Shown: positions 1 through 64,000 of the stretch, piece after piece
Numbering within the stretch: position 1 is the stretch's first letter
How the letters are laid out: every line of letters begins with the position of its first letter
DNA from: a phage
DNA length: 64,000 bases
Sequence record: NC_135732.1
Direction: 5' to 3' (one strand)
The notes under the pieces: model-generated
Databases searched by the model: none
Told to the model about the DNA's origin: nothing
Seen by the model: only the letters and a program-made list of their open reading frames with translations
Translations under genes and position numbers: made by a program

Positions 1-12
1 CATCAGCAAAAA

Positions 13-113
13 GGTGCTAGGTGATGGAATCGAACCACCTATGTATTCAACGACTACCTCGTCTATTTTCAGGATTAAAAATCCTCGCCCTTGCCAAAGG
101 GCTTACCTAGCTC
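13..113 (-). tRNA. tRNA-like element, atypical (about 99 nt); possible degenerate or insert-containing tRNA
   Basis: Minus-strand read: 7-bp acceptor stem GCTAGGT/ACCTAGC, D-arm GCCC-loop-GGGC, canonical T-arm GGTGG-TTCGATT-CCATC. No clean anticodon arm; best guess loop UUUUUAA (anticodon UUU) followed by a ~30-nt extra region. Confidence 0.35.
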
Positions 114-209
114 AGTATGTTGACCATGTTGCTAGTCGGCGATGACGACTGTAACATTTGATAATCCGGTTCTGCTTCCGGCTTTCGCTTAATTACAAGG
201 TCAACAATA

Positions 210-300
210 TGGCTGAGGGTAATGGAATCGAACCATCATCAAGTCATCCTCAACGGGACGGTTTTCAAGACCGCTTGAGCACCATTGCTCCCTACCCTCA
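210..300 (-). tRNA. tRNA-Ser (anticodon UGA), long variable arm, CCA encoded
   Basis: Hand-folded on minus strand: acceptor TGAGGGT/ACCCTCA, anticodon loop CTTGAAA, T-arm GATGG-TTCGATT-CCATT, 3' CCA at 210-212. Confidence 0.75.
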
Positions 301-414
301 TTTATAAACAATACTGATAATGACACTGATTTTCGAGCAGTTAGTGACTAGTATAAACGACGATAAATATCAATGCCATTATCTGTATGATTTATGCATT
401 TAAAACTATAAATT

Positions 415-501
415 TGGTGGGGAGTGGTGGAGTCGAACCACCCGAGTCGCAATGACAATAGATTTACAGTCTACACCGCTACCCCTACGGGATAACTCCC
501 C
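415..501 (-). tRNA. tRNA-Tyr (anticodon GUA), long variable arm, CCA encoded
   Basis: Acceptor GGGGAGT/ACTCCCC, anticodon stem GTAGA/TCTAT with loop CTGTAAA, T-arm GGTGG-TTCGACT-CCACC. Confidence 0.75.
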
Positions 502-505
502 AATT

Positions 506-580
506 TGGCACCCCGTACTGGACTCGAACCAGTGTCAACGGCTTAGAAGGCCGCTGCTTTATCCACTAAGCTAACAGGGC
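506..580 (-). tRNA. tRNA-Arg (anticodon UCU), CCA encoded
   Basis: Acceptor GCCCTGT/ACGGGGT (with G:U pairs), D-stem GCTT/AAGC, anticodon stem GCGGC/GCCGT with loop CTTCTAA, T-arm ACTGG-TTCGAGT-CCAGT. Confidence 0.75.
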
Positions 581-676
581 ACGGGGTGGCTTTCTTTTAC
601 ACCTTAGCCGCCAGAAAAGGTGGGAGACCATGTTTACAATATTACACTGTTAAGCAAAGTTTGTCAAGAAAATATT

Positions 677-1015
677 TTAGCTATTGCTAACAGGTTGTAT
701 TTCTGTGGTAAATGGCATAAAAGGTGCTGGTTTTTCAGCCTCTTCTACTACCACCTCTTCCTCTTCACCAAACATCTCATCATATTCTTCCTGCATTCGG
801 TCTGCCTTATCAAGAACATACTCTGCAATGCTTTGACGAATATTTTGTTTGGTTTTCGGGTCCAACATCAGCTCTCTTAAAACTTTGTGAGCTTCTGGAA
901 CCATCGCTATAAAAGATTCCTTCATATCAAGGATGTTCTTCTCTAGCTGAATGGCGTTGGACTCCTCTTTCAGAGGTCTGCCTCTACGGCGACGCTTTTT
1001 AGTTGTATCCGCCAT
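677..1015 (-). CDS. hypothetical protein, basic N-terminus and acidic C-terminus
   Basis: ORF track 677..1135 trimmed to ATG at 1015 preceded by GGAGGAAAC RBS; the earlier in-frame part overlaps a spurious plus ORF. Confidence 0.5.
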   Translation of the reverse strand: MADTTKKRRRRGRPLKEESNAIQLEKNILDMKESFIAMVPEAHKVLRELMLDPKTKQNIRQSIAEYVLDKADRMQEEYDEMFGEEEEVVVEEAEKPAPFMPFTTEIQPVSNS

Positions 1016-1359
1016 GTTTCCTCCATTATCACGTGATAGGTGGATTTTATCATAGCAAACACTGATTGTCAAGTTCGCCGCATGGTGGTATTCCATGCGA
1101 CTTGTCCAGCGTCCTGGACCAGCAAGACCCAACAAGTGGGTTACCAGAGCCCATTACCGCACTTTGGCTCGACCTTATTACAGGTTGGCTGGGGTCACAT
1201 CGTCATGTGCTGGCTGCCCCTACCATTTTAAGTGTGGTGCACTATCAAGCCCTCTAAGGGGAACTCAGCCTTCTCCGAACCCTGTTTCAAAGCATCCGGA
1301 GATAAAGCCATCAAATTCATCTTTAAATTGGATATTCATCATGATACACGAAAACAACC

Positions 1360-1602
1360 TCATTGTAAAGCACAAATAAATAAAACATACTTAATTTGTT
1401 TGTTATCAGGCTCAGGGTAGAAGTAGAAGATCTTGCTATCACCGATCTGAACACCACCATCCCAACAGCATAGCCCATAACCCGTATTCATACAAGCTAA
1501 GTCGTTGGCAAAATCTATTGCATCATCCAGTGCACGAAATTCACCTTCATCTTCTAAATAATCCTCATTCATGGAACGAAAAACGAGCTTAACCTTAAAC
1601 AT
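1360..1602 (-). CDS. hypothetical protein
   Basis: 80-aa ORF in co-directional minus-strand block. Confidence 0.45.
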   Translation of the reverse strand: MFKVKLVFRSMNEDYLEDEGEFRALDDAIDFANDLACMNTGYGLCCWDGGVQIGDSKIFYFYPEPDNKQIKYVLFICALQ

Positions 1603-1678
1603 AGCATTACCTGTAGACCTCGTAAGTTAAAATTGCATCACATCATATTGCAGATCTTATCAGGTAACACTATTTTTG

Positions 1679-1888
1679 TCAACAGATTCCGGCCTTATCC
1701 TTCCTGTCTGCGTATTCTTTAATCGCAACCTCATCTGCATTAGTGACCAGGTCTTCAAAGTAACTCTCAAGCTCCTCGTCAATGTCAGGAGACCAGCTCT
1801 TTTTCCTGTCAGTGTGAATTGCAGACTTGTTGAACTTATTACAGTTCTTTGCTACCGGGTTGTTCATTAAGCGCTCCTCAGCGTTCAT
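1679..1888 (-). CDS. hypothetical protein
   Basis: 69-aa ORF, start overlaps stop of upstream gene. Confidence 0.4.
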   Translation of the reverse strand: MNAEERLMNNPVAKNCNKFNKSAIHTDRKKSWSPDIDEELESYFEDLVTNADEVAIKEYADRKDKAGIC

Positions 1889-2456
1889 AGTAAATCTTAT
1901 TTAACATTACCTCATCCTTTGCAGAAAGGATATCAAGATATGCATCACCAAATCTTCCTGCAACAACCTCTGCATGATACATCACTTCGTTAACATCGTC
2001 AAGAGTGATAACCGGATGACCATATCTTTCTGAATATTGTCTCAGGGTGCGATGTAACGAGTCGTCATCATATGCAGACTTTTTAATATCACAAACACGA
2101 CGAATAGCCTTGATGTCGAAAAAACCTGTGCGATACCACCCAAGAAAAAGGTTTCGTGCAGTGTCAACATCTACATTGATACCATCAAGAACCTTATCTA
2201 CAAGATAGCTGTCATCCTTTGGACCAGCGTCCTTAGTGCGAATGTAGTTGCCATCTTTTCCAGGCGACATCTCCTTCTCATCCCCAACCTGCATGCCATC
2301 ATTTGGCGGTGTTAGCCACTTATCCGGATGCTTACGATCACGAGCGTTAGAATGATTACGCTGGAAACCGGGCTTCCACTTGAAAGTTTTCTCCATCTGT
2401 TCTTCATTCTGATAACGTTTTGCAATCTTTTCACGGTCATCTTTGCGTGAACCCAT
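1878..2456 (-). CDS. hypothetical protein
   Basis: 192-aa ORF; GAGGAGG RBS 7 nt upstream of ATG at 2456. Confidence 0.55.
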   Translation of the reverse strand: MGSRKDDREKIAKRYQNEEQMEKTFKWKPGFQRNHSNARDRKHPDKWLTPPNDGMQVGDEKEMSPGKDGNYIRTKDAGPKDDSYLVDKVLDGINVDVDTARNLFLGWYRTGFFDIKAIRRVCDIKKSAYDDDSLHRTLRQYSERYGHPVITLDDVNEVMYHAEVVAGRFGDAYLDILSAKDEVMLNKIYYER

Positions 2457-2959
2457 AGCTGCCTCCTCTTCAAGTTATAGAAAAACTCACTGTATCGCTT
2501 TGTAACGAGCTTTTCTATCAAACTGGTGCGATTGCATTACCTGGTATAGTTTATATAGCTGTGGAGCGATTTAGGGGCCTTCTTGTCAGTTTCCACACAT
2601 AAACTTCATCCAAGCTCGCGCGGGAGACTCTCAACCGACTCCTTACGGCGCTGGCAAGCTTTCGTCGGTGGTCCACATCAGTGCTCGGCCTTTGGCCTGC
2701 GCTATCGCTTCGCTCCCACACATGTTAACAGACCTGTATGTATGAACTTCTGTTATTGTGTGCACCAAAGAGGCCCGGCATCTCGCCCCTCGTAGGCGAG
2801 TGCCAATGAAGGGCCGACACTGCCCATAGTAAGTAATAAATTTAAAACATGGTACTTAGGATCTAGTATATTCTACATAAGTTAAGTATATGTACTTAGT
2901 ACCATAAGTACTAGATCTTTTATTTTTTATTATTTAGTTATTTTAGTTATATTCTTTAT

Positions 2960-3042
2960 GTGTCCGTATCACGGACAGTTAGTGTCCGTATTACGGGCAG
3001 ATGTGTCCGCGTGACGGACAGTAGTGTCCGTATCACGGACAG
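2960..3042. repeat. Four tandem copies of a 19-bp palindrome GTGTCCGTATCACGGACAG (period 21-22 bp)
   Basis: Copies at 2960, 2982, 3003 and 3024; each is an inverted repeat GTCCGT..ACGGAC. Lies in an AT-rich intergenic gap between two minus-strand genes. Confidence 0.8.
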
Positions 3043-3116
3043 TTAATAGTATCCGTTCCATGGCGAACATAAAACATACGAATCCTTATAGTACAGATAT
3101 TTAAGTTTTTACTGGT

Positions 3117-3467
3117 CTAACCAGTTGTTGACATCCGAATAACTTCTTCTGGTGGCAAAACTTTGGAAAATGTGCATCTTTTACCTCTCCCTTGTGTGGA
3201 TGTTTCAACCACTCCTGCACATTCTAAAGTTTTAACGCACGCTGCTGCTTTTGTTTTCTTTATCCCAACATCTGCTGCAATTTTCCTTGTGCTTGGTGTG
3301 AAGCGTGAATTTCCTCCAAGCTTATACCAGTTGTGCAGGTAGCAGTATACGATCTTGTCATACAAGTCAAGAACAACAACCTCCCCAGTTGTGTCATTCA
3401 AAACTTTTGACATAGATAGTATTTCAAGGGGGACTTTAAGATATAGCAGCTTATCCCCATCTTTCAT
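3117..3467 (-). CDS. putative helix-turn-helix DNA-binding protein
   Basis: 116-aa ORF; segment TRKIAADVGIKKTKAAACVKTLECAGVVE resembles an HTH motif. Assignment by eye only. Confidence 0.45.
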   Translation of the reverse strand: MKDGDKLLYLKVPLEILSMSKVLNDTTGEVVVLDLYDKIVYCYLHNWYKLGGNSRFTPSTRKIAADVGIKKTKAAACVKTLECAGVVETSTQGRGKRCTFSKVLPPEEVIRMSTTG

Positions 3468-3514
3468 ATCTCCTGATTCTCCTTGTGTGGCAATTTTCTT
3501 TAAAATAGCAGGGA

Positions 3515-4069
3515 TTACTCCCTGCTGTCAATATCAAAACTCATTGCAATACGGTATGCCTCTTCTAATGGTAAGAGTCTCCCCCACACATCCCAACCGA
3601 CATCAAGCTGCCTGCCAAACAACTGTTGTGTGGTTCCGTGAGCATGACCGAACAGTTGGACTGATCCGTGAGGCTTTCTGTTCCACTTTGCAAACTGGTA
3701 ATGGCTCATACAGATCAAATTCTTGTTGTGGCGAAGCTCGTAATAATCTACAACCTCATGACCGAACTCTTTCATAATTCTGACAGTCGTCCTTGTGTCA
3801 TGGTTGCCACGAACAAGAATAATATGTCCGTTCAACATATTTAGAATATCTGGAAGTAAGTTGTTGATATTCTTATCATTAGTGCACGCAATATCTCCCA
3901 AGTGGAACACAGTGTCTGCAGGTGACACAACAGAGTTCCACTCGGCGATGATTCCCGCATTCATACTGTCAAGATTGTGATCATACTGAGATCTGTGTTT
4001 TTGACATGAATCAAACTCCATGACCCGCTGGTGGAGAAAGTGTGTGTCGCTTGTTACAAAGTATTTCAT
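3515..4069 (-). CDS. calcineurin-like metallophosphoesterase; candidate RNA-end phosphatase (Pnkp-type)
   Basis: Motifs SDTHF, GDIxxxND, GNHD and GHxH. Start set to MKYF at 4069; the track start 4174 overlaps the upstream gene. Confidence 0.7.
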   Translation of the reverse strand: MKYFVTSDTHFLHQRVMEFDSCQKHRSQYDHNLDSMNAGIIAEWNSVVSPADTVFHLGDIACTNDKNINNLLPDILNMLNGHIILVRGNHDTRTTVRIMKEFGHEVVDYYELRHNKNLICMSHYQFAKWNRKPHGSVQLFGHAHGTTQQLFGRQLDVGWDVWGRLLPLEEAYRIAMSFDIDSRE

Positions 4070-4076
4070 ACATTCC

Positions 4077-4487
4077 TCATTTAAGTTTAATGCAGTTTTT
4101 AAGCTGGCGTTCCATACGATCCACAACCTTGTCTGGAACATCATGAATGCTTTTATTACCGTGGCGGTTTTCAACCACGATCACGGTATAACTATACCCA
4201 TGACTGATTGCCATGTCAACATATTCCTGCACATGTTTTTCTTTTGTAAACGTATTACTTACCACGATACGGTCGTATCCCATACGCATCATATCTTCTA
4301 CGTTATCTTTGCACCATTTTGCTGCGAGTGTTACTTTACTTGCATCCCAGTTGTAATTGCCGTCATCGTCATACCAGAACATGTCGTTCTCAAAATGTGG
4401 ATACAGACCCTCTAAAGATAGCGCATTTGCCAGTGTTGATTTGCCAGACCCTGGTAGACCACGCACGATATATAGCATTTTAGACAT
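4077..4487 (-). CDS. P-loop polynucleotide kinase-like protein
   Basis: Walker A YIVRGLPGSGKSTLA resembles the T4 Pnk kinase domain. Start at MSKM (4487) with GGAGGG RBS. Confidence 0.65.
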   Translation of the reverse strand: MSKMLYIVRGLPGSGKSTLANALSLEGLYPHFENDMFWYDDDGNYNWDASKVTLAAKWCKDNVEDMMRMGYDRIVVSNTFTKEKHVQEYVDMAISHGYSYTVIVVENRHGNKSIHDVPDKVVDRMERQLKNCIKLK

Positions 4488-4608
4488 AGTGACCCTCCGT
4501 TTTAATTTCAACGGTAGTATACCTAACTGTTTTGTTAATTTCAAGTGTTGACACTAGGTTATTTGTGTGGCAGGATAGACTGACAAAATGACAAATGAGG
4601 AACGTATA

Positions 4609-5523
4609 ATGAAGTATTTTAATGCAGACGACCTGGTTGACAAAGGTCTTGTAACCAGTAGGTATTACCCAGATCTCGGGTTAAAGATCTATAAATATGC
4701 TAGAAAAGTATTTTACAACAATTTATGGCATTTGTCCCCTCGTTTACTGGAGTGCCGAGGCATTGTTGTAGGTAATGAAGGAAATGTTGTGGCATGGCCC
4801 TTCACAAAAGTGTTTAACTTGGGAGAAAACTCCACCAACCTGCCTGACAATAAGCTTGTGACTGCGGTAGAGAAAAAGAACGGATTCCTTGGTGTGGTAT
4901 CATCTCATAAAGGTGACCTATTGTTCTCAACAACCGGGTCTCTTGATTCTCCATATTGTAACCTTGCAAAGGAAACCATCCAAGAGCAATGTGGTAATTT
5001 AGATCTTATCAAGAAGGTTATGGGCAATGAAAACATGACATTCATGTTTGAAATTTGTCACCCTTCAGATCCGCATATTGTTCAAGAAGACCATGGCGCA
5101 TATTTGATAGGTTGCAGATATAATGATTCTGGAATAATGCTACCAGAAGCAGCTTTAGATGGGATTGCCAAATACCTTGGTGCAAAACGTCCTCACACTG
5201 TGCGTGAAATCCCGTTCAGCTATGCAAAAGAATTAGCCGCAGAAACAAGGGGCGAAGGGTATATGATCCGTAAGCCTTACTACCCTTATGACCTGCAGCT
5301 GAAGATCAAGTCTCCATACTACCTGGCACGGAAGGCCGTAATGAGGGGTAAAGCTTGGAAGATTTGGGATGATGATATCTTTAAACGTGTTGACGAAGAG
5401 TTTTACGGCATGGTAAACTTCATTCGTAACAATTACACAGAAGATGTGTGGAACTGCCTCCTGGAGCAGGAACGCCGTGAGATACTTGATTACTATTTCC
5501 ACAACGAGAACTATATGCAATGA
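4609..5523 (+). CDS. RNA ligase, Rnl1 family (T4 RnlA-like)
   Basis: Recalled similarity to T4 Rnl1: LECRGIVV, KVFNLGEN, and nucleotidyltransferase motif I KKNGF (Lys ~96). Start may be 4588 or 4609 (GAGGAA RBS). Confidence 0.8.
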   Translation: MKYFNADDLVDKGLVTSRYYPDLGLKIYKYARKVFYNNLWHLSPRLLECRGIVVGNEGNVVAWPFTKVFNLGENSTNLPDNKLVTAVEKKNGFLGVVSSHKGDLLFSTTGSLDSPYCNLAKETIQEQCGNLDLIKKVMGNENMTFMFEICHPSDPHIVQEDHGAYLIGCRYNDSGIMLPEAALDGIAKYLGAKRPHTVREIPFSYAKELAAETRGEGYMIRKPYYPYDLQLKIKSPYYLARKAVMRGKAWKIWDDDIFKRVDEEFYGMVNFIRNNYTEDVWNCLLEQERREILDYYFHNENYMQ

Positions 5524-5870
5524 AGAAGTTGATTGTGTGGCTGGATGACTTGAGAGATCCGTCAAATTATGGGCTCCCAGACGCTATTTGGCTAAAGAAT
5601 TCCTCCGAGTTTATAGATTTTATTAACGATAGGGGAAAGCTCTACAGACGCGTTTCTGAGTGGCACATGGACAACGACCTTGGAGAGTTGTTCGAAGGGT
5701 ACGATTGCCTATCTATGTTGGAGGAAAAATTTGTATTTGGTAAGCCCCCTGTAGTTGACAACGTGAAGATTTTCGTGCATACTTCTAACCCATCAGCGGC
5801 TCGTAAATTCATGCTTGCAGCTGACTCGTTTAAAAAGTTTGGAATAGAGATTAAACAAAACATCTACTGA
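5520..5870 (+). CDS. hypothetical protein, 116 aa, co-operonic with RNA ligase and Sir2-like gene
   Basis: ATGA start/stop overlap with the ligase gene. No recognisable family; short N-terminal strand IVWLDD. Confidence 0.5.
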   Translation: MKKLIVWLDDLRDPSNYGLPDAIWLKNSSEFIDFINDRGKLYRRVSEWHMDNDLGELFEGYDCLSMLEEKFVFGKPPVVDNVKIFVHTSNPSAARKFMLAADSFKKFGIEIKQNIY

Positions 5871-5878
5871 GGACACTT

Positions 5879-6640
5879 ATGCGACGACTGATTATTATCT
5901 CCGGTGCTGGTTTGAGCGCTGAATCTGGTATTCCCACTTTCCGATCTGGTAGCACTGCAATGTGGGAGAATTTCAGCATCGATGAGGTGTGCAACATCCA
6001 CACCTTTGCCAAGAACTACTACAAGGTGCATGACTTTTACAATGCACGTCGTGTAGCTCTAGGCGGTGTTGAGCCTAACCTTGCACATCTTCGGATCGCT
6101 GAGTGGTATTCCCGCTGGTCTGGTCGTGTGATCAACCTTACCACCAATGTAGATGATTTGCTGGAGCGTGCTGGTGTAAAACATGAAGATATTTTACATG
6201 TTCACGGGTATTTGCCAGAAATAGTCTATGAGGACGATGAAGGAAGTGACGTCATTAAGGACATTGGATACTCTGAGGTAGATGCAGGAAAGTATACCTG
6301 GGTTAAACCTAATGTGGTGTTCTTCGGAGAAGTAGCTCCGAAGTATACAGACATGTATGACCTGTTGACTTCTCTTACAAGCAATGATATGGTTATCCTT
6401 GTAGGGTGTTCCAACACAGTTATCAATTTTAACTGGGAGCTATTCCCTGCCTGCAATAAGGGCACCAAACTGCTGATCGTTAACAAATACGACTCACAGC
6501 ATCTAGAGGAGAATGGCATTTCACGTAGTGATATTTACCAGTACGAGGATCGCGGCATCCCGGTTTGGTTTAACGGGGCGGTTGACGCTTTCTCTGATAA
6601 AACATTCATTGAGACCGTAGAAAACTTTATGGAACTTTAA
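5879..6640 (+). CDS. Sir2-family (sirtuin-like) NAD-dependent protein lacking the zinc ribbon
   Basis: Sirtuin motifs GAGLSAESGIPTFR, TTNVDDL, HVHG, VVFFGE and VGCS..VINF..LLIVN. No CxxC...CxxC module after HG. Confidence 0.8.
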   Translation: MRRLIIISGAGLSAESGIPTFRSGSTAMWENFSIDEVCNIHTFAKNYYKVHDFYNARRVALGGVEPNLAHLRIAEWYSRWSGRVINLTTNVDDLLERAGVKHEDILHVHGYLPEIVYEDDEGSDVIKDIGYSEVDAGKYTWVKPNVVFFGEVAPKYTDMYDLLTSLTSNDMVILVGCSNTVINFNWELFPACNKGTKLLIVNKYDSQHLEENGISRSDIYQYEDRGIPVWFNGAVDAFSDKTFIETVENFMEL

Positions 6641-6653
6641 AAGGAGACCTTTA

Positions 6654-7367
6654 ATGCTGAATACTAAACTGATCGACAACCTGGAAAAACTGTCTCAGCC
6701 TGAAAACTATCTTTGGTCTGCCAACTGGGTGGAAAACTGGAACCGTGTGGCAGCTAAAGTGAAAAAATCATACACACCATTCGAATTACAGCTTAGCTTC
6801 ATTGAGGAAGAGTTCAATGAGGTTTTGGAAGAGCTGGAGAAAGGTGATGGTGGAGATCACCTGCTAAAAGAGGCCTGCGATCTTCACGTTGTCACAAGTT
6901 ATGCCGCTTATCTTGTTAATGATAATCACGAAAAGTGGTCAAACCTGTTTGATAATCCACGAGGTCTTAAGTTCAAGATCGGTGAGTTCTATGATACACT
7001 GATCGCTGCGAAAAACACATCCAAGCAAAGAGCGTCAGCTTACCGCTTAGCGGAGTTGTCAACAGCTTTGCTGTTCCAGCTTCGCGGCGATGTGTGTGGG
7101 ATGATGCGGAAGGTTCTCAAATCCAATGACAGCAAGTTTGCACGGATCAACCATCTACGATATTCTCACGGTGCCAGTGCAGATATGTCTACTGAATTGC
7201 TCATAGAGTTAGAGATTGAAGATCTTGAGCGTCGTTTTGGTGGTCGCTACGAAGGTTTCGTTGCTAAAGAGGAGTTCTACAACGGTAATAAAGTTATTAT
7301 ATTCCTTGACAGTAAAGGTAAGATTATGAAGCCTTCGAGCTTCAAGGATGTAACAGAGTATATTTAA
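6654..7367 (+). CDS. hypothetical protein; possible MazG-like NTP pyrophosphohydrolase
   Basis: 237-aa ORF; segment FIEEEFNEVLEELEKGDGGDHLLKEACD resembles a MazG/all-alpha NTP-PPase EExxE helix. Weak. Confidence 0.4.
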   Translation: MLNTKLIDNLEKLSQPENYLWSANWVENWNRVAAKVKKSYTPFELQLSFIEEEFNEVLEELEKGDGGDHLLKEACDLHVVTSYAAYLVNDNHEKWSNLFDNPRGLKFKIGEFYDTLIAAKNTSKQRASAYRLAELSTALLFQLRGDVCGMMRKVLKSNDSKFARINHLRYSHGASADMSTELLIELEIEDLERRFGGRYEGFVAKEEFYNGNKVIIFLDSKGKIMKPSSFKDVTEYI

Positions 7368-7372
7368 CAACA

Positions 7373-7398
7373 TAGCCGGGATTACCCGGCTTTACTTA
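7373..7398 (+). terminator. rho-independent terminator
   Basis: Hairpin AGCCGGG-attac-CCGGCT followed by a T-rich run. Confidence 0.6.
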
Positions 7399-7429
7399 TT
7401 ATGGAAAGTATGCAGTGAGGTAGTTAGTT

Positions 7430-7738
7430 ATGTACAAGCATTCCAGAGATCTTGAAAAAGATGCTGTGTTTGGCGACCAGATGAAGGAGCTGATCAAACT
7501 TATAGGTAGAATGGAAGATAAGTTTGACACTAAAATCTACATCGATAGCAAGATCTTCAACCACAAAATATGGACAAATGTGTGTGTTGGGCTACATGGT
7601 GATAAAGATATTGTAAATTTGGTTGTAATAAAGTTCATAGTGTGGCAGAATAGGACTATACGTTATTCCGATCCACACTTACTTGTTTATCCTATAAAAG
7701 ACCTACTACAGAAGGAGGACTGCAATGCCGTTATTTAA
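7430..7738 (+). CDS. hypothetical protein
   Basis: 102-aa ORF. Confidence 0.45.
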   Translation: MYKHSRDLEKDAVFGDQMKELIKLIGRMEDKFDTKIYIDSKIFNHKIWTNVCVGLHGDKDIVNLVVIKFIVWQNRTIRYSDPHLLVYPIKDLLQKEDCNAVI

Positions 7739-7994
7739 TCTTGCTAAACCTGTAGAAGCACACCAGTTTGATGGAAGCTCTTCATCAGTATCTGATCTGC
7801 AACGGTGGATTGATACAGGTGTGTTTACATCGTCACCTGTTCGGACCAGAGATATTCGTCGCATGTGTGAGCTTGTTGAGCCGTTTGGCAACTTGGTTTT
7901 GTACCAGGGAGATTGGTTAGTTGACTTTATGGGAGACTGGTTGGTAATGAGTAAAGAAGAGATGTTTAAAATTTTTAAGGAAGAGGCCGAGTAA
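7725..7994 (+). CDS. hypothetical protein
   Basis: 89-aa ORF, overlapping stop/start with neighbours. Confidence 0.45.
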   Translation: MPLFNLAKPVEAHQFDGSSSSVSDLQRWIDTGVFTSSPVRTRDIRRMCELVEPFGNLVLYQGDWLVDFMGDWLVMSKEEMFKIFKEEAE

Positions 7995-9277
7995 TGCATC
8001 AAATCAAAACAACACTGTACGCACTGAACAAAGATGGCAGCTACCAACAGTGGAAAGTATTCACTGATGGCGAAAAGGTTATCGTAGAGTTTGGCAAGCT
8101 TGACGGTAAATTGCAGTACAAAGAGACGGTATGTACACCTAAAAACGTAGGTCGTGCCAACGAGACTACAGCTGAGCAACAGGCCGAGCTTGAGGCTATC
8201 AGCAAGTGGGAAAAACAAGTCCGTCTGGGGTATGTTGAAAACATGGAAGATTGCGAGCAGGGTGTTGATCTTTTACCTATGCTGGTGCATGACTACCTGA
8301 AGCGTGGCAAGGCACTTAAATTACCTTGCTGGATCTTGCGTAAGTTAGATGGCCTTCGTCTGCTTGTTGTTTTCCAAAATGGTGAGCCTAAATTTATTTC
8401 CCGTGGTAATAAGTCCTACCCTATTCAAGGAAAGCTTTTAGAGCAACTTCGTTCTTTCCATTCTACCACTGGGATTAAACAACTTGATGGGGAACTATAC
8501 ATTCATGGTCTTCCTTTGCAGAAAATAGTGTCTCTTGCTAAACGGTGGCGCACACAGGAAGAGATTCAGGCCGAGATCGATAAAGACTATGAGGCAGATA
8601 AAAAACGCCGTCATGCAGCAATTAAGGCAGGCTTATCAACATACAAAAACTTCAACAAGGTAGATATTCCTGTCGATGTTGAGCCTGTTCGTGATGATTT
8701 GCGTTACGGTGGATACTGTAGCTACGATCTGGAGTATCACATTTTTGATATTCCTAGCGACAAGGTGTGGTGGGATCCAGAAACAGAGTCTGGACGCTGC
8801 AAGGATCTTATGGATGCAGAGGATACCGTTACCACTCTGATGCTTGATCATATCAAGGTTGTTGACGCAGAGCTTGCGTACACAGTTGATCATTGCGAAG
8901 AATCTGTTGGTATATTCATGTCCGAAGGATATGAAGGTACTATCATGCGTAATTTCTGCGGTAAATATGAGTATGGTCAGCGAACATCTGAAGCATTGAA
9001 ATGGAAAAAGTTCAACGACGCAGAGGTGAAAGTTATTGACGTTGAGAAAGATAAGAATGATGAAGGTGTTCTTATCTGTGTTGACAAGGAAGGTGTTGTT
9101 GTTAAAATGAAGATGAAAGGCACGCACGAGGAGCGTAGCTATGACAGAATGCAGGAAATGATCGGCAAGTTTGTCACCTTCAAATATCAAGCAAGGACAG
9201 AAGACAACAACTACCAATTCCCTGTCGGTATCTGCGTCCGAAATGTTAACCCAGACACTTGGGAGGTGCTTGAATGA
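7994..9277 (+). CDS. ATP-dependent DNA ligase
   Basis: Ligase motif I RKLDGLR, motif III DGELYIHG, motif IV EGTIMR, motif V KWKK. Confidence 0.8.
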   Translation: MHQIKTTLYALNKDGSYQQWKVFTDGEKVIVEFGKLDGKLQYKETVCTPKNVGRANETTAEQQAELEAISKWEKQVRLGYVENMEDCEQGVDLLPMLVHDYLKRGKALKLPCWILRKLDGLRLLVVFQNGEPKFISRGNKSYPIQGKLLEQLRSFHSTTGIKQLDGELYIHGLPLQKIVSLAKRWRTQEEIQAEIDKDYEADKKRRHAAIKAGLSTYKNFNKVDIPVDVEPVRDDLRYGGYCSYDLEYHIFDIPSDKVWWDPETESGRCKDLMDAEDTVTTLMLDHIKVVDAELAYTVDHCEESVGIFMSEGYEGTIMRNFCGKYEYGQRTSEALKWKKFNDAEVKVIDVEKDKNDEGVLICVDKEGVVVKMKMKGTHEERSYDRMQEMIGKFVTFKYQARTEDNNYQFPVGICVRNVNPDTWEVLE

Positions 9278-9400
9278 TGTAGGAAGGTTCAGTAGGTAAC
9301 GGTAGCCAATTGAATGATGGTTTTCAATCGGCACCTACATAACCACACTGTGTAGTGTTGTTGATCGTGTTAGTTATGAGTAAACTGGAGAGTATGAAAA

Positions 9401-9871
9401 ATGAAACTTGATAAAAATGTTCAACGAAAAGCTTTCTTGGACATGATCGCATATTCGGAAGGCACAGATAATGGTAGGCAACCCACTAAGGATCGGGGAT
9501 ACGATGTCATAGTTGGTGGCAAGCTGTTTAGCGATTACAGCAAGCATCCAGGTGTGTACGTTAAGCTAAATGCTAAACTTACCTCCTCCGCTGCTGGTCG
9601 TTACCAGGTTTTGGAGAAGTTTGCTAAACACTACATGGAACAGTTAGGATTGCCAGATTTTGGCCCCGCCAGTCAGGACAAGATTGCGTTGCAACTGATC
9701 CGTGAGTGCAAGGCTCTCGCCGACATTGACGAAGGGCGTATCCACGAGGCTATCCATAAATGCCGTTCCCGCTGGGCTTCGTTACCTGGTGCTGGATATG
9801 GTCAGCATGAACAGAAGATCGAGAAGTTGATCGAGGTGTTTAAAAAGGCAGGCGGTGTTGTCCTTGATTGA
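9401..9871 (+). CDS. endolysin, lambda R-type lytic transglycosylase
   Basis: Near-colinear with recalled lambda R: RKAFLDMIAYSEGTDNGRQ, GYDVIVGG, AGRYQ, WASLPGAGYGQ. Confidence 0.9.
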   Translation: MKLDKNVQRKAFLDMIAYSEGTDNGRQPTKDRGYDVIVGGKLFSDYSKHPGVYVKLNAKLTSSAAGRYQVLEKFAKHYMEQLGLPDFGPASQDKIALQLIRECKALADIDEGRIHEAIHKCRSRWASLPGAGYGQHEQKIEKLIEVFKKAGGVVLD

Positions 9872-9934
9872 TCATTGACATAACCACACGGACGTGGTAT
9901 TGTTACCTCATAAAATGTTTAGGAGGGCTTAACC

Positions 9935-10141
9935 ATGAAAGATTTTCTGTTGGCAATTTTGTTCATGGTAGCATGTCTGTCCTGTGGTGTCGTGTTTGCA
10001 GGTGAAACAGCGTATCTTGTCGATGTATATCGGGACAATGGTAAACGTATTTGCCTTTATGAGACAAGTCAAGGTGAGCTCTACGAGCTTGTGAAACAAG
10101 GTGAGGCAGGTTCCTGCCCTCGCACCCATTTCTTTGAATGA
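9935..10141 (+). CDS. small secreted or lipoprotein-like protein
   Basis: 68 aa with N-terminal hydrophobic signal LLAILFMVACLSCGVVFA; immediately downstream of the endolysin. Confidence 0.45.
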   Translation: MKDFLLAILFMVACLSCGVVFAGETAYLVDVYRDNGKRICLYETSQGELYELVKQGEAGSCPRTHFFE

Positions 10142-10169
10142 GGGAGAACACGTGGAAGACGGACGTTTA

Positions 10170-10616
10170 ATGAAGTCTGAACGCAGGCTTATTGTGCAAC
10201 TGATCCCAGAAACAGCTTGGTATAATAACCTCCGAAACGCTGTGAAGAAGAGTGAGTGGGATAAGATACGTAAGAAGTGCTATAGAGAAGCCAACTACAC
10301 TTGTGAGGTGTGCGGCGGTAAAGGCAGCAAACACCCAGTGGAGTGTCATGAACTTTACACTTTCGAAGAGGGAGTGATCCGGCTTGTCGGACTGATAGCA
10401 CTGTGCCCGGATTGTCACACATCGGTGCATCCTGGGTTAGCAAATATCCGTGGAAAGTATGCTCAGGCAGTTAATCAGTTGGCTAAGGTGAATAAGATCA
10501 CCAAGAGTATGGCAGAGGCGTATTACCGAGACTGCTTTGCAGAGTGGCGTGAGCTTAGTAAAGTTCCAGAATGGAAGACTGACTTTTCGTGGATAGAGGG
10601 TTACCTTGATGGCTAA
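10170..10616 (+). CDS. putative HNH-type zinc-finger nuclease
   Basis: Cys/His motifs CEVCG...HPVECHELY...CPDCH. Start moved to ATG 10170; track start is GTG 10101 overlapping the upstream ORF. Confidence 0.45.
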   Translation: MKSERRLIVQLIPETAWYNNLRNAVKKSEWDKIRKKCYREANYTCEVCGGKGSKHPVECHELYTFEEGVIRLVGLIALCPDCHTSVHPGLANIRGKYAQAVNQLAKVNKITKSMAEAYYRDCFAEWRELSKVPEWKTDFSWIEGYLDG

Positions 10617-10899
10617 GAGACCTGTAAAAGAGAAATTCGATAAGACAGCTTTTGTATTCGATACACCTCTGGACGACATCATTAGAGGTATGCAATCATT
10701 GTATCGGAAGGCTGAATCTGAGCAGCTGTCGGAATCAGAACTTTACTGGCTCGGTTGGTGGGAGTTAAACCTGCCTAAAGCTGAAAGTTCTTCTCTGAGA
10801 ACTGTTAAAACGTGCGCCCAAGAAAACGCTGCACTTGGAATCTACCACAAAAGGAAAAGATCAACAAAAAGCTCTCCAAGAAAGACTAAAAAGTCTTGA
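10606..10899 (+). CDS. hypothetical protein
   Basis: 97-aa ORF with basic C-terminus. Confidence 0.4.
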   Translation: MMAKRPVKEKFDKTAFVFDTPLDDIIRGMQSLYRKAESEQLSESELYWLGWWELNLPKAESSSLRTVKTCAQENAALGIYHKRKRSTKSSPRKTKKS

Positions 10900-10925
10900 C
10901 AAAAGTGTTATTAATCTGATATTAT
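10896..10925 (+). promoter_or_regulatory. sigma70-like promoter
   Basis: TTGACA, 18-bp spacer, TG-n-TATTAT extended -10. Confidence 0.55.
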
Positions 10926-10958
10926 CGGTCAGATATCTATAAACTAGGAGAACTAGAT

Positions 10959-11267
10959 ATGCTTAAAATTTTTATTGTTGAAGATAAAGATATTGTCCAG
11001 TTGTATGCAAACGAGAATCATAAAGGTATGATTCTGAAGAAGGCAAGCAACCTTCATGAAAACACAATTCAACCTGGCGATGTAATTAAGATCTGTGGTT
11101 ATATGATACCAGACTCCTTGATGAAAATAACCCACCACTGGGGGTCTAATCCGTTCCTTTTTGAAAAGTATTGGGATGTTGAGTCACTTATTGCAGAGAG
11201 TGATGATGCATTCCATTACAGCATCCAACCATCTTGCAGAATAACTAACAGGAGGGTCTTTGAGTAG
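10959..11267 (+). CDS. hypothetical protein
   Basis: 102-aa ORF downstream of the promoter. Confidence 0.5.
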   Translation: MLKIFIVEDKDIVQLYANENHKGMILKKASNLHENTIQPGDVIKICGYMIPDSLMKITHHWGSNPFLFEKYWDVESLIAESDDAFHYSIQPSCRITNRRVFE

Positions 11268-12399
11268 AGAATATCCACTTATTGAGTCCATAGATTGTCT
11301 GGCTGATCTTCTTGAACCTGACGCTATAGTTTATTATGACTTCGATCAGGTTGCATATCAAGCTGCAGCAAGTTGTGAAAAAAGGACAATTGAGGTAACA
11401 CACAAAGCCTCCGGACGTAAGAAGATGTTTAAAACACGAACAGAGTTCTGGGGGCGGCAGAAGAACACAGTTGGTGGTTGGTTAAAAGCTGAGAATACCA
11501 ACCGTGAAGCTGCATGTAAAAAGGCTGGCAAGGAGTTTATTCCGTGGACACGAGAAGATTTCGATGTCTTGGATATCCAAACCCCTGATCCTGTAGAGAA
11601 CTGCTTGCACACAATTAAGTGTAAAGCGAATGCAGTCCTTAATTATCTCGGTATTCCGGAAGATCGGTGCGTGGGGGTACTTGGAGGCACAGGTAATTTC
11701 AGACTAGATCTTCCCATGCCGGAAAGATATAAAGCCAACCGTAACAATACTCTTCGACCACTGCTGCTTGGAGATGCAAGACAGTATCTCCAAAAGCAGT
11801 ATAATGCTCAAGTGATCAACGGTATCGAGGCTGACGACTGGTTAGCTATCCAGCAATTTGAAGGTTGGAACCACTACCAAAAAACAGGTAAGTTCAACAA
11901 GTTTATTATCTCTATTGATAAGGACCAAAGAACACTGCCGGGGCTTGTGTTCGATCCCATGCGAAACGATAAGGGAGATTTTGTAAGGGAAACCCCTATG
12001 CTGATCGATAACGGTATGGGGAACATCTTCATGAAGCCTAATGGAGAGGTTGGTGGTTACGGAATGCTGTTCTTCGGATACCAAATGCTGTGTGGTGACT
12101 CTGCCGACAATATCAAGCCGTATCAAGGACTTATCGGTAAGGGTAAGTTCGGGGATGCCTCAGCATTCTACCTACTGTCTCAGTGCAGCACTCCAAAGGA
12201 GATGTGGGTGGCTATTATTGATCAGTACAAGAAGTGGTTCCCGAAAGGTGTTGTTAAGTATACTGACTTCAATGGTGTTGATCGTAGAATTTCCGTAGGT
12301 CAATGGATGAGTATAATTTTTGACTGTTTGTATATGAAGCGAACATTCAATGATCAAACAAAACTTGTTAACGTTCTCAGAAATGTTGGAGCAATTTGA
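11260..12399 (+). CDS. 5'-3' exonuclease / flap endonuclease (T4 RNase H-like)
   Basis: Motifs YKANR and GIEADDW, N-terminal acidic YDFDQ; resembles Pol I 5' nuclease and T4 rnh. Confidence 0.7.
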   Translation: MSREYPLIESIDCLADLLEPDAIVYYDFDQVAYQAAASCEKRTIEVTHKASGRKKMFKTRTEFWGRQKNTVGGWLKAENTNREAACKKAGKEFIPWTREDFDVLDIQTPDPVENCLHTIKCKANAVLNYLGIPEDRCVGVLGGTGNFRLDLPMPERYKANRNNTLRPLLLGDARQYLQKQYNAQVINGIEADDWLAIQQFEGWNHYQKTGKFNKFIISIDKDQRTLPGLVFDPMRNDKGDFVRETPMLIDNGMGNIFMKPNGEVGGYGMLFFGYQMLCGDSADNIKPYQGLIGKGKFGDASAFYLLSQCSTPKEMWVAIIDQYKKWFPKGVVKYTDFNGVDRRISVGQWMSIIFDCLYMKRTFNDQTKLVNVLRNVGAI

Positions 12400-12731
12400 T
12401 GACTAAAAATTCTGTAGATAGTGCAATTATGGAAGCTGTTTTTGAGGATGATCATACAACAGGGACACTTAAAACAAAAAATACATTCGTTGTTGCCACA
12501 GGTATGTGGCGGTTGTATGAAGATGACACCATTTCATACATCCTGTACACTGATGATTACGCAGATGACCGTGTATGGTCTGCTGTTTTAAAAGAGGATT
12601 GTGAACTGATTGAGGGCGAGCGGTTATGCATGTTCACCAGTGTGGAAACAGATGTTAAGCTTTGCTCTCTCGTCTTGTTCAAAGATAAGGCTTATGCTCC
12701 TGATGAAGGAGAGGAGGATGAGGAAGTATGA
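12396..12731 (+). CDS. hypothetical protein, acidic C-terminus
   Basis: 111-aa ORF, ATGA overlap with upstream gene. Confidence 0.5.
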   Translation: MMTKNSVDSAIMEAVFEDDHTTGTLKTKNTFVVATGMWRLYEDDTISYILYTDDYADDRVWSAVLKEDCELIEGERLCMFTSVETDVKLCSLVLFKDKAYAPDEGEEDEEV

Positions 12732-13357
12732 GAGAGCGTCTATTATCCATAGACCAGTCGTTGACACACACAGCTTGCGTTGTATGGGACGATGGAAAGC
12801 CTGTTCATAAGGTTGTGTTACGAACTCAAAGCTCATCTGCAAAAGAGAAGAAACCAGGGACGGTTTCTTTTGCAACAGCTGCTGAGCGTATTGACTGGAT
12901 CTGCAAACAGGTCAGATATTATATCCACACGCATGGAGTTGACACCGTGGTTATGGAAGGACTTTCCTTCGGATCTCGCGGGGATGCCACACGTGAACTG
13001 GCTGGGTTGTTTTACGGTCTCGAAGTTATGCTTTGGGATGCTTTAGCTGATTGTGAAAATGACGGCCTGTTTAAGGTTCACACAGTGACACCAACAACTG
13101 CCAAAAAGTTTGCTCGTAGTCATCTTCCTGAAGAACTTGCTTTTGAGGAGAAGAAAAAGCTTGACAAAAAGACAGGTAAAGAGCATACTGTGAAGAAACC
13201 TGTTACGATGGATAAAAAGTTGATGGTTAAGGCCTGCGAAGTATCTGAACCAGGGTTCCTAGATGGGATCAATTTGGTACAAGGTAAGGCCGATCTCGCA
13301 GATGCTTATTGGATAGGCAGGGCGCATCTGGAGGGGTTATCGCAAAGCGTAAAATAA
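12728..13357 (+). CDS. RuvC-like Holliday junction resolvase
   Basis: Catalytic-style acidic motifs LSIDQS, VVMEGLSFGS, DAYWIG in RuvC order. Confidence 0.6.
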   Translation: MRERLLSIDQSLTHTACVVWDDGKPVHKVVLRTQSSSAKEKKPGTVSFATAAERIDWICKQVRYYIHTHGVDTVVMEGLSFGSRGDATRELAGLFYGLEVMLWDALADCENDGLFKVHTVTPTTAKKFARSHLPEELAFEEKKKLDKKTGKEHTVKKPVTMDKKLMVKACEVSEPGFLDGINLVQGKADLADAYWIGRAHLEGLSQSVK

Positions 13358-13914
13358 GAAAGAAAGCTGTCAAAGCCCCCGTTCATAGCGGGTGGCTAAA
13401 AGATTCTAAGGACATAGCCAACTTTCGAAAAGAATTGTCAGAGGAGCAGGATGGTCTTGATCCGATCTTGTGCGAGCCACTTCGTAAGCCTTGTTTAGAT
13501 CATGATCATCTGACTGGTCGTTGCAGGGGTGTTTTGTCTCAGTGCACTAATACCTTTGAGGGGTATGTGCTTAAATACTGGATGAAATACTGTAACGAGT
13601 ATACAGATTGCAGTTTATCAGAGGCGTTGCGCCGGATGGCTGACTATCTGGAGAAAGACTACAGCGACTTCCCGCTCCACAAAAACTACAGAGATGATAT
13701 GACAAAGTTCTTGAGGAGATGCTCTAAAGCTACGATTATTGCACGAGCAGAATCAGATCTCAATCTTGTCATTAATCCAGAGTGCACCAAGCATGAGGCT
13801 ATTGAGTCCTACATGCAGGAGTTTATAAAGAAAACTGAGGAGAGAGATTTCTATGGGGATGAAAAAGGTATTCAATCCTTGCGACTCAGTCCTGATCAGG
13901 ATGAAATACCGTAA
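13309..13914 (+). CDS. endonuclease VII (T4 gp49-like)
   Basis: CLDHDHLTGRCRGVLSQCTNTFEG matches the T4 EndoVII signature. Start uncertain; 49-nt overlap with upstream gene. Confidence 0.75.
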   Translation: MDRQGASGGVIAKRKIRKKAVKAPVHSGWLKDSKDIANFRKELSEEQDGLDPILCEPLRKPCLDHDHLTGRCRGVLSQCTNTFEGYVLKYWMKYCNEYTDCSLSEALRRMADYLEKDYSDFPLHKNYRDDMTKFLRRCSKATIIARAESDLNLVINPECTKHEAIESYMQEFIKKTEERDFYGDEKGIQSLRLSPDQDEIP

Positions 13915-14074
13915 CTGGAAAGGTGCTGTTGCAGATCGCTGCGTTACTGAGCCTAATTTATGGTTTGGCTCTACAGAGTATCATAAAGAAGAGCAGTGGT
14001 TGATGCATGCCTTTGATGTAGACAAGGGCGAATATCGTGACTTCGCTTTAAAAGACATTCTTCAGTTTTACTAA
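13901..14074 (+). CDS. hypothetical small protein
   Basis: Track ORF 13853..14074 trimmed to ATG 13901; weak RBS. Confidence 0.3.
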   Translation: MKYRNWKGAVADRCVTEPNLWFGSTEYHKEEQWLMHAFDVDKGEYRDFALKDILQFY

Positions 14075-14080
14075 GGAATT

Positions 14081-15070
14081 TTGACGATGATGACAAAGTT
14101 AACTCTTGAGCAAATTTTAACACTAAAGCAGCAGGGATACACTAATAGACAAATTGCTCGTGAATTTTTAGGCCGTGAGTCACGTGAGAGTTGGATCCGA
14201 CTACAGCTTAAACGTGCACAAGAGAATATGTCAGAGATTGTAGGAGAAGCAACGGAGCGCTTCCTTGAAGAACACAAAGGAGCTAAAGTTTGGGTGTATG
14301 ATACAGAAACATCACCAACAAACGGCTGGTTCTTTGGGCACTATAAGACCAACATTCAAACCTGCGGTATTGAAATTATGCCCTATATGCTAACTTTCGC
14401 AGGTAAGTGGTTAGACAGTCCTAGTGTGGTTGACTGCGCTCTTCCCGATTACAAAATGTGGGATGATGATATTCACAATGACCTCGAATTGATTCAGGAC
14501 TTGTGGTATTATCTTGATAAATGTGATGTCGCAGTAGCCCACAATTCAGGTTTTGACTGTGGGTGGGCAAACCAACGATTTGCATTTCACGGGTTGCCTC
14601 CAACAAGCCCATACAAAGAGGTTGACACCCTTAAAATGATCAAGAAGGCATTCCGTTTGAATGCAAACACTTTGGAGTATGCATGCAAATACTTCCAACT
14701 TGCCCGACAGAAACTGATTGACCACACATTTGAAATGTGGATCAAGTGTGTTCATGGTGATCTTGAGGCGTTTAAACAGATGCGGGAGTACAATGTTGGT
14801 GATATCCTATCTCTGGAAGGCCTGTATTTGCTGGCACGCCCGTTTGCTAAGCAGCACCCCAACATGTCATTGTACTACCAGGATGAGGAGCCAAAAGTTC
14901 GTTGCCCACGCTGCGGTGGAGAACACCTTCACGAGGAAGAAGCTTTGGCGTATACTCAACTGAGTGCATTTAAAACATATCGCTGCGAAGGTTGTGGATC
15001 TGTTGTTCGTGACCGTAACAACATCCGTACCAGAGAAGAAATGAAAAACACCCTGATTCAGATAATCTAA
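14081..15070 (+). CDS. DEDD-family 3'-5' exonuclease with N-terminal HTH and C-terminal zinc ribbon
   Basis: HTH LTLKQQGYTNRQIAREF; exo motifs VYDTETS, AHNSGFD, YNVGD; CPRCG...CEGCG. Confidence 0.65.
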   Translation: MTMMTKLTLEQILTLKQQGYTNRQIAREFLGRESRESWIRLQLKRAQENMSEIVGEATERFLEEHKGAKVWVYDTETSPTNGWFFGHYKTNIQTCGIEIMPYMLTFAGKWLDSPSVVDCALPDYKMWDDDIHNDLELIQDLWYYLDKCDVAVAHNSGFDCGWANQRFAFHGLPPTSPYKEVDTLKMIKKAFRLNANTLEYACKYFQLARQKLIDHTFEMWIKCVHGDLEAFKQMREYNVGDILSLEGLYLLARPFAKQHPNMSLYYQDEEPKVRCPRCGGEHLHEEEALAYTQLSAFKTYRCEGCGSVVRDRNNIRTREEMKNTLIQII

Positions 15071-15078
15071 TCAAGTAT

Positions 15079-15106
15079 AGGGAGGCTTGCGCCTCCCTTT
15101 TCCTTT
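15079..15106 (+). terminator. rho-independent terminator
   Basis: Perfect hairpin GGAGGC-ttgc-GCCTCC followed by CTTTTCCTTTT. Confidence 0.65.
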
Positions 15107-15116
15107 TGGAGGCACT

Positions 15117-15935
15117 TTGAGCAAGAAAGAGTCCAACGACAAATATTACACAAACCCTGAGTATGCAGAATATCTTGTTGGTAAAGTAAAAGATAAGTAT
15201 GGAAATTGTGCATACGTTGAGCCTTCTGCTGGAAGGGGTTCTTTTTCAAAACTATTTTCAGAGATACTGTCTTACGATCTAGTACCAGATCCTGAATTTG
15301 AAGGACCAACACCGTGCATTCAGGCAAACTTCTTGGAGGTGCATCCCAAGGCAGATGTCTTCATAGGTAACCCACCATTTGGCAAGAATTCATCTTTAGC
15401 TTGCAAATTCTTTAACCATTGTGCATCATTGCTAGAGCTTGGAGGGGCTATAGCCTTCATCTTGCCACGGACATTTGAAAAAATATTTTTTGCAAACAAA
15501 CTGGACATGTCGATGCACCTTGTCTACAGTGAAAGGTGCCCTAAGAACTCGTTTCTACTTAATGGCAAACCTTATGACGTGCCGTGTGTTTTCCAAATTT
15601 GGGAGAAAAAGGCGTGCAACAGGGATCCTGTAGAGATTGGGGAGAATAAGTTATTTTCTTTTAGCACTCCAGATGACTACGACTTCTGTGTAAGACGTGT
15701 TGGGTATAATGCTGGAAAAGTATTGGGGGAGGATGACCCAAAATCTGAAGAATCAACATATTTCATAAAATCTTTAGTTGACGGTGTTGACAGAGTGTTT
15801 GCTGAATGCTATTCTTCTTTTCAAGAAGAAGCAGGTAAGACTGCCGGAATGAAGAGTATAGGTAAGAAAGAACTACAATACATTTTGGAGACTAGGTATG
15901 ATCAAAAGCATAGACTTGACCAAAGAACTTACTGA
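15117..15935 (+). CDS. DNA N6-adenine methyltransferase
   Basis: Motifs VEPSAGRGSF (AdoMet binding) and NPPFG (motif IV). Track start TTG 15087 lies inside the terminator hairpin, so the in-frame TTG at 15117 after GGAGG is preferred; uncertain. Confidence 0.65.
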   Translation: MSKKESNDKYYTNPEYAEYLVGKVKDKYGNCAYVEPSAGRGSFSKLFSEILSYDLVPDPEFEGPTPCIQANFLEVHPKADVFIGNPPFGKNSSLACKFFNHCASLLELGGAIAFILPRTFEKIFFANKLDMSMHLVYSERCPKNSFLLNGKPYDVPCVFQIWEKKACNRDPVEIGENKLFSFSTPDDYDFCVRRVGYNAGKVLGEDDPKSEESTYFIKSLVDGVDRVFAECYSSFQEEAGKTAGMKSIGKKELQYILETRYDQKHRLDQRTY

Positions 15936-16356
15936 TGCAAAAGCTTTTGGTGAGACAGCGGTACAAAGGGGGCAGGCGATGGGACTGGCACTACCTTTCG
16001 TATTAAAAGAGCACTTTACAGATTTTCAACTTATCAAGGGTGATAAGGGAATGCTTATCCTGGAGCATAAGTTGAGTAAGAAACGCTATAAAGTTGTTTT
16101 TAATTCTAAAGCTCCAACAAAACTGGGATTCAGAACTTACAATCTTAACCCATCCTACACTAAGGGTGTTGGAAGGGTAGAACAACAGCATTTCAGTGCC
16201 AGAGCTTCTTTAGCCCCTTTGATGCTAAATTTCTCAGGGGTGGCTTTAGGATACCTTGATAAGAAAAGAGTTCTTCATGTCCGTTTCACAGACTTTGTAA
16301 CGCTTCTAGCCAACAACGAGGTTGATGAAAAGGGACGTGTAAAAACAAACTTCTAA
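15898..16356 (+). CDS. hypothetical protein
   Basis: 152-aa ORF. Confidence 0.45.
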   Translation: MIKSIDLTKELTDAKAFGETAVQRGQAMGLALPFVLKEHFTDFQLIKGDKGMLILEHKLSKKRYKVVFNSKAPTKLGFRTYNLNPSYTKGVGRVEQQHFSARASLAPLMLNFSGVALGYLDKKRVLHVRFTDFVTLLANNEVDEKGRVKTNF

Positions 16357-16383
16357 TAACGCATAGTATGATTGGAGAACGCA

Positions 16384-16575
16384 ATGACACTAAAGTTAAC
16401 AATTCCAGACAGCTTTTCAGAAGACTTTATCCCAGAAATGATGGGTAAGATGCGATCATTGCTTGATCAGATCGAGGAAGCTGTTTGGGAAGACGATGCT
16501 GTAGTGGCTAACGAGCTGGTAGATAAGTGTAAAAGTATTATTGATGCAGTTGAAGAATACCACGGAGGTTTTTGA
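16384..16575 (+). CDS. hypothetical acidic protein
   Basis: Start at ATG 16384 after GGAGAA RBS. Confidence 0.4.
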   Translation: MTLKLTIPDSFSEDFIPEMMGKMRSLLDQIEEAVWEDDAVVANELVDKCKSIIDAVEEYHGGF

Positions 16576-17189
16576 TGGATATTATTGTTCTTAACGCCCC
16601 ACCCAGCAGTGGTAAGGATCACATTGCAGATCTCTTGTTGGAAGCTATTCCTAACTCACACCACCGTGAGGTTAAGGAGATGCTCTTCAGTGTGGCAATT
16701 AAGGCAGCTGGTGTAACTCCTCAACTCTGGAATGCACTTTATGACCGCCACTACAAAGAAGAGCCTTGCCCTTTCTTAATGATAGACGGCAAGCATGTTT
16801 CTCCGCGAGAATGGATGATCCATTGTAGTGAAAATCTGATTAAACCTATCTTTGGTGAAGATGCTTTCGGTAAAGCCGCAGTCGCATCTTTGAAGAAAGA
16901 TTTCCCTAAAGGTAAAGGGGTTGTTGTTTACTCTGATGGTGGATTCAAAGAGGAGCTGGCATGCCTTAGCGAGTACGCGTACAGCACAGGTGGAGATCTG
17001 TTGTTGTTCCGTATTCACCGTGTCGGATATGACTGGGGAAATGATTCCAGAACCTATCTAAGTCTGGAAAAGAACGGAATAAAAGGAATTGAGTTCGATG
17101 TTGTAAACCCTGAAGGTGCACCTTGGGAATGTGCATCGGAGATTGTGTGCAAGTATATTGATGCTAAAGAGGCCCAAGAAGAATGTTAA
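16572..17189 (+). CDS. deoxynucleoside monophosphate kinase
   Basis: N-terminal P-loop variant IIVLNAPPSSGKDH typical of phage dNMP kinases (T4 gp1-like). Confidence 0.6.
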   Translation: MMDIIVLNAPPSSGKDHIADLLLEAIPNSHHREVKEMLFSVAIKAAGVTPQLWNALYDRHYKEEPCPFLMIDGKHVSPREWMIHCSENLIKPIFGEDAFGKAAVASLKKDFPKGKGVVVYSDGGFKEELACLSEYAYSTGGDLLLFRIHRVGYDWGNDSRTYLSLEKNGIKGIEFDVVNPEGAPWECASEIVCKYIDAKEAQEEC

Positions 17190-17776
17190 TCGGTATTGAT
17201 GTAGATTTGACACTGGTAGATTCAGGAACAGCATGGTGGGAGTGGTTGGAGCGTTTATATGGTCCAGCCAGTAAGACAGTCACTAAACCTTCTAATGGGT
17301 TAATGTATTACGATCTGTCAAAGTATTGGCCTGATCGCCCCAAAGAAAACATCATAGGGCCTTTTGATTTCTGGAGTGACCCGTTCCTCTACGACTTTCT
17401 TAAGCCTGAAGAGGGGGCTATTGAGGTTATGAAAGATTTGGTGGCTCGTGGTCACAAGCTTGCATTTATCTCGGTATGCAAGAAAGGTCACCTTGCATCT
17501 AAATCAAGGTTCTTAAAGCGTTGGACTAGTGATTTTATGGATCTGGACGATCACACCCAGGGTCACGGCTTCTACGCCACGCATTTCAAGGGAAATGTGG
17601 CTGTAGATGTTATAATTGACGACAGGCATGAATACCTGAACCAATTCGCTTCACGCCCTGAAGTTATTAAAATCCTAAAAGATACGCCTTATGAGCAATT
17701 TGAGGAGTTAAAGGTCAGTGTTGACTATACCGCTAATAGCTGGTATAAAATAGGAAAGTTTTTAGAAGGTATTTGA
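17183..17776 (+). CDS. HAD-family 5'(3')-deoxyribonucleotidase
   Basis: HAD motif I IGIDVDLTL and motif IV VIIDD. Confidence 0.65.
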   Translation: MLIGIDVDLTLVDSGTAWWEWLERLYGPASKTVTKPSNGLMYYDLSKYWPDRPKENIIGPFDFWSDPFLYDFLKPEEGAIEVMKDLVARGHKLAFISVCKKGHLASKSRFLKRWTSDFMDLDDHTQGHGFYATHFKGNVAVDVIIDDRHEYLNQFASRPEVIKILKDTPYEQFEELKVSVDYTANSWYKIGKFLEGI

Positions 17777-17777
17777 A

Positions 17778-17978
17778 ATGGGCAGATGTTCTAAAGGTGG
17801 CGATCCTGTAGTCAGATACGGTGACTGGCTAGAGGTGTATGATCTGGGAGGTAAGCTGGTGTATGCCTCCAGGATCACCCAAGACATGTGCTCCGATATG
17901 TTCAACAGATACCTTGCATTTAAGGCCAACATAAACCCAGACGAAATTTCCAAAATTAAAACAAGGAGAGCTAAATAA
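17778..17978 (+). CDS. hypothetical protein
   Basis: 66-aa ORF. Confidence 0.4.
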   Translation: MGRCSKGGDPVVRYGDWLEVYDLGGKLVYASRITQDMCSDMFNRYLAFKANINPDEISKIKTRRAK

Positions 17979-18961
17979 TGCTAAAACTGTGCACTGCAAA
18001 GATCATTGCTGACAGCATTTCCGAGAAAGGTAAGCGCATCACAACTTTTGAGCTAGAGTATCCTCGAATTATTCACTCAGAGCTTATGACGCACCGAGTG
18101 TTCAGCCGAAACGCCATGTCTTCCCGTGCAGTGCCTGTCGGAAAGATGCTGCAACAGATTGTGGAGAATCCGGCAATGCCAGTTCGCTTCGGTGTAAATA
18201 AGCGAGGAATGGAAGATGGTGGGGAACACGATCAAAAGATCCGTGTAGAGTACACTGATATGGAGCTAACTCCGGAAGAGTTTTGGAAAGAAGCTGCAAA
18301 AAACGCCGCTTGGCATGCAGAGAAGTTTGCCCTTGCTGGTTACCATAAGCAAGTATGTAACCGCTTAGTGGAGCCTTTTCAGCGCATGAAAACAGTTGTA
18401 ACAAGCACCGAGTGGAATAATTTTTTCCACCTCCGTTGCTGGCACGATGCGGATCCTACGATTCAGATGTTAGCTAATTGTATGTGGGAGGCTCTTGTGA
18501 ATAGCACTCCTGAAATCCTTAAACCGGGTCAATGGCACACTCCATATGTAGAGCACGTTTATTTGGACGGGGAGTTTAACTACGCTGTACGTGACACAGA
18601 AGGAAAGCTCTGCATTCTCGATACTAAAGAAGCTCTGTCTATCAGTGCTAGTTGCTGTGCACAAGTATCTTATCGAAATATTGACAGCACGTTTGAAAAG
18701 GCAGACAGTGTGGCTAAAAAATTGATTGGTGGGGATCGTATTCATGCAAGCCCTTACGAGCACCAGGCAACACCTATGGATCACGATAACGCAATGGAAC
18801 GTTTAAACTACTACCTGTCTTCATGTGAAATCACACAAGACATCAGTACTTGGCAGGAAGGTGTAACCCATCAAGACCGTGATGGTAAATTCTGGTCTGC
18901 CAACTTTTGTGGGTGGGTTCAGCACAGACAACTGCTTAATAACCACTTCGTGAAAGGTTAA
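17978..18961 (+). CDS. thyX: flavin-dependent thymidylate synthase ThyX
   Basis: ThyX signature HSELMTHRVFSRNAMSSRA (RHR...S..SxR). Confidence 0.85.
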   Translation: MLKLCTAKIIADSISEKGKRITTFELEYPRIIHSELMTHRVFSRNAMSSRAVPVGKMLQQIVENPAMPVRFGVNKRGMEDGGEHDQKIRVEYTDMELTPEEFWKEAAKNAAWHAEKFALAGYHKQVCNRLVEPFQRMKTVVTSTEWNNFFHLRCWHDADPTIQMLANCMWEALVNSTPEILKPGQWHTPYVEHVYLDGEFNYAVRDTEGKLCILDTKEALSISASCCAQVSYRNIDSTFEKADSVAKKLIGGDRIHASPYEHQATPMDHDNAMERLNYYLSSCEITQDISTWQEGVTHQDRDGKFWSANFCGWVQHRQLLNNHFVKG

Positions 18962-18962
18962 T

Positions 18963-18988
18963 CCTATCACAGCGATAGGTAACTTTTG
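18963..18988 (+). terminator. putative terminator hairpin
   Basis: CCTATC-acagc-GATAGG then T-rich run. Confidence 0.45.
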
Positions 18989-18990
18989 TG

Positions 18991-19019
18991 TTGACTAATA
19001 GTATTAGATAATCTATAAT
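18991..19019 (+). promoter_or_regulatory. strong sigma70-like promoter
   Basis: TTGACT, 17-bp spacer, TATAAT. Confidence 0.7.
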
Positions 19020-19059
19020 AATGGCTCACTTTGTTGGTGAGCCAGAAATGGAGACAGAT

Positions 19060-19521
19060 ATGAGTAATGTTATGATTCCTAAAAAGACATTTATTTCAGT
19101 TACTTTGGATTTCCTATCTACCGTTCCCGGGTTTAACGTTCGCACACGAAACGGTCTCCGAGCTGCACTCTTTGCCGTAGGGTTTGATTTAAAAAGTATT
19201 GATGTTCTTCGTGGAAAAAACGTTCGATGCAAAAATAAGCCAACACATTATCGAAAGGCAGATGTATTTGCTGGTGTCATGCGTGCAGACTTTAGATACC
19301 CGCAAATGTATAACGGTGTAGATATTTTAGATGTGGATAAAGCACCTGGTGAGGCAATGCTTGTTCAAGATCTTCCGTATGATATTCCTGTAGAGGATCG
19401 TGTTAATGTAAGAAAGTATACAAAACAATCTGAAAAGGCTGAAGATATTCATATTGTTGATGAACCTTTCAATTTTGAAGATCTGCATCGCCTGGAAAAA
19501 TTATTCGGTATTGAAAGCTAA
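19060..19521 (+). CDS. hypothetical protein
   Basis: Track start 19021 lies inside the promoter -10; ATG 19060 with GGAGA RBS preferred. Confidence 0.5.
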   Translation: MSNVMIPKKTFISVTLDFLSTVPGFNVRTRNGLRAALFAVGFDLKSIDVLRGKNVRCKNKPTHYRKADVFAGVMRADFRYPQMYNGVDILDVDKAPGEAMLVQDLPYDIPVEDRVNVRKYTKQSEKAEDIHIVDEPFNFEDLHRLEKLFGIES

Positions 19522-19531
19522 GGTGGTGAAG

Positions 19532-19762
19532 ATGAGTCATAACTCCAAGTGGAAGGATCTTGGTTTTGCAAGTCGGTCAGAGTATGTTGGTTGGCTTTGG
19601 TTCAACGGCCTGACAAACGATATTAAAATGTATGATGATGTTTATTATGACGAGTATACAGGCAAAATTATAAATATCTCTGTAGAAGAGGATACCTTTA
19701 TCCAGCAAGATACTGATACCTGCCTTGATAAATACGTTGATGAAGTGGAGGAAGCAAATTGA
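19532..19762 (+). CDS. hypothetical protein
   Basis: Start ATG 19532 after AAGGTGGTG RBS. Confidence 0.4.
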   Translation: MSHNSKWKDLGFASRSEYVGWLWFNGLTNDIKMYDDVYYDEYTGKIINISVEEDTFIQQDTDTCLDKYVDEVEEAN

Positions 19763-22074
19763 TCACCAAGGTAATTAAAAGCAACGGATGTGAAGTGGCA
19801 TTCGATCCAGAACGTTTAAATAAGGCAGCTATTTTCGGTGACGACGGTAACGGCAATTGGTCACATATTGCACTGGATGCATACAAACGACTGTATGATG
19901 GATGTACAACCAAAGAAGTTAACCAAGCTATCATAGACTCCTGTGTTAGCCGTAAAGACGAAGCACATTCCCGTATGGCTGGTCGTGTTCTTATTGGTCA
20001 GATTTATAAAGAGGCTTTTGGAGGGTTTACAAAGATCCCTTCCTTACCATCATTTTACAACGACATGGTTGAGAAAGGGTATTGGGAGGATATGGGATAT
20101 AGCTTTACCGAGCTAAACACTTTAGACGCTGTTATTGACCACAGTAAAGATCTCGGTTATGGCTATGCAGTCCTTAAACAGTTTCGCGACAAATACGGGA
20201 TCAAGGATACTCTTAAAGACACCTTGTTTGAATCTCCCCAGATGATGTTTATGGGGATAGCAATGGCTGTCATGAAGAATATGCCGAAAGAACGTCGTAT
20301 CAACGATGTTGTAAAATTATACACTTATCTGTCCGACTTAAAGATCAATGCCCCGACACCGTACTTAAACGGGCTGCGCACAGGTAAGACAGGGTATGCA
20401 TCTTGTTGTGTAATAAAAGCTGACGATACAGCAAAATCTATTGGTGTGGCACGTGAAGTTGCGTACACAATGACGGTTAACCAAGCAGGTATCGGCTACT
20501 ATTTATCATCAAGATCTGCAGGTGATGGTGTTCGCGGTAACACTATTAAACACATGGGTAAGATTCCATATTATCGAGGTATTGATGCTGGTGTTAAGGA
20601 GAACAGACAACAATCACGTGGCGGTTCTGCAACAGTATCATTCCTTGCACTGGACCCGCAGATTGATGAGCTAATCCGTTTGAGAAACCCTATGACTGTT
20701 GCTTCAAAAAGAATCAACACCATGGACTACTCCATCGGTATTAATAGGTCGTTTATCAACCGTGTGGCTAAGAATTTAGATTGGATGCTTGTTTCTTATA
20801 AGCACGCTCCTCAACTGCATGAGGGTATCTTCACCATGTCTATGGAGGAGTTTGATGCAGAGGTTGATCGTATTGCTAAAGATGACAGTATCCCTAAAAC
20901 ATGGATCCGAGCCAGAGATCTTGCTGTTGAACTGATCACGCAGCGTACTGAGGTGGGAAGGCTGTATGTATACTGGACAGATGAGATGAATAGACATACA
21001 CCTTTTAAAGATGTGATCTATTCAAGTAACCTGTGTGCAGAAATAGCCCTCCCTACAAAAGGCTATTCAGATATGCGTAATATCTTCAAGTACGATGCTG
21101 ATGATGGAGAGGTTGCATTGTGCTTCCTGTCATCTCTTGTAGCTGGAAGGGTTACTCCAGAGGAGTATGAGGATGTTGCATACTACACGGTGCTTATGAT
21201 TGACAATGTTATGGAAATCATGACATATCCGTATGAAAATATGGAAAGCACAGTTAAAAAACGCAGATCCATCGGGGTTGGCCTTACCAATGTTGCACAT
21301 TTTATTGCCAGCCACAAGGTTACTTACGGATCTCCTGAAAGTAAACAGCTTGTTCACGATCTTGCAGAACTTCACAGCTACAGCTTGCATAAGGCAAGTT
21401 TACGGTTGGCAAAAGAGCGTGGTGTCTGCGAGTGGATGCATAAAACAAAATATCCAGAAGGTTGGTTACCAATCGACACCTATAACAAAGAGGTCGATAG
21501 CGTGGTGAAAGATCCTTCTCTTAAACAGGATTGGGAAGGGTTACGTAAAGAAATTATTGAAAATGGTGGGCTACGTAATAGCGTTCTTGAAGCATATATG
21601 CCTAATGAAAGCTCTTCGCTGGCAACAGACACCACTAACGGGGTTTATCCTGTCCGTGAGCACATTATCTTTAAAAAGTCGCCACAAGGGCAGGTGCTGT
21701 TTATCGTTCCTGACTATGATGAGTTGAAAGAGTATTACACCTCGGCTTGGGACGTTGATACTAACGACATGATCGATATGTATGCTGTGATTCAAAAATT
21801 TACAGGTCAGGCAATCAGCGCGGATTTATACATAGACTACACCAAGTTGAAAGATGGTAAAATTTCAATGAAGGAGCAGCTAGGGTACCTTATCCGTGCC
21901 ACTAAATTCGGGATGAAGACATGGTATTATTTAAACTCCAGGGTTGGTGCTGGTGACTCATTGGCAGAGGAACTTCATGCCAAGAAACAGGCTGAAGATG
22001 AAACCAGAAAGAACTACCCTTTGATTGCAGATAGTTCGGTTGAAGATCCGTATTGCGAAAGTTGTGCACTATAA
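19759..22074 (+). CDS. nrdA: ribonucleotide reductase class Ia large subunit
   Basis: 771 aa; N-terminal ATP-cone-like start MITKVIKSNGCEVAFDPERL; TTG start after GGAGGAAG RBS; followed by nrdB. Confidence 0.9.
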   Translation: MITKVIKSNGCEVAFDPERLNKAAIFGDDGNGNWSHIALDAYKRLYDGCTTKEVNQAIIDSCVSRKDEAHSRMAGRVLIGQIYKEAFGGFTKIPSLPSFYNDMVEKGYWEDMGYSFTELNTLDAVIDHSKDLGYGYAVLKQFRDKYGIKDTLKDTLFESPQMMFMGIAMAVMKNMPKERRINDVVKLYTYLSDLKINAPTPYLNGLRTGKTGYASCCVIKADDTAKSIGVAREVAYTMTVNQAGIGYYLSSRSAGDGVRGNTIKHMGKIPYYRGIDAGVKENRQQSRGGSATVSFLALDPQIDELIRLRNPMTVASKRINTMDYSIGINRSFINRVAKNLDWMLVSYKHAPQLHEGIFTMSMEEFDAEVDRIAKDDSIPKTWIRARDLAVELITQRTEVGRLYVYWTDEMNRHTPFKDVIYSSNLCAEIALPTKGYSDMRNIFKYDADDGEVALCFLSSLVAGRVTPEEYEDVAYYTVLMIDNVMEIMTYPYENMESTVKKRRSIGVGLTNVAHFIASHKVTYGSPESKQLVHDLAELHSYSLHKASLRLAKERGVCEWMHKTKYPEGWLPIDTYNKEVDSVVKDPSLKQDWEGLRKEIIENGGLRNSVLEAYMPNESSSLATDTTNGVYPVREHIIFKKSPQGQVLFIVPDYDELKEYYTSAWDVDTNDMIDMYAVIQKFTGQAISADLYIDYTKLKDGKISMKEQLGYLIRATKFGMKTWYYLNSRVGAGDSLAEELHAKKQAEDETRKNYPLIADSSVEDPYCESCAL

Positions 22075-22079
22075 TTTTA

Positions 22080-22100
22080 AAGGGGCTTCGGCCCCATTTT
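22080..22100 (+). terminator. rho-independent terminator
   Basis: GGGGC-ttcg-GCCCC followed by ATTTT. Confidence 0.6.
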
Positions 22101-22113
22101 AGAGGTTAGAATA

Positions 22114-23202
22114 ATGGCTGTATTTAATGCTGAGAACACCGCTCATAAAACTGGTGACTATCCGCTGTTTCTAGGACAGCAAATGGGTATGTATGACTCT
22201 ATCAACAAAAAATATCCACAACTGTTTGAACTATACAAAAAACAAAAAGAGCAAGATTGGGCAGAGGATGAAGTGGATTTGTCGCAATCTATTTCAGATT
22301 TTGTAACATGCTCCAAGTCAACTTATGACGTGATGGTGCAGACCTTGATGTGGCAATGGGAGGCTGATAGCGTTGCGGCAAGATCGATCATCTGCCTCTT
22401 TTCACCATTCATCACTAATAGTGAGCTTTTCACTCTATTGATGAAACAGTCAGAGATTGAAGTTCTTCACGCACTAACTTACTCAGAGATTGTTAGACAA
22501 TGCCTCCCCAATGCCCGTGAGATTATAGAAGAGATTCAGGAAAACCAAAACGTTCTGAGCAGATCTGGCGTTATTGTCAAATACATGCAAGAGCTTGAGG
22601 TTATTGGTGCAAAATACCGACTGGATCCTTCTAGTGTTGAAGAAGATATTGTGCGGAAATGCATTCTTAGAGCGCTTTTTGCACTTTTAGCCCTGGAAAG
22701 TATTGAGTTTATTGCAAGTTTTGCATGCACTTTCGCAGTAGCTGAACAGGGTATTTTTGTTCAGGTGGCGCAGCTTGTTCAAAAAATCATGCTTGACGAA
22801 ATGCTACACTCGAAAGGTGATTTTGCCATCATTGATATCCTGCTTAATGATCCCACATGGGAGAAAAGCTTCCTTGAGATAAAGGGGGAGTTAAAAGAGA
22901 TTCTTGATGAAGTACGAACCAAAGAGTACGGTTGGAGTGACTATATTTTCAGCGAAGGAAGGGCGATTATAGGTCTTAACTCACCGTTGCTTAAAGAATG
23001 GGTTGACTATAACTGCTCACCGATTTATGATTACTACGACATCGACAAAGACTTTGTGCCGCCAACAAAGGACCCGCTACCGTTTATGCAGGTGTGGATG
23101 AAACCTTCATTGCAACAGACGGCGAACCAAGAAATGTCGAACACTGACTACCGCGTCAACACAACTGTTAACGACGCTGAAGAAGAAATTTGGGAGTTTT
23201 AA
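22114..23202 (+). CDS. nrdB: ribonucleotide reductase class Ia small subunit
   Basis: 362 aa directly after nrdA; diiron ligand-type glutamate/histidine spacing (EDEV..., EIEVLH...). Confidence 0.85.
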   Translation: MAVFNAENTAHKTGDYPLFLGQQMGMYDSINKKYPQLFELYKKQKEQDWAEDEVDLSQSISDFVTCSKSTYDVMVQTLMWQWEADSVAARSIICLFSPFITNSELFTLLMKQSEIEVLHALTYSEIVRQCLPNAREIIEEIQENQNVLSRSGVIVKYMQELEVIGAKYRLDPSSVEEDIVRKCILRALFALLALESIEFIASFACTFAVAEQGIFVQVAQLVQKIMLDEMLHSKGDFAIIDILLNDPTWEKSFLEIKGELKEILDEVRTKEYGWSDYIFSEGRAIIGLNSPLLKEWVDYNCSPIYDYYDIDKDFVPPTKDPLPFMQVWMKPSLQQTANQEMSNTDYRVNTTVNDAEEEIWEF

Positions 23203-23205
23203 TAT

Positions 23206-23484
23206 ATGAGCTGCGAAAAATCTTTTTTCATCATCATTTACGGTAAGGATAACTGCCCACATTGTGTCAGAGCAAAAGAATTTGCAATCAGCAAAGGTCT
23301 GCCTTTTGTATATAAGACACTTGGCGAGGGCTACACAAAAGAAGAGCTTATTGAGAAGTGTAGTCCAATCGTCCCCCGAACGTTGCCGCAGATCTTCTTA
23401 GAAAGCGATCTTGACAGTATCCATATAGGCGGTGCCGACGATTTCATCTCTTTTGTTAAGAATGGTTTTGGAGAGAAAAAGTGA
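23206..23484 (+). CDS. glutaredoxin-like protein
   Basis: Active-site CPHC in IIYGKDNCPHCVRAKEF; located between nrdB and nrdD. Confidence 0.8.
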   Translation: MSCEKSFFIIIYGKDNCPHCVRAKEFAISKGLPFVYKTLGEGYTKEELIEKCSPIVPRTLPQIFLESDLDSIHIGGADDFISFVKNGFGEKK

Positions 23485-24334
23485 AAGTTGTAAAACGGGA
23501 CGGTAGAGAAGAGTTCTATAACGGAATTAAGGTGATCAAGGCGGCAGAGTCCGCCTTACTTGAGTCTGGACATACTGAAGAAGAAGCTTACCGGATCGCC
23601 TGCGCGGTTAATGAAGTTGTTGCTAACAATCTACCAACCGACCAGTGCACAATCTCTGTAAAAAATATCCATATCCTTGTTGAAGATGCTCTTATGGATA
23701 TGGGTTTAAAATGTGCAGCCAGAGAATACATCCAGTATAGACAGACAAGAGATAATAACAGAGAGGCAGGTGGAAAACTGCTTGCAGATATTAGTGGCTT
23801 CTTGGATCGAACTTGTGATGAATTTACAAAAGAAAACGCAAATAAGCCTACTAATCATGTACACACTCATCGCGACCTGCTTGCAGGTATTCTTAGCAAA
23901 CACCTTGCATCAACACAGATCCTGCCAGACCGTGTCTCCGAAGAGCACAATAAAGGCTTCATCCATGTGCATGATCTTGACTACTTGATCAGTCCGTTAA
24001 CAAACTGTTGTTTGGTAAATTATCCAGATATGTTGGAAAACGGATTCAACATTGGTAACGCCCATGTCAGTAAGCCGAAGTCAATAGGGGTTGCAACAAC
24101 AATCCTTAGCCAAATCTCTAGTGCGGTAGCTAGTGCTCAATATGGGGGTCAGACTATGAGCCATATTGATCATTATCTGGCACAGTATGCTGAAGCGACC
24201 TATGAGAAGAACCTTAAATTTTGCCAGGAACATTGGTTGCCAGATGCTGAGACTGTTGCAATGCAAATGACAGATAAAGACGTATTTGACAGCATGCAGA
24301 CTTTGCTCTATCAAATCAATACATTAACTTCTGT
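23481..24334 (+). CDS. nrdD: anaerobic ribonucleotide reductase NrdD, exon 1 (3' boundary approximate)
   Basis: Exon ends in the conserved block YQINTLTS; ORF then hits a stop at 24342 inside the putative intron. Confidence 0.8.
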
Positions 24335-25128
24335 CAACGGTTAACAAACTGGCCGTTGTAAAACTCTCCTAACCTCATAAGAGGGGTCGGTAAATCCGGC
24401 TAACGGGGAACGCTAAGGCGAAAGCTATGCCAATCCCGTGACTAGTTCTTACAGGAGTTGGAACGGTTGTAACGACTAACGAAAGGCAGAAATGCTTGAC
24501 AAACATTTCTGAACCAAGTAGTGTAGGGGTTAGTTGAAATACTAACTTCGAAATGGAGAGGCTCTATGAAAAAGATCATTCTTAATGGTGAAGAATCAAA
24601 CTATGTGATTGATGAGGTTGGAAACGTATACGGAAAACGTGGAATGCTACACCCAATATTGTGGGGAGGTTATGGAAAAGGTAACAAGCATGTTAAACGC
24701 CGTTATATGTACTCTTTCGACCACAAAGGTAAAAAGATTCGAATCCAAACCTCAAGGATTGTTGCCTTGTATTGTTTGCCGGATGTCCCAGAAGACCCTG
24801 AAAACTGGGAAGTGAATCATAAAGATGGCAATACATTGAATGATCATCCGTCTAACCTAGAGTGGGTTTTGCCGGAAGATAATAAGAGACATGCTTTCCG
24901 AACAGGACTTTGTCCAGGTAAGTGCTATAGGAAAGTGCAGGCATACAAAGGGAAAACCTTGGTGGGTGAATATCCTTCACTCTATGCCTGTGCAAAAGCC
25001 TTAAATTTGAACGTAGGTAACGTTCATAGGGCTATTGAAGGAAATGCCGAAGGTAAGCATCTCACAATAAAGGGTTATTATCTTATTGAAGTAGAGTAAG
25101 AGATAGTCTGGCCCTGTGGAAACACAGG
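24335..25128 (+). mobile_element. putative group I intron in nrdD carrying an HNH homing-endonuclease ORF (boundaries +/- 3 nt)
   Basis: Conserved NrdD sequence resumes in frame at QQTPFITLSLGLDTS...ITPVFPKVLFFLEEGVN; exon 1 ends with U and the intervening sequence ends with G. Confidence 0.6.
24566..25099 (+). CDS. HNH homing endonuclease (intron-encoded)
   Basis: HNH core WEVNHKDGNTLNDHPSNLEWVLPEDN; RBS GGAGAGG before the ATG. Confidence 0.8.
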   Translation: MKKIILNGEESNYVIDEVGNVYGKRGMLHPILWGGYGKGNKHVKRRYMYSFDHKGKKIRIQTSRIVALYCLPDVPEDPENWEVNHKDGNTLNDHPSNLEWVLPEDNKRHAFRTGLCPGKCYRKVQAYKGKTLVGEYPSLYACAKALNLNVGNVHRAIEGNAEGKHLTIKGYYLIEVE

Positions 25129-26401
25129 GAGGAGACAGCAGACTCCATTCATCACATTAAGTTTAGGACTGGATACCTCGGTCTTTGGTAGAATGATTAC
25201 CAAAAATTACTTGAAAGTCCACAAAATGGGTCTTGGTGAAGAACGGATCACACCTGTGTTCCCTAAAGTGCTGTTCTTCCTAGAAGAGGGTGTCAACATG
25301 AACCCTGGAGATCCTAACTATGATTTGAAACGATTAGCTCTGGAATGCTGTGCAGAACGTATCTATCCTGACTTCGTATCTGTACCACTAAATAGGAAAG
25401 TGACAGGCTCGACAGATGGCAAAGTAACGAGCATGGGTTGCCGGAGTTTTCTTAGCAAATACAATGACTTGGAAACAGGCGAGGAGAAATACCTTGGCAG
25501 ATTTAACTTAGGCGTTGTTAGCCTTAACCTGCCAATGATTGCGGCAAAAGCTAAGACGGAAGGTGTTGATTTCTTTGCAGTTCTTGACGAATACTTGGAT
25601 CTTGCATACGAGGCTCACCTTGTAAGGGTTAACCGTCTAAAAGGAACAAAGGCAGGGCAGAACCCCATCATGTGGTGTGAAGGCGCTCTTGCTCGCCTGG
25701 ATCCTGAAGAAAGTATTGATAAACTCTTCTATGATGGGTACGCTTCCATCAGCATTGGGTATATTGGTGTGTATGAAACCTGTCAGATTTTGGGCAGAGA
25801 AGGTGACAAGGCTTTAGCTCTTGGAATCCTTCAGCACATGAGAGATGCTTGTGAGCGGTACAAGAAGGAAAGTAGACTAGCATTTAGCTTGTACGGCACT
25901 CCTTCTGAGAGTCTATGCTATAAAGCTGCAACCTGTCTGGATCGTGAATATCCTGAAGTGTTGAAGCACGAGCATGAATATCTCACCAACAGTTTCCATC
26001 AGCCAGTATGGATAAATAGCTCTCCTTTTGATAAGTGGGAGTATGAGGAAGGTTTTGCTATGATCTCCTCTGGTGGCAACATCGGATACGTAGAAACACC
26101 TAACCTGAAAAACAACCTGGATGCTTTAGAGGCTCTTGTTGACTTCGGGTATAAACACATTATGTATTTTGGTATTAACCAACCTGTGGATAAATGTCTC
26201 AAGTGTGGTTTCTCTGGTGAGTTCAGTGCAACAGCTAAAGGCTTTGTATGCCCAGAGTGTGGAAACCATGAAGAGGGAACGATCAGTGTAATTCGACGTG
26301 TGTCTGGATACCTTTCCAGTCCTAACTCCCGTCCTTACAATAAAGGTAAGCAAGCGGAAGTTATCGAGCGAGTTAAGCACTACGGAAGTTGTGGTTGCTG
26401 A
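25129..26401 (+). CDS. nrdD: anaerobic ribonucleotide reductase NrdD, exon 2
   Basis: DPNYDLKRLALECC block, C-terminal zinc ribbon CLKCG...CPECG and glycyl-radical motif RRVSGYL. Confidence 0.8.
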
Positions 26402-26464
26402 TTCTTGACAAAAGCCACAAGGATGTGGCATATTATTGACACACAGTGAGCTAGGAGGTGTAGT

Positions 26465-26581
26465 ATGTCATCAGGTATTTATAAAATTTGCAAGTGCGGC
26501 TGTAGTTGTAATCTTCGTTGGTGCAAGGCACTAGACGATTTTATTTGGCATTGCCCTAAATGTGATGCGGAGTATCTATGA
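26465..26581 (+). CDS. small Cys-rich (zinc-ribbon-like) protein, 38 aa
   Basis: Not in ORF track (<60 aa). GGAGGTG RBS; CxC..C...HCPKC pattern; ATGA overlap with nrdG start. Confidence 0.45.
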   Translation: MSSGIYKICKCGCSCNLRWCKALDDFIWHCPKCDAEYL

Positions 26582-27051
26582 ACATTGCTGGATACACAGA
26601 AATATCTTACACCGAAGGACCAGGTATTAGAACTGCCTTGTGGGTATCTGGGTGCCCACACGCTTGCCCTGGTTGCTTTAATCAGGCATTTTGGTCAAAA
26701 GATAAGGGGAGGGAGTTCACTGAAGAAGACTTGCAAAAAATCTTGTCAGATTTAGATAACCCGTCTGTGTGCGGTATCTCTCTACTGGGTGGAGAACCCT
26801 TAGCATACTATAATGAGCCAGATATTATTAGCCTGATGGAGAAAATTAAGGAAAAATTTGGTGACAAGAAAACTATTCTTGTATATACTGGGTTCACATT
26901 TGACCATATCTCTAGTGATGTTCTTAAACTGGCTGATATCATCATTGACGGTAAGTATGTAAAAGATTTACCAACCAAGAAACCGTTCCGAGGCAGTGAT
27001 AACCAAAGAATGTTTAAAAAAGTATCAGGCGGTTGGGTTCAGGTAGACTAG
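26578..27051 (+). CDS. nrdG: anaerobic ribonucleotide reductase activating protein (radical SAM)
   Basis: Radical-SAM cluster motif CPHACPGCFN; immediately downstream of nrdD. Confidence 0.85.
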   Translation: MNIAGYTEISYTEGPGIRTALWVSGCPHACPGCFNQAFWSKDKGREFTEEDLQKILSDLDNPSVCGISLLGGEPLAYYNEPDIISLMEKIKEKFGDKKTILVYTGFTFDHISSDVLKLADIIIDGKYVKDLPTKKPFRGSDNQRMFKKVSGGWVQVD

Positions 27052-27054
27052 TTG

Positions 27055-27084
27055 TTGACAAAGCTTTGTTGAGTTGGTTATAAT
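27055..27084 (+). promoter_or_regulatory. sigma70-like promoter
   Basis: TTGACA, 18-bp spacer, TATAAT. Confidence 0.65.
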
Positions 27085-27113
27085 TGCCGTAATGAAAGCA
27101 GAGGAGGTGCCAA

Positions 27114-27227
27114 ATGGCTAAAAAAGCCTTGAAGAAGGCGTACAAGAAAGAGATTGCGCTTGAGCTTAAGAAAAAACACAAGCGTGAAAAGAAACATCAT
27201 GAAGATGAAGAGGGGGTGCAACAGTGA
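27114..27227 (+). CDS. small lysine-rich basic protein, 37 aa
   Basis: Not in ORF track. Strong RBS AGAGGAGG; overlaps the GTG start of the next gene. Confidence 0.4.
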   Translation: MAKKALKKAYKKEIALELKKKHKREKKHHEDEEGVQQ

Positions 27228-27574
27228 CACAAGAACGTATCGATTTGGCTAATAAGTTTGTAGACCTCATTTTGCCACGGTTAGTTACTCAACATGCAGA
27301 TGCTATTTCTACTAATCTTGATGGCTTACGCCTAATGCTGAATCGCACAGATGACCCTCGTATTCGGGCTGATTTAGAAGCCTCTGCCAACAAACTGGAA
27401 AAGTTCTTGCAAGTAGACACGCAAGAAGCCTTGCACAAGATTATGGTGGAAGGTTTCTCTAAAGAATTTACCATTAAAGAGCTTAAGGAGCTGATCCACC
27501 AAGAAGAGATGAATATCCGAGTTCAGGCTGTTGCAAGCAGCATGGAAGCGGCTATTGAAAAACTGTTGCAGTAA
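27224..27574 (+). CDS. hypothetical protein
   Basis: 116-aa ORF with GTG start. Confidence 0.45.
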   Translation: MTQERIDLANKFVDLILPRLVTQHADAISTNLDGLRLMLNRTDDPRIRADLEASANKLEKFLQVDTQEALHKIMVEGFSKEFTIKELKELIHQEEMNIRVQAVASSMEAAIEKLLQ

Positions 27575-27612
27575 AAGTACTTGGCACATCTCAATCTGAA
27601 AGGAGTCCCAAC

Positions 27613-28401
27613 ATGGGTCGAGCTAAAGAAACAAAACGCATGCGTGATGAAGCTAGAGAGGCTCGCAAATCTGATCGCCTGCGTAAGGCTGCTGAGAAAT
27701 TTGCTGACGAAAGAGAGCACACCGCTCCAGCTCTCCGACCAATGAATAAGAAGCAGCAAAAGTATCTTGATTATCTAGGGTCACGTAAGATTATTATTGT
27801 AAACGGTGTGTTTGGATCCGGTAAGACATTCATGGCATCTGCATATGCAGGTGATCTTCTGCGTAAGAACGAGATTGATAAGATTATTGTTGCACGTCCT
27901 TACGTTCAGACAGGAAAGACTTCAGGATTTAAACCTGGAAATGCAATGCAGAAACTGTGGCCCTATCTTCGAAGCATGATGGACACGATTTGTCGTCGTG
28001 TTGGCAAAGGTGCTTTTGCCGCAATGCTGGGAGACGGTCAGAACAGCCGTATCGAGATTTGTGAAGTTGAAAGCATTCGTGGTCGTAGTTTCGATGAGCG
28101 ATGCTTTGTCCTGATTGACGAGGCACAGCAAACTAACCCTGAAGAAATGTTGTCAATTATCACAAGGATCTCTGATCAAGCCACCCTTGTAATTATGGGT
28201 GATAATAGCCAACGTGACATCCCTGGTAAATCTGGCCTTGCATGGGTGACGGATTTCTTTACTCGTCATCCAGATCCTGAGGTTGGAATGATCAGCTTTG
28301 ATAGTCCAGACGATGTCGTTCGTTCTGGGTTGGGCCGTCAGATCGCACTCAATCTTATTGAGGATCGTGCAAATCATATTTGGACCCCTGTTTCCGAGTA
28401 A
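27613..28401 (+). CDS. phoH: PhoH-like ATPase
   Basis: Walker A GVFGSGKTF and Walker B CFVLIDEAQ; RBS AAAGGAG. Confidence 0.85.
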   Translation: MGRAKETKRMRDEAREARKSDRLRKAAEKFADEREHTAPALRPMNKKQQKYLDYLGSRKIIIVNGVFGSGKTFMASAYAGDLLRKNEIDKIIVARPYVQTGKTSGFKPGNAMQKLWPYLRSMMDTICRRVGKGAFAAMLGDGQNSRIEICEVESIRGRSFDERCFVLIDEAQQTNPEEMLSIITRISDQATLVIMGDNSQRDIPGKSGLAWVTDFFTRHPDPEVGMISFDSPDDVVRSGLGRQIALNLIEDRANHIWTPVSE

Positions 28402-28445
28402 TACAGAAGGGTGGTTATTCCACCCTTAAATATCTAAAACAGTTG

Positions 28446-28474
28446 TTGACAAATAGGTAAGCTTTAGATATTAT
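28446..28474 (+). promoter_or_regulatory. sigma70-like promoter
   Basis: TTGACA, 17-bp spacer, TATTAT. Confidence 0.65.
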
Positions 28475-28502
28475 TATCGGACAAAACAGAGAGAAGGACA
28501 GT

Positions 28503-28814
28503 ATGGCTACAATACAAGAGAAACTGAATAAAATATACTGCCTGTTTGTCTATAACGGCGAGACAATTTTGGCAAATAAAGGATCCAAGAATGTGTGGAT
28601 CAAGGACAGCGGTGGTAACATAATCAACTTAGCGTTGCTACGTGAGCGCCGACACAGATTCTTTATCGAGTCTCGAATTATTGAAAGCAGCATCTGCTAC
28701 AGAACAGGCGATAAAGTAATTGTTGACAATGATACGTGGTATGTGGTAGACTGGCAATCATTGAGTTGTGATGCTTCTGACAATCGTAAGTATTCCATAG
28801 TAATTGCTAAATAA
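28503..28814 (+). CDS. hypothetical protein
   Basis: 103-aa ORF after promoter. Confidence 0.5.
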   Translation: MATIQEKLNKIYCLFVYNGETILANKGSKNVWIKDSGGNIINLALLRERRHRFFIESRIIESSICYRTGDKVIVDNDTWYVVDWQSLSCDASDNRKYSIVIAK

Positions 28815-28874
28815 AGGTAAATGTGAATCAGGTTTAAATAAATAGCTTTCAACTTCCAATATTAAGGATTTCTC

Positions 28875-29924
28875 ATGAATTTAACACCTCGCAGCACCAT
28901 GGTACACGGCATGAAAGAAAAACAGAACGGTTTCGAACCTATGAGTAATAAAATGTTTGGTATGCCGGGTGGTATTATGGAAACATACAGCTACCCAACA
29001 CCTGTTGTTGACCACGTTCTTTATATCGACGATTTGGAGGACCTGCAGGATCATATGTCTCGTCTGCAGACGATCCGTATGGCTCAGCCGGAAGAAAGCA
29101 TTCGTGTGATCATCAATAGCCCTGGGGGTTGCGTGCACATTGCAATGGCTTATCTACAGGCATTCCGCGAGTCTCAGGCAAGCGTTGTTGCACATGCTGA
29201 AGGGATGTGCTGCTCTGCTGGAACAATCCTATGGCTGGGTTGCAAAGAACGCACTGTGGCTCCGGACACAGAGTTTATGTTCCACTACTATCAAGGCGGC
29301 ACTTATGGCAATGGTGTGAACATGAATACTCAGGTCAGCTACTGGAAAAAACGTTTCGAACGCCTGATCGAAAAATACTACGGTTGGGTGCTGACAGAAG
29401 ATGAGATCGCATCCATCACAGCGGGTGGCGAAGTGTGGTTGGACGGAGAGGAGCTGGCAGCTCGAACTGGAGCTATCATTCTGGATGAAGGCAACATACA
29501 ACGCATCCAGAACGGACAAAAACCTAAAAAGCTTTTGGCAAAAGGTGATGAAGAAGGTGTGCTAGGTGAAGCAGGTCTTCCGGAGATTCACCAGTGCACC
29601 TCTTTAGATGAGCTAGTTCATGCTGTTGAATCTGCAAAAGCGGGTGGTTCGAAAGGTGATGTTCACACTGTGTTCCTGAACCTGCAGATGGAAAGTGGTG
29701 AGACCGTTAAGATTGCCTTAGGCGAGATTACCTCAGAAGATCTGCAGCGATTCTCTGTCGTTGAACTTCAAGACATTCTGTCCCAATTGAAGACAACCCT
29801 GAACGGCGGTGAAGAGGTTAAGGTAAAAGATAAGACTCGCAAGCGTCTGGTGGACAATATTATTAAAACAGCAAAAGAGCTCAATGAAAAAATCCTGGGT
29901 GCAGGAATTGTCGAAGAAGCTTAA
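28875..29924 (+). CDS. ClpP-like serine protease with ~170-aa C-terminal extension
   Basis: ClpP core INSPGG...GMCCSAGT (Ser)...FMFHYYQ (His). Confidence 0.7.
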   Translation: MNLTPRSTMVHGMKEKQNGFEPMSNKMFGMPGGIMETYSYPTPVVDHVLYIDDLEDLQDHMSRLQTIRMAQPEESIRVIINSPGGCVHIAMAYLQAFRESQASVVAHAEGMCCSAGTILWLGCKERTVAPDTEFMFHYYQGGTYGNGVNMNTQVSYWKKRFERLIEKYYGWVLTEDEIASITAGGEVWLDGEELAARTGAIILDEGNIQRIQNGQKPKKLLAKGDEEGVLGEAGLPEIHQCTSLDELVHAVESAKAGGSKGDVHTVFLNLQMESGETVKIALGEITSEDLQRFSVVELQDILSQLKTTLNGGEEVKVKDKTRKRLVDNIIKTAKELNEKILGAGIVEEA

Positions 29925-29936
29925 ACATTAATTCTA

Positions 29937-29960
29937 AAGCCCTCTTCGGAGGGCTTTTAT
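29937..29960 (+). terminator. rho-independent terminator
   Basis: AGCCCTC-ttcg-GAGGGCT followed by TTTT. Confidence 0.65.
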
Positions 29961-29975
29961 GATCTGGAGATTTGC

Positions 29976-30509
29976 ATGACTTGTGCTCGAAAACCTGATG
30001 AACAACGTAACGCCTACGATGAGTATGTGACACCGGAGTGGTGTGCAGAAGGGCTGTATGACCTTATTCCGTTCCCAGAAGACTGGACCTACTTAGAGCC
30101 TTGCAGGAATAGTGCCTCAGGTGTGTTCTACTCCCGTATGCCGTTAGGATCTGCATGGGGAGAAATCCAAGAAGGTGTTGACTATCTGAATACAGAATAC
30201 AACCATGTTGACTGTATTATCACCAACCCACCATACAGTTTGGCTCGTGAGTTTGTAGACAAGGCGTTGAAAGATGCTGACGTAGTTATTATGCTTTTGC
30301 GTCTTAATTTTCTGGAAAGCAAAGCCAGATTTGAATGGTGGCTTGATAATGCACCTACCACTGTGATCACAATATCTAAGCGTCCATCTTTTCAATCAAA
30401 TGGCAGAACTGACGGGCAAGCATATGCATATTTTGTGTGGGATAAGAAAAACCGTTTAGGCTTGCCGCCATTTATGTGGTTGGCACCACCAGAGGTAGAC
30501 CTGAAATGA
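29976..30509 (+). CDS. small phage-type DNA N6-adenine methyltransferase (Dam-like)
   Basis: Motifs YVTPEW and ITNPPYS in a ~177-aa protein. Confidence 0.65.
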   Translation: MTCARKPDEQRNAYDEYVTPEWCAEGLYDLIPFPEDWTYLEPCRNSASGVFYSRMPLGSAWGEIQEGVDYLNTEYNHVDCIITNPPYSLAREFVDKALKDADVVIMLLRLNFLESKARFEWWLDNAPTTVITISKRPSFQSNGRTDGQAYAYFVWDKKNRLGLPPFMWLAPPEVDLK

Positions 30510-30790
30510 AAATGAGTGCTAAGGACAAATTACACCAGTTAGCGCTAAAACGTCCTGTAACGCTCCCTGACGAGCTTAACTCCATTTATGATGCGATTGT
30601 AGGGGAGATACAAAATAAAGCGTTAGCAGGCTTTCTGGGGTGCGGATTTTCGATAAATCTACCCTCGCATCTCTCAGATTACTTCCCGCACATTGTTGGA
30701 GATTTAAGGGCAGGAGGTCTGCAGGTAGATGTTGTTGGCATCTCCCCAGAGAAAAATAATACGGTTGCCTACTTGACAGTAACCTGGTAG
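30506..30790 (+). CDS. hypothetical protein
   Basis: ATGA overlap with the MTase stop. Confidence 0.45.
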   Translation: MKMSAKDKLHQLALKRPVTLPDELNSIYDAIVGEIQNKALAGFLGCGFSINLPSHLSDYFPHIVGDLRAGGLQVDVVGISPEKNNTVAYLTVTW

Positions 30791-30826
30791 TTGTGTATTG
30801 TTGTTTTCAACAAGAGGGGGTCATTT

Positions 30827-31066
30827 ATGTACAAGTCATTTTCAATCTACTCAAGACAGGCGAAACACTACACAGAGATCCTGATCACTCAGAAAAAATC
30901 TGTGGAAGGTGAGTGGGAATATCACCATAAAATGTTGCGTCCAGACTGGGTTTTTGATAGACTTATTGCTATGATCCCTCTCGGAGAAGTATACCCTCTG
31001 ACAGCCCATCGCGATGCTTGGGATTTAATTGATTACATAGATTCATTTAAGGAGCCTAGATTATGA
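30827..31066 (+). CDS. hypothetical protein
   Basis: Start ATG 30827 after AGAGGGGG RBS. Confidence 0.45.
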   Translation: MYKSFSIYSRQAKHYTEILITQKKSVEGEWEYHHKMLRPDWVFDRLIAMIPLGEVYPLTAHRDAWDLIDYIDSFKEPRL

Positions 31067-31461
31067 AGATTGAGATTACTAAAGAAGGTAAGAAAGTGTC
31101 CGGCAACTATGCAACAGTAATTCGGGATTTAATGTTTGAAGCCACCAAGATCGGTACATCTAAAGTTGGTCAAACTGTTAGTGTGAAAAGTAATATCGCC
31201 ACAGGAGAGAAGGTATTCATTGTGGTCAAAGGGCAGGATCCCGTGGAAGGAACAGTGGGCCGAGGTGGCTACCTGTGCATTTCTGAAGAGCCGCGTATGT
31301 TAGTGGCTGACGCTACTATGGGTGGGAAACGTGTGTGCGAGGCGGATGAGGTAATGATTATCCAACCTGTTGATCCAGATGACCCAGCAACTTGGGTGGT
31401 AGGAAATGAAATCTTCTCTTTAGAAGAGTTATCCTTCCCAGCACCGCGCTCTGTTCAGTAA
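31063..31461 (+). CDS. hypothetical protein (starts MKIEIT)
   Basis: 132-aa ORF. Confidence 0.5.
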   Translation: MKIEITKEGKKVSGNYATVIRDLMFEATKIGTSKVGQTVSVKSNIATGEKVFIVVKGQDPVEGTVGRGGYLCISEEPRMLVADATMGGKRVCEADEVMIIQPVDPDDPATWVVGNEIFSLEELSFPAPRSVQ

Positions 31462-31498
31462 TAATTTATCTTACCAGGGACGGTAGGTAGGAGGTAGC

Positions 31499-31732
31499 AT
31501 GAAAGTTAAATTTCTTACAGATTTAGGGTACCCTTCCTTGGTTGACTGTGTTGGTAAAATTGTGGAAGCAAAACGGCTATCTGCAAACGAGAATGTTGTC
31601 CTGGTTAAAGGGAAGGATTTACTAGCTGCAGGTGCAGAGTCTGGCAGGATCTCTCCTGATTATATGTATTACCTATCTTTAAGTAATCTGCCAGAGCGAG
31701 GCGGTAAAGGCCTTGAAGTTGTGGAGGAGTGA
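31499..31732 (+). CDS. small acidic protein, MKVK-paralog family
   Basis: MKVKFLTDLGYPSLV...KGKDLLAAGA...LEVVEE; paralog of 35155 and 35372 genes. Confidence 0.5.
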   Translation: MKVKFLTDLGYPSLVDCVGKIVEAKRLSANENVVLVKGKDLLAAGAESGRISPDYMYYLSLSNLPERGGKGLEVVEE

Positions 31733-32262
31733 CAGGTATGCTTCTGATTAACTGGGAAGACCTCTATGGGGACAAAGACCCTGTTGCGTTTGTTGATCGT
31801 AGGTGGAGATACACTGAAGAACAACTGGCGGCAAAAAATTTAACTGCAAAACGCAGAAAGATCATCCAGTGCAAGTACAAATACGCACAGTTTGCTGCAA
31901 AAGTGTCTCCACAAATCGAGAGCTTTGTGCTTAAATTGTATGACGAGTACCTCAAATTCAAATTGGATTTTGTGCAGGTGTACCGTGCACAGGTACGACC
32001 AGATACCAACATATGTAGATGGGAGGTTGTTTGTGAAGGTAAAGATTTGCCGCTCAGCTTGACAATTGAGTGGCGTTATGGGTATCATGAGTGTGGTCTG
32101 TATGATATTTGGGATGTCATTGTAGATCCTGCTAAGCATCTGAACACAGAGGAGCTGGAATATATCAATAAGGTTATTCTCGATATGTTTTTCAGCTACA
32201 CACATGAAAACTCTGAGAAAGAACGGGATAATTTTCTTGACACCCTCAGCGACCATTTGTAG
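31729..32262 (+). CDS. hypothetical protein
   Basis: 177-aa ORF. Confidence 0.5.
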   Translation: MTGMLLINWEDLYGDKDPVAFVDRRWRYTEEQLAAKNLTAKRRKIIQCKYKYAQFAAKVSPQIESFVLKLYDEYLKFKLDFVQVYRAQVRPDTNICRWEVVCEGKDLPLSLTIEWRYGYHECGLYDIWDVIVDPAKHLNTEELEYINKVILDMFFSYTHENSEKERDNFLDTLSDHL

Positions 32263-32292
32263 TATACAATTTAACCTACAAAGGGAGGACCA

Positions 32293-32520
32293 ATGAGTAT
32301 AAATGTTGTGCTAATAGGTTACCTGGTAATGTCCGTTATAACAGCGGTATTCTTGACAGGTGTATGCATCGTGTCCAGACGAAGGGTGAAGTTTGATGAT
32401 TTTATCACCATCATCACTGCTGCACCTTTTTGGCCTGTTGTTATCTTCATCGTAATAATGTGCCTAGTTGATTACTACAAGAATATCAGGAAGGAGAGTA
32501 GGGATGGAGACCGCACCTAA
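32293..32520 (+). CDS. small membrane protein (two predicted TM helices)
   Basis: Hydrophobic stretches VLIGYLVMSVITAVFLTGVCIV and ITAAPFWPVVIFIVIMCLV. Confidence 0.45.
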   Translation: MSINVVLIGYLVMSVITAVFLTGVCIVSRRRVKFDDFITIITAAPFWPVVIFIVIMCLVDYYKNIRKESRDGDRT

Positions 32521-32739
32521 AACTATCTATACTGTTCTTAAAGAGATTGCGTTCTACGCAGATCTTAGCCAGGCACCTTTATGGGAAAAGAGCATGTATT
32601 TAAAATGGTGCGTTAATTTAGGGAGACCTTCCAGTGTTTCAAGCCATGTTTATTGAGATGCTATCTGGGATATTGTTACTGGTAGCCATCTTAGGTGGTG
32701 CAGTTCTGATGTATAACTATCTTGAAAAAGGAGACAGCA

Positions 32740-32925
32740 ATGGTAAAAAATAAATCTTTAGAGCAGGCTGAAAACCTTCTCCACGAGCTGGTAAAGGAGT
32801 GGAAAGTTGAATACTCAGATTTTAATGCACGAGAGGGTGAAGATTATTGGCCTACGGAGCGCTCAGAGGGCGAATGGTATCAAGATTTTATAGAGTGGTT
32901 ATATCAGACGTGCGATGAGGGGTGA
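32740..32925 (+). CDS. hypothetical protein
   Basis: Start ATG 32740 after AAAGGAGA RBS. Confidence 0.4.
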   Translation: MVKNKSLEQAENLLHELVKEWKVEYSDFNAREGEDYWPTERSEGEWYQDFIEWLYQTCDEG

Positions 32926-33392
32926 CGATGTTTGTTAAATATGTAAAAACGTGCCTCAACAGTCTTGGCAGAGAGCATTGGTACACCTTGCTTGAAAAAG
33001 GGGAAATTTTAACAAAATCTGGAAAGATAACTTTGATACCTCTTGATAGTAAAGGTAAAGACCCGTCACGACTTGTTATAGATGATTACGTTACAGGTGT
33101 GACGTTCGAGGTCTCTGTGGAGAGGTTAATACGCAGAGCTGGCGGCCCTTATGACCGAAGAGAGTATGTTTTCGATTCCGTTACAGAGATGGGGGAGCAT
33201 CCGTCTTTAATGTTCAGGATGGTAATCAGAGATATGAGGTCATCTATAGATAGGATCGTAAAGGACATTAAGGAACCTTTTAGAGTAAAAGTTAAGAAGT
33301 TTTTCGATTCTAAGATTAACATACTCGCCGTTGCACTAGGTGTAGTTCAACTTCTGTTAATTTTGCACTATTTTGAACTACTATTTAAGTAG
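32922..33392 (+). CDS. hypothetical protein, C-terminal TM helix
   Basis: 156-aa ORF. Confidence 0.5.
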   Translation: MTMFVKYVKTCLNSLGREHWYTLLEKGEILTKSGKITLIPLDSKGKDPSRLVIDDYVTGVTFEVSVERLIRRAGGPYDRREYVFDSVTEMGEHPSLMFRMVIRDMRSSIDRIVKDIKEPFRVKVKKFFDSKINILAVALGVVQLLLILHYFELLFK

Positions 33393-33454
33393 TAGTTGAG
33401 ATATGGCACAAAGGATGTGCCATAGTGAAATAAACTAAGAAAGAGGTAGAGAGA

Positions 33455-33802
33455 ATGCCAAAGATTAAAACGTTATTACTGTGGGTAGCTGTTTTAGCTT
33501 TTATAGGGTACTGGACTTGGGAAACTGAATTAAAAGATATCGGATATACCAGTCTTGAGAGCAAGGCGTGCATTGGCATAACCGATGCGTTCAGGCAAAA
33601 TGCTCTGGATCACGAATGTGTTGATGCAGATATAGATGAGAAACTGTCTAAGGACAAAGATTTTTACCATGGGCATGCTTTACTTGATAGTGGTGACACT
33701 GTAGAGTTCTGGTCGTGGTTTCGTGAAGATGGAACAATAAAAACAGCAGTAAAGATCTCTAACAAAGAGTTAATGCTGTTGCAGCAAAAGGAGGCTCAAT
33801 GA
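33455..33802 (+). CDS. hypothetical protein with N-terminal signal/TM segment
   Basis: 115-aa ORF. Confidence 0.5.
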   Translation: MPKIKTLLLWVAVLAFIGYWTWETELKDIGYTSLESKACIGITDAFRQNALDHECVDADIDEKLSKDKDFYHGHALLDSGDTVEFWSWFREDGTIKTAVKISNKELMLLQQKEAQ

Positions 33803-34086
33803 TCTGGATATCCTATGCTGATGGCACCATGCTGTATACTGCAGGTACCAGATATGAAGTTCAGGAGAACGATAAAAAATTTATCGTAAAAACATTTGAC
33901 AAGGACGACAACCTTTTGCTAGAATTGACTTACAAAGTTGGAGAGGTATCCAATATCCAGTTGGATTGTGGTCATAAAGATAATCCACTCAAAAAACCTG
34001 GAGTAGGTAAGGCTTCAGAAGAACGTCTGTCTCGTATTGCAGAAAGCGTTTCTCCCCAAAAATCTAAGAAGAGGACTAGAAAATGA
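33799..34086 (+). CDS. hypothetical protein
   Basis: 95-aa ORF. Confidence 0.5.
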   Translation: MIWISYADGTMLYTAGTRYEVQENDKKFIVKTFDKDDNLLLELTYKVGEVSNIQLDCGHKDNPLKKPGVGKASEERLSRIAESVSPQKSKKRTRK

Positions 34087-34277
34087 AAAACTTACGTTTT
34101 AACACTTATTACTACAACACATTGAATGATTTGTATTATATTGTTCGAAGTAAAAGTCCTGAAACAGTCCTATTCTGCCGCGAACCTTTCAAAGGGGAGG
34201 AAGTAGAGTCTGAGATGAATGTTAGCCAGATCACCTCTTTGTTGCTCTCAGGCGCAATGGAAGAAGCAATATTCTAA
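34083..34277 (+). CDS. hypothetical protein
   Basis: 64-aa ORF. Confidence 0.4.
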   Translation: MKNLRFNTYYYNTLNDLYYIVRSKSPETVLFCREPFKGEEVESEMNVSQITSLLLSGAMEEAIF

Positions 34278-34296
34278 ACCGGGCGGGAGGGTTTTT

Positions 34297-34482
34297 ATGA
34301 AGCACTATTGTCTGTCTGGTAGAATGGGTGCAGATTGTGATTGGGTTTTCTTAAAACTTGTCAGTATTCGAGAGTTCATCCCAGAGGAAGAGCAAGAAAG
34401 TGAGCTGATGTCATGGATCAACCATTACGGTAACACTTTTCGGCATGTTAAGGTAGAAGAGTTGCCAGGCGAGGCTGATTGA
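34297..34482 (+). CDS. hypothetical protein
   Basis: Track ORF trimmed to ATG 34297 after GGGAGGG. Confidence 0.4.
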   Translation: MKHYCLSGRMGADCDWVFLKLVSIREFIPEEEQESELMSWINHYGNTFRHVKVEELPGEAD

Positions 34483-34577
34483 CTATGATTGCATCAATAT
34501 TAACGTTTATGGGTGGCGTGTCATTCGGATTCATTGTTTGCCTATTTATAGTGATTATGTCTATGCGGGGCTGAATT

Positions 34578-34874
34578 ATGAAACTTTTTGAGTGGTTTAA
34601 AAAGTTTAAATATAAAGCTGTAGCCATCGTGCCGTGGTCAATTCAGTGGGTTGATGAAGGTGGTCTACCGATACCTGGTGACAAAGATACTGGGTACTGG
34701 ATTATGATGGAGAACGGGTTTGGAAAGCGAAAGTATACGTGCACAAACTCTACTCGATCTGCACTTAATAGAGTGCCTGGTTATAAACTTATGGTTGTGT
34801 GGAAAATGTCAGGCGTGCCTCCAGCCAATGCTCAATTTCTTACTGACAATCCGACCACGGTAGAGGGAGATTGA
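34578..34874 (+). CDS. hypothetical protein
   Basis: 98-aa ORF. Confidence 0.5.
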   Translation: MKLFEWFKKFKYKAVAIVPWSIQWVDEGGLPIPGDKDTGYWIMMENGFGKRKYTCTNSTRSALNRVPGYKLMVVWKMSGVPPANAQFLTDNPTTVEGD

Positions 34875-35158
34875 TAATGAAAAAGATTAACAGTAGTGAA
34901 GTAGAGTTTAAACTTGTCGGAAAAGGCACTTACTGGGAAGTTCGTCAAAAGGTATATTTGTTCGGTCTTATTCCCTACTGGTCTAAATTCTACTGGGGAG
35001 CTAACGAGTGGGGAAGATACGCCACCAAATCAATGGCACTTGTTGGTATAGCAGAGTACATTGCAGCCCGAGATAGGGTTGGAACCACTTATTACTACAC
35101 TGCTGACGATATTCGTAACAGTGTTTACGTCCCACAACCGCCTGAGGGAGACCGTTGA
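34871..35158 (+). CDS. hypothetical protein
   Basis: 95-aa ORF. Confidence 0.5.
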   Translation: MIMKKINSSEVEFKLVGKGTYWEVRQKVYLFGLIPYWSKFYWGANEWGRYATKSMALVGIAEYIAARDRVGTTYYYTADDIRNSVYVPQPPEGDR

Positions 35159-35382
35159 TGAAAGTTAAAGTTTTAGATTCAAGCTTCTATATTGGTCAGG
35201 AGCCCTTAGTGGGGAAAGTGTTTACCGCTATCCCTAACGAAGATTATCCTGACCTTTTAAAAATAAAAGGTGCAGATCTTATTGCCGCTGGTGCATCTCA
35301 GGACTGCTTTGACAGCCAGTGGACCTACAACTTTGCCCTTGGTGAGGATGTAGAGATAGTGGAGGACGAGAATGAAGGTTAA
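35155..35382 (+). CDS. small acidic protein, MKVK-paralog family
   Basis: MKVKVLDSSFYIGQEPLVGKV...KGADLIAAGA...DVEIVEDENEG. Confidence 0.5.
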   Translation: MMKVKVLDSSFYIGQEPLVGKVFTAIPNEDYPDLLKIKGADLIAAGASQDCFDSQWTYNFALGEDVEIVEDENEG

Positions 35383-35626
35383 AATTCTTGATTCTAACGT
35401 CTACTTGGGACAATCCTTCCTGAAGGGAAAGGTTGTACCTGCGGTGTACTTTGAATGGTTGCCTGACAACGATCCTGTGCGTCAGAAGCATTCCACTGTA
35501 TCACACGGTGTGGTATTTATTCGCGGGTTAGATCTGATCAAAGCGGGTGTCCCCAAGTATTACTTTGGGGAAGAACATTACTATGCCTTCGGTGTAGGAA
35601 CAGACGTAGAGATTGTAGAGCGGTAG
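35372..35626 (+). CDS. small protein, MKVK-paralog family
   Basis: MKVKILDSNVYLGQSFLKGKV...RGLDLIKAGV...DVEIVER. Confidence 0.5.
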   Translation: MKVKILDSNVYLGQSFLKGKVVPAVYFEWLPDNDPVRQKHSTVSHGVVFIRGLDLIKAGVPKYYFGEEHYYAFGVGTDVEIVER

Positions 35627-35627
35627 T

Positions 35628-36026
35628 ATGAAGAACAAGCTTTTCAAAGTAACAATGAAAATTCGCGGAGCTTGGAGCGTAAAGCAAGGGCGTATTCCGG
35701 AATTTGAGAAAGACTTCTACGTAGTCTCCACCTCGGAGGAGGCTGCATGCTGGCAGGCTGGCTATGCCTATGCAAGAACCTGGTACGAAGGATACCAGAC
35801 TGGGGGCTATGACGGAGAAATTATCAGCAAGGGTGTAGAAGAAATTAATGTGTTGACAAGTGAAAAAGTTTTTGTTATAGTGCATCCAGATTCCAGAGTG
35901 AAGCATTACTGGAATGCCAGAACAAAAACTTGGACACCGTTTGCAGATTCTGCTACGCCACTTTTAAACCAGAAAGCTCTTGACTCTGCCCCAAGTTATG
36001 GGGTTGTTGAAGAAAAGCTAAACTGA
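35628..36026 (+). CDS. hypothetical protein
   Basis: 132-aa ORF. Confidence 0.5.
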   Translation: MKNKLFKVTMKIRGAWSVKQGRIPEFEKDFYVVSTSEEAACWQAGYAYARTWYEGYQTGGYDGEIISKGVEEINVLTSEKVFVIVHPDSRVKHYWNARTKTWTPFADSATPLLNQKALDSAPSYGVVEEKLN

Positions 36027-36043
36027 AACAGTGAGGTGTCACC

Positions 36044-36334
36044 ATGATGGATTTAATTCTAAATATTGATAACGCAGAAGAGTTTAAAGACGATGGTGTA
36101 ACAAGCATGGACAAACCCTGCTCTGCTAAGGTTGACTCAAAATGGACCTACAAGTTTGACGGAGAGATCTTCGCAAATGATGAGAAGGTTGTAGATGCTG
36201 CAGCCATTTTAAACGCTCTAGGGTACGACCCTGTGAATTCTTTGATCAAGGATCCTGTTGAGTTTGCAGAGTATGTTCGAAAAATGGCAGATCTTGCTGT
36301 GGATATTTTAAAAACTATCGACAACAAGCTGTAA
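36044..36334 (+). CDS. hypothetical acidic protein
   Basis: 96-aa ORF. Confidence 0.5.
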   Translation: MMDLILNIDNAEEFKDDGVTSMDKPCSAKVDSKWTYKFDGEIFANDEKVVDAAAILNALGYDPVNSLIKDPVEFAEYVRKMADLAVDILKTIDNKL

Positions 36335-36340
36335 AAACTG

Positions 36341-36369
36341 TTGACACAACGCTTCAGATTTAGTATCAT
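36341..36369 (+). promoter_or_regulatory. sigma70-like promoter upstream of the HPF homolog
   Basis: TTGACA, 17-bp spacer, TATCAT. Confidence 0.6.
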
Positions 36370-36418
36370 TGTTTTCAAAGAGAGATAGTTATTCCCTCTT
36401 CCTTAAAAGGAACACGTT

Positions 36419-36739
36419 ATGCAAATTGAAATCACTGGCAACAATGTAGAAATCACAGAAGGTATGGTATCTTTTATTTCCCGCAAAATGTCCAAGCTGG
36501 AGCGTTTACATCCCTCTGTTAACTATGCACGTGTGAGTGTAAAAGTTGAAAATGATCACCAGGAAGTTATGGCGTTCATTTTTGACAATTCTGGAAAAGA
36601 AGTTATTGCCAAGGCTAAAGGCAGTGATGCTTACGAGGCAACTGACCGTATGGTAGATGTTGCAGCACGTCAGCTGGCTAAATGCGGTGGAAAGAAAGGT
36701 AAGGGGAAAGGCAAAGTAAAGATTGACTTTGGAGAATGA
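36419..36739 (+). CDS. hpf: ribosome hibernation promoting factor / RaiA-family protein
   Basis: N-terminus MQIEITGNNVEITEGM almost identical to recalled E. coli HPF (MQLNITGNNVEITEAL); further KLE, VKVE and AARQLAK blocks in register. Confidence 0.8.
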   Translation: MQIEITGNNVEITEGMVSFISRKMSKLERLHPSVNYARVSVKVENDHQEVMAFIFDNSGKEVIAKAKGSDAYEATDRMVDVAARQLAKCGGKKGKGKGKVKIDFGE

Positions 36740-36876
36740 GGTGCTACAATGGGTGTGATTAAGAAATTAGTCCCAAATGTAGAGATTGCATGCTTTGAAA
36801 TTATGTTTGCAATCGCAGTTGTAGTTAATGTGTTAGGTTACGGCTATTAATATCAAATAATTGAGGAGACCTCTAA

Positions 36877-37146
36877 ATGAAAATTAAATTATTCAAAACT
36901 GAGCTGGCAGACAAAAATTGTGGTCTGGTTGAAGGCATGATTGTTGAAGCACAACCAGTGGACTATATGAAGGTGGTTCGTGATGCCCTGGGTGAAGGTT
37001 TTGATCTGATGGAGCCAGCTCTGCGAGAAGATGTTATCGAGATGGCTAAAAAGCACACACCTGAGGGTTTGGTGGTGTTTGTTGCACCTGGTAATGGAGA
37101 AGAGTTGATTGTAACTCCTGATGTGTATGAGATTGTAGAGGAATAA
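36877..37146 (+). CDS. small acidic protein, paralog family (ends YEIVEE)
   Basis: 89-aa ORF starting MKIKLF. Confidence 0.5.
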   Translation: MKIKLFKTELADKNCGLVEGMIVEAQPVDYMKVVRDALGEGFDLMEPALREDVIEMAKKHTPEGLVVFVAPGNGEELIVTPDVYEIVEE

Positions 37147-37237
37147 TCCTGCTTGGATTAGCATACTTCCTCGCTAAGGAAGATTTGTAATTATTTGTGG
37201 GAAAGGAATCCCAATATCTTACCAGAGGTGATATTAT

Positions 37238-37501
37238 ATGATTGTTTATTTTAAAACTTCAGGTGGATACCCTGATTCTCAAAGCTTGATCGGAAAAACG
37301 TGCACAGCATACTCACCTCTTGATGAGGAGGTAAGTGATATTCTACGAAATATGTATCGGATTGACCCCCAAGAAGCTTTTGATCAAAACCTTGTATTTG
37401 TCAAGGGCTCAGACATGAAGTCTTTGGGAGCATTCCCTGAAGCAGATGATGATGCCGTTTATTCGTTCATGACTCCTTTTGAAGCTATGGTTGTTGGGTG
37501 A
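37238..37501 (+). CDS. small acidic protein, paralog family
   Basis: 87-aa ORF. Confidence 0.45.
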   Translation: MIVYFKTSGGYPDSQSLIGKTCTAYSPLDEEVSDILRNMYRIDPQEAFDQNLVFVKGSDMKSLGAFPEADDDAVYSFMTPFEAMVVG

Positions 37502-37505
37502 TAAT

Positions 37506-37838
37506 ATGAAAGTACGCTTTATTGGTGAAACAATTCCTGTGCATCTCCGGTCTCCTGAGGATTCTGCAGATCTTGCATCTCAAAAGGCGAGAGGTTATGA
37601 TAAGAAAGTAACCTCAACCGATGTAGTGCTTGAGGCTACTAGTCTACCTGACCCTGCTGCATTCTTTAATCATTATGGGTACTATTTCAGCAATCTGATG
37701 AATATCGGTGAGCTTGTGTTTATTAGTGGTGGAGAAATTGTTAGCAAGCTTGGCGGAGATCCGGATGTCTTTCATGAAACCTGTCCTTTTGCATTTGTGG
37801 TGGGTTCAGATGTGGAAGTTATTGAGGAGGTGCGGTAA
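37506..37838 (+). CDS. small acidic protein, paralog family (ends DVEVIEEVR)
   Basis: Start ATG 37506 (MKVRFIG). Confidence 0.5.
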   Translation: MKVRFIGETIPVHLRSPEDSADLASQKARGYDKKVTSTDVVLEATSLPDPAAFFNHYGYYFSNLMNIGELVFISGGEIVSKLGGDPDVFHETCPFAFVVGSDVEVIEEVR

Positions 37839-38233
37839 TGGTAAGCCTATACCGTGTTGAGTATAGCTCAGATACTGTATACAACGTAAGAAGCAAAGAT
37901 CGCAGCGACAGAGTGCAAGAAATGTACGTTCTTGCCGACAGTCCGTTATCTGCAGCGTTCAAGGCAGGGGCTCTTGCATCTCGTTGGAAATTTGAAGGTG
38001 GATCTTTCTATGAAGAAACCCTTGAAGATTCTGTTGTTATTTCTTCTGTAGAGGTTTCAGATGACTACGAAGGGAAAAAGTTCGTAATGCGGCACCCACA
38101 CAGCAATATTGCGTACTACTGGGATGTTCTGAACAACGAGTGGACCCCAGATCTTCAGAAGGCTACTGTGCTAACACCGTTTTTGGCAGATAAGTTCCCA
38201 CCAGAAGGTAATTTATCTGCACTGTTTCAGTAA
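37838..38233 (+). CDS. hypothetical protein
   Basis: 131-aa ORF. Confidence 0.5.
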   Translation: MVSLYRVEYSSDTVYNVRSKDRSDRVQEMYVLADSPLSAAFKAGALASRWKFEGGSFYEETLEDSVVISSVEVSDDYEGKKFVMRHPHSNIAYYWDVLNNEWTPDLQKATVLTPFLADKFPPEGNLSALFQ

Positions 38234-38309
38234 TTTTCTTGCACACAGGTGTTGACAACGCCAACCCTGTGTGAAATAATACCTTCATCTTAACAAGACA
38301 GGAGACCGA

Positions 38310-38570
38310 TTGATGAAGATTAAATTGAAAAACCTTGAAACGGCAGAGATTCAGGACGGTGTTGATTTCCGTTCTAAAGATGGTGACATCTTAGAGGTAA
38401 ATATTCCAACCTACGAGCTGATCAAAGGTTTTGGCAACGTCCCCGAGGAAGGTATCGCAGACGTTCTTCTAATGTTAATCGTTAGTGGGACAGTGTTCTT
38501 GGGTGAAGGTGAGAACGCTATTGCAATCCCAAGCCATTTTTATGAAGTAGTTGACGAAGAGGTGCTGTAA
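38310..38570 (+). CDS. small acidic protein, paralog family (ends YEVVDEEVL)
   Basis: Promoter-like TTGACA-17-AATAAT at 38252-38280 upstream. Confidence 0.5.
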   Translation: MMKIKLKNLETAEIQDGVDFRSKDGDILEVNIPTYELIKGFGNVPEEGIADVLLMLIVSGTVFLGEGENAIAIPSHFYEVVDEEVL

Positions 38571-38921
38571 ATGAAAGTAGAAATTACTGGTTTTGATGTG
38601 AATGTGGTTCCGGAAGATATTTTAGCTAAACTCCCGGAAGGTTTTGGTAACGGTGTTGTGGTGGATGCTGTTCCTCCTACCAAAGACATTCTGCTGCAGT
38701 ATGGTGTAGCAGAGGAAGATGTCGATAAAGTTCTTACAATGATGGCAATCGATCGTGTTGTCGTTGTTAAAGGTCTCGATAATTTTGAGAGTGATCCCCT
38801 GATTATTCGTGGAGATGACTATAAAATCATCGATAATGAAGGCCAAGAGTTCTATGAGCCTTGTGCAGAAGATATTCTTAGCTTATTACTGGAAGCAGGT
38901 ACCGAAGAGGAGGACGAATAA
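38571..38921 (+). CDS. small acidic protein (starts MKVEITGFDV)
   Basis: 116-aa ORF. Confidence 0.5.
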   Translation: MKVEITGFDVNVVPEDILAKLPEGFGNGVVVDAVPPTKDILLQYGVAEEDVDKVLTMMAIDRVVVVKGLDNFESDPLIIRGDDYKIIDNEGQEFYEPCAEDILSLLLEAGTEEEDE

Positions 38922-39250
38922 TGAAGATTGACCCGTTACTGAAGGCTCGTGCAGAAAAAGCGTACACCATTAAGCTGACCAACCTGGTTCCTACTTGTCA
39001 TCCAGATGTAGGTTGGCCTGAAGGTCTGGTAGAGGGGACTGTAACAGCTGCATACCTCCCTAACATCAAATACCTTATGGAAATCTTGGAGCTGGATGAG
39101 GAAACGGCAGAAGAGTTCCAGTTGGACATGAAACAAAGTGGGACTCTGGTTATTCACGGGTGGTATAATACTAAAGACGCAGAAGACCCTCTTGTAACTT
39201 CTAATCTGGCATATGAAATCTTAGGACCTTTGAACCTGGGGGAAGACTAA
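38921..39250 (+). CDS. small acidic protein
   Basis: 109-aa ORF. Confidence 0.5.
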   Translation: MKIDPLLKARAEKAYTIKLTNLVPTCHPDVGWPEGLVEGTVTAAYLPNIKYLMEILELDEETAEEFQLDMKQSGTLVIHGWYNTKDAEDPLVTSNLAYEILGPLNLGED

Positions 39251-39537
39251 TGAAAGATCTGGTTAAGATTAAGATTAAAGATACCAACGGCGAACTCAGC
39301 CATTTTGGAATTAATGATGGTGACGAGCTGATCGCACACCTGCCTACCAAGGAAGTTGTAAGCAAAGCAGTTGCCGGAGAAGAAGATGCAATGCAGGCTG
39401 CAGGTGTGGATGAAAACTATGTAGCCATGTGCATGTGCCGAGACCAGGTTGTTCTGTATAAAGCGTATCGACCAAACGGAGCCACGGAGTGGCTTGTATT
39501 CCGACCCGAAGGATATGAAATCTTAGAGGCACTATGA
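39250..39537 (+). CDS. small acidic protein
   Basis: 95-aa ORF. Confidence 0.5.
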   Translation: MKDLVKIKIKDTNGELSHFGINDGDELIAHLPTKEVVSKAVAGEEDAMQAAGVDENYVAMCMCRDQVVLYKAYRPNGATEWLVFRPEGYEILEAL

Positions 39538-39626
39538 TAAATCTTGCCAAGGTTGCAACGGTACTGTTAATTATTTGCTGGTCAGTAACCTTAACACTGT
39601 GTCTTGTATTTCAGTAAGGTGCTTAT

Positions 39627-39890
39627 ATGAACATCCTGATGTGGGTTGTAGCAGTGGCGTTTGTTGCATGTTTTTGCTGCTGGGTTGCGGTGAGGATTTC
39701 TGTAGCTACCCTTCGGAAGTTGGGGTTCTCAGAGTGGGATATTAATATCCTTTCTTTTCGCAATGAAACAATCTCAGCCGCCCTGCTCTGTAAGAAATTC
39801 AAGTGGGAACCTTGCGAGGTCATGAACTATCTAAGAACGGGAGATATCCCTGAAAGATTTAAAAAAGTTCTTGACGACAAGGATAAATGA
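39627..39890 (+). CDS. small membrane protein
   Basis: N-terminal TM helix WVVAVAFVACFCCWVAV. Confidence 0.45.
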   Translation: MNILMWVVAVAFVACFCCWVAVRISVATLRKLGFSEWDINILSFRNETISAALLCKKFKWEPCEVMNYLRTGDIPERFKKVLDDKDK

Positions 39891-40045
39891 TAGTATAGTG
39901 ACTAACAAGAGGTGAGGAATGACTGATTTTACTGAAGCTTTAATGATGGCCTTGTCTGTTTTAGCGCTATCGGTGTGTTTTGGGGCGTTATTCACATCTC
40001 TGGTTAAAGTTTTACATACAGTATTATTACCCAAGGAGCGCAGTA

Positions 40046-40297
40046 ATGACGAAGATTGACTTGAATGCTGGCGATCATGTTGTTGTCAAATGCATTGGAG
40101 ATTATCTTGGATTCACAATCGGCAATACTTACGAGGCGGTAGTGGCGAAGGTTTACTATGATAAAGTCCTCAGTCTTGTATTTGACTGCGATGATGATGG
40201 GGATGACCGATACGTCTGTGAGGTGCTGGCACGAGACGATAGTGAAGACCAGAAATTCCTGGTTATTGAACTGAACGGTATTTTTGTAGAACGTTAA
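40046..40297 (+). CDS. hypothetical acidic protein
   Basis: Start ATG 40046 after AAGGAG RBS. Confidence 0.45.
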   Translation: MTKIDLNAGDHVVVKCIGDYLGFTIGNTYEAVVAKVYYDKVLSLVFDCDDDGDDRYVCEVLARDDSEDQKFLVIELNGIFVER

Positions 40298-40325
40298 TTT
40301 AAAACAACATAAGGAGACTCTTACT

Positions 40326-40631
40326 ATGGCTAAATCTAAAGTTGAACTGTTCACCTCTCTTCCTTCTGACACTGCAGAGCGTGATCGCCTTCGCAAAACA
40401 ATCGAAGAACTGGTAGAACTCCAACTTCAGATTAAAGATCTGAAAGATGCCATTAAGGATATCATTCTCGTTGAGAAGCAGGATCACCTGTATTCTCCTA
40501 AATTCATCAAATCTCTGGTGGCTACCGAGTTCGATATTCGCTATGAGGCTGAAAAACGTCGCGCTAAAATCGAAGAAGAGGTTGAGCACATGTCTGAGGC
40601 AGACATTCTGTTCAAACGCTCTGTAGAATAA
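40326..40631 (+). CDS. hypothetical coiled-coil protein
   Basis: 101-aa ORF followed by a strong terminator. Confidence 0.5.
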   Translation: MAKSKVELFTSLPSDTAERDRLRKTIEELVELQLQIKDLKDAIKDIILVEKQDHLYSPKFIKSLVATEFDIRYEAEKRRAKIEEEVEHMSEADILFKRSVE

Positions 40632-40635
40632 TGAC

Positions 40636-40663
40636 AAAGAGGGGGGCTTGGGCCCCTCTTTTT
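40636..40663 (+). terminator. rho-independent terminator
   Basis: AGAGGGGGGC-ttg-GGCCCCTCT followed by TTTTTT. Confidence 0.7.
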
Positions 40664-40686
40664 TCTATCTATGAAGGAGATTTGAG

Positions 40687-41013
40687 ATGGGTATACCGAT
40701 TACTGTAAAAGAGCTAAATGAACGTGATGCAGGTGGTCTATGGCCTGCACGAAAAATCCGCTGCGTCTATATGAAAGAGAATCTTGAACATCTTGATCAA
40801 CAGATAAAGGTCGGCGATATTTTCGAGGTCTTCTATTCCAATCGTCGCAACTGGGAAACCATTCAACCTTCCGGTTTTGTTCTTGCTAAGCTCGACACTG
40901 GAGAAGTGATTATCCCAGGGTTGGATATTGTCTTCGAAATTATCCAGGAGTGGGATCCGGATAAGATTAGATACGAAGAGTTATTCGGTAAAGGTATTAT
41001 CAAACCTGTGTGA
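40687..41013 (+). CDS. hypothetical protein
   Basis: 108-aa ORF with GGAGA RBS. Confidence 0.5.
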   Translation: MGIPITVKELNERDAGGLWPARKIRCVYMKENLEHLDQQIKVGDIFEVFYSNRRNWETIQPSGFVLAKLDTGEVIIPGLDIVFEIIQEWDPDKIRYEELFGKGIIKPV

Positions 41014-41321
41014 GGTGGATTATGTCTACAAAGGCGGCTAAATACTCTTACATGCCATCAACCTCTGCAGAGGTAGACTTTAGTTTCGATGTGTTTCCAC
41101 TGTTTGAGGTGGTTCTGGCATACCCAACAATACTATCTACTCCTGAATCACTTGTGCCTGTTAAATTGCAGAACGCTATGCATTCTATGCACTACAACAA
41201 TAAATGTAGGCACAGATGGTGTCAGGACGAGGAAAAAGATTTAGATAGTTTGAGAGATTTTGACAGTCACCTTTTGACACCTTTCAGCTACTCCAACCTT
41301 GATAAGCCCTCATGGGTATAG
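41010..41321 (+). CDS. hypothetical protein
   Basis: 103-aa ORF. Confidence 0.45.
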   Translation: MRWIMSTKAAKYSYMPSTSAEVDFSFDVFPLFEVVLAYPTILSTPESLVPVKLQNAMHSMHYNNKCRHRWCQDEEKDLDSLRDFDSHLLTPFSYSNLDKPSWV

Positions 41322-41345
41322 CAAAATATCAAATTTAAGACACCT

Positions 41346-41372
41346 AGGACGCTCTGTGGCGTCCTTTTCTTT
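41346..41372 (+). terminator. rho-independent terminator
   Basis: AGGACGC-tctgt-GGCGTCCT followed by TTTCTTT. Confidence 0.6.
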
Positions 41373-41534
41373 ATCTGGTGCACGATTGCATACCTTGGAC
41401 AGATAATCTCATTACAGAGCGTTTAAGAGCTTCCTACAAACAAATCTCTCTTTCGAGCGTAGCGAGAACGCACGTCCGTTTTGACCCAAATCACCATACG
41501 CTCGGATTTTAACCAAACCCTCGCGGCGTTTCTG

Positions 41535-41563
41535 TTGACACATTACCGCTCTCGTGATAGTAT
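41535..41563 (+). promoter_or_regulatory. sigma70-like promoter
   Basis: TTGACA, 17-bp spacer, TAGTAT. Confidence 0.55.
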
Positions 41564-41583
41564 CCACACATCGTTTGGAGAAT

Positions 41584-41685
41584 ATGGAATACACAATGAG
41601 AACATTGTCTGAAGTTTTAGTGGTGATCCTGATGATCATTACATCCATAGCGGCTGTTGCCGGAATACTCACAGGTGGAACATGA
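41584..41685 (+). CDS. small hydrophobic protein, 33 aa
   Basis: Not in ORF track. GGAGAA RBS; ATGA overlap with the next ORF. Confidence 0.35.
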   Translation: MEYTMRTLSEVLVVILMIITSIAAVAGILTGGT

Positions 41686-41897
41686 TCAACACACATGCAT
41701 CTGAAGAGACATCCGAAGGAGTGACGACCATATGTAACCTGGCTGAGCCAGTGAAAGAGGAAAACTTCGATTCTGAAGATTCTCCATCTTCGCTCCAGGT
41801 AGACCCTGAGGCTGATGACCTGACGTGGGAGGACATCGTAGACATCTGGTTCTCTATTATGCCTGAGCACGAAGAGTTCAGAGGTGGTAGACTATGA
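41682..41897 (+). CDS. hypothetical acidic protein
   Basis: 71-aa ORF. Confidence 0.4.
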   Translation: MINTHASEETSEGVTTICNLAEPVKEENFDSEDSPSSLQVDPEADDLTWEDIVDIWFSIMPEHEEFRGGRL

Positions 41898-42017
41898 AGC
41901 ACCGAGCCCACACAGGTTCCTCATGCTAAAGCATGACCTGAAGAGGCAAACGTGCATAATTCCTGTGCATTGAAACGTATAAACCCTGTTCACACTCTCA
42001 TTCACAGAGGAGATTTC

Positions 42018-42233
42018 ATGAAGATAGAAATATTTGGTGGGGCTGACAACACTCGTGGCCTGATTTACCTTGAATTCGATGAATCATACCTGCCAGAGGT
42101 GTTAAATATAGACTCTGTTGCTGAGGCTTTGGGAGTAAACCCTAAAGAACTCCACTCTTGTGCTGAGATCGATGGTTGGGAAGAGACCATGAACATTGAT
42201 TTCAGTGAAGTAGAGGATGAACCGCTGGACTGA
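42018..42233 (+). CDS. small acidic protein (starts MKIEIFGG)
   Basis: Start ATG 42018 after GAGGAGA RBS. Confidence 0.45.
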   Translation: MKIEIFGGADNTRGLIYLEFDESYLPEVLNIDSVAEALGVNPKELHSCAEIDGWEETMNIDFSEVEDEPLD

Positions 42234-43699
42234 CACACAATTAGCTGCCCGGCTAAAGTGCTGGAAGCGCACCTATAACACATATTTCAACTAAATTTCC
42301 CACCACCACAATCACTTACCTACCACACGTGACTGTTTGCTTGTTTAGTGAGCAGTCATGCCTTGACATTCTTGCCTATCCTGATAAAATTAAGTTCTTC
42401 TCTTTTCTTTTACCGAGTAATTCGGGTTTTCTGTTCTCTTCGGTTTGAAGGGGTATGGAGATACACCTGAGTGAACAGGGTGAACAACCGAACCATTAGC
42501 TATGGCATTAGCATGGCGAAGCGGACGGGTGACGAAAGAGGGGCCGGAGGACACCAGTCACTGCCATATGATATATGGGTGATAACCTGAAGAGTCTGAA
42601 TAAGTGTTTAAGTACCAGTCAGAGGAAAAGGTGAATGGTAGCCGAAGGGGGAGGGGGGGTTTCTTGTATCTTTAATTTGTATATTATGTATACACTTGTA
42701 AACCAATTTCATATGAATCTGTTTACCACACAAAGTGGATTGAGACAAATATTACCTATTAAACTTGAATTATTTATAGAAAATACCACAACACACCTTA
42801 AGTCTTTGATTTTACACATAAATCTTACAGATATTCAACCTCCATATTTAACATACTTGTAACATATCCTATACCACACCTGCCTGATCAATTCCCCCAA
42901 CTACATCCTCTATATTTTCCCTGTCTGTACTACCCCATCCCCGCCGGGAGTCCCGTCATATCTGGCTTTCCAGCAAATATCACACCCACAAATATCATTG
43001 CCTGAAGAGGGTTTCATCCTCTAATACCTGCCTTACCTGAAGAGCGCTTCATACACCACGTAAATTTTTTAATTGACCTGCAATTTTCCCGTCATGACCC
43101 CCTGCCCCGCCGGAGAGGTTGGCTTTTCCCACACAGACCTGAAGAGTCAGCCAGAAATATCTGAACAGGCCCAATTCTACCACGATTTTGACCTGACCTA
43201 CAGGAGTGCTGCCAGGCGGACGAAATGGGAATACTTCTCATTCTTATAATAATTCTCAAATATCGAGGCAGTGAAGCAAATTAATAGGTGAGGCCGTTCA
43301 CATAGTGGCACAACATTTGCAATCTATTTTGTGTGGGGGAATGAGAATACCTATCATTGTGAGAACTGTTATCATTACGGGCAATTTAACATAATACCCA
43401 TTATGCGCACCACTGGCGATACATACAGGGATTGATAACATGAGTTACTGTTTACGCATATAACAATTATATTTATTACTATTTGTGTGGGATATAGTTA
43501 GCAGCCGATAGATTAGATATTGACCTGCGGACTTCTGACCGTCTAGACGTCTAAACGCCCACACAGCAAGAGTTATACATACATCGCTGAATGTAAACAG
43601 GGCCGCAAAAATGCTACCATACCAGTTTGTAAATTTTTCATGCAGCACTTGACAAAGAGGAGAAAAACTTGTCTGACATAATGTGACCTAACTGACACA

Positions 43700-43800
43700 A
43701 CATGACACTTTTACACACCTATTAGTTTACACACTGGATTGTTTACATTCCTGATTGTTCACATGCTAACCATTTACATGATTGACTGTTTACACACCGA
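43700..43800. repeat. Cluster of short direct repeats (iteron-like): TGTTTACA(C) and CATGACA
   Basis: Six or more copies of GTTTACA/TTTACAC within ~100 bp; further copies at ~44216 and ~44259. Confidence 0.7.
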
Positions 43801-43807
43801 TAATCAG

Positions 43808-44060
43808 CCATGCCATTCGTTTGCATGACAATAATTATACATGACAATAATCGCACTGATTATAATTAGCATGACATAATATAAAAGCAGGGCAACTATT
43901 AGCAGATCTATAGTTGCCTTGCTTGTTATGTCATGATTAACTAAATACAAGGCAACTATGATCTGATTAATAGTTTGCAGACAAACTATCACGGGGGTGA
44001 TGGTTACTGCTTTTATATTATGTCGCGACTCCGTCGCGCCATGCCATTCGTTTGCATAGT
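43808..44060. repeat. Composite element: 20-bp direct repeats flanking a 16-bp perfect inverted repeat and nested palindromes
   Basis: GCCATGCCATTCGTTTGCAT at 43808 and 44040; CATAATATAAAAGCAG (43875-43890) with its exact reverse complement at 44007-44022; palindrome GGCAACTAT...ATAGTTGCC at ~43891-43919. Confidence 0.75.
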
Positions 44061-44659
44061 TGCCTTATTGTTACAGATAAAATAATTGTATTGTTAATTA
44101 TTTCTTATCTTTCTATTAGTCATCTAATGATTTCAGTTAATATAGTAACGTACAGTAAACATTAGACGACTAAAGATTTCTCTGCTTATGGTAACCTAAC
44201 GTGACAATTCCAGACTGTTTACGAAAAATGTTGACACCTGGGCCGATTTATGTTATGCAGTTTACACGAATAATTATTTTATGCAGGTATTGACTATTCC
44301 GTTATTCTACGGTTGGAATAAATGCTTAGCAGGCTATAGAATGGCGAGCGTACGTAAATTCTGAGATCTGGCGGCTATAGTTATACTCGATTTTTCACGT
44401 AGAAAACGCTTTTGTAGTTATGTAAGTGTATGACTTATAAGAATTTTTAGTTGTTGACAAGCTATTGAAGATATGCATCAGGTTAAATTTTGTGCAAATG
44501 CTGCATTACGTGCAATTTTGGAAGGAAAAACGTGTAAAAATGGCCCTGCTACCACACAATGAAAAATTATGCAATAGTTATTTTATATGTATGTTTGTAC
44601 AGTGGGGTTAATTGCTGGCTTGTTGATTATTCCATTTGCCAGGCGGGGCCATTTGTGGT

Positions 44660-44700
44660 AGGAAAAGAGGAGACAAAAAGAAAGGGGCTTTAAGCCCCTG
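44660..44700 (-). terminator. terminator for the minus-strand block
   Basis: AGGGGCT-ttaa-AGCCCCT with a T-rich run on the minus strand. Confidence 0.55.
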
Positions 44701-44718
44701 ACCGTGCACCTTGTTGTA

Positions 44719-44931
44719 TTATTTGTTGCTCATCCAGTTTTCCCAAGCTGCCTGATAATCTGCCTCACTACGGCGGATCTCTTCTTGCTCTTCAAGGCGG
44801 ATCTCTTCTTCCAGGTACCCCAAGATGTCAGCCTTTTTGGTCTGGCGTAACATCCAATCATCTTTTTTTACGAGTGAAGATCTTATAAGCTTTCTCGCAA
44901 ACCTCTTTTTTGCTACCTTTCTGGACTTCAA
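44719..44931 (-). CDS. hypothetical protein
   Basis: 70-aa ORF. Confidence 0.4.
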   Translation of the reverse strand: MKSRKVAKKRFARKLIRSSLVKKDDWMLRQTKKADILGYLEEEIRLEEQEEIRRSEADYQAAWENWMSNK

Positions 44932-45060
44932 GAATTCTGTAGGCCATGTACTGAACTAATTTAAGCTGATCCAGACGTTTCATGATGTTTCCTCTTTATG
45001 TGGTTCGTTTTGATTAGTTGATAATACAGCAGTTCGCAGATCAGTCTTTAGCAATTCATG

Positions 45061-45279
45061 CTATTTACTCACAACGGTGTCGAAAACAAATTTTTCTTTA
45101 TTGTCTAAACTCACGTATCCGATTCGACCACGCAAGCCGCAAGTAGTGCCGTACTCGTAACCATTAAGGCCTTTAACCTTCCAATCCGTACCCATTAAAA
45201 CCGCATTATATTCCTGACCAACTACAAAAGCGCCCCCAGTCGATTCAATGCAAACAACTTTAATTTTACGGGTTGTCAT
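45061..45279 (-). CDS. hypothetical protein
   Basis: 72-aa ORF. Confidence 0.45.
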   Translation of the reverse strand: MTTRKIKVVCIESTGGAFVVGQEYNAVLMGTDWKVKGLNGYEYGTTCGLRGRIGYVSLDNKEKFVFDTVVSK

Positions 45280-45339
45280 TTTCTTTCTCTCTTTGTGTGG
45301 TTCTGATTAGTGGGCCTTTTGGCCCGTGTCATTATCTTA

Positions 45340-45612
45340 TTACTTACGGCGGCAGAATTCAAGCGTTTTTAATTGATAATCTTCCTCAGCCTGGAGTACA
45401 ACCGCCTCGATCATTTCGTTGGCATTGTTGAAGCCATACCCTTTAGCGAACTCATCCGCACCACCTTCGTGATCATGTTCTGCGTTCATCGCTTCCACGA
45501 AATGGAATTCAAGATTATTGAGATAAGGGCTTGATGTTCCGTCCTCTTTTTCGATGAGATCCCAAATAGCATTAAAACGTGATTCGACTTCTTGATTAAT
45601 CCAGCTTGACAT
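45340..45612 (-). CDS. hypothetical protein
   Basis: 90-aa ORF. Confidence 0.45.
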   Translation of the reverse strand: MSSWINQEVESRFNAIWDLIEKEDGTSSPYLNNLEFHFVEAMNAEHDHEGGADEFAKGYGFNNANEMIEAVVLQAEEDYQLKTLEFCRRK

Positions 45613-45865
45613 AATGTTTTCCTCTCTTCTGGTTGTTGTGTGGGCACTTTTGCCCCTTCAAGATAAATGTTACCCCACCCCATGGCAGATGTCAACGGTT
45701 TTTATAGTTCTTATATGACAGGCAGGCCCGGTGATTTGCGATCATAGTGATTCCTCCAGATCTTCCCGAACCTTTTCGGTTTATTCAGTTTATTGTTACG
45801 CTGGCGGCGTTCTGGCAGCTCTTCGGAATCGTGGGGGCGCTTTACAATTTTTTCGAAATTAATTT

Positions 45866-46213
45866 TCATAAATTTCCCCCTTTACTAATTTCAATATTTG
45901 CCTGAATCGCCCGGATACGACGTTTTATGACCTCCTGATCCTTGCAATCATATCCCCAAAAGTCTACGATCTTTGCGCCTCCGGCCTTTAGGCGGTATAG
46001 TGTTTCCTGCATCTTGTAAGCTGGGATCGGTCGCGGTGTTACCTGGTCGCCTCTCTCATCTTTGTACTTGATTATGTAGTCTTCGTTGTCGTTGAATACC
46101 CAAAATGGGTATTCTGTGAGCGCGTTGCTATCTTTTTCGTTTTTAGATTGGATCTTGTTTACAATTAAAGCCGTAGCAATAGCGCCAATAATAAAACTTG
46201 CCCCGCTGATCAT
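45866..46213 (-). CDS. hypothetical membrane-anchored protein
   Basis: N-terminal TM helix ISGASFIIGAIATALIV. Confidence 0.45.
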   Translation of the reverse strand: MISGASFIIGAIATALIVNKIQSKNEKDSNALTEYPFWVFNDNEDYIIKYKDERGDQVTPRPIPAYKMQETLYRLKAGGAKIVDFWGYDCKDQEVIKRRIRAIQANIEISKGGNL

Positions 46214-46287
46214 GTACTTTCTCCTTTCATGGTGTTAATAAATTATCTTTATAGATGGCCCTGCAACCAGGACCACCGAAAAAATAA

Positions 46288-46533
46288 CTATTTCACAATG
46301 CCTACAAAACAGATCCCGCCTTCACCTATATAAGCAATATCGGTCACTTTATAACTTGTCAAGATCTGCTTATTTAGTTCATTAATAAAATCGGTCATTG
46401 CGTTGGTGTAGTTGTCTTCCGTGTCTAAGGCATAATCCCAAGTGTACACCTTTTTACGTCCGAAGCCTTTTACCATGATACGGGCGCTTTTGGTGTTGGT
46501 AGGGGCATAATATTTGGTGATTAGTGCTGCCAT
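46288..46533 (-). CDS. hypothetical protein
   Basis: 81-aa ORF. Confidence 0.45.
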   Translation of the reverse strand: MAALITKYYAPTNTKSARIMVKGFGRKKVYTWDYALDTEDNYTNAMTDFINELNKQILTSYKVTDIAYIGEGGICFVGIVK

Positions 46534-46622
46534 GGTTTTAACTCCTATGCATTAGTTCAGTGTTAACAGTATAAAGTTTACTTTATTGATGGCCCTGGTG
46601 TCAAGGCCATCTAAAAATAAGC

Positions 46623-46964
46623 TTACTCGTTTTCTTCCAGCTCCGCAAGCTCTTCTTTTGCTTCTTCTAACTCTGTCTGTAATTCCTGGTATTCTTCATC
46701 GTCCTCAATATCCAGGCTGTCGATGTAGTCGCTAAATCCGCAGCGGTAAGCGATAGGATCTAGCTCCTTGAGGATACGCGACGGAAGAAAAGAAATGTTT
46801 CCGATCATAATTTCGCCGTAGATCTCGTCTAACCATTCATCATAGTTTTCGTCGTACTTGTCCTCGTCGATTTCAAAGTTATCGATCTTATTCTCAAGGT
46901 CTGCGATCTGTTTTTTCAGTTCAGCGATCTGCATAGCTTTTTCTGAGGCGGTCATAGTAGTCAT
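46623..46964 (-). CDS. hypothetical acidic coiled-coil protein
   Basis: 113-aa ORF. Confidence 0.5.
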   Translation of the reverse strand: MTTMTASEKAMQIAELKKQIADLENKIDNFEIDEDKYDENYDEWLDEIYGEIMIGNISFLPSRILKELDPIAYRCGFSDYIDSLDIEDDEEYQELQTELEEAKEELAELEENE

Positions 46965-47043
46965 GGTGTTTTTCTCCTTTTGTGTGTTCTGGGAAGTTTT
47001 CCCGTTTATGTGCTTATTATATCGATTTAAGTTAGCTTGTCAA

Positions 47044-47226
47044 TTAAAAGTTTAAGAAAAATTTTGCGACACCGTTGGCGCTACCCATCAACATTTGCGC
47101 CAGGATGTACCCAATGATGCAAACGATGATGGTTACCTTTGTGTGCTGGCGGGAAACATTCCCGCCTTTTGTGTCTAGTTTACTTAAATTTTGCAGCGTG
47201 TCAATGATTTTTATTCGTGGGCGCAT
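47044..47226 (-). CDS. small membrane protein
   Basis: 60-aa ORF with a hydrophobic helix. Confidence 0.35.
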   Translation of the reverse strand: MRPRIKIIDTLQNLSKLDTKGGNVSRQHTKVTIIVCIIGYILAQMLMGSANGVAKFFLNF

Positions 47227-47609
47227 GTTACAATGTGCTTTTTATAGCCCAGGTGGTCAGCAAGTGCCGACAAAAACTCTTCTTCGTAGATCCAGCCGTC
47301 GGCAGTGATCCCCATAGCATTTAATGCGCTCTCAAGTGCTGCGTTAGCTTTATCATAACCGTGACCGCTCGCCTTGCCGCCAGTATAGCCGTACTTATTG
47401 TTCTTGTTGTCGTGAATCCAAAACACGCAGTAGTGAGTGTTCCCGCTGGCGGCGGCATAATACCGGATCTCAGCTACTTCGTGCAAATTATTGTCATCGT
47501 CCAGGCCCACCAGATTATAAGCCTTGTAAAATCCACGATCACGGCGGCAGTTCTTGACATCAGAAAAAGAAAAGTCCGCATTATCAAAATTAAAGGTAGT
47601 GGTTTTCAT
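47211..47609 (-). CDS. hypothetical protein
   Basis: 132-aa ORF; no recognisable family. Confidence 0.5.
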   Translation of the reverse strand: MKTTTFNFDNADFSFSDVKNCRRDRGFYKAYNLVGLDDDNNLHEVAEIRYYAAASGNTHYCVFWIHDNKNNKYGYTGGKASGHGYDKANAALESALNAMGITADGWIYEEEFLSALADHLGYKKHIVTCAHE

Positions 47610-47673
47610 GATTTTATCCTCTTAGTGTCTTTTGTGCTTTTAGTGTATTTGGTGTCGGACTATATGTCAATAC

Positions 47674-47871
47674 TTATTTTTTATTAAACCAGTGGTTGAT
47701 CTGTCCTTTTGTCAGGGCGCAACGATTAAGCTGTTGCCGGGTATAGCTCTGACCGCGACGGAATTTATAAAGGCCTTGCCCGTTGTTGATGGTTACGTCC
47801 ACCTGGCAAACCATTTGATCGGTGACCACCTGGCGAGTGTTGCGACGTACTTTGATCCCGTATGCGTTCAT
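47674..47871 (-). CDS. hypothetical basic protein
   Basis: Track ORF trimmed to ATG 47871 after AAGAGGA RBS. Confidence 0.4.
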   Translation of the reverse strand: MNAYGIKVRRNTRQVVTDQMVCQVDVTINNGQGLYKFRRGQSYTRQQLNRCALTKGQINHWFNKK

Positions 47872-48289
47872 AAATTTATCCTCTTTACTGGTTAGTGCGG
47901 TGTTGTTCACCTTGTAGGGTAATAATACCATGATTAACCTTGTTGTCAACGATTATTTTAAATTATTTTTATGATAGAATCCACCTGCCGCCCCCGCCAG
48001 GTTAACCACCATTTTTCGTACTCTTCTTTATGTTCCCGCGCTTCTGTATCATTAATCACTACATTTCCCAGGTGAGTAGCATTACCTTTCATTTTTGTAC
48101 CTCCTCTTCAATTGTTTACCCTACAGCATGGGCCTACCAGGTTTGCAAGATTTCACCCTCTCCCACCTGGTCAGTTAGGTCCTGCCAGGCTGGCCCCGCC
48201 AGGTTGCAACGGTTAGCGCATCAGGTTAGAAAAATTTTTTGAAAAGGTGTTGACAGCGGCCCCGCCAGGGGGCACAATATACCTATCGA

Positions 48290-48520
48290 AAGGACGGCAG
48301 GCACCGGTGACGGGGGAGACAACCACCGGGGATGGGCGCTGCATAAAATGAGAACGGTTATCATTATCATTTAAAAATTTATGCAAAAAATCCTTGCCTT
48401 CTTTGTCCTGTGTGATACTATAATAACAAGCCGGGGCAACAGGGGCCGGGAGACAATCACCGGGCCTGCCCGTTATTCTGCAAACGAGAATGATTATCAT
48501 TCAAAATTCTAAATGAGAAC
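48290..48520 (+). repeat. Two ~90-bp imperfect direct repeats, each with a GC-rich hairpin and a shared GAGAAxGxTTATCATT box
   Basis: Unit 1 ~48291-48380, unit 2 ~48423-48520; shared core GGGAGACAA(C/T)CACCGGG. A TTGACA promoter-like site lies at 48250. Confidence 0.55.
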
Positions 48521-48628
48521 TCCTCGCATTTAATAAATTTAATTAGCATGCTAATTACCCTCCGTAACAATTTCCTATAAAACAGTATCCCATAAAATAT
48601 TCCCATATAGAAATTTTAAAAATCCATT

Positions 48629-48801
48629 TCTGAAAACGAAAAATCGATTTCGTCCCCAAAAATTTCAGGTCGAGAGCTGGAACGATTTCCAGAAAATCCG
48701 ATTCAGAAAACGAAAAACAGATCGAGTACTTGGAAATTTATCGAGAAAAATTTTCAGAAAATTCAATCTTTGAAACGAAAAACAGATCGAGTACTTGGAA
48801 A
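48629..48801 (+). repeat. Tandem direct repeats, three copies with period ~66-74 bp
   Basis: GAAA(A)CGAAAAACAGATCGAGTACTTGGAAA at ~48706 and ~48772 (about 30 nt nearly identical), plus a degenerate copy at ~48632. Confidence 0.7.
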
Positions 48802-49106
48802 GCTGTACCGCAACTTCAAGATAGTGGTTAGATTATTACCATAAAAGGTCAAGGGTAAGTGGAGGAAGTTCTAGTAGAAGGATGTGAGCATGTGCGGGAA
48901 ATCTGTAATGGTGGTCTGGAATATGGTGCAAACGATAGGATGAGCGATTCAGCTTGTCGCGCCTACTCTGAAAAATCCATTTTAGTTTTCGATCCATTTT
49001 CTGATTTTCTAAGAATTTTAAAATATCTGGTCCGGTTAAATATCAAAAGGAGGAAATCCATTTTAGAAATCCTCCTGATCTCTAGCAACCTGATAACTTA
49101 AAAATA

Positions 49107-49439
49107 TCAGGTGCCCAGTTTGTTCTTTCCTTTATACAACCGTAAGGGTATAGTTTTTGTAACAGTCCATCTCCCCAGCCCTTCCCAGTTCCAGTTGTAG
49201 GCATGGTACCCGGTTACGCATGCACTGCTAGAGTGGTCATAGGCATAAGAGAACGCTATACGCACCAAATGGAACCAGTCTTTCCACGGTTGTGGTCCGT
49301 AAGCTTTTCTCCAACACCGACACAAACTAAATGTCTCAAGAATAGGCAGGATAACAAATCCATACACCGCCACCAGAATAGCCAACGCAATGATTGTCAG
49401 GAATACATACCCTGCAGTTGAAACGATGATCTCTGTCAT
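49107..49439 (-). CDS. hypothetical membrane protein
   Basis: N-terminal TM segment VFLTIIALAILVAVYGFVILPIL. Confidence 0.45.
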   Translation of the reverse strand: MTEIIVSTAGYVFLTIIALAILVAVYGFVILPILETFSLCRCWRKAYGPQPWKDWFHLVRIAFSYAYDHSSSACVTGYHAYNWNWEGLGRWTVTKTIPLRLYKGKNKLGT

Positions 49440-49639
49440 TTGTCGTCCCCTTTCTTACGGATATAGATGTGAGAGCCTGCCTGTATATAAATTTCTCGAC
49501 CATCTTCTGCAAAGATATGAAATACACGATCACCTTCATACTCGATACGTGATATCTTCATAATGGTCTTTCCACCTGGGATGCGGATCTCGTCCCCCAC
49601 AGCGATGTTCCATGCAGATTTAAGCTTAAACATCTGCAC
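49436..49639 (-). CDS. hypothetical protein
   Basis: 67-aa ORF. Confidence 0.45.
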   Translation of the reverse strand: MQMFKLKSAWNIAVGDEIRIPGGKTIMKISRIEYEGDRVFHIFAEDGREIYIQAGSHIYIRKKGDDK

Positions 49640-49871
49640 CCTCCTTTGGGAGCTCTAACTCTGGCATAGCCATATACGCCACAACAGGGTTGTAATCAAA
49701 GTAGAAATGGCCGTTAATTATCCCAGTTTTGTGAGCATAGTCACCAGATCCTGCAAGAACAACCTCGCAAACTCCGAAATCCACCTTGCCATTCTCATCT
49801 GCCATGGCTACAATATACTTTCCTAGAGGCATGTTTTCAACGCCGTCTACAAATGTCCACCCTTTGTTCAT
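49626..49871 (-). CDS. hypothetical protein
   Basis: 81-aa ORF. Confidence 0.45.
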   Translation of the reverse strand: MNKGWTFVDGVENMPLGKYIVAMADENGKVDFGVCEVVLAGSGDYAHKTGIINGHFYFDYNPVVAYMAMPELELPKEGADV

Positions 49872-49891
49872 ACTTTATCTCCTGCATTCTC

Positions 49892-50224
49892 TTAAGGTAA
49901 CCAGTAAACAATCTCGCCTTTCAGCTTCATGTCGTTTCCAACATAAATTTGCCAGCCATCCATCTTAGCAGCTGCAGGCCCAAAGTCATCCGCACCCCTT
50001 ACCTCTTTCCAGGCCCAGTAGTCAGGCTGCCAGATGTAAAATCCACCTTCTTTGTCCCATGCTCCATACACTACGTTTAACAAGTTTCCCATTGCAACAA
50101 TAGTGGGCCGTGGGAACAATGCATCTACAGATGCGCCACAATTTCTGGTATCTTTTAAGTTGCAATCCCAAAAGATGTCTGCCAGTGTGGCGGCGATAGC
50201 TTTACGTCTTTCCAATGTTACCAT
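49892..50224 (-). CDS. hypothetical protein
   Basis: 110-aa ORF. Confidence 0.45.
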   Translation of the reverse strand: MVTLERRKAIAATLADIFWDCNLKDTRNCGASVDALFPRPTIVAMGNLLNVVYGAWDKEGGFYIWQPDYWAWKEVRGADDFGPAAAKMDGWQIYVGNDMKLKGEIVYWLP

Positions 50225-50231
50225 ATCATAC

Positions 50232-50423
50232 TCACTTGTTGTTAATAAGTTCTAAAACTTTCTGTCTTACTTTGTCAAGGTCTGTGGATTCAAAAACTGT
50301 ACGGTATCCCCAACTTTGCCCATAGGAGTGACTGCAATCCCCGTAGCACCATTGCTCAATTTGATAGTATTCAAGGAACGGGTGCTGTCTAACTATGATA
50401 CTATCCCGGTTAAAAATTACCAT
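50232..50423 (-). CDS. hypothetical protein
   Basis: 63-aa ORF. Confidence 0.4.
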   Translation of the reverse strand: MVIFNRDSIIVRQHPFLEYYQIEQWCYGDCSHSYGQSWGYRTVFESTDLDKVRQKVLELINNK

Positions 50424-50486
50424 AATACATCGCTCTCTGTTAGTTTATGCGTATATTATACACTGCAGTTTTCAGATGTCAACCTC

Positions 50487-50681
50487 TTACAGATTGCTCC
50501 AGTACAATCGGCATTTACATTTTGGGCAATGAGGTTCTTTTATGTAATAACCATCAGTCTTTGGAACACTTTTTGGTGCAGTTTTAAGATTGTACCTGGT
50601 AAAACATCGGAAGCAGGTTACCTCTCCCACCTGTTGATCGTTGATCCACTCACCAGAGTAAAGCTCTTTCTTGTTTCTCAT
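50487..50681 (-). CDS. small zinc-ribbon protein
   Basis: CFRC...CPKC; start ATG 50681 after GGGAGAG RBS. Confidence 0.4.
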   Translation of the reverse strand: MRNKKELYSGEWINDQQVGEVTCFRCFTRYNLKTAPKSVPKTDGYYIKEPHCPKCKCRLYWSNL

Positions 50682-50932
50682 AATTCTCTCCCAAATCATC
50701 TGCAATCTTATACCAAAATCTCCAGCCAGAAAGCACACGGGAACACTTTGAGGATTGAATCTTTACTTGGCTCGGAAGTTCTTTTTCCGTATGGTAGGTA
50801 GAAATACCCTCCTGCAGATTCGAATATAGCTCCTTCGGTTGTATCTACCACAGCAAGAATTAAGATTTTAGTCTCCACAGTGCTCTCCTCTCTTAGTTGT
50901 TGTGGAAACTATATCACCTCAGAAGATGGTCG

Positions 50933-51391
50933 TCAACACTTTTTGTACTCCACCACGATAATATCCATATCAAAAGTGGCAAGGTTAATAACGTCCTCTA
51001 CGTGCTCCCACTTCAAACCGCCTATGCCGCACCCGATCTTAGGGATGTAGAATGGTAAAGTCGATCCACCGAATACCTCGTTGACTAGCTCAAAGCCTTT
51101 CAGGATTGAGAAATATTCAGCATTAGGTCCTGGGTAGAACTGAGTATACAGATTGATTCCGTAGACAATACCTCTCGGAGATAAGTGCTCCCATCGGGAG
51201 AATGCACCCAGTTTACTTAGGCAACCGTGTCTAGTCTCTTTGTCGGCTGACAATGCTTGAGGGAACTCACGGGCAATATCTTTCGCTATGCCTGCACCCA
51301 TTGTGTGAAAGCAGTTACAACCGTGGATCATGTGTCCTGCCCCTTTCTTGAAAAGGGAGATTAGATCTCCTTCTACAGTATCAATAATCAC
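50933..51391 (-). CDS. macro-domain protein (ADP-ribose binding/processing)
   Basis: Segment GDLISLF...HMIHGCNCFHTMGAGIAKDI aligns by eye with the macro-domain GDIT...VNAAN..GGGV block; C-terminal GCGIGG. Start uncertain (GTG 51391, or ATG 51472/51490 with long overlap). Confidence 0.65.
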   Translation of the reverse strand: MIIDTVEGDLISLFKKGAGHMIHGCNCFHTMGAGIAKDIAREFPQALSADKETRHGCLSKLGAFSRWEHLSPRGIVYGINLYTQFYPGPNAEYFSILKGFELVNEVFGGSTLPFYIPKIGCGIGGLKWEHVEDVINLATFDMDIIVVEYKKC

Positions 51392-51806
51392 GGTATGCCA
51401 GCTCCTCTTCCGCAATTTCAAAAAACTCAGTCCAGCACTGTGGCATATTGGAGTTACCGAAGTGGCTTTCATAGTAAAGGTTCTCACCACTCGGGAGATA
51501 GAAATCTGTTACCTCATAGAATCCACAATCGTCGCACTCACCTTCTTCAAACTTGGCCTCGACCTTAATACCGAGGAAGGTGAAAAGTTTATGGATATCT
51601 TCAGTTTCGAACTCCCAGTGAATGTTGTTTTCCGCATCGGTGTAGAACTGGATCAGCAGACCATTGTCCAGTTTACCAAAATACTCTGTGAAGTAACTTC
51701 CTTCCCAGAAATCTTTATGACAAATAATATCCATGCGTTTGCCCATAATAATGGTGTGAGCGTTTTGGGCATCATCACGAATCAGTTTTGGCATTTCATA
51801 GATCAT
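51381..51806 (-). CDS. hypothetical protein
   Basis: 141-aa ORF. Confidence 0.45.
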   Translation of the reverse strand: MIYEMPKLIRDDAQNAHTIIMGKRMDIICHKDFWEGSYFTEYFGKLDNGLLIQFYTDAENNIHWEFETEDIHKLFTFLGIKVEAKFEEGECDDCGFYEVTDFYLPSGENLYYESHFGNSNMPQCWTEFFEIAEEELAYRDY

Positions 51807-51874
51807 CTTAGTTCTCCGGGTTCAACAGGTGGTGGTGCTACAGGAAGATCATAAAACATGGCTATCACAGTCTC

Positions 51875-52072
51875 TTACACAGGAATTGCTTCAAATAGAC
51901 CGTTATCTATACCGTCCTTCAGATAGAGATTATATTCTATATCGGTATCTGTATAAAGGGCAGCATCCAGCATTCTATCTGTGAGTCCATCCATCGGGTG
52001 GAGAAACCACCACCCACGCCAGTCAAAGTAACAGCCTGGTGCATCTTCTCTTACACGGATTCTATAAATCAT
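51875..52072 (-). CDS. hypothetical protein
   Basis: 65-aa ORF. Confidence 0.4.
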   Translation of the reverse strand: MIYRIRVREDAPGCYFDWRGWWFLHPMDGLTDRMLDAALYTDTDIEYNLYLKDGIDNGLFEAIPV

Positions 52073-52168
52073 GGGCAGTGGCCTCCTGTTAGTTATACAT
52101 CCCAGTTTTCTTCGTTCATCACGTCCTCCCGTTCTATGAAGTTATAATTACACACCTTTCAACTTGTG

Positions 52169-52585
52169 TCAACAGAAAACTTCAACAAATTCTTCCACAG
52201 TTTTAATGTCGTGTGAAAAAGGTTTACGGCTATAACGGGCAATAGCACTATCAACCACCGCCCGGTACTCCAAATCTTCAGAATATTTCATGAAGCATTG
52301 CAGCGTCTCTGGGCAGATAGCTAAATAGCTCCACCACCCCTCTTCAGATTGGTAGTCGAATCCCATACTCTCCAACCATGAAGCATATACGCCTGCACCC
52401 TCAAGCCAGTGAGTATTTTCATCCAGAAACTTGTTAATAGACATGTGAGCTTCTAAGCATTTATCCAGCTCTTTTCCGTTAACCAGCCACGCACTGACCG
52501 TGGCGCATCCAAAGTCTACAGATTGAGTTGACAGGTTGTATTGGTCATAGTTCTCAGGTTTAACAATGATATCTTCTAATGTCAT
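52169..52585 (-). CDS. hypothetical protein
   Basis: 138-aa ORF. Confidence 0.45.
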   Translation of the reverse strand: MTLEDIIVKPENYDQYNLSTQSVDFGCATVSAWLVNGKELDKCLEAHMSINKFLDENTHWLEGAGVYASWLESMGFDYQSEEGWWSYLAICPETLQCFMKYSEDLEYRAVVDSAIARYSRKPFSHDIKTVEEFVEVFC

Positions 52586-52599
52586 TTTTCAGATCTCCT

Positions 52600-52632
52600 T
52601 ATACAAAAATGCCCCACCCTTTCGGGCAGGGC
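52600..52632 (-). terminator. terminator; same 22-bp sequence as at 63599-63620
   Basis: GCCCCACCCTTTCGGGCAGGGC forms a GAAA-looped hairpin on the minus strand, followed by a T-run. Confidence 0.55.
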
Positions 52633-52647
52633 TATGTTAACTAGATG

Positions 52648-53874
52648 TTAGAATGGGATGTCATCATCAAAGGCGTACTGTGCTGGATTCTGATCCATCG
52701 GGTCATCTTCCTCGTCATTTACAGGAGGAGCGTCTACAGTATTTTGCTGTGAAGCAGCTTCCTGTTTGGCAGCTTGAGGTTCTTGATGGTCAGTGGACCC
52801 AGCACCGTTCTTGATCCAATCGTACAACGGCTCAGCCAGATTAGTCAAGACATCTTTTGCTTCTGCAGTAATTGCCGCTGCAAAATCATCAACTTTCGTT
52901 TTCTTGTCAATACGGCGACAAGCGTTCAACACCGCATTACCGACACTGGCACCTACTTCATCTTCAGTTCGGTTGGTGGCTTGAGCATACTCTTTCTTAA
53001 GCTCAATAGTGACTACGTGCAGTGTTTTAGCCACACCTAGTGGGTCGTCTACCTTAAACCCGCGATCCAGGATGATTTGCAACGCATTGATGCTATGTCC
53101 CGTCTCCACACCAATAGGGTCGTAAGAGGATTTACGCTTGCCACCAGAGCCTTGAGTGCCGTTCTCTGCCTTAGGTGGATAGGCTTTGAAACCACTGATA
53201 ATGTTTCCGGTGTCTTTGTCAACAATGGCTGCAACACGACCACCTACCACCAGGTCTTTAAGCTGCTCATCAGTAACAACCATGGCACCTTCGCCAATCT
53301 TGTGGTCATTAACAGTAACCACGTTGCCAACAATCTGAGTCACATCGCCATAGATGCGTAAAACGTCCTGATTGGCATTCTGCTGAGGTTTCTGCTTCTG
53401 GCCTTGTGATTGTGCACCTTGTTGCTGTTTTTGCTGCTGAGTCGCTGCTGGAGCCTCTCCTGCACCCAGCTTGACCATCTTAGCCAGTGAGCCTTTGTAA
53501 TAGGTCTTACCGTTATGCTCGTTTGCCTTCAAAGGGATATTTACGATCCATCCCGGCGTTACGGTTTCCCACTTGTCATCAATCTTAACAGAGACAGAGT
53601 CTTGATGACCAGGTTTAAGCAGCTTATCACCCATACTGATCCAAACTTCTTCACCACCTTGAAGCAGGTTATCAGAGGAATCCAGTTCAGAAATCAGTAA
53701 AGAGATGGTGTGGCTGGATTCAATTTTCTTACCTTGCCACACAGTGGTTTTAATACCTGTTGTAGGATCAGCACCTTTGATAGGTTTGATGCTGACACGT
53801 TTAATCATGCCGTGAGCCAGTAAAACAGTTTCACGCGGATTCATCGGGTTAGCGAATTGTTGAATAACGCTCAT
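52648..53874 (-). CDS. putative single-stranded DNA-binding protein with SSB-type acidic C-terminal tail
   Basis: Ends ...NPAQYAFDDDIPF (E. coli SSB ends DDDIPF); Gln-rich linker. No OB-fold alignment done. Confidence 0.5.
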   Translation of the reverse strand: MSVIQQFANPMNPRETVLLAHGMIKRVSIKPIKGADPTTGIKTTVWQGKKIESSHTISLLISELDSSDNLLQGGEEVWISMGDKLLKPGHQDSVSVKIDDKWETVTPGWIVNIPLKANEHNGKTYYKGSLAKMVKLGAGEAPAATQQQKQQQGAQSQGQKQKPQQNANQDVLRIYGDVTQIVGNVVTVNDHKIGEGAMVVTDEQLKDLVVGGRVAAIVDKDTGNIISGFKAYPPKAENGTQGSGGKRKSSYDPIGVETGHSINALQIILDRGFKVDDPLGVAKTLHVVTIELKKEYAQATNRTEDEVGASVGNAVLNACRRIDKKTKVDDFAAAITAEAKDVLTNLAEPLYDWIKNGAGSTDHQEPQAAKQEAASQQNTVDAPPVNDEEDDPMDQNPAQYAFDDDIPF

Positions 53875-54239
53875 TATTTGTCTCCTTGTTCTTCGTTAGT
53901 GTTTGCCGTGTGTGCAAACCCTGCTTGAATTAATTTGTCCTGAACTTGAGCCAACAGGCCCATTGCAAAACTTGTGGTCCCAGAGAGGGCCATCAACATA
54001 TCTCGTTGTTGAGCTACCCAACCTAAGGCATAGTCCAAACGACGATATTTTTCTTCTTCACGCAGAGCCTGAAATAATTGTTCAGCCTCCGGTTGTTGTG
54101 TGAGCTCCTGAAGTCTTCCCATGAAAGAAGAAAGCACTAGCAAAAGAGACACTTGATCTTTACTTAACCCTAAGAAAAATTCTTGAGGTTGTTCTTGCTC
54201 GTTCATCGCAACCGACGCTTGATCGTTCATTTGTTCCAT
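53874..54239 (-). CDS. hypothetical protein
   Basis: 121-aa ORF. Confidence 0.45.
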   Translation of the reverse strand: MEQMNDQASVAMNEQEQPQEFFLGLSKDQVSLLLVLSSFMGRLQELTQQPEAEQLFQALREEEKYRRLDYALGWVAQQRDMLMALSGTTSFAMGLLAQVQDKLIQAGFAHTANTNEEQGDK

Positions 54240-54322
54240 TATGGAATCTCCGATTTTATTTGAACAACATAGAAGGAGACACTATTTTAGCATCCCCTTC
54301 TGTAAATTACAATAGATATTTG

Positions 54323-54568
54323 TTAGCCAATCACTTCAAAAGTTCCCCAATTCCCGTCCAGCAGGCAGGTGATCGGATCCCCATCGTCGTCAAAGATTTC
54401 AAAGTTTTCAGCATCCAGGATGTGGCCCTCGAACACAATACTTTCGTCGCCACCACCAGAAATAACAGCGTATTCCTTACCTTGAGTCAAGTTTTGACAC
54501 CCTTTGCCACCAAAACCTACTTCAACACAACGTACTTTCTGTCCTGCGCGAGCAACTACTCCAGTCAT
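54323..54568 (-). CDS. hypothetical protein
   Basis: 81-aa ORF. Confidence 0.4.
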   Translation of the reverse strand: MTGVVARAGQKVRCVEVGFGGKGCQNLTQGKEYAVISGGGDESIVFEGHILDAENFEIFDDDGDPITCLLDGNWGTFEVIG

Positions 54569-54585
54569 CTTAAGGTCTCCTGATA

Positions 54586-54906
54586 TTAATCGTCAAGTTC
54601 AAAATAGATTTTAACAGCTTCATCAAAGATTGGAATCCCGATGTTGTTGATAAGCTGCCAAACTACCATATCTTTACCTGGGTCTGGGAGAATGTCAACC
54701 TTTCTCCATGCGCTGTATATCCAGTTCGGACCACCTTCTGCACTAACTGGCAGATTTTCACCAGCCTCCTGCAGATACTTATACAGCAAAAGATATTCTG
54801 GATACTCTAGAACACTGTCCTCTGTAGTATATAGCAGTTCACGGTATACTTTTAAGAACCCTGCGGGGGTGATGTTTTCAGTCTTCATTTGCTGCTTCTC
54901 CTGCAT
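54586..54906 (-). CDS. hypothetical protein
   Basis: 106-aa ORF. Confidence 0.45.
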   Translation of the reverse strand: MQEKQQMKTENITPAGFLKVYRELLYTTEDSVLEYPEYLLLYKYLQEAGENLPVSAEGGPNWIYSAWRKVDILPDPGKDMVVWQLINNIGIPIFDEAVKIYFELDD

Positions 54907-55267
54907 TCATCAGATCTGCCATAGCGTCACCCACGAAGAGAACAACCACATCGTTGATCGCGTCAGCATCATCTTTGTTGACGTTGCTGAATTTAGGACA
55001 CACAGCAATGATCATATAGACACCGTTACCAACCTGGACTGTCCGTGTGGTGCACATCATGGCGGTATTTGTGCCTTCTTTGAAGGCGAAGCCTTGAAGA
55101 CGCTCCTCTAAAGTGTTACCGGTAGATTTCAGAAGCGCCAGCTCGTCCAAGGCATAGATGATATCTCCGGAAGTTAGTGTTGCCTTGCCATCAGACACCA
55201 TAATCACTCCATCAGCACCGTCAAGCTTAGAGGCTTCAAAGATATCAATATCCCAAATATTTTTCAT
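54878..55267 (-). CDS. hypothetical protein
   Basis: 129-aa ORF. Confidence 0.45.
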   Translation of the reverse strand: MKNIWDIDIFEASKLDGADGVIMVSDGKATLTSGDIIYALDELALLKSTGNTLEERLQGFAFKEGTNTAMMCTTRTVQVGNGVYMIIAVCPKFSNVNKDDADAINDVVVLFVGDAMADLMNAGEAANED

Positions 55268-55599
55268 TACGCTTCCTCGTCGTCTAAGTAATCATCAAGA
55301 GAGGTGAAGATTTCACCGAAGTATTCTAAGATTGCTAGCTCACGTGTGGTGCAGCAAACATAATCGCCTTGGTCGTCCTTAATAGTGGCCTCTTTACCCA
55401 GAACATGCACTTCAAATTCATCGTTCAGCAGGACGGCCCCTGTGTAAACTTTGTCAGCTGTGCAGTCCCGAAAAGCAGAGTCCTTTTCCAGATAGTCTGG
55501 CTTAACCTTGGCTTTAATTCGTTGATATTGTTTGGTCATTGCTGTGGTCCCCTTTCGTTTTGATAGGGCCATTATATTAGGCCCTATCACTGTTGTCAA
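55267..55599 (-). CDS. hypothetical protein, paralog of 55603..55857
   Basis: Shared blocks AFRDCTADKVY/AFKDCTIGVVY and KDDQGDYVCCTTRE/KDDEGDSVWCTVNE. Confidence 0.45.
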   Translation of the reverse strand: MTTVIGPNIMALSKRKGTTAMTKQYQRIKAKVKPDYLEKDSAFRDCTADKVYTGAVLLNDEFEVHVLGKEATIKDDQGDYVCCTTRELAILEYFGEIFTSLDDYLDDEEA

Positions 55600-55602
55600 G
55601 TA

Positions 55603-55857
55603 TTAATGTTCAGGTTTTACAAAAACTACTTCATTAACAGTGCACCAGACAGAGTCTCCTTCGTCATCTTTAAAGGTAAGGCACTGTGCTGAGTTTTCCA
55701 GCTCATCAATCTCTTCTTGTGATAAAGGAGCCCCTTCTTCCAGAAGGGCTTTTACCAAAGGGTTCTCACAAAACTCTGCTTCATAAACTACACCGATTGT
55801 GCAATCTTTAAAAGCTCGGTCATTTTCAACGCATTCTGGCTTCAGAGTAATTTTCAT
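55603..55857 (-). CDS. hypothetical protein, paralog of 55267..55599
   Basis: See paired gene. Confidence 0.45.
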   Translation of the reverse strand: MKITLKPECVENDRAFKDCTIGVVYEAEFCENPLVKALLEEGAPLSQEEIDELENSAQCLTFKDDEGDSVWCTVNEVVFVKPEH

Positions 55858-55933
55858 CTTGGCAGTCTCCTTAATTATTTAAAAATCAACTCTTTGTTTG
55901 TGTGAAACATCTTATACCTAATCTTACTTCTTG

Positions 55934-56332
55934 TCAACGACTATTTTCAATCATCCACCAAGGATCAAGGTAGGTTTGTTGACTTTTTGCCCACTGGCAA
56001 ACATCTTCGTACATCTGAACTTCGTTTTCAGTCAGTTCGCGAATAGGCTCATCTATACCCTCATTTTTGTGGTAATCCCAGCTGGCATCGATTTCCCATA
56101 GCCACGGTTTGTTATTTCCACGTTTACGTACACAGAAGTCACCGGGACGGCCTGCCAATGCATTTAAGAACTCGTTCTCCGCTCGCTCCTGAAGAATACT
56201 AAGGAGCAAAACGTTGGAGCATGACCGTAAAATATGCTTCAGCTCACAATCATCAATCTCAACTTCAATACGTTGTTTGACTGTGTGGGTACCTTTTACT
56301 AACATCCTACCTCCTCTAAACGAACTCTGCAA
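55934..56332 (-). CDS. hypothetical protein
   Basis: 132-aa ORF. Confidence 0.45.
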   Translation of the reverse strand: MQSSFRGGRMLVKGTHTVKQRIEVEIDDCELKHILRSCSNVLLLSILQERAENEFLNALAGRPGDFCVRKRGNNKPWLWEIDASWDYHKNEGIDEPIRELTENEVQMYEDVCQWAKSQQTYLDPWWMIENSR

Positions 56333-56510
56333 GGGTTGTGTTGTTCACTGCACCGCAGTAAATGGAGTATCCCAGCCCATTAGAGTGCAGAAACCACGGC
56401 GTGCCGAAATTATCTTTCACGTAGACATCGCCGTTGCTTGTAAAGGGCCAATATTCTTCACCAAGGGTGAAATACCTACTCATACCCTCAGCCAGATACT
56501 TTACTTTCAT
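56316..56510 (-). CDS. hypothetical protein, three-member paralog family
   Basis: Motif DNFGTPWFLHSNGLGYSIYCG. Confidence 0.4.
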   Translation of the reverse strand: MKVKYLAEGMSRYFTLGEEYWPFTSNGDVYVKDNFGTPWFLHSNGLGYSIYCGAVNNTTLAEFV

Positions 56511-56734
56511 AGGTCCTCTTCAACAGCTACAAACTTGGCAAGCAGGGTGGTTCCGTAGATATGATACTCACCGTTTGCCAGATGGGAGATAAACCAGGCA
56601 ATCCCTTCCTCGTCTTTAATCATCTTGTTTGCACGATTTTTATCGTAATAAACCTCGTAGGTCTTTCCTTCTTTAAAGAAGGACAGGTCTGTCATCTTTT
56701 CTTCTACAAAAGTAGCTTTAACCAAAGTTGTCAT
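56507..56734 (-). CDS. hypothetical protein, three-member paralog family
   Basis: Motif DEEGIAWFISHLANGEYHIYG. Confidence 0.4.
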   Translation of the reverse strand: MTTLVKATFVEEKMTDLSFFKEGKTYEVYYDKNRANKMIKDEEGIAWFISHLANGEYHIYGTTLLAKFVAVEEDL

Positions 56735-57048
56735 TGATCGGTCTCCTTCTTGTTAAGTCTGAATACTGCAATAATAGCATTCCCAAGGTGCAGTGTCAAA
56801 TCATTTCCAAGATACCACAGCATCCCACGGTCATCTTTAATGAAAGGGTGACAATCTGGTGCCTTCCAGACATTGTACACTTTCCCAACCTGAAAGAAAT
56901 CAGGCCCTGTCGGGATTTTGGTGCCTGGCCACACTTGAGATACCTGAACACACTCCACCTGCATAATAACAGGGATAGTCATGGATGTAAATGTTTTTGT
57001 TGGCTCTACTACCATAAAAGTCTCCTCTTTGCTCAACAACACTTCCAT
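56731..57048 (-). CDS. hypothetical protein, three-member paralog family (start uncertain)
   Basis: Motif DDRGMLWYLGNDLTLHLGN; track start 57105 overlaps the polymerase exon 2. Confidence 0.35.
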   Translation of the reverse strand: MEVLLSKEETFMVVEPTKTFTSMTIPVIMQVECVQVSQVWPGTKIPTGPDFFQVGKVYNVWKAPDCHPFIKDDRGMLWYLGNDLTLHLGNAIIAVFRLNKKETDQ

Positions 57049-57064
57049 GTGTTGATAGTTTACA

Positions 57065-57418
57065 TTAGTGACAATCACCCCAATTACGACCACACAAGTA
57101 TTCACCTGTGATCTGGAACGGGACTCCCATCATTTTAGAAGCTTGCCAGAAGCAATGCACCACCATTTCACCCACCGGGCTCCAGATAAGTTCAAGCTTC
57201 CCGTCATCGTTCAGGATAGGATCGTACACCGTGTTTCCGTCTCTGTCAACCACTTCGTTTCCGTTCTCATCCTTGCGTGCCTTTTTGTACTTATGACCGT
57301 CAAACACATGAAGTTTGGCTTCCTGCTCTGCCTTAAATGCTTCCAATTCTTCAATTGTGTCGAAGGTGTACACAGTCTTATACTTAGGCGTGTCAGGGAC
57401 CTGAAGTTGGTACTCATC
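57065..57418 (-). CDS. DNA polymerase (family A), exon 2 (C-terminal part)
   Basis: Begins DEYQLQV, completing motif C (...IIYYH|DE) when joined to exon 1; ends LCGRNWGDCH like Pol I (GENWDQAH) and T7 (GPNWAICH). Confidence 0.6.
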   Translation of the reverse strand, partial: DEYQLQVPDTPKYKTVYTFDTIEELEAFKAEQEAKLHVFDGHKYKKARKDENGNEVVDRDGNTVYDPILNDDGKLELIWSPVGEMVVHCFWQASKMMGVPFQITGEYLCGRNWGDCH

Positions 57419-58260
57419 CAATAGTTCAGGTAGGTCGTTAAGCTACCCCGCACCATTACGTGCACAGCCATACGGTTTCCTGTATGGATCGGACTATCTC
57501 ACTACCTTGTTACCAAGGCACCTCTCATTTCGACCGCACTTGCTGGCCTACTCTACTCGCTTCTTCACACCAAACTATGTTGGAGCTATGCTTTCGATAG
57601 TCTCTGAACGTTACTACCAGGTGTAGTTTTTAGAGATATGTTTCCACTGTCTTCTTTGCTTTATGGCTCTGACCGTCTCATAAGGATACCCAAGATCCCT
57701 AATCTCGCATTGTCGTAGACCACTCTGCAACAGTTCGCAAATCTCCGTTACCTCATCCTCGGTCAGCACAGCGTTGGCATTATACTCACCGACTGGCCTT
57801 ACTCTGAGTTCATTATCGTAGGCGTGTTTGATATTTCCACCAGGGGTAGTCCATTCCAGGTTCCAGTGTGCATTGTTGTACTTATTTCCATCCTTATGGT
57901 TCACCCATGTGAGCTTTTCAGGATCAGGGTTCGGTACAAAGCATTCAGCAACCAAGTGGTGGACACCTTTTGTGCACTGCTTCCCCTCGATGAGCATGGT
58001 TACGCAAAGGTAACCTCTACCATTATCAAAACAAAACATTGTTGTATGATCACGTTTCGATAAAGGTATTGTTCCATCATCAAACACGGTATACCCGTGA
58101 TAATCAGCTGATCTAGCCATTTTAACTACACCCCTTTAGTCTTCGCTGCGGATTAGCATATTAAGCTTTTACCATGTTCAGGTGTAAAAGTCAACTTAGC
58201 CTTCCCGTCAATTAAAGAGGTTTTCGACGTGCATCACTGCACGAAGCCACAATGTTATTT
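57419..58260 (-). mobile_element. putative group I intron interrupting the DNA polymerase at motif C, carrying an HNH ORF
   Basis: Exon 1 ends ...TAC CAT (last nt U); the 842-nt intervening sequence ends with G; splicing restores YYHDEY. Confidence 0.55.
57614..58120 (-). CDS. HNH homing endonuclease
   Basis: HNH core LTWVNHKDGNKYNNAHWNLEWTT; same subfamily as the nrdD intron ORF. Confidence 0.8.
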   Translation of the reverse strand: MARSADYHGYTVFDDGTIPLSKRDHTTMFCFDNGRGYLCVTMLIEGKQCTKGVHHLVAECFVPNPDPEKLTWVNHKDGNKYNNAHWNLEWTTPGGNIKHAYDNELRVRPVGEYNANAVLTEDEVTEICELLQSGLRQCEIRDLGYPYETVRAIKQRRQWKHISKNYTW

Positions 58261-60684
58261 ATGGTAATAAATAATACGACGAACACCTTCATCGTACCAC
58301 CCGCGCTTCACCATTTGGTGGTGCATGAGTATCCCAACTAAGTCACACAACGATGCACCACCATTCTGTTGGTATGCATTAAGTAAAGAGTGTTTAGATC
58401 GGGTCCAGATAGCATGACCATCAAAAGAGTAGATAAACTTCTTACCCGTTGCTTCCCAGAATTTCTCCAGATCTTCTTTACGCCCCTTAAGACCGGGGTT
58501 GGCATCCCAAAGTGCATCGATTACCCTTTGTCCCAACTCTGGGGAGATATCCAGCATGTCTGCAACTTTGTCTTTTTGTGCCCCATACATAACCCCATAC
58601 GTGATAGGTTTACCGTCGTTACGAGACACCTCTCTGCCTGCTACTTTTGTATATGCCTCAGCATTGTTTTGGTGTGCGTCCCCGTTACTTACAACATCAT
58701 AATACAAGCCGTTGTCGAACTCAAAGGCACCCCAAGCCCCGATAAGCTGCTCTAAGTTGGACCCGTCAATACCGATCTCAAAGTATCCCGGAGGAACACC
58801 CCACAGACTACGCATCTCTTTACCCATAACAACTTTAGGAGATGGTTTAGGCATGTTTGCACAAATACTGTGTTTCTGTCTGGAAGTGTTTGTTAATCCA
58901 GAGCTTTTAGCAGGAAGCTTATGGTCAATCTTCAAACGTGGGTGATTAAGAAGACCAGTGTCAACCTTATCCTCCTTGATTGGATCAAGTACCGATCTGC
59001 GGTTTCGCAATGATAACCACAAGACGATATCTTTAGCCATCTCTCCGTTCAATTTTTCAAGATTCGGGCACAGGTGTCCAAACGTATCTTTCAGTTGCGG
59101 AGAAGTAATAAGTGCCCTAGCTTTTCTACGTATTTTCCCGAATACTTCCTTTTTAATCCTTTCGGAGTTAGGAAAGCTTCGGAACTTGTGCACGGTTGTC
59201 TGGAACTTAGCATCAGTTTTGTTCCAGAAGTTGATAATTAGATCACAATACTCTGACTCTAAAAGCTCGTCCATATATGCATATACTCGTGCATCAACAT
59301 CTGCATCAGGTAGAGCTTTCTTCTTGCTGTCTTTAGTTACATCCTTAGTTCTCCACATTGTCGGAAGCCAACCAGCACTGATCAGATACCGCTTAATGTC
59401 GTCCTGATTGCTGATTTTCATAGGTATCTTGCAGTCCGGCATTCGCTTCTGCTGTAGATCACTTATTGCCTGATCCATTAGCTCTTTAGGTAAAGGTTGT
59501 GGTGTGGAGGTGCCCTTAATATAGCCTCTCAAGAAATCAGCCATCTTATCTGGGTCTTTGCAGCCCATCTCTTCACACCATTTTATCCCCATCTTACTGA
59601 CATCTCCTGTGGAGGTAAATGCTCGCTTAGGCGGGGCTTTGAACTCTAAAGCACTCATGTCTACAGGATAGCCAAGCTTATCTTTTAACCATTTCCAACC
59701 ATTATTGGAAATTGTCCCATCTTGGTTAAATGGCTTTTCAGGGAACTTGGGCCGCTGAGACATTGACAGCTCTTTTAAAGGTAGTTGTGGTTCAACACGA
59801 TCAGCGATTTCTTTCATCCACGCATCGCAACGGTCACGTAAAGCAATAGCTCCATCTATGTCAAAATACACACCCTGACGGGCCTGCAGCTCCATCAGGA
59901 AGTGCTGCAGCATGCCTCGGCGCAATGCGTTCTTCCAGGTGATTTTCTTGAACCCTTTCGGCTTCTCTTTGGCTGGATCGTACATAAAGTTCTGCATGTC
60001 AGATTTGCCGTAGAATACACCTTTTGATTCCGCTACCAGCTCTTTCCAGAGCAGCTCCTGGATGATAACGTCCTCGAATACACGATCCACATACTTCCAC
60101 AACGGAAGATCGCGCCAGTCATCAATTTGAACTTTCTGGTTACCAAGGGCGTAGCCCCATGCCATAAGGCCGTGAGGACCAACAGGCTGCATTTTCTTAG
60201 TAACCGGGTTGAATACAGAGTCCGGACAACCTTTTGGTAAAGGGCGATCAGGCCACAAGATTCTGCTCATCGCCAACGTATCAAACAGGTTAACCTGGTG
60301 GTCGTTGATAGTCCCCATGCATTTAGGATCACGGAACATATCAAAATGAATACCGGATAATCTTTCCATCAGCATAAAGTCATAACTGTAGCAGTTATGG
60401 CAGTTCAAAGCTGTTGGTGACCAGTCGGAATTGCCTGTAAGCCAACCTTCCAACTCCGAAAAATCTGCTATGCGAACTTCAAAATCTTTATGAAGAGTTT
60501 TCTTTGCCAGAATAAAGTTCTTAGCCTTCTCTATATCCTCTTCGGAGTAGTGTGTGCGGTCATTTAGAGGAAGGAACAGCATAAAACGGTTCTTATTCAG
60601 CTCTTTAAACAGGCCGCAGTGATAATAAAGATCTGGATCTTCCAGCAAACCGGATGACTCAAAGTCGAACGACCACATGCTCAT
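58261..60684 (-). CDS. DNA polymerase (family A, T7-like), exon 1
   Basis: 3'-5' exo motif FDFESSG; motif A IGIDGSNLE; motif B RNDGKPITYGVMYG; track ORF reads through into the intron (H-K-stop). Confidence 0.8.
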
Positions 60685-60742
60685 ATACAGTTCTCCTTAA
60701 AGGGGAGGCGGTTGTACTACCCCTCCCACTCTTTGTTAAACA

Positions 60743-62821
60743 TTAAAAAGGTGTTTCATCATCCTCAAAACCAGGGACCGGATCAGAGGATGGATCATCG
60801 TATTGGAGGTCTTCCTGCGTGTCAATAGGCTTGACAGTGGGTGTTACAACCTTATCAGCCACAACCTTGCCCATAGGTGTTTCTACAACTGCATGCTCCT
60901 GATCCTCAAACATAGCCTGAGGTCTCCAAACAACCTCCCCACCTTCTCCGTCTGTAAACATCTGCATTTCTTTGTCCCAGTACCAATTACTGGCATCATG
61001 GAACTTACCTGTATGCGGATCCATAACTAAAGTGTCAGCAATACCTAAAGTTTTTGCTGGACGGTTTTTAAGACCTACCAGACGGACACGTCCACGAGAA
61101 CGATCCACCATTTCTTCGGCCTCGACACCTATGACTACCCAACTCAACTGTTCAAGCCCAGCCGATCCTCGCAAATTCTCTTTTCGCACAGGATACCAGA
61201 AAGGTAATGGGTTACCATCCTTGTCCTTAGGGGGCACAATCTCTGTACGTTTGAGGTGAGCGATCACCAAGATAAACACGTTAAACTGCTTACAAAACGC
61301 AGCCAGTTGGGTCATAGCCATGTCCAGTTCTTTTCGCTCATCCTTAACATTAAGCCCTGAAATTACCATGGACAGGTGATCCAGCACAATATAACGACAA
61401 TGGTACAGGCAAACCATTTGCTTAAGCTTGGTAATCAACTCGTCCACTGGAATAGACCCGAAATGTTTGAACACTTTGATTTTTCCAGCTTTTGCCCATG
61501 ATTGGTGAATCTCTGCGTGTTCTTGATCAGTTAAAAACTGGCTAGGATCTTCAACAAACTCTTTAACATCAAACCCTAACTGGTTTGCATACAAGGAGTT
61601 AATTGCTTCCTCTGGGTCCTCCTCAAGATGGATCATACATAGACGATCATCCTCTTCATAGTCATCAGCCTTCGGGCATGTTGGGTCCATTAGGTATCTT
61701 GCAATACAATGTTCCAGTTTTTTAGCTACGGTTGTTTTACCGCCACCTGATGGGCCTGTAAGCATTACAAGTGTCCCCTTGTGCAAGCCTTTTAACATTT
61801 TTTGCAGTTTTGGGAACTCTGCACTGATATCTACCCCGTTGGAAGTCTTTTTCCGCAAAGACTCGATAGAGAAGTCTTCTAAGTCCGACACAGCATCAGG
61901 CACATATTTAACAGGATGCCGGAACATGTTGACAATATCTTCCAGCTTTTTAGCCTTCAGCATGTCACGGATATCTTTTACCCCGTCAGGGTCATTTACT
62001 TCACCAGGGTATTCTACGTGGTAAACGTTATCAGCCATCAAAAATGCTGCGATATTGTGCGTGGCCTCAACACCTTTAATGACGTGTTTTTGCTTCTCTA
62101 CCTCGTTGGCTGCATCGTTATCCATTGCCAGCACAACTGTTCCATAGCTACGGATAAACTTCTCATTGTTTGCAAAAGTATCTACTGCGTTTGCACATCC
62201 ACAGTTAATTCCAACAAAAGGTAGGCAGGGTTTTCCTGCCAGATCACCACCGTTGATAACTGCATCGATCCCGTCCTGGACCTCTTTAGCCCACTGTTTC
62301 ACCTTTGCCGGGGCTTTAGCATTGGTGAGAATCCCTTTTACTTGTATCTGATATGCAGCCTGCCATGCTGCAATAACATCGCCTTCCCCCTCACAAACGT
62401 TAATCTGCTTACGGTTGTTAGAAGATGCACACAGCTTTTGCCCAAACATTTGGGAGTTAGCCTTTACGATCCCAACCGTCGTAAAGTGCCCACGTTGCTC
62501 TTTGGGGATCGTCCAGTCACGCTTTTTGAAACCGGACAGATTCCCGTAGCGGTCGTAATATGGGAAATATGTTGCAGTAACTGTCACACCGTCTTCTTGG
62601 GACAATGCTGATCGCACACCAAAATATTGTGCAGCCATCAGACCGATATTTTGTTGTGGGACAGGGACAATTTTAGTATTTTCTAAAACAGTCTCTACAG
62701 TTTCAACTTCTTTTTCATCACGATAGTCTCGTTTCACACTTCCCCCACTTTTATACTTAGTTGCTTTCGGGTTTGGCTCACCGAAACGGTTGTATGCAGA
62801 TGCCATAAATTTACTTCCCAT
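60743..62821 (-). CDS. primase-helicase (T7 gp4-like: TOPRIM plus DnaB-type helicase)
   Basis: TOPRIM CEGEGD and LAMDNDAAN; Walker A LTGPSGGGKTT; acidic C-terminal tail ...FEDDETPF. Confidence 0.8.
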   Translation of the reverse strand: MGSKFMASAYNRFGEPNPKATKYKSGGSVKRDYRDEKEVETVETVLENTKIVPVPQQNIGLMAAQYFGVRSALSQEDGVTVTATYFPYYDRYGNLSGFKKRDWTIPKEQRGHFTTVGIVKANSQMFGQKLCASSNNRKQINVCEGEGDVIAAWQAAYQIQVKGILTNAKAPAKVKQWAKEVQDGIDAVINGGDLAGKPCLPFVGINCGCANAVDTFANNEKFIRSYGTVVLAMDNDAANEVEKQKHVIKGVEATHNIAAFLMADNVYHVEYPGEVNDPDGVKDIRDMLKAKKLEDIVNMFRHPVKYVPDAVSDLEDFSIESLRKKTSNGVDISAEFPKLQKMLKGLHKGTLVMLTGPSGGGKTTVAKKLEHCIARYLMDPTCPKADDYEEDDRLCMIHLEEDPEEAINSLYANQLGFDVKEFVEDPSQFLTDQEHAEIHQSWAKAGKIKVFKHFGSIPVDELITKLKQMVCLYHCRYIVLDHLSMVISGLNVKDERKELDMAMTQLAAFCKQFNVFILVIAHLKRTEIVPPKDKDGNPLPFWYPVRKENLRGSAGLEQLSWVVIGVEAEEMVDRSRGRVRLVGLKNRPAKTLGIADTLVMDPHTGKFHDASNWYWDKEMQMFTDGEGGEVVWRPQAMFEDQEHAVVETPMGKVVADKVVTPTVKPIDTQEDLQYDDPSSDPVPGFEDDETPF

Positions 62822-63605
62822 TAATTCTGCTCCTTACTACAGGCTCGTTTGCTAAGAATACGGCTTTTGCCCAGCCACGTGGTGTGAGGCTTCGGATCAT
62901 CTTCGTTCTTGCACTCTTCCCACCCAGCTTGGCGTGTTGCATGGAATACCCGCTAACCGCGTCAACTATTTGCGGGACAGGTTTTGTGGCCGGGATTATA
63001 AATCCATTACCTATCCAGCCGCAAGTTATTTTTGGATAGGCATCACGTGGAGCTATAAATTCAGGAAACCAGGGGTTTACATCATCCTCCGGTAAATACC
63101 CGCCATAGTCAGAAGGATGAAAACGGTAATCAGGTTTGCGCCACAGTGTGGACATAACACCAACAGGATTCTCTACATGCCACGGGCAATCGTAAATCTC
63201 TCCCAGCTCTTCCGCAACCCGAGCATCCTTTACAGCATTAATTTGGATCAAAGGATCCTTAGCCAGCTTTTTCTTAAAATGTGCAGCACCTGATACCGCT
63301 AAATGCGTGCACGGAGGAAATGCAAGAATAAAGTCTGGAGCTGGATACATGCAAAAAGTTTCCTGAGGGAACCATGGGTCAATCCAATAATCCACATAGT
63401 GAATGTTAGGATGATCGGTTATCACCTCTGCATAACTGCCGTGGTCAGCACCTTCTGCATTAAAGCACAGGCACAGGTACCCAGCTTTTGCCCAGTCAAT
63501 AACTGCACCACCAGACCCGTCAAATAGACTCCACACAACACCTTTGTGGTAGTGTTCTTTGTAGATGAATTTCAATTTGCTGTCTCCTAATGCAAAAAGC
63601 CCCAC
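62811..63605 (-). CDS. DNA cytosine-5 methyltransferase-like protein
   Basis: Motif I LFDGSGG, PC-type motif IV FPPCTHL, ENV-type motif HVENPVG; short (264 aa) for a C5-MTase. Confidence 0.5.
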   Translation of the reverse strand: MGLFALGDSKLKFIYKEHYHKGVVWSLFDGSGGAVIDWAKAGYLCLCFNAEGADHGSYAEVITDHPNIHYVDYWIDPWFPQETFCMYPAPDFILAFPPCTHLAVSGAAHFKKKLAKDPLIQINAVKDARVAEELGEIYDCPWHVENPVGVMSTLWRKPDYRFHPSDYGGYLPEDDVNPWFPEFIAPRDAYPKITCGWIGNGFIIPATKPVPQIVDAVSGYSMQHAKLGGKSARTKMIRSLTPRGWAKAVFLANEPVVRSRINGK

Positions 63606-63620
63606 CCTTTCGGGCAGGGC
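63599..63620 (-). terminator. terminator; same sequence as at 52611-52632
   Basis: GCCCCACCCTTTCGGGCAGGGC with an adjacent A/T run. Confidence 0.5.
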
Positions 63621-63626
63621 CTAGTG

Positions 63627-63998
63627 TTAAACCCGGATACCTATTGTATACTCGGTGGATACCAATGTCAAATCTAAATTTAAAATTTCTTGCATCTCAT
63701 AATATGCGTCCAGGGTTAGATACATTTCCCCATCCTTTTCTACATACTTGTCCAAGTGCTTGAGGCATTTCGGATAACTATCAAGTGCAGCTTTCAGGCA
63801 CTCAAACTCTGTGCTGTTGATGAATCCTTCCATCTTGGCTACCCGTTCTGGGGTAATGATAGCACTGTAGTGAGATTTAGCTTCCTGAATGCAATGGGTC
63901 CAAGCATCAACCTTCTCTTCGAAAAGTCCAAAGAACTTCTTTTTGGTGAGCTTCAGATTCTTTAAGTGCTTAAGCACTCGGTTGCCGATTACAGCCAC
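63627..63998 (-). CDS. hypothetical protein (start at window edge)
   Basis: 123-aa ORF whose ATG is the last codon of the window. Confidence 0.4.
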   Translation of the reverse strand: MAVIGNRVLKHLKNLKLTKKKFFGLFEEKVDAWTHCIQEAKSHYSAIITPERVAKMEGFINSTEFECLKAALDSYPKCLKHLDKYVEKDGEMYLTLDAYYEMQEILNLDLTLVSTEYTIGIRV

Positions 63999-64000
63999 AT

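Follow-up and report, generated by a model that had tools for sequence, protein, structure and literature searches.

Non-coding interval between convergent gene blocks of a Vequintavirus as the probable terminal region of the genome, with a conserved promoter-led element and a branched palindrome

The ends of phage T7 are fixed and carry an exact direct repeat of only 160 bp, in the duplication of which hairpin intermediates and phiOR have a role. An array of CCTAAAG units with a 13-bp period follows the repeat on the same strand (175-341), and the promoters A0, phiOL, and A1-A3 lie in non-coding DNA by the ends. Herpesviruses have large palindromic origins (oriL and oriS in herpes simplex virus), and the T-shaped terminal hairpins of adeno-associated virus are large palindromic DNA elements, too. 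In human mtDNA, the reference form of CSB2 is G5AG7 followed by T tracts (PMC5027508); transcription stops there, and the RNA primes DNA synthesis. For Vequintavirus, a terminal repeat was already published (PMC6563267, PMC7471380). The published repeat lengths are 458 bp for HdK5 and EdH4, 459 bp for Gotham, and 514 bp for KPP-1, a phage of another genus, and fixed, non-permuted ends were reported for Gotham and KPP-1. Some papers describe Vequintavirus or PVP-SE1 as circularly permuted, in conflict with fixed ends; they seem to stem from software defaults or from older inferences based on restriction digests.

The DNA analysed here (the window) is 64,000 nucleotides long and was taken from the record NC_135732.1. 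Its source is a Vequintavirus, i.e., an rV5-like myophage, with 121 phage records matching at 85-97% identity. A non-coding stretch between convergent gene blocks had been noticed and is located at 42234-44700, with the plus-strand block on its left and the minus-strand block on its right; the corresponding box was labelled 'non-coding' in the rV5 paper. Almost all of the repeats listed in the original prediction are present and non-random, and Tandem Repeats Finder revealed nothing beyond two weak repeats of 10-12 nt. Features of the interval are collected in Table 1.

Table 1. Features predicted in and next to the interval, in window coordinates.
Feature	Position	Strand	Basis or remark
Last gene of the plus-strand block	42018-42233	+	
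Right-end unique non-coding zone	42234..43214		Just inside the right-hand repeat copy in virion DNA
Predicted σ70-type promoter TTGACA-N16-TGaTAAAAT	42363..42390	+	Consensus match; directed to the terminal repeat
Ultra-conserved G/A-rich element, ~265 nt	42397..42662	+	Vequintavirus-specific; candidate non-coding/primer RNA
Oriented CCTGAAGAG boxes	42586-42594, 43001-43009, 43036-43044, 43138-43146	+	All left of the repeat
Bipartite G tract G5-A-G7, then TTTCTT	42647..42659	+	Sequence; 3' edge of the conserved element
AT-rich trough, GC 25-28%	42700..42850		GC profile; right after the G tract
C-rich boxes CCCCATCCCCGCCGG and CCCCTGCCCCGCCGG	42933-47 and 43099-113	+	
Pair AAATATCAC-N8-AAATATCAT	42975-43000	+	
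Predicted left physical end of virion DNA	43215		Start point of HdK5 and Gotham
Predicted direct terminal repeat, 459 bp	43215..43673		Homology to end-mapped HdK5 and Gotham
Best-conserved cross-genus motif within the repeat, ATTTAACATAATACCCATTATGCGCACCAC	43383..43412		Includes the palindrome CATAAT-N4-ATTATG
Predicted right physical end of virion DNA	43673		Repeat end of HdK5
Hypervariable short-repeat arrays (the predicted 'iterons')	43674..43806	+	Self-repeat search
Perfect 20-bp direct repeats GCCATGCCATTCGTTTGCAT bracketing the palindrome	43807-43826 and 44038-44057	+	Conserved in relatives
Branched palindrome	43873..44024		Base stem and two nested hairpins
Perfect 18-bp base stem (inverted repeat)	43873-43890 / 44007-44024		116 nt between the arms
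Long imperfect hairpin of GGCAACTAT boxes	43892-43978		GATC in each of two 10-bp spacers between paired boxes
Short hairpin in the palindrome	43984-44005		
Second AT-rich trough, GC 23-28%	44050..44200		Directly right of the palindrome
Intrinsic terminator closing the leftward gene block	44683..44699	-	Also annotated in HdK5, Murica, Alma, and Gotham

Homology with end-mapped relatives makes it very probable that the interval is a terminal region, which forms the junction in concatemers, and that the genome has fixed ends carrying a short direct repeat. The first and last 459 bases of the HdK5 record are identical and map to 43215 and 43673 of the window, which holds one repeat copy and whose end positions are taken from 93-97% identical relatives. 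In the Gotham record, a repeat_region is annotated at 1-459, and its start is equivalent to 43215; the ends of HdK5 and Gotham were mapped independently of each other. The ECP2303 and Aya records are opened at 43673/4. A 'packaging or recombination site' had been among the suggested roles, and its packaging part agrees with this placement of the virion ends and of the repeat. KPP-1 has a 514-bp repeat of T7 type at the same convergent junction. No shared proteins were found in tblastx of the KPP-1 flanks against the window flanks, so the flanking genes were unusable as anchors; a conserved 101-aa protein encoded at 40326 was also rejected as an anchor, not being syntenic with the junction in KPP-1. 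Genome ends and a terminal repeat within the interval had been missed in the original prediction.

The published repeats of Vequintavirinae are at the same locus, and the Vequintavirus records have 93-97% identical sequence there, but the papers give the repeat length only, without arrays, palindrome, boundary motifs, or promoter-driven element. A literature search in the searchable library found none of these features described. The motif (A/G)CGGAC at the repeat start and TTTGTAAAT...CTTGACA...TTGT at the repeat end are common to Vequintavirus, Mydovirus, and Seunavirus, and the boundary motifs are kept in eight Mydovirus and Seunavirus genomes. Directly outside both boundaries are hypervariable hot spots of indels. 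Within the repeat, positions 43380-43439 are 98.4% conserved, and the ATTTAACATAATACCCATTATGCGCACCAC motif aligns to KPP-1 2727-2756 (E=4.6e-4) and is present in PVP-SE1 and 4MG. IMG/VR scans recognized four loci but no additional genus with the repeat-end motif, and two loci with the 20-mer. As a probe in IMG/VR, the pattern of the AAATATCAC pair was too unspecific, hitting 120 mostly unrelated loci.

Left of the repeat, the four expected copies of CCTGAAGAG were found, with a fifth at 41937. There are six in the whole window versus 0.59 expected, a number reached in none of 100 shuffles. PVP-SE1 has five CCTRAAG boxes with like orientation and position, GAP31 three, 4MG two, and KPP-1, Mydo, and KNP2 one each; in every genus examined, such boxes are oriented and are enriched on the left side of the repeat. 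Over the whole window, CCTGAAG is on the plus strand 19 times and on the minus strand twice, partly because of coding-strand usage. The CCCCGCCGG boxes are present (42939 and 43105), and KPP-1, PVP-SE1, and 4MG have counterparts of the C-rich boxes on this side of the repeat. Positions 42960-43019 are 98.5% conserved. GC skew is -0.3 to -0.65 over 42700-43150, and beyond the trough the plus strand is strongly C-rich and G-poor to about 43150.

The locus resembles the T7 ends in several respects. The ends, placed by homology, would be fixed and the direct repeat is short and exact (459 bp); a same-strand array, here of TGACA/TTTACA from 43674, comes right after the repeat; a predicted promoter, at 42363, is in non-coding DNA by the ends; and a 7-mer in one orientation is beside the repeat, CCTGAAG being one base apart from CCTAAAG, a likeness that may be due to chance. 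Unlike T7, the phage is a 137-kb myovirus; it lacks an RNA polymerase of its own, and its promoters are therefore all of host type. Also different are the longer repeat with about 1 kb of non-coding flank on each side, the transcription of both flanking gene sets toward the ends, and the presence of a large conserved branched palindrome and a conserved element of 265 nt.

The palindrome is right of the arrays. Its outer inverted repeat had been described as 16 bp long; the 116-nt gap was correct, and the arms are 18 bp. Both 20-bp direct repeats are present and perfect, and an inverted-repeat search confirmed the palindromes nested inside. Fold z-scores are -10.5 to -11.1, as DNA or RNA and on either strand. 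The palindrome is 98.8-99.6% conserved, insertions being confined to the apical loop, and eight genomes of Mydovirus and Seunavirus show the same architecture at a distance of 200-310 bp from the repeat. Both sides are changed in 10 of the 21 base stem pairs, which none of 500 shuffles equalled, with 96.4% of cells paired. No one-sided (G·U) change was found in the 18 core pairs in eight taxa. The nested hairpins covary as well, with one T·G in 4MG. Base pairing of the palindrome is under selection, and the base stem is strictly Watson-Crick, as a DNA-level structure would be. A miniature transposable element was considered for the 18-bp inverted repeat and rejected: it is single-copy, at the same position in three genera, and without target duplication. 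With the palindromes of herpes simplex and adeno-associated viruses, the likeness is in a long stem around smaller palindromes near a genome end or concatemer junction, the virus replicating by way of concatemers; in the phage palindrome, it is the pairing that is conserved and not the sequence. Homology to these viruses is absent in both sequence and proteins, and the phage palindrome is 200-310 bp away from the repeat, not at the very end.

On the other side of the repeat, the proposed promoter TTGACA-16-TAAAAT was recognized with 11 of 12 matches and a TG-extended -10. Across 19 genomes, neither the -35 nor the -10 varies, whereas the divergent relative L007 has a spacer of another sequence and length; the promoter is not annotated in the rV5 record. 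Column identity of the following G/A-rich element is 98-99.6%, versus about 95% in the flanking genes. In 118 phage records, the element is present with 97% identity or more, and hardly any of them annotates it. No homologue was found in E. coli genomes, and its nhmmer profile had no significant match in the junction loci of other genera. GC skew is +0.3 to +0.54 over 42450-42700. A G9 run reported at 42654-42662 is absent, the sequence being G5-A-G7; relatives have G4-6 A G6-7 with heterogeneity in length, and conservation falls just 3' of the tract. The promoter, the G-rich non-template strand, G5AG7, and then AT-rich DNA match the layout expected of a transcription-primed origin, as in ColE1 RNA II, mitochondrial CSB2, or the promoter-origins of T7. 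CSB2 has the identical bipartite G tract and Ts on the non-template strand with a promoter upstream, and the phage tract also shows run-length heterogeneity among relatives and AT-rich DNA just beyond. Differences from CSB2 are the polymerase, which would be bacterial in the phage, and the conservation of the whole 265 nt, not of the G tract alone; the G5AG7 likeness may be a chance similarity of a low-complexity motif.

Alternatively, the interval could mainly encode non-coding RNA, with an early RNA of about 265 nt from 42363 and perhaps a structured RNA spanning the palindrome. This is quite possible, if slightly on the doubtful side. Promoter hexamers conserved beside a drifting spacer, and a block more conserved than genes in 118 genomes, would be expected of such an RNA. 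In the alifold consensus, eight of the 11 variable columns are unpaired and two of the three paired ones keep pairing on the plus strand only, so that substitutions avoid the predicted stems; the comparison rests on these 11 columns, and 99% identity precludes a real covariation test. A precedent is pseudo-ToxI of ΦTE, an rV5-like Pectobacterium phage, which is a non-coding RNA expressed between genes, at 106.7 kb of the 142-kb map. The map position is similar to that of the interval (104-106.6 kb of 138 kb in rV5), but the interval is without ToxI-like repeats and without an Rfam ToxI match. Furthermore, both strands have a GC-rich hairpin with a U tract (43984-44014 on plus, 43924-43875 on minus), and the minus-strand terminator is annotated in Alma and Murica. 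Against the RNA reading, only tRNAs at 15-580 pass the Rfam gathering score in the window, and there is no credible match in 42200-44750 even at E<10; microRNA-type matches on the palindromes were discarded as chance. The fold z-score of the element is -0.9, no better than that of shuffled sequence, and its 3' end at 42662 is without a canonical hairpin terminator. The base stem free of G·U also disagrees with a palindrome-spanning RNA, and a search for a conserved promoter upstream of the palindrome was negative. The suggestion of structured RNAs is plausible for 42397-42662 and not for the palindromes, whose base stem pairs as a DNA-level structure. CsrB-like enrichment of GGA in the element was dismissed, with about six counted by eye versus about ten expected.

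The arrays begin at the first base after 43673, with (T/G)GACA units about 10-11 bp apart and then TGTTTAC/TTCAC units about 16 bp apart. The predicted iteron-like cluster is real in that four TTTACA-type units, 77% alike, are located at 43710-43794 with 16-16-31 nt spacing; copies of CATGACA placed at 43700-43800 are mostly at 43824-43876. It is rather unlikely that the interval is mainly a replication origin, with the iterons at 43700-43800 as initiator binding sites and unwinding at the palindrome and AT-rich 44050-44200. The regular spacing of the direct repeats is consistent with this, as are the palindrome selected for pairing and followed by DNA of 23-28% GC, and the palindromic precedents in herpesviruses. 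An origin would also be compatible with genome ends in the same interval. However, conservation is lowest in the array zone (67% identity, with indels); in 16 genomes the zone is 115-211 bp long, with two to five TGACA and one to nine TT[TC]AC units, the unit number varying even between nearly identical phages. The array is absent at the Mydovirus and Seunavirus junctions. DnaA boxes, searched with relaxed settings, were nine versus 9.3 expected and formed no cluster, and there is no adjacent initiator gene; neither of the two flanking genes examined has an assigned function. These results speak against the iterons as an origin. The maximum of cumulative GC skew is in the interval, but it tracks gene orientation and is there only because transcription converges; the rV5 authors likewise found skew following gene orientation, and their skew analysis did not locate the rV5 origin, which leaves room for one here. 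By analogy, the arrays resemble the T7 array beside the terminal repeat more than origin iterons.

A role of the palindrome solely as an elaborate two-way terminator or insulator, with the rest of the interval as a spacer between convergent gene blocks, is improbable. The gene blocks do converge here, and a bidirectional terminator was expected at this point by the rV5 authors. The hairpins are followed by T-rich arms on both strands, and C-rich, G-poor 42700-43150 would resemble a Rho loading site. But KPP-1 and its relatives keep a perfect stem of 17-21 bp and the nested hairpins though the arms are not U-rich, and a mere spacer would not keep blocks of 98-99.6% identity or cross-genus motifs. 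Finally, that unannotated small protein genes fill the interval is extremely improbable: several GenBank records place one to 14 'hypothetical proteins' there, with short CDSs in Mangalyan, MiataMamis, 366V, FFH2, and Alma, but these annotations contradict one another, none of the 24 ORFs of at least 30 aa has third-codon-position bias (variable columns by codon position are 9/7/34 and 19/12/62 in the flanking genes), and most are interrupted in relatives, all three at 44465-44709 being intact in none of 18, which upholds the claim of no credible ORF.

In the preferred reading as a terminal region, virion DNA would run from 43215 and finish with a second copy of 43215-43673. In the concatemer, a single repeat copy would be placed between the right-end spacer (42234-43214) and the left-end spacer (43674-44700), and terminase, the large-subunit gene of which is presumably outside the 64-kb window by rV5 map position, would cut at both repeat boundaries while the repeat gets duplicated, as in packaging of T7 type. 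The arrays on the right of the repeat, together with the CCTGAAG boxes that share one orientation on its left, may be protein-binding arrays for end recognition, like the CCTAAAG arrays of T7, rather than replication iterons. From the 42363 promoter, host RNA polymerase would early transcribe the G/A-rich element into a non-coding RNA or into a primer or R-loop RNA. The palindrome and the adjacent AT-rich DNA would act as DNA, a hairpin or cruciform serving to duplicate the repeat or to fire an origin, and the palindrome may double as a two-way terminator in Vequintavirus.

The terminal repeat itself is known; the 42363 promoter with the conserved element of about 265 nt and the cross-genus branched palindrome appear to be new here. 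That these two unannotated cis elements are signals of a new kind for replication or maturation in phages is a speculative idea, and an unlikely one. In such a case, the G/A-rich element might be an origin primed by host RNA polymerase, with an R-loop or a hybrid G-quadruplex as the means, or it might give a new phage RNA of the early phase; the palindrome might prime terminal-repeat duplication or fire an origin. If true, the palindrome would be a tailed-phage counterpart of herpesvirus palindromic origins and parvovirus terminal hairpins. The rV5-like phages are widely used in typing of E. coli O157 and in therapy cocktails. Most GenBank records open their genomes arbitrarily and leave this region blank or with spurious genes. 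Ends at 43215/43673 would give the correct genome start, account for the breaking of assemblies here, and allow false 'hypothetical proteins' to be removed. The boundary motifs, the oriented boxes, the palindrome covarying across three genera, and the 265-nt element make a list of cis elements for engineering and for studies of mechanism. Duplication of short terminal repeats is poorly understood beyond T7, and a conserved hairpin 200-310 bp away from the repeat would make it testable in a second, unrelated group.

Physical chromosome ends and a direct terminal repeat lie inside the gene-free interval 42240-44700, between the convergent plus- and minus-strand gene blocks, as the record ends of phages HdK5, Gotham, ECP2303, and Aya map there. 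Several database records break within the interval at recurring positions. The record of HdK5, a Vequintavirus relative, has 459 identical bases at both ends, the first corresponding to window position 43215 and the last to 43673; the authors of HdK5 and EdH4 described 'short terminal redundancies of 458 bp'. On the record of Gotham, from the same genus, a repeat_region 1-459 is annotated, which starts at 43215 with matching sequence, and the records of ECP2303 and Aya were both opened exactly at 43673/4. The interval is therefore the concatemer junction, composed of a 981-bp right-end spacer, the repeat, and a 1027-bp left-end spacer. At the published ends the pattern of sequence evolution changes abruptly, so the boundaries are independently supported: in an alignment of 19 genomes over 40740-46200, conservation collapses five bases past the right boundary, and the left one is preceded, at 11 bases, by an indel hot spot where either of two insertions occurs, of about 29 or 50 bp. 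Most relatives have one or the other of these insertions; the window, rV5, WalterGehring, B9-1, and Murica have neither. Each insertion has a small hairpin, and one duplicates GGAGTGCTGCC.

In the database search, 121 phage records matched the 2461 bases of the interval with 85-97% identity, all of them Vequintavirus (rV5-like E. coli myophages). About 19 MG0656xx records named 'Campylobacter phage' carry the E. coli Vequintavirus region with 84-94% identity and the same taxonomy. Both of the two examined are marked UNVERIFIED, and these records are probably mislabelled or derived from contaminating coliphages. The rV5 counterpart is situated between ORF163 and ORF164 and is drawn in the rV5 genome paper as a grey box labelled 'non-coding'. 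No origin was located in rV5, because AT/GC-skew shifts track transcription direction only, according to its authors. The predicted lack of genes was borne out when each ORF of at least 30 aa was compared with the 19-genome alignment. No excess of third-codon-position variation was found in any of them, and in two flanking genes the variable columns at codon positions 1/2/3 number 9/7/34 and 19/12/62. Most of these ORFs are broken in relatives, and three at 44465-44709 are intact in none of 18; the scattered 'hypothetical proteins' of some GenBank records are therefore over-annotation.

Immediately adjoining the terminal region is a gene-content swap. Only about one in four of the 19 aligned genomes has the roughly 290 bp at 45000-45290 of the window (identity column 0.26, gaps 0.74), and most relatives have in their place a 420-nt gene, rV5 ORF164, immediately past the terminator. 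A 101-aa protein encoded at 40326-40631 (+) belongs to PHROG 639 'transcriptional regulator', with no Pfam match. In 114 phage records its identity is 99% or more, and homologues 42-60% identical occur across Vequintavirinae, the copy of KPP-1 (Mydovirus) being away from the junction. A tRNA cluster for Ser-TGA, Tyr-GTA, and Arg-TCT at 13-580 (-) includes a 99-nt tRNA-like gene at 13-111, with a four-base anticodon (atcc) by ARAGORN and an Rfam tRNA score of only 35.5 bits.

Features of the junction and identity of its segments among 19 genomes (window positions)
Feature	Position	Strand	Remark
End of plus gene block	42233	+	
Promoter hexamers	42363-42390		invariant
Conserved segment	42360-42660		identity 98-99.6%, above coding flanks
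Promoter-driven element	42397-42662	+	
G5-A-G7	42647-42659		
Conserved segment	42960-43019		identity 98.5%, above coding flanks
Insertion site	43203/43204		
Terminal repeat	43215-43673		
Tandem pair TGAGAAnnnnTATCATT	43342-43377		18 bp
Conserved segment	43380-43439		identity 98.4%, above coding flanks
Cross-genus 30-mer	43383-43412		within repeat
'Iteron' zone	43680-43800		identity 67%, lowest of whole region
TTTACA-type units	43710-43794		16-nt spacing
20-bp direct repeats	43807 and 44038		perfect
Branched palindrome	43873-44024		
GATC (Dam methylation site)	43904-43907, 43960-43963		one per 10-bp spacer between paired GGCAACTAT boxes
Conserved segment	43920-44100		identity 96.8-99.6%, above coding flanks
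AT-rich trough after palindrome	44050-44200		GC 23-28%
Intrinsic terminator closing minus gene block	44683-44699	-	

Other genera of the subfamily share the junction layout. At its own gene-free junction of convergent blocks, KPP-1 carries a T7-type repeat published as 514 bp long, and the same gap between convergent blocks is present in PVP-SE1, 4MG, GAP31, Mydo, and KNP2. Some papers describe Vequintavirus or PVP-SE1 as circularly permuted, which conflicts with fixed ends, but these reports are regarded as weaker than two explicit end determinations. In phages of PVP-SE1 type, cited as circularly permuted in an earlier paper, the terminal repeat would, judging from the boundary motifs, be about 515 bp long (1397 to ~1912 of PVP-SE1 locus L146; also 4MG, L147, and GAP31, L148). 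Identity among the 19 genomes is about 95% in the coding flanks and 94% in the terminal repeat. Sequences of different genera can hardly be aligned, and their flanks were found to have no protein in common. The recurring cross-genus motifs are TAG(A/G)CGGAC at the repeat start (CAGGCGGAC in the window), TTTGTAAAT-N-CTTGACA...TTGT at the repeat end, the 30-mer, the AAATATCAC/AAATATCAT pair, C-rich boxes, and CCTGAAG boxes. The tandem pair, inside the repeat, is annotated as repeat_region in some records. Related KPP-1 boxes TGATAAGGATTATCA (3440-3520 and 3643-3660 of locus L026) resemble a Fur-box-type palindrome (7-1-7) that is nearly perfect, and one nested hairpin of the KPP-1 palindrome is formed by such a box.

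From the repeat end to the first 20-bp direct repeat, the zone has two arrays: (T/G)GACA units, spaced by about one helical turn, abut the repeat boundary, and TGTTTAC/TTCAC units about 16 bp apart come after them. The iteron-like cluster is real, but its reading as an origin is not supported: the zone ranges over 115-211 bp among 16 genomes, with 2-5 units of the first array and 1-9 of the second, relaxed DnaA boxes are not enriched, and no adjoining initiator gene was found. Origin iterons would not be expected to vary in this way among phages with nearly identical replication proteins. The Mydovirus and Seunavirus junctions compared lack the zone. In T7, a CCTAAAG array with 13-bp period starts 15 bp past the 160-bp terminal repeat; the window arrays likewise adjoin the repeat. 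Across the repeat from them are CCTGAAG-type boxes, one base different from the T7 unit and on the plus strand only in every genus examined, with five in 667 bp of PVP-SE1 versus about 0.1 expected. We infer that the arrays and boxes serve in end recognition. Over the whole window, CCTGAAG has 19 copies on the plus strand and two on the minus strand (about 4 expected per strand), including 3 (+) versus 0 (-) where genes run on the minus strand; this bias may represent a genome-wide polar motif or a coding-strand bias.

The inverted repeat is perfect with 116 nt between its arms, as predicted, but 18 and not 16 bp long; the nested palindromes, the CCCCGCCGG boxes, and the direct repeats are present as well, and CCTGAAGAG has six copies in the window (0.59 expected), five of them within 41937-43146. 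The palindrome folds into the 18-bp stem, a long imperfect hairpin with four GGCAACTAT boxes, and a short hairpin, with z-scores of -10.5 to -11.1 as DNA or RNA on either strand. Within the genus, insertions are confined to its apical loop, as are most substitutions. A palindromic element at the corresponding site, 200-310 bp inward of the repeat, was found in eight Mydovirus and Seunavirus genomes, with a 17-21-bp perfect stem, two or three nested hairpins, and arms identical to the window at 12 of 18 positions. Changes on both sides were recorded in 10 of 21 arm pairs, with 96.4% of cells paired; none of 500 shuffles and no slid control came close. The 18 core pairs of the aligned arms have no one-sided (G·U) change. 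The nested hairpin beside the 5' arm also covaries (CGATCACGC/GCGTGATCG, CGATCAAC/GTTGATCG, CGATTAGC/GCTAATCG). Pairing is therefore under selection, and its restriction to Watson-Crick pairs suggests a structure to be formed by both strands of the DNA. In the window, T-rich arms follow the internal hairpins on both strands, so the palindrome is predicted to act also as a two-way terminator. Its minus-strand terminator was marked by two annotation teams; KPP-1-type genomes have not retained the T-rich arms. Candidate roles of the palindrome are hairpin-primed repeat duplication, origin function, or insulation.

The promoter at 42363 was confirmed, with a score of 11/12 and a TG extended -10. 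The most divergent Vequintavirus relative (L007) has a promoter spacer of different sequence and length and has lost the 40 bp upstream. Across all 118 records in which the 265 nt downstream of the promoter occur, identity is at least 97%; this element is almost never annotated there and has stops in all frames. No counterpart was found in E. coli genomes, other phages, or the junctions of other genera, and no Rfam family matched. The strand is purine-rich (GC skew as high as +0.54) and closes with G5AG7-TTTCTT, where a G9 run had mistakenly been reported. Past this motif conservation drops, and an AT-rich trough (GC 25-28%) is followed by a C-rich, G-poor stretch. The alifold consensus pairs 65% of columns and leaves 8 of 11 variable columns unpaired (binomial p ~0.01, biased as alifold was built on the same alignment). 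Of the three changes in paired columns, two (G·U to A-U; C-G to U·G) preserve pairing on the plus strand only, and the fold energy is no better than that of shuffles. The candidate element is probably transcribed, into what could be a free RNA or else an RNA that acts as a primer or in an R-loop. The same G5AG7-T motif is the reference form of CSB2 in human mitochondria, at which transcription stops and primes replication (PMC5027508); this likeness may serve as a lead only.

The original prediction was largely correct in observation and partly in interpretation, right on the packaging site, as the genome ends are there, and not supported on the iterons as an origin. The terminal repeat, which it did not include, is the central fact, although publications on the genus already report it. 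In the literature searched, no description was found of the conserved palindrome or of the promoter-driven element, and these two are the part worth follow-up.

Follow-up and report, generated by a model that had tools for sequence, protein, structure and literature searches.

What does a stretch of about 1 kb without credible genes do in the middle of a long series of small minus-strand early genes? Annotated relatives of the phage studied here, an rV5-like E. coli phage (Vequintavirus) from which we analysed a single stretch of 64 kb (hereafter the window), all raise this question at the same locus. What the rV5 genome paper records is limited to a 'non-coding' box and changes in skew tied to the direction of transcription (PMC3606486). 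The 1.5 kb around the locus is 98.5% identical to Escherichia phage ime and 91–97% identical to ~100 further rV5-like phages. A tRNA/tmRNA scan found neither in the region, and the flanking genes do lie on the minus strand, as the initial annotation had stated. That annotation proposed a GC-rich box in three copies, followed by two structured direct repeats that each carry an AT-rich box, and read the whole as a regulatory array or a pair of small RNAs.

The GC-rich box, CCCCGCCAGG, has exactly three copies, at 47992–48001, 48194–48203 and 48260–48269, no more than 6 nt from the positions first given. The 11-mer under which it had been reported, GCCCCGCCAGG, occurs only twice, a C preceding copy 1. 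When one mismatch is allowed, there are seven matches to CCCCGCCAGG in the 64 kb (three exact and four with one mismatch) against 1.45 expected, and seven were reached in 0 of 100 shuffles; the related boxes reported from 42–44 kb are one-mismatch variants of this kind (42939, CCCCGCCGGG; 44639 on the minus strand, CCCCGCCTGG). The three copies, all read on the plus strand, have different settings. Copy 1 lies within the 3' end of a minus-strand ORF (47958–48092; 44 codons, strong RBS) and is not conserved, its place being taken in relatives by CCCCTGCCAGG, CCCCCGCTAGG or CCCCTGACAGG. Copy 2 is kept in six of seven close relatives and belongs, with three looser relatives, to a family of 17–20-nt CCAGG-containing direct repeats at 48124–48205, in which the deletions of phages Gotham, C12 and YP-6 have their end points. 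Copy 3 is the spacer of a promoter, P1, and the spacers of the equivalent promoter in other genera are also GC-rich and often palindromic. It is the sole copy within a promoter, the neighbouring early promoters at 47949 and 47670 having no GC box. The idea that the box marks promoters of one temporal class is not supported: the motif search showed no genome-wide motif, and copy 3 simply forms the P1 spacer. What the GC box provides is mainly the spacer of a promoter or a repeat prone to deletion, and it is not the key element of the locus.

The two imperfect repeats, on the other hand, are real. Their core, GGGAGACAAYCACCGGG, is found at 48314 and 48448 with 94% identity, the box segments lie at 48346 and 48482, and the units are spaced by 134–136 bp with an overall identity of ~57/101. 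In each unit, a sigma-70-type promoter on the plus strand comes with a GC-rich inverted repeat and a 'GAGAAxGxTTATCATT' box. P1 (48250–48278, plus strand) is the promoter-like site that had been noticed at 48250; it reads TTGACA-17-CACAAT, a 10/12 match, and its hexamers are conserved in seven relatives. P2 (48394–48424, plus strand) can be read as TTGCCT-16-TACTAT preceded by TG, or as TTGCCT-19-TATAAT. At 8/12 it falls below the threshold of the promoter scan, and it was read from the sequence, not called. The same -35 and -10 elements and a spacer length of 16–19 nt recur in eight relatives of different genera, with TTGnnn and TAT(A/T)(A/T/C)T as the conserved hexamers and a variable spacer sequence. 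Since hexamers and spacer length are held while the spacer sequence varies, transcription from P2 is likely, and on the evidence of conservation both promoters are likely to be functional. The GC-rich inverted repeats follow on the plus strand at 48297–48342 in unit 1 (containing GGGAGACAACCACCGGG; minimum free energy -21.7 kcal/mol) and at 48434–48471 in unit 2 (-21.6 kcal/mol), the former 100% identical in seven close relatives. A conserved core, GGGAGACAATCACC-N5-TGCCCGTTATTCTGCA (48446–48482, plus strand), joins the leader of unit 2 to its box, and unit 2 has a weak UUAUUCUG tract of which unit 1 shows none. Both units are almost invariant within the genus; the adjacent small gene has substitutions and a 33-bp indel.

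The AT-rich element proved the most informative part of each unit. 'GAGAAxGxTTATCATT' is half of a 19-bp palindrome, AATGAGAAT-n-ATT(C/A)TCATT, and this palindrome is the 7-1-7 Fur core (TGAKAAT-n-ATTMTCA) with T or G at one position. Its half-sites alternate independently between TGAGAAT and TGATAAT, as those of natural Fur sites do. The best match of the whole window to the literature Fur consensus, GATAATGATAATCATTATC, is 48350–48368 with 16/19 positions, a score of at least 16 being found in just 4 of 200 simulated sequences, and 48486–48504 matches at 15/19. Two copies of the 7-1-7 core TGAKAAYnRTTMTCA, at 48349 and 43360, compare with an expectation of 0.01. A matrix made from 21 phage boxes alone was also applied to the surroundings of the E. 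coli K-12 enterobactin cluster (49 kb), where the top four matches, and six of the top seven, fell in the fepA-fes, fepD-entS and fepB-entC intergenic regions, which together make up 726 bp or 1.5% of the DNA scanned (p ~5e-8). The exact 19-mer AATGAGAATGATTATCATT is present in at least 120 bacterial genome stretches from many phyla, with Proteobacteria, Firmicutes, Cyanobacteria, Chloroflexi and Actinobacteria among the matches listed. At the first 16 bacterial loci, taken unselected, at least nine flanking genes are clearly iron-related and three more plausibly so; the ORFs include five TonB-dependent receptors, Peripla_BP_2, PepSY_TM, FUR, rubrerythrin, a Lys/Orn N-monooxygenase and ferric-type solute-binding proteins. 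Statistically and comparatively, the boxes are predicted Fur-type sites. The 'regulatory array' of the initial annotation thus holds as regards regulation, which would act through the AT-rich predicted Fur boxes, and fails as regards the GC box as its key element. No Fur homologue was found by tblastn in the window, so the binding protein would be that of the host.

Where do these boxes lie? A matrix from which the window's own sites had been left out, applied to the window at a cut-off of at least 8 bits, gave seven matches in 64 kb, confined to two clusters at 48347–48530 and 43224–43376. Five of the seven score at least 18.9 bits, compared with a mean maximum of 12.1 bits in 200 simulations, so the box picked out in the initial annotation stands far above chance. 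In the first cluster, Fur box 1 (48347–48371) has two overlapping registers, 48347–48365 (25.3 bits) and 48353–48371 (10.4 bits), Fur box 2 (AACGAGAATGATTATCATT, 48483–48501; 24.3 bits) is identical in seven relatives, and Fur box 3 (AATGAGAACTCCTCGCATT, 48512–48530; 18.9 bits) follows 29 bp after box 2. Measured from the P1 and P2 starts, these boxes are placed at ~+52 to +100 and do not overlap the -35 or -10 elements of those promoters; only weak, non-conserved minus-strand promoters overlap boxes in the window. The second cluster comprises 43224–43242 (20.7 bits), 43340–43358 (20.8 bits) and 43358–43376 (13.4 bits), as well as a 7-1-7 element at 43244–43258, and is situated in a 2.5-kb non-coding zone towards which rightward and leftward blocks of genes run. 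Relatives of 83–88% identity have kept it, boxes and flanks about equally, which makes the contrast between them uninformative, and it has no equally conserved promoter partner. The rest of the close relative ime (~74 kb) showed no site of at least 14 bits.

The initial annotation had tied its reading to the conservation of the repeats in related genomes, and conserved they are, both units within Vequintavirus and unit 2 across genera. By blastn, the unit 2 core is found at 79–88% identity in Klebsiella, Serratia, Salmonella, Cronobacter and Pectobacterium phages, and unit 2 also in PVP-SE1 (Salmonella) and phAPEC8-type phages, while the flanking DNA is otherwise unalignable across these genera. 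A module of promoter, GAGACAAnCACC, 21 nt and Fur box is common to Vequintavirinae and Stephanstirmvirinae and has been kept in Seunavirus, Mydovirus, Certrevirus and Phapecoctavirus. Its order is always a plus-strand promoter, a GC-rich leader, GAGACAAnCACC, exactly 21 nt (..TGCCYGYYATTCTGCA) and the first Fur box; CACC and the box are always 21 nt apart, the -10 element and the box 58–63 nt, and an alignment of 13 sequences is gap-free from TGCC to the box. By this comparison the predicted boxes are linked in cis to the promoter. After the first box come 0–3 more boxes with a start-to-start period of exactly 29 bp (PVP-SE1 has a single box at this locus), and then direct repeats of 65–74 bp. 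In our phage the latter are three 57-nt direct repeats, or iterons, on the 3' side of the Fur boxes (48606–48801, plus strand), spaced by 74 and 65 bp, and in PVP-SE1, BIS47, Kashira, CR8 and CB7 the boxes have analogous ..CGATCGAG.. repeats after them. Other genera hold a different, clearly structured RNA-like element of ~95 nt in the slot of unit 1, so unit 1 is a Vequintavirus-specific duplication of unit 2.

Boxes of this kind extend well beyond these phages. The two commonest box 20-mers occur in 41 and 62 stretches of IMG/VR, whose contigs can contain proviruses or host flanks, and the reversed-sequence control gave none. Clustering of contexts by similarity left 54 independent viral and 95 bacterial ones, with an identical 19–20-mer in at least 50 unrelated viral context clusters. 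Further strong sites 20–45 bp away are seen in 16 of the 54 viral and 5 of the 95 bacterial contexts (p=1e-4), and three or more sites in 8/54 and 0/95, respectively (p=2e-4). Unrelated contigs with tandem boxes include one with four at 26 bp (L208), one with three at 30 bp (L195) and L018. Bacterial boxes strongly coincide with predicted sigma-70 promoters (120 overlapping predictions in 106 contexts, against 17 in controls), whereas the overlap is weak for viral boxes (39 in 83 contexts, against 22.5 in controls). The genes beside the boxes in unrelated viral contigs are mostly small unknown ORFs and give no functional clue.

The phage probably reads or manipulates the iron status of its host. 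The explanation that we tentatively favour, and which may well prove incomplete or wrong, is that the locus is a duplicated early non-coding control module in which Fur-Fe2+ gates rightward non-coding early transcription. In each unit, a host sigma-70 promoter would fire rightward, against the surrounding leftward early genes, into a GC-rich leader of 45–60 nt that holds the conserved GAGACAAYCACC, with one or more operators for host Fur ~50–65 nt past the start site. In an iron-replete cell, Fur-Fe2+ would sit on the boxes at 48347–48371, 48483–48501 and 48512–48530 and act as a roadblock, halting RNA polymerase just past the GC-rich leader and the UUAUUCUG tract so that transcription yields no more than short leader RNAs. 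Under iron scarcity Fur would come off, and the P1 and P2 transcripts would enter the iteron region at 48.6–49.1 kb, antisense to the leftward genes. Such a module would couple an early decision of the phage to host iron, while the same sites would necessarily sequester some Fur too. The coupling is plausible because the phage encodes its own iron-dependent ribonucleotide reductases, of the class I and anaerobic types.

Several observations speak against a roadblock. The classical geometry of Fur repression, in which the box overlaps the -35 or -10 element, is seen for the same box in bacteria and is not shown here with P1 and P2. P2 scores 8/12 and was not called, the hairpin shows neither covariation nor a significant z-score, no terminator was called, unit 1 has no U-rich tract, and the cluster at 43.2–43.4 kb stands without a promoter partner of equal conservation; roadblocking at +50 is, to our knowledge, not well documented for Fur. 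A titration or architectural role would suit the regular 29-bp arrays, and their counterparts in unrelated phages, no less well. The main rival, which we regard as possible but doubtful, is one in which the boxes sequester host Fur on replicating phage DNA, each genome bringing ~7 strong sites and being present in hundreds of copies, with the promoter linkage only secondary. The host Fur regulon (iron uptake, RyhB, nrdHIEF) would then be de-repressed, supplying iron and dNTPs for phage replication. Multicopy Fur boxes are known to de-repress chromosomal Fur targets in the Fur titration assay (FURTA), and sequestration would suit near-consensus sites placed in non-coding DNA and not upstream of genes, the regular 29-bp period, the iron-dependent reductases encoded by the phage, the prevalence of arrays in viral over bacterial contexts (16/54 against 5/95, with three or four tandem boxes in unrelated contigs) and the far lower overlap of viral than of bacterial boxes with predicted promoters. 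However, a cell contains thousands of Fur molecules, and ~7 sites per genome are few, with PVP-SE1 having one box at this locus; nor would a sponge need the strictly conserved spacing of promoter and leader. More broadly, the tandem Fur-box arrays of 26–30-bp period in unrelated virulent phages could conceivably be natural Fur sponges or Fur-dependent nucleoprotein switches, a generalisation that we put forward with considerable reserve. If it is true, the rV5-like array titrates Fur during replication and switches on host iron uptake and Fur-repressed reductases, to the benefit of the phage's iron-dependent nucleotide synthesis, its fixed linkage of promoter, leader and box makes non-coding early transcription iron-responsive, and lytic phages practise a widespread, unrecognised sensing and rewiring of host iron homeostasis by means of DNA sites, with no protein encoded.

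The remaining explanations give Fur a lesser or a different part. That the units are two small RNAs, as the initial annotation had offered, and that these act in trans, we consider unlikely. P1 and P2 would each produce a hairpin RNA of ~55–65 nt whose conserved loop, GAGACAAYCACC, base-pairs with an mRNA of the host or the phage, and the Fur boxes would either just mark where the gene ends or serve to regulate something other than this. The promoters on both units are there and make transcription likely, the apical sequence inside the GC inverted repeat is conserved, and within the genus the units show conservation of 100% or close to it, beside a variable neighbouring gene. The conserved 3' arm is, moreover, matched by different 5' arms in different genera (AUAGCGGG/CCCGCUAU in CR8, GGAUGACGGG/CCUGUCAUUC in Kashira), and given this pairing some hairpin may be maintained. 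A structured RNA is another matter: the repeats had been described as structured, and inverted repeats are present, but their folds reach z-scores of only -1.55 (unit 1) and -1.29 (unit 2) against shuffles, no more structure than their base composition would yield. RNAalifold, applied to 13 homologues of unit 2 as the covariance analysis that had been suggested, gave no consensus hairpin (-4.5 kcal/mol, covariation term -0.28), and the fold z-scores range from +0.3 to -2.6 with a mean of ~-0.7. Rfam searches of the whole window at gathering score and of 47900–49150 at E<=10 returned just tRNAs and chance snoRNA or thermometer matches, and those of six related loci no match. No intrinsic terminator was called on the plus strand at 48340–48480, the complement of the conserved loop occurs across the window at chance level, and none of 5,426 E. 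coli genomes holds a homologue of the units. A jumbo-phage contig (L013) retains the 3' segment and the box yet has no 5' arm. Conserved RNA structure is thus not supported, and with no covariation, Rfam family, terminator or target, the small-RNA proposal keeps its transcription and loses its structured product. Two other uses of these elements were considered and rejected: a leaderless small ORF from the P2 start, whose frame is not conserved between PVP-SE1 and phAPEC8, and a role of the hairpins as minus-strand terminators, the tract downstream being the P2 -10 region, which is not U-rich in relatives. We think it very unlikely that the likeness to Fur sites is a coincidence and that the boxes are operators or iterons for a phage-encoded protein, at an origin or partition-like site together with the 57-nt iterons. 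Promoters with AT-rich repeats are typical of phage origins (T7, T4), and such a site would accord with fixed 29-bp arrays beside direct repeats and AT-rich DNA, and with the location of the boxes in the two large non-coding zones of the genome. It would not account for an identical 19–20-mer in at least 50 unrelated viral context clusters, for the 19-mer in at least 120 bacterial genome stretches and beside iron genes, for the recovery of the E. coli ent/fep Fur sites by the phage matrix, or for half-sites (TGAGAAT/TGATAAT) that vary independently like those of natural Fur sites. Least probable, in our estimation, is a Fur-repressed leftward promoter, TTGAAT-18-CAGAAT on the minus strand, overlapping the first box of unit 2; firing toward P2 in low iron only, it would make an antisense RNA over the hairpin and interfere with P2. 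Its hexamers are readable on the minus strand of the window and of PVP-SE1, CR8, Kashira and the contig L024, the box would cover the -35 element and spacer in the classical bacterial Fur geometry, and at 43 kb promoter-like minus-strand sites (43275..43246 and 43419..43391) lie over or just upstream of boxes. The critical second base of the -10 element (A) is nevertheless lost in BIS47-type (CTGAAT) and CB7-type (CGGAAT) phages, the -35 element is poor in phAPEC8, the site was not called by the scan and has no counterpart in unit 1, and the 43275 site is degraded in relatives (TATAAT to TATAAC).

No other nutrient is restricted as tightly as iron in the gut and in the course of infection. If Fur binds these boxes, a large group of coliphages that are candidates for therapy, along with their relatives (rV5, PVP-SE1, phAPEC8, and phages of Klebsiella, Cronobacter and Pectobacterium), would tie the infection programme to host iron, which could explain iron-dependent variation in phage efficacy, and many unrelated environmental phages would act similarly. 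The analysis also removes a false lead, as the signal is not in the GC box or in 'structured small RNAs'.

Textbooks cover Fur boxes and Fur-regulated prophage cargo genes; stx1 of Shiga-toxin phages is one such cargo gene. Another example from temperate phages is sitABCD, carried on lambdoid prophages (PMC6969025). As in these cases, a phage genome here carries host Fur boxes and is tied to the iron regulon; theirs, however, are in the promoter of a prophage accessory gene, whereas ours belong to a virulent phage and form arrays with no gene after the boxes. Our literature search for conserved Fur-box arrays in non-coding control regions of virulent phages found none, only prophage cargo (sitABCD, stx), and that for rV5-type transcriptomes nothing relevant. 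The Fur boxes of the enterobacterial iron regulon (fepA-fes, fepB-entC and fepD-entS, for example; consensus GATAATGATAATCATTATC) have been the subject of a cluster analysis (PMC2189734). The phage sites resemble them in the 19-bp palindrome, the 7-1-7 core, the recovery of E. coli sites by the phage matrix and the presence of registers 6 bp apart (box 1, at 48347 and 48353). They differ in being non-coding sites of a virulent phage, off the -35 and -10 elements, and in forming discrete sites at 29 bp where bacteria usually have contiguous clusters phased at 6 bp.

Titration has its precedent in FURTA, where many high-affinity Fur-box copies on a replicating element likewise compete for Fur; FURTA, though, is a laboratory plasmid artefact, and the literature searched contained no description of a natural, selected Fur decoy of this kind. 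Non-coding repeats in a Vequintavirinae-type genome also bring to mind the pseudo-ToxI antitoxin-mimic repeats of the related phage phiTE, a link that we rejected: they are located elsewhere (phiTE_202 and phiTE_203 flank them, while our locus is beside homologues of phiTE_078 and phiTE_079) and share no sequence similarity. Promoter-driven replication origins of phages, such as the primary origin of T7 and oriF and oriG of T4, are alike in having host-type promoters that run into AT-rich, repeat-bearing non-coding DNA, opposite in direction to the neighbouring genes. For rV5-like phages no mapped origin is known, and a Fur-gated one would be unprecedented. Host global-regulator sites do occur in virulent phages, namely the PhoB 'pho boxes' and NtcA sites of cyanophages. 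There, as we propose for the rV5-like module, a lytic phage tunes transcription via a nutrient-sensing factor of its host; the cyanophage sites serve another regulator and nutrient at promoters of auxiliary metabolic genes, whereas the putative Fur sites described here form part of a non-coding module of promoter, leader and operator.

In relatives outside Vequintavirus, the slot of unit 1, which in the window is a repeat made up of a promoter, a GC-rich leader and Fur boxes (19-bp AT-rich palindromes), is occupied by a conserved element of ~95 nt (GGAAACGCCACCCCACGGCGAAAAGGCGGGGCUAAC..GGAAGGUGGAUCGCCGGUAG). The element lies outside the window, in the sequences of these relatives (L005:1330-1430, L006:1300-1400, L008:1310-1420 and L010:1370-1470, in their own coordinates), and is preceded by a TTGACA promoter. 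It is predicted to adopt a multi-stem fold, the variable apical hairpin of which carries compensatory changes, with G-C replaced by A-U in 4 of the 10 sequences. As Rfam contains no match to it, the element is possibly a phage RNA that has yet to be described.

The DNA 3' of the Fur boxes is also repetitive. Three 57-nt direct repeats containing CAGAAAACGAAAAACAGATCGAGTACTTGGAAA are found at 48606-48801 of the window (spacing 74 and 65 bp), with additional copies of AAATCCATTT(C/T)(T/A)G at 48973-48985 and 49054-49066. Other genera have similar ..CGATCGAG.. repeats after their Fur boxes, and the 57-nt repeats and these counterparts may be origin iterons. Further repeats lie within a 2.5-kb non-coding zone between convergent gene blocks, namely four 22-nt repeats with TTTACA at a 16-bp period (43710-43794) and a perfect 20-nt repeat, GCCATGCCATTCGTTTGCAT, with copies 231 bp apart (43807-43826 and 44038-44057). 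Many related GenBank records open in this zone, which makes it a candidate terminus, pac site or origin. The related GC boxes that the initial annotation placed at 42-44 kb derive from a loose repeat with ~166-bp spacing (42933-43052 and 43099-43150; motifs CCCC(A/T)(T/G)CCCCGCCGG and CCTGAAGAG).

On the minus strand of the window, the tRNA cluster includes an odd 99-nt tRNA-like gene (13-111), to which ARAGORN gives a 4-base anticodon and no amino acid; it has a 26-nt insertion, an Rfam tRNA score of just 35.5 bits, and the annotation 'tRNA-OTHER' in the closely related Escherichia phage ime. A small minus-strand ORF with a strong RBS (47958-48092) is 33 bp shorter than in six related phages, through an in-frame deletion.

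Beyond these relatives, three to four near-perfect Fur boxes stand in tandem in non-coding DNA of unrelated viral contigs from IMG/VR (L208:7030-7140, 26-bp period; L195:1809-1888, 30-bp period; L018:1970-2090, 26/27-bp period). Among related GenBank records, ~17 are named 'Campylobacter phage' (MG0656xx, e.g. L173, L177 and L178) and flagged UNVERIFIED. Around the repeat units, these records share 90-98% identity with E. coli rV5-like phages, and their host labels look unreliable.

Follow-up and report, generated by a model that had tools for sequence, protein, structure and literature searches.

In the rV5-like coliphage (Vequintavirus; NC_135732.1) that supplied the 64,000-nt stretch analyzed here, hereafter the window, a gene-free gap of ~1 kb (48093–49106) lies between minus-strand early genes and houses three direct repeats. 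The flanking proteins that we tested are all of unknown function in PHROGs and gave zero Pfam matches. An SSB-type protein with a DDDIPF tail, PolA and a DnaB-like helicase are encoded in the same transcription block, 3.5–14 kb upstream of the gap, which is placed between a terminator and the next gene. A search of the literature returned nothing specific on this region, on an origin or on the transcriptome for this phage group. The initial annotation of this DNA had singled out the repeats and an 80-aa open reading frame (ORF); we found that the whole 48093–49106 interval forms one conserved gene-free module, which that annotation had not described. Judging from sequence comparison, the three repeats are one part of this ~1-kb non-coding module, which occupies the same place throughout the Vequintavirinae, downstream of the replication genes.

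Elements of the gene-free module

Table 1 Features of the module, with positions in the window
Feature	Position	Strand	Observation
Promoter-like site P1 (TTGACA, 17-nt spacer, CACAAT)	48250–48278	+	Scan score 10/12; invariant in 13 relatives
GC-rich hairpin element 1, motif GAGACAACCACC	48296–48345	+	~98–100% conserved in 13 relatives; no Rfam match
Fur-box-like site 1 (GATAATGATAACCGTTCTC on the minus strand)	48350–48368		16/19 to the E. coli Fur consensus; conserved
Promoter-like site P2 (TTGCCT with TGnTACTAT after a 16-nt spacer, or TATAAT after a 19-nt spacer)	48394–48424	+	Read from the sequence
GC-rich hairpin element 2, loop motif GAGACAATCACC, then TTATTCT	48430–48479	+	Conserved across genera
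Fur-box-like palindrome 2 (TGAGAAT-G-ATTATCA, 15/19) and palindrome 3 (TAAATGAGAACTCCTCGCATTTA)	48486–48533		Palindrome 2 scored against the E. coli Fur consensus
AT-rich stretch (~160 nt), candidate DNA-unwinding region	48493–48652		72–75% A+T vs 56–58% in surrounding windows
Repeat unit R1	48606–48662 (core 48618–48655)	+	61% to reference R2; mean identity ~0.94–0.99 in 13 relatives
Repeat unit R2	48680–48736 (core 48692–48729: GAAAATCCGATTCAGAAAACGAAAAACAGATCGAGTAC)	+	Reference copy
Repeat unit R3	48745–48801 (core 48757–48794)	+	82% to reference R2
Variable spacer, several alleles, 1–2-nt indels	48802–48962		Identity 0.76–0.86; no conserved ORF on either strand
Right conserved block with fourth, degenerate core (AAAAATCCATTTTAG, then TTTTCGATCCATTTTCTGATTTTC)	48965–49030	+	Identity 1.00 over 48980–49009
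AAATATC cluster, three copies (49021, 49038, 49102)	49021–49108	+	Motif search
Intrinsic terminator of the 110-aa minus-strand gene (49107–49439)	49036–49077	-	Stem GGAGGA/TCCTCC, then UUUUGAUAUUU on the minus strand

A repeat search recovered the three repeats reported by the initial annotation as a single family of 57-nt copies, all direct, with start-to-start distances of 74 and 65 nt. The 31-mer GAAAACGAAAAACAGATCGAGTACTTGGAAA occurred twice in the 64 kb at up to 3 mismatches, and matches were found in none of 100 dinucleotide-preserving shuffles. Tandem Repeats Finder did not call the array, because the linkers differ. Each unit holds a conserved core of ~36 nt (..AATACGAT..GAAA..GAAAAA.CGATCGAGWAC) beside a variable linker, the 3′ end of R1 reading CGATTTCGTCC in place of GATCGAGTAC; the linkers between units span 27–36 nt, and the units are thus not head-to-tail. 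The array has internal dyad elements (CGATCG, TCTCGATCGAGA) and GATC sites, the cores carry runs of GAAAAY/GAAAAAC, and the minus strand has an exact H-NS nucleation motif (TCGATAAATT) at 48735. As had been noted before, the repeats as a whole are not palindromic, and their conservation lies in sequence, not in pairing: RNAalifold predicted 0 pairs on 15 units, the folding z-scores of the repeats were −0.77 and +0.21, with neither strand beating shuffles, and Rfam searches of the window and five related loci, at gathering and permissive thresholds, gave chance-level matches only.

To the left of the repeats, P1 is preceded by an A/T-rich UP-like tract and faces against the direction of the flanking genes. 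Its sequence agrees with the consensus reported for early promoters of the related genus Certrevirus, AAAA(N3)TGTTGAC(N19)TATAAT (PMC7344957). P2 was not called by a simple promoter scan of the window; a −35/−10 pair is found at the corresponding position in anhysbys, PVP-SE1 and CR8. The two hairpin elements are paralogous, with 72% identity between 48314–48365 and 48448–48501, and for element 2 RNAalifold predicted 16 pairs, of which one showed a compensatory change, so that structural support is weak. When scored against the 19-bp consensus GATAATGATAATCATTATC, the palindromes at 48350 and 48486 were the best Fur matches of the entire window, site 1 ranking top. In all genera, one half-site position carries G instead of T, and the ligand of the palindromes may therefore be another protein. 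Similar palindromes occur at 43340–43378, in the other non-coding region of the window. About 1,000 E. coli genomes contain a 35-nt sequence 86% similar to Fur-like box 1, which in the one example that we examined lies between a gene for an HTH protein and IS66-family genes.

To the right of the repeats, the initial annotation had missed degenerate copies of the core, one (AAATCCATTTTAG...) at 48973 and another at 49054, within the loop of the hairpin described below. AAATATC clusters of 2–5 copies follow unit 3 by ~160–250 nt in the related viral contigs that reach that far. The hairpin formed by GGAGGA (49049–49054) and TCCTCC (49070–49075) is present as described earlier, where it was taken as the end of the 80-aa plus-strand ORF. 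That assignment does not hold: the U-rich tail is found on the minus strand only, the plus strand having no U-run, and the hairpin is accordingly the terminator of the 110-aa minus-strand gene. All 13 relatives retain it, with a stem of ~−14 to −21 kcal/mol, by means of compensatory changes: GGAGGA/TCCTCC is replaced by GGAGAA/TTCTCC, and in YP-6 by an unrelated stem.

Neither the 80-aa ORF nor the other ORFs in the gap are genes. The former exists as a mechanical ORF (48859–49101, plus strand, GTG start), the N-terminal half of which corresponds to the variable spacer; in relatives the frame differs or only 59, 48, 31 or 26 aa are left. Its substitutions show no codon periodicity (34/35/47 by codon position, p = 0.37), whereas the flanking genes used as controls show a third-position excess (p = 2e-4 to 2e-13). 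The same holds for the ORFs corresponding to bas54_0101 (8/8/10; interrupted by stop codons in 4 of the 13 relatives) and bas54_0100 (19/20/15) of phage Bas54. No match to Pfam was found for the 80-aa ORF or the other gap ORFs. PHROG families exist for two gap ORFs, the matches merely mirroring the annotation of near-identical DNA, and the several GenBank records that annotate ORFs in the gap disagree on strand, frame and length.

Conservation and requirement for the module

The same ordered module is present in 13 viral contigs, and exactly three repeat units, with a period of 63–78 bp, are found in each of five Vequintavirinae genera, in phages of E. coli, Salmonella, Klebsiella, Cronobacter and Serratia. 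Degeneration of the repeats in relatives, which the initial annotation had named as the sign of a simple tandem duplication, is therefore not what is seen. Identity of the gap among relatives (0.94–1.00) is on par with that of neighboring genes, and the module is more uniformly conserved than the variable genes just to its left (47.9–48.2 kb). The linkers are conserved within the genus, across the 13 relatives, and vary between genera, with A-tracts (A5T6) in PVP-SE1 and BIS47. Beyond Vequintavirus, blastn detected only a ~90-nt stretch of the gap around palindromes 2 and 3, which in CR8 and anhysbys forms arrays of 3–4 copies with a 29-nt period. Degenerate core copies also occur 216–298 nt downstream in PVP-SE1, BIS47 and Kashira, and a small plus-strand ORF of other genera is absent from the module of this phage. 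In Phapecoctavirus, which belongs to a different subfamily, the layout is the same and the repeat sequence is different, a pattern expected if binding sites co-evolve with the protein that binds them.

Published transposon-insertion data for phage Bas54/MaxBurger (10.1101/2025.11.20.689424, Extended Data Table 8) could be mapped onto the module, Bas54 being ~94% identical to the window and the counts being given per annotated ORF, not per site. None of the 11 TA sites in the AT-rich stretch and R1 (bas54_0101) carried a transposon. R2 and R3 (bas54_0100), which together hold only three TA sites, were hit at one of them, with a mean of 5 reads vs 150–220 in neighboring genes (~40-fold lower), and the part containing P1 and P2 was hit at 5 of 15 sites, the insertions causing a strong fitness defect. 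Since the flanking Bas54 genes 0096–0099 and 0104–0109 are non-essential (10.1101/2025.11.20.689424), polarity on neighbors does not explain this intolerance. The larger non-coding region at 41.4–44.7 kb is equally insertion-intolerant in Bas54. Thus, on the published data from this close relative, obtained on a K-12 host, the region is essential or nearly so; what these data show is essentiality, not cis action or a role in replication.

Our overall verdict is that the module is an essential and conserved element, probably acting in cis. Rather than a CRISPR array, it is most likely a control region bound by protein, for instance an origin of replication. The earlier preference for functional tandem repeats is borne out by their retention in five genera, but the label "regulatory" undersells a region that the transposon data mark as essential or nearly so.

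A candidate replication origin and its alternatives

The reading that we favor, tentatively and at somewhat less than an even chance, is that the module is a transcription-activated replication origin with iteron-like sites. P1 and P2, as predicted strong sigma-70 promoters opposed to the surrounding genes, would fire G-rich, hairpin-forming transcripts into the 160-bp AT-rich stretch. The three ~36-bp cores, spaced 63–78 bp apart, and the degenerate fourth, ~170–300 bp further on, would serve as iteron-like sites for a putative binding protein that organizes or opens the DNA, and the Fur-box-like palindromes between promoters and repeats might gate the origin via host Fur or a phage repressor. 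We infer that replication initiation is the essential function, that protein binds at the cores and that the P1 and P2 transcripts activate or prime replication. Several observations argue for such an origin: unit count, period and core are fixed in five genera while linkers vary; the gap is conserved like genes yet without a coding signal; the repeats are conserved in sequence rather than pairing; insertions over the AT-rich stretch and the repeats are not tolerated in Bas54; and the module sits downstream of the SSB-type-tail protein, PolA and the DnaB-like helicase. The order of promoters, AT-rich stretch and repeats is also reminiscent of T7 and T4, whose origins depend on transcription. 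In the related phage KPP-1, a 514-bp terminal repeat has been mapped to the large convergent non-coding region, 8.5 kb from the module (PMC9862379). For KPP-1 we can thus reject the module as the genome terminal repeat, and the mapping of the genome ends, the other obvious essential cis function, to a place elsewhere counts in favor of an origin.

Like the iteron origins of lambda (ori), P1 (oriR), SPP1 (oriL) and P4 (ori/crr), the module has a fixed number of direct repeats in a single orientation (at least three are expected of iterons, with conserved sequence and number, and here there are three plus one degenerate), an adjacent AT-rich region, internal dyads, A-tract linkers and GATC sites. 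As in those origins, the repeat sequence shifts between phage lineages under a constant layout, and the module, too, may be essential in cis. However, classical iterons have a period of ~20–23 bp, much shorter than the 63–78 bp of the module with its ~36-bp core. The vicinity of the repeats contains no known initiator gene, which counts against an origin, and searches of the module for DnaA and IHF sites returned no exact match, three one-mismatch matches to the DnaA box TTWTNCACA being found. The transcription-dependent origins of T7 (primary origin, promoters 1.1A/1.1B with an AT-rich region), T4 (oriF/oriG) and ColE1 (RNA II) have in common with the module two tandem promoters reading into an AT-rich region, an early-region position near replication genes and non-coding, G-rich transcripts that could favor an R-loop; they differ in lacking a triple 36-bp repeat array and Fur-like operators. 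Large lytic phages can often do without any single origin, as T4 and T7 can, and the module is not dispensable; its essentiality would therefore be explained no less well by an essential RNA or by a site for entry or packaging. GC skew in the window tracks the direction of transcription, with no origin-type switch at the module and, if anything, more negative values to its right; we thus discarded GC and AT skew as an origin signal, because the shift across the module is not in the sense expected of one. A skew analysis in the rV5 genome paper, aimed at locating an origin, was likewise negative (PMC3606486). The non-coding region at 41.4–44.7 kb could also hold the origin.

Rather unlikely, in our judgment, is that the module acts as a cis site for genome entry or packaging, as an analog of the T5 injection stop, as T7-like pull-in promoters or as a terminase site. 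In favor of such a site, the module is non-coding, essential (probably in cis) and more uniformly conserved than the variable genes at 47.9–48.2 kb, and no promoters other than P1 and P2 point inward in this block of outward-pointing genes. The succession of three repeats, variable spacer and second motif cluster is loosely similar to the pac sites of P1 and SPP1. If the genome ends coincide with the KPP-1 terminal-repeat site, the module lies only 3.4–11.6 kb inside one end; that repeat, the only one mapped in the subfamily, is nevertheless outside the module, and relatives differ threefold in how far the module lies from the large non-coding region. A close parallel is the T5 iss/repeat region 3, an untranslated region of 1.2–1.6 kb among early genes that is rich in direct and inverted repeats (including 66-bp DRE repeats) and palindromes, keeps its order among relatives better than the adjacent genes do and is presumed cis-essential (10.1101/866236). 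Yet it has no sequence similarity to the module, it lies inside a 10-kb terminal repeat with two-step injection documented, and its model relies on DnaA boxes, of which it has eight in pairs and the module no exact one. In addition, phiTE and PVP-SE1 are reported to be circularly permuted (PMC3475682) and one Vequintavirus to package by the headful mechanism, according to PhageTerm (PMC13211470). We give a little less weight to the possibility that the non-coding RNA from P1 and P2 is itself the essential product, either as short hairpin RNAs or as a longer transcript whose A-rich cores, with their GAAAAY/GAAAAAC runs, act as a sponge for an RNA-binding protein or nuclease of the host or the phage. 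This would suit the two conserved opposite-strand promoter-like sites, both of which have a conserved GC hairpin containing GAGACAAnCACC behind them, the conserved TTATTCT behind the hairpin as a possible weak terminator, and the fitness defect caused by insertions in the P1/P2 part; moreover, the relative phiTE is known to counter a toxin of its host with a repeat RNA (PMC3475682). Against it, the cores show no consensus fold or energy signal on either strand and no Rfam family, hairpin covariation is weak (1 of 16 pairs), our literature search found no transcript data for this phage group, and copy number is always three, whereas sponge and antitoxin arrays expand and contract.

Slightly less probable again is a transcription-control hub, in which an operator array for a regulator of phage or host origin, such as Fur or H-NS, times the flanking early genes and the repeats are architectural. 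The top-ranking Fur-like palindromes and their counterparts at 43340–43378, the exact H-NS motif, the A5T6 linkers of PVP-SE1 and BIS47 and the position between a terminator and the next gene all agree with a hub. But both flanks are individually dispensable in Bas54, so mis-regulation would have to be toxic to be lethal, the repeats contain no convincing minus-strand promoter for the downstream genes, and we found no regulator gene, the small plus-strand ORF of other genera being absent here. That the repeats are an anti-defense decoy, whether a CRISPR-like mini-array (RNA anti-CRISPR) or a type III pseudo-antitoxin, is very improbable and largely refuted. CRISPR mini-arrays and solitary phage repeat units do resemble the module in having short repeats with unique segments of similar length between them. 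The initial annotation had already judged a CRISPR-type array unlikely, and with good reason: there is no cas gene or repeat hairpin, copy number is always three, and the cores are only 61–82% alike, with the inter-core segments conserved in 13 relatives and showing no turnover, unlike hypervariable spacers. We thus ruled out a CRISPR array; presumably, the repeats are also dissimilar to E. coli CRISPR repeats. A search of 5,426 complete E. coli genomes found no similarity, plasmids gave one match, to a record that is apparently a mis-filed phage genome, and a two-unit pattern gave 63 scattered, chance-like matches in 185,579 species genomes, none of them in Enterobacterales. A precedent for a decoy exists in the same subfamily (PMC3475682), namely the pseudo-ToxI of the Pectobacterium phage phiTE, an intergenic non-coding tandem repeat whose unit core of ~36 nt matches ours in length. 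However, the phiTE locus, non-syntenic with ours and placed beside tRNAs and the terminase gene, consists of 1.5 head-to-tail copies, which are similar to host ToxI RNA and increase in number under selection. In the module, three fixed copies separated by 27–36-nt linkers are kept across genera with different hosts, with 0 predicted pairs and no host counterpart, which speaks against a ToxI-like type III antitoxin. Furthermore, the requirement on a K-12 host and the same core in phages of five host genera point to a core function. We attach hardly any credence to the view that neutral tandem duplication produced the repeats and that the 80-aa ORF is a real small gene: the PHROG families and several GenBank annotations speak for it, but annotators disagree, the ORFs are broken in natural isolates and lack codon periodicity, which refutes it, and the repeats are kept in five genera within an essential region.

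Implications for rV5-like phages

In its most far-reaching form, which we regard as doubtful, the favored origin reading broadens to a subfamily-wide essential cis element not recognized before, at which Fur-gated antisense transcripts made by host RNA polymerase would start replication, or drive entry, at a three-plus-one array of unusually long period (63–78 bp). If so, bas54_0101, listed as an essential gene of unknown function, and its impaired neighbors bas54_0100 and bas54_0102 would represent a non-coding element, not proteins. Our analysis reinterprets three annotated ORFs of a published essentiality map (one essential, one with a strong fitness defect) as non-coding. What is new here is the location of a 1-kb non-coding module, with its parts defined at base resolution and its conservation traced across phages of five host genera. 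Phages of the rV5 type are common components of cocktails for therapy and biocontrol and are now being engineered, with an origin or other cis-essential site hitherto undefined; for genome engineers, the DNA of the module is not to be disrupted or deleted, and the 36-bp cores, the Fur-like palindromes and the promoters P1 and P2 provide short, testable targets. Were the Fur-gated scheme true, replication or entry of a lytic phage would be coupled to the iron status of its host, and, if the link to Fur is real, few strictly lytic phages would be comparable in tying an essential step to the iron sensing of the host.

Coding potential of the gene-free interval

Many rV5-like coliphages (Vequintavirus, Vequintavirinae) share 93-98% identity with the window, and the 1,014-bp interval 48093-49106 (hereafter the module), embedded in a long run of small minus-strand early genes, contains no credible gene. 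The initial annotation had described tandem repeats here, followed by an 80-aa plus-strand ORF ending in a GGAGGA...TCCTCC hairpin; ORF and hairpin both exist where it placed them, and three direct repeat units (R1-R3), spaced 74 and 65 nt apart, were confirmed. The ORF does not hold up as a gene: in 13 aligned relatives it shrinks to 59, 48, 31 or 26 aa or switches frame, with 1-2-nt indels across 48802-48962. Third-position substitution excess was absent from it and from two minus-strand ORFs called by annotators (p = 0.3-0.5), as compared with p = 2e-4 to 2e-13 for four flanking control genes. Nor does the hairpin belong to this ORF. Because its U-run is found only on the minus strand, and because it is preserved via compensatory changes (phage YP-6 has a wholly different stem), we assign it to the 110-aa gene as an intrinsic terminator.

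GenBank records conflict over the strand, frame and length of ORFs in the gap, and a Pfam search with these ORFs returned nothing. PHROG families phrog_14993 and phrog_35702 were built from ORFs in the module, and PHROG matches merely mirror its existing annotations; the ORFs in public records and PHROGs look like propagated mis-annotations. ORFs are also annotated here in the published transposon map of Bas54 (MaxBurger, MZ501093; ~94% identical to the window), based on saturated libraries (10.1101/2025.11.20.689424, 2025 preprint); an alignment served to place its coordinates on the window. Of 13 natural isolates, 4 carry premature stops in the bas54_0101 ORF, whose substitutions are spread evenly over the codon positions (8/8/10). 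In most relatives the bas54_0100 ORF has no start codon, and in YP-6 it is frame-shifted (substitutions by codon position 19/20/15). We conclude that bas54_0100, bas54_0101 and bas54_0102 are non-coding, and therefore that the essential entity is the non-coding module. Polarity on neighbours cannot account for the insertion gap, since every gene in 0096-0099 and 0104-0109 is non-essential; the preprint's own comment is confined to a different, ~2-kb intergenic region (10.1101/2025.11.20.689424).

Features of the module and its surroundings (TA sites, mean reads and authors' calls for Bas54 ORFs from 10.1101/2025.11.20.689424; L013 and L016-L019 are related phage loci)
Feature	Position	Strand	Remarks
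R1	48606-48662		61% identity to reference copy
R2	48680-48736		100% identity
R3	48745-48801		82% identity
AT-rich stretch	48493-48652		160 nt, 72-75% A+T, continuing into R1
P1	48250-48278	plus	matches the family's early-promoter consensus (PMC7344957)
P2	48394-48424	plus	promoter-like; conserved across genera
Promoter + GC-rich hairpin units	48250-48345; 48394-48479	plus	paralogous pair
Fur-box-like palindromes	48350-48368; 48486-48504; 48511-48533		core TGAGAAT-N-ATTMTCA
ORFs annotated or called over module	48216-48500; 48555-48659; 48665-48811; 48859-49101
bas54_0101	48555-48659		AT-rich stretch, R1; TA sites 0/11, mean reads 0; Essential
bas54_0100	48665-48811		R2, R3; TA sites 1/3, mean reads 5; NA
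bas54_0102	48226-48500		P1, P2, hairpins, palindromes; TA sites 5/15, mean reads 12.7; Strong fitness defect
Flanking 0098, 0099, 0103			TA sites 12-18 of 14-21, mean reads 150-220; 0098/0099 Non-essential, 0103 Intermediate
44-aa gene	47958-48092	minus	left flank of gap
110-aa gene	49107-49439	minus	right flank of gap
408-aa protein	52648-53874	minus	Q-rich linker, C-terminal DDDIPF; same block as gap
Family-A DNA polymerase	58255-60684	minus	same block
DnaB-like helicase	60743-62821	minus	same block
Small ORF, other genera	L013:1075-1341; L016:1097-1279; L017:1073-1258; L019:1028-1294	plus	PHROG of unknown function
Convergent non-coding region	41.4-44.7 kb		3.3 kb, almost no ORFs

Conservation of the repeat units

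The window contains two copies of a 31-nt core, and no match to it arose in 100 shuffles. Within Vequintavirus, on the alignment with 13 relatives, the repeats are as conserved as coding sequence (identity 0.88-0.99 per 30-nt bin). We consider the comparison with other genera decisive: exactly three units lie in the syntenic gene-free gap of Salmonella phage PVP-SE1 (spacings 67/75 nt), Klebsiella phage BIS47 (67/74 nt), Cronobacter phage CR8 (63/78 nt) and Serratia phage Kashira (65/67 nt), and scanning viral contigs with a two-unit pattern recovered the same ordered module at 13 loci. Aligning 15 units gave a ~36-nt conserved core, nnAAAATACGATnTnGAAAnTGAAAAAnCGATCGAGWAC, with GATC inside and a CGATCG or TCTCGATCGAGA dyad at its end; the linkers (27-40 nt) are dissimilar and often carry A5T6 tracts. 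Each genus has a fourth, degenerate core downstream (in the window it lies 172 nt past unit 3, at 48973; in PVP-SE1, BIS47 and Kashira its distance from the matching unit is 216-298 nt), after which comes a cluster of 2-5 AAATATC motifs. Phapecoctavirus, of a different subfamily, retains the layout with another AT-rich repeat sequence. The R2-R3 linker also contains an exact 10-bp H-NS high-affinity motif, TCGATAAATT (48735-48744, minus), invariant in 13/13 relatives.

The consensus fold of the 15 cores had 0 pairs, on neither strand did the region fold more stably than its shuffles (z = -0.77 and +0.21), and no Rfam family matched. The conservation of sequence, number and spacing suggests that proteins recognise the units, in the simplest case as DNA.

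Promoters, palindromes and neighbouring regions

Both promoter-like sites, P1 and P2, are antisense to all surrounding genes, and each is followed by a GC-rich hairpin with an invariant GAGACAAnCACC; a conserved TTATTCT follows the second unit. The two units are candidate small RNAs, with no Rfam match and weak hairpin covariation (1/16 pairs). The palindromes between promoters and repeats agree with the E. coli Fur-box consensus at 16/19 and 15/19 positions, the window's best. At one position where Fur sites mostly have T, every genus has G, so either Fur or a phage protein could be the ligand. By blastn, this ~90-nt stretch is the farthest-conserved part of the gap, reaching across two phage subfamilies, and in CR8 and anhysbys the palindromes form 29-nt-period arrays of 3-4 copies. 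Further such palindromes lie at 43340-43378 in the window and at L018:1534-1652 and L013:1598-1705. About 1,000 of 5,426 E. coli genomes carry, on chromosomes and plasmids, an intergenic stretch of 35 nt with 86% identity to the first Fur-like box plus flanks; in one example (L040:1501-1532, NZ_CP025916.1) it has an HTH-protein gene on one side and IS66-family genes on the other. Other genera have a small plus-strand ORF (60-88 aa) just upstream of P1, the block's sole plus-strand gene and absent from rV5-like phages including the window; its anhysbys copy has, by eye, a helix-turn-helix-looking segment, and its product could bind the palindromes or cores.

The 408-aa protein had no Pfam match; its DDDIPF tail we take to be the SSB-type C-terminus typical of bacterial SSB proteins. 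It is probably the phage's single-stranded-DNA-binding protein and, judged by gene order, probably bas54_0087, called essential. Base skews to the left of the module (44000-48000) are unlike those to its right (49000-64000), with AT skew ~-0.18 against ~-0.07 and GC skew ~-0.04 against ~-0.13, though both sides carry minus-strand genes. At the start of the window, a 99-nt minus-strand tRNA call without an assigned identity (13-111; ARAGORN, four-base anticodon atcc; only 35.5 bits in Rfam) adjoins tRNA-Ser, tRNA-Tyr and tRNA-Arg and could be intron-containing, frameshift-suppressor-like or a pseudogene.

Plus- and minus-strand gene blocks converge at 41400-44700, and the block from module to convergent region spans 3.4 kb in the window versus 10-12 kb in Bas54 and rV5. 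The region contains many TGTTTACA-type repeats, Fur-like boxes, AAATATC pairs (42975/42990) and long inverted repeats (18 nt at 100% identity, 43873/44007), and positionally equals the ~2-kb insertion-free region of Bas54. Its equivalent in Klebsiella phage KPP-1 holds a 514-bp terminal repeat (116,316-116,829, by coverage and PhageTerm; PMC9862379), 8.5 kb from the module (124,874-125,770). Because this repeat maps there, packaging and genome ends probably belong to the convergent region and not to the module.

Possible functions of the module

With packaging and ends probably placed elsewhere, a replication origin is the most economical reading of the module, which we put forward tentatively. 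Tandem promoters would fire G-rich non-coding transcripts into the AT-rich stretch, flanked by iteron-like sites, much as promoters fire into an AT-rich stretch in T7 and T4 origins, and the module lies just downstream of the replication genes. However, classical iterons have a far shorter period than these repeats, neither an initiator nor a DnaA or IHF site was found, skew analysis gives no origin signal, large lytic phages often tolerate the loss of a single origin, and the other non-coding region could carry the origin. A role as a site of genome entry or packaging, strikingly paralleled in form by the T5 injection-stop region (10.1101/866236), is rather unlikely; a source of essential non-coding RNA is unlikely, and a transcription-control hub slightly more so.

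An anti-defence decoy is highly improbable. We tested an antitoxin mimic because the relative phiTE beats a type III toxin-antitoxin system with a pseudo-ToxI repeat RNA (PMC3475682). That locus lies elsewhere, beside the terminase gene and tRNAs; the repeats of the module are separated by linkers and constant in copy number, and no host counterpart was found in 5,426 E. coli genomes, plasmids, or Enterobacterales within 185,579 species genomes; antitoxin-mimic and CRISPR-like readings are therefore very unlikely, and the earlier doubt about a CRISPR array is borne out. A neutral duplication beside a real gene is scarcely credible.

Our literature search found no description of the module; in the rV5 genome paper it is covered by the annotated ORFs 198 and 199, and no origin could be located (PMC3606486). 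The module fits best among the cis-acting, repeat-bearing control regions known from phage genomes. What is new is the claim that three ORFs annotated in a published map, one called essential and another with a strong fitness defect, represent a non-coding element.
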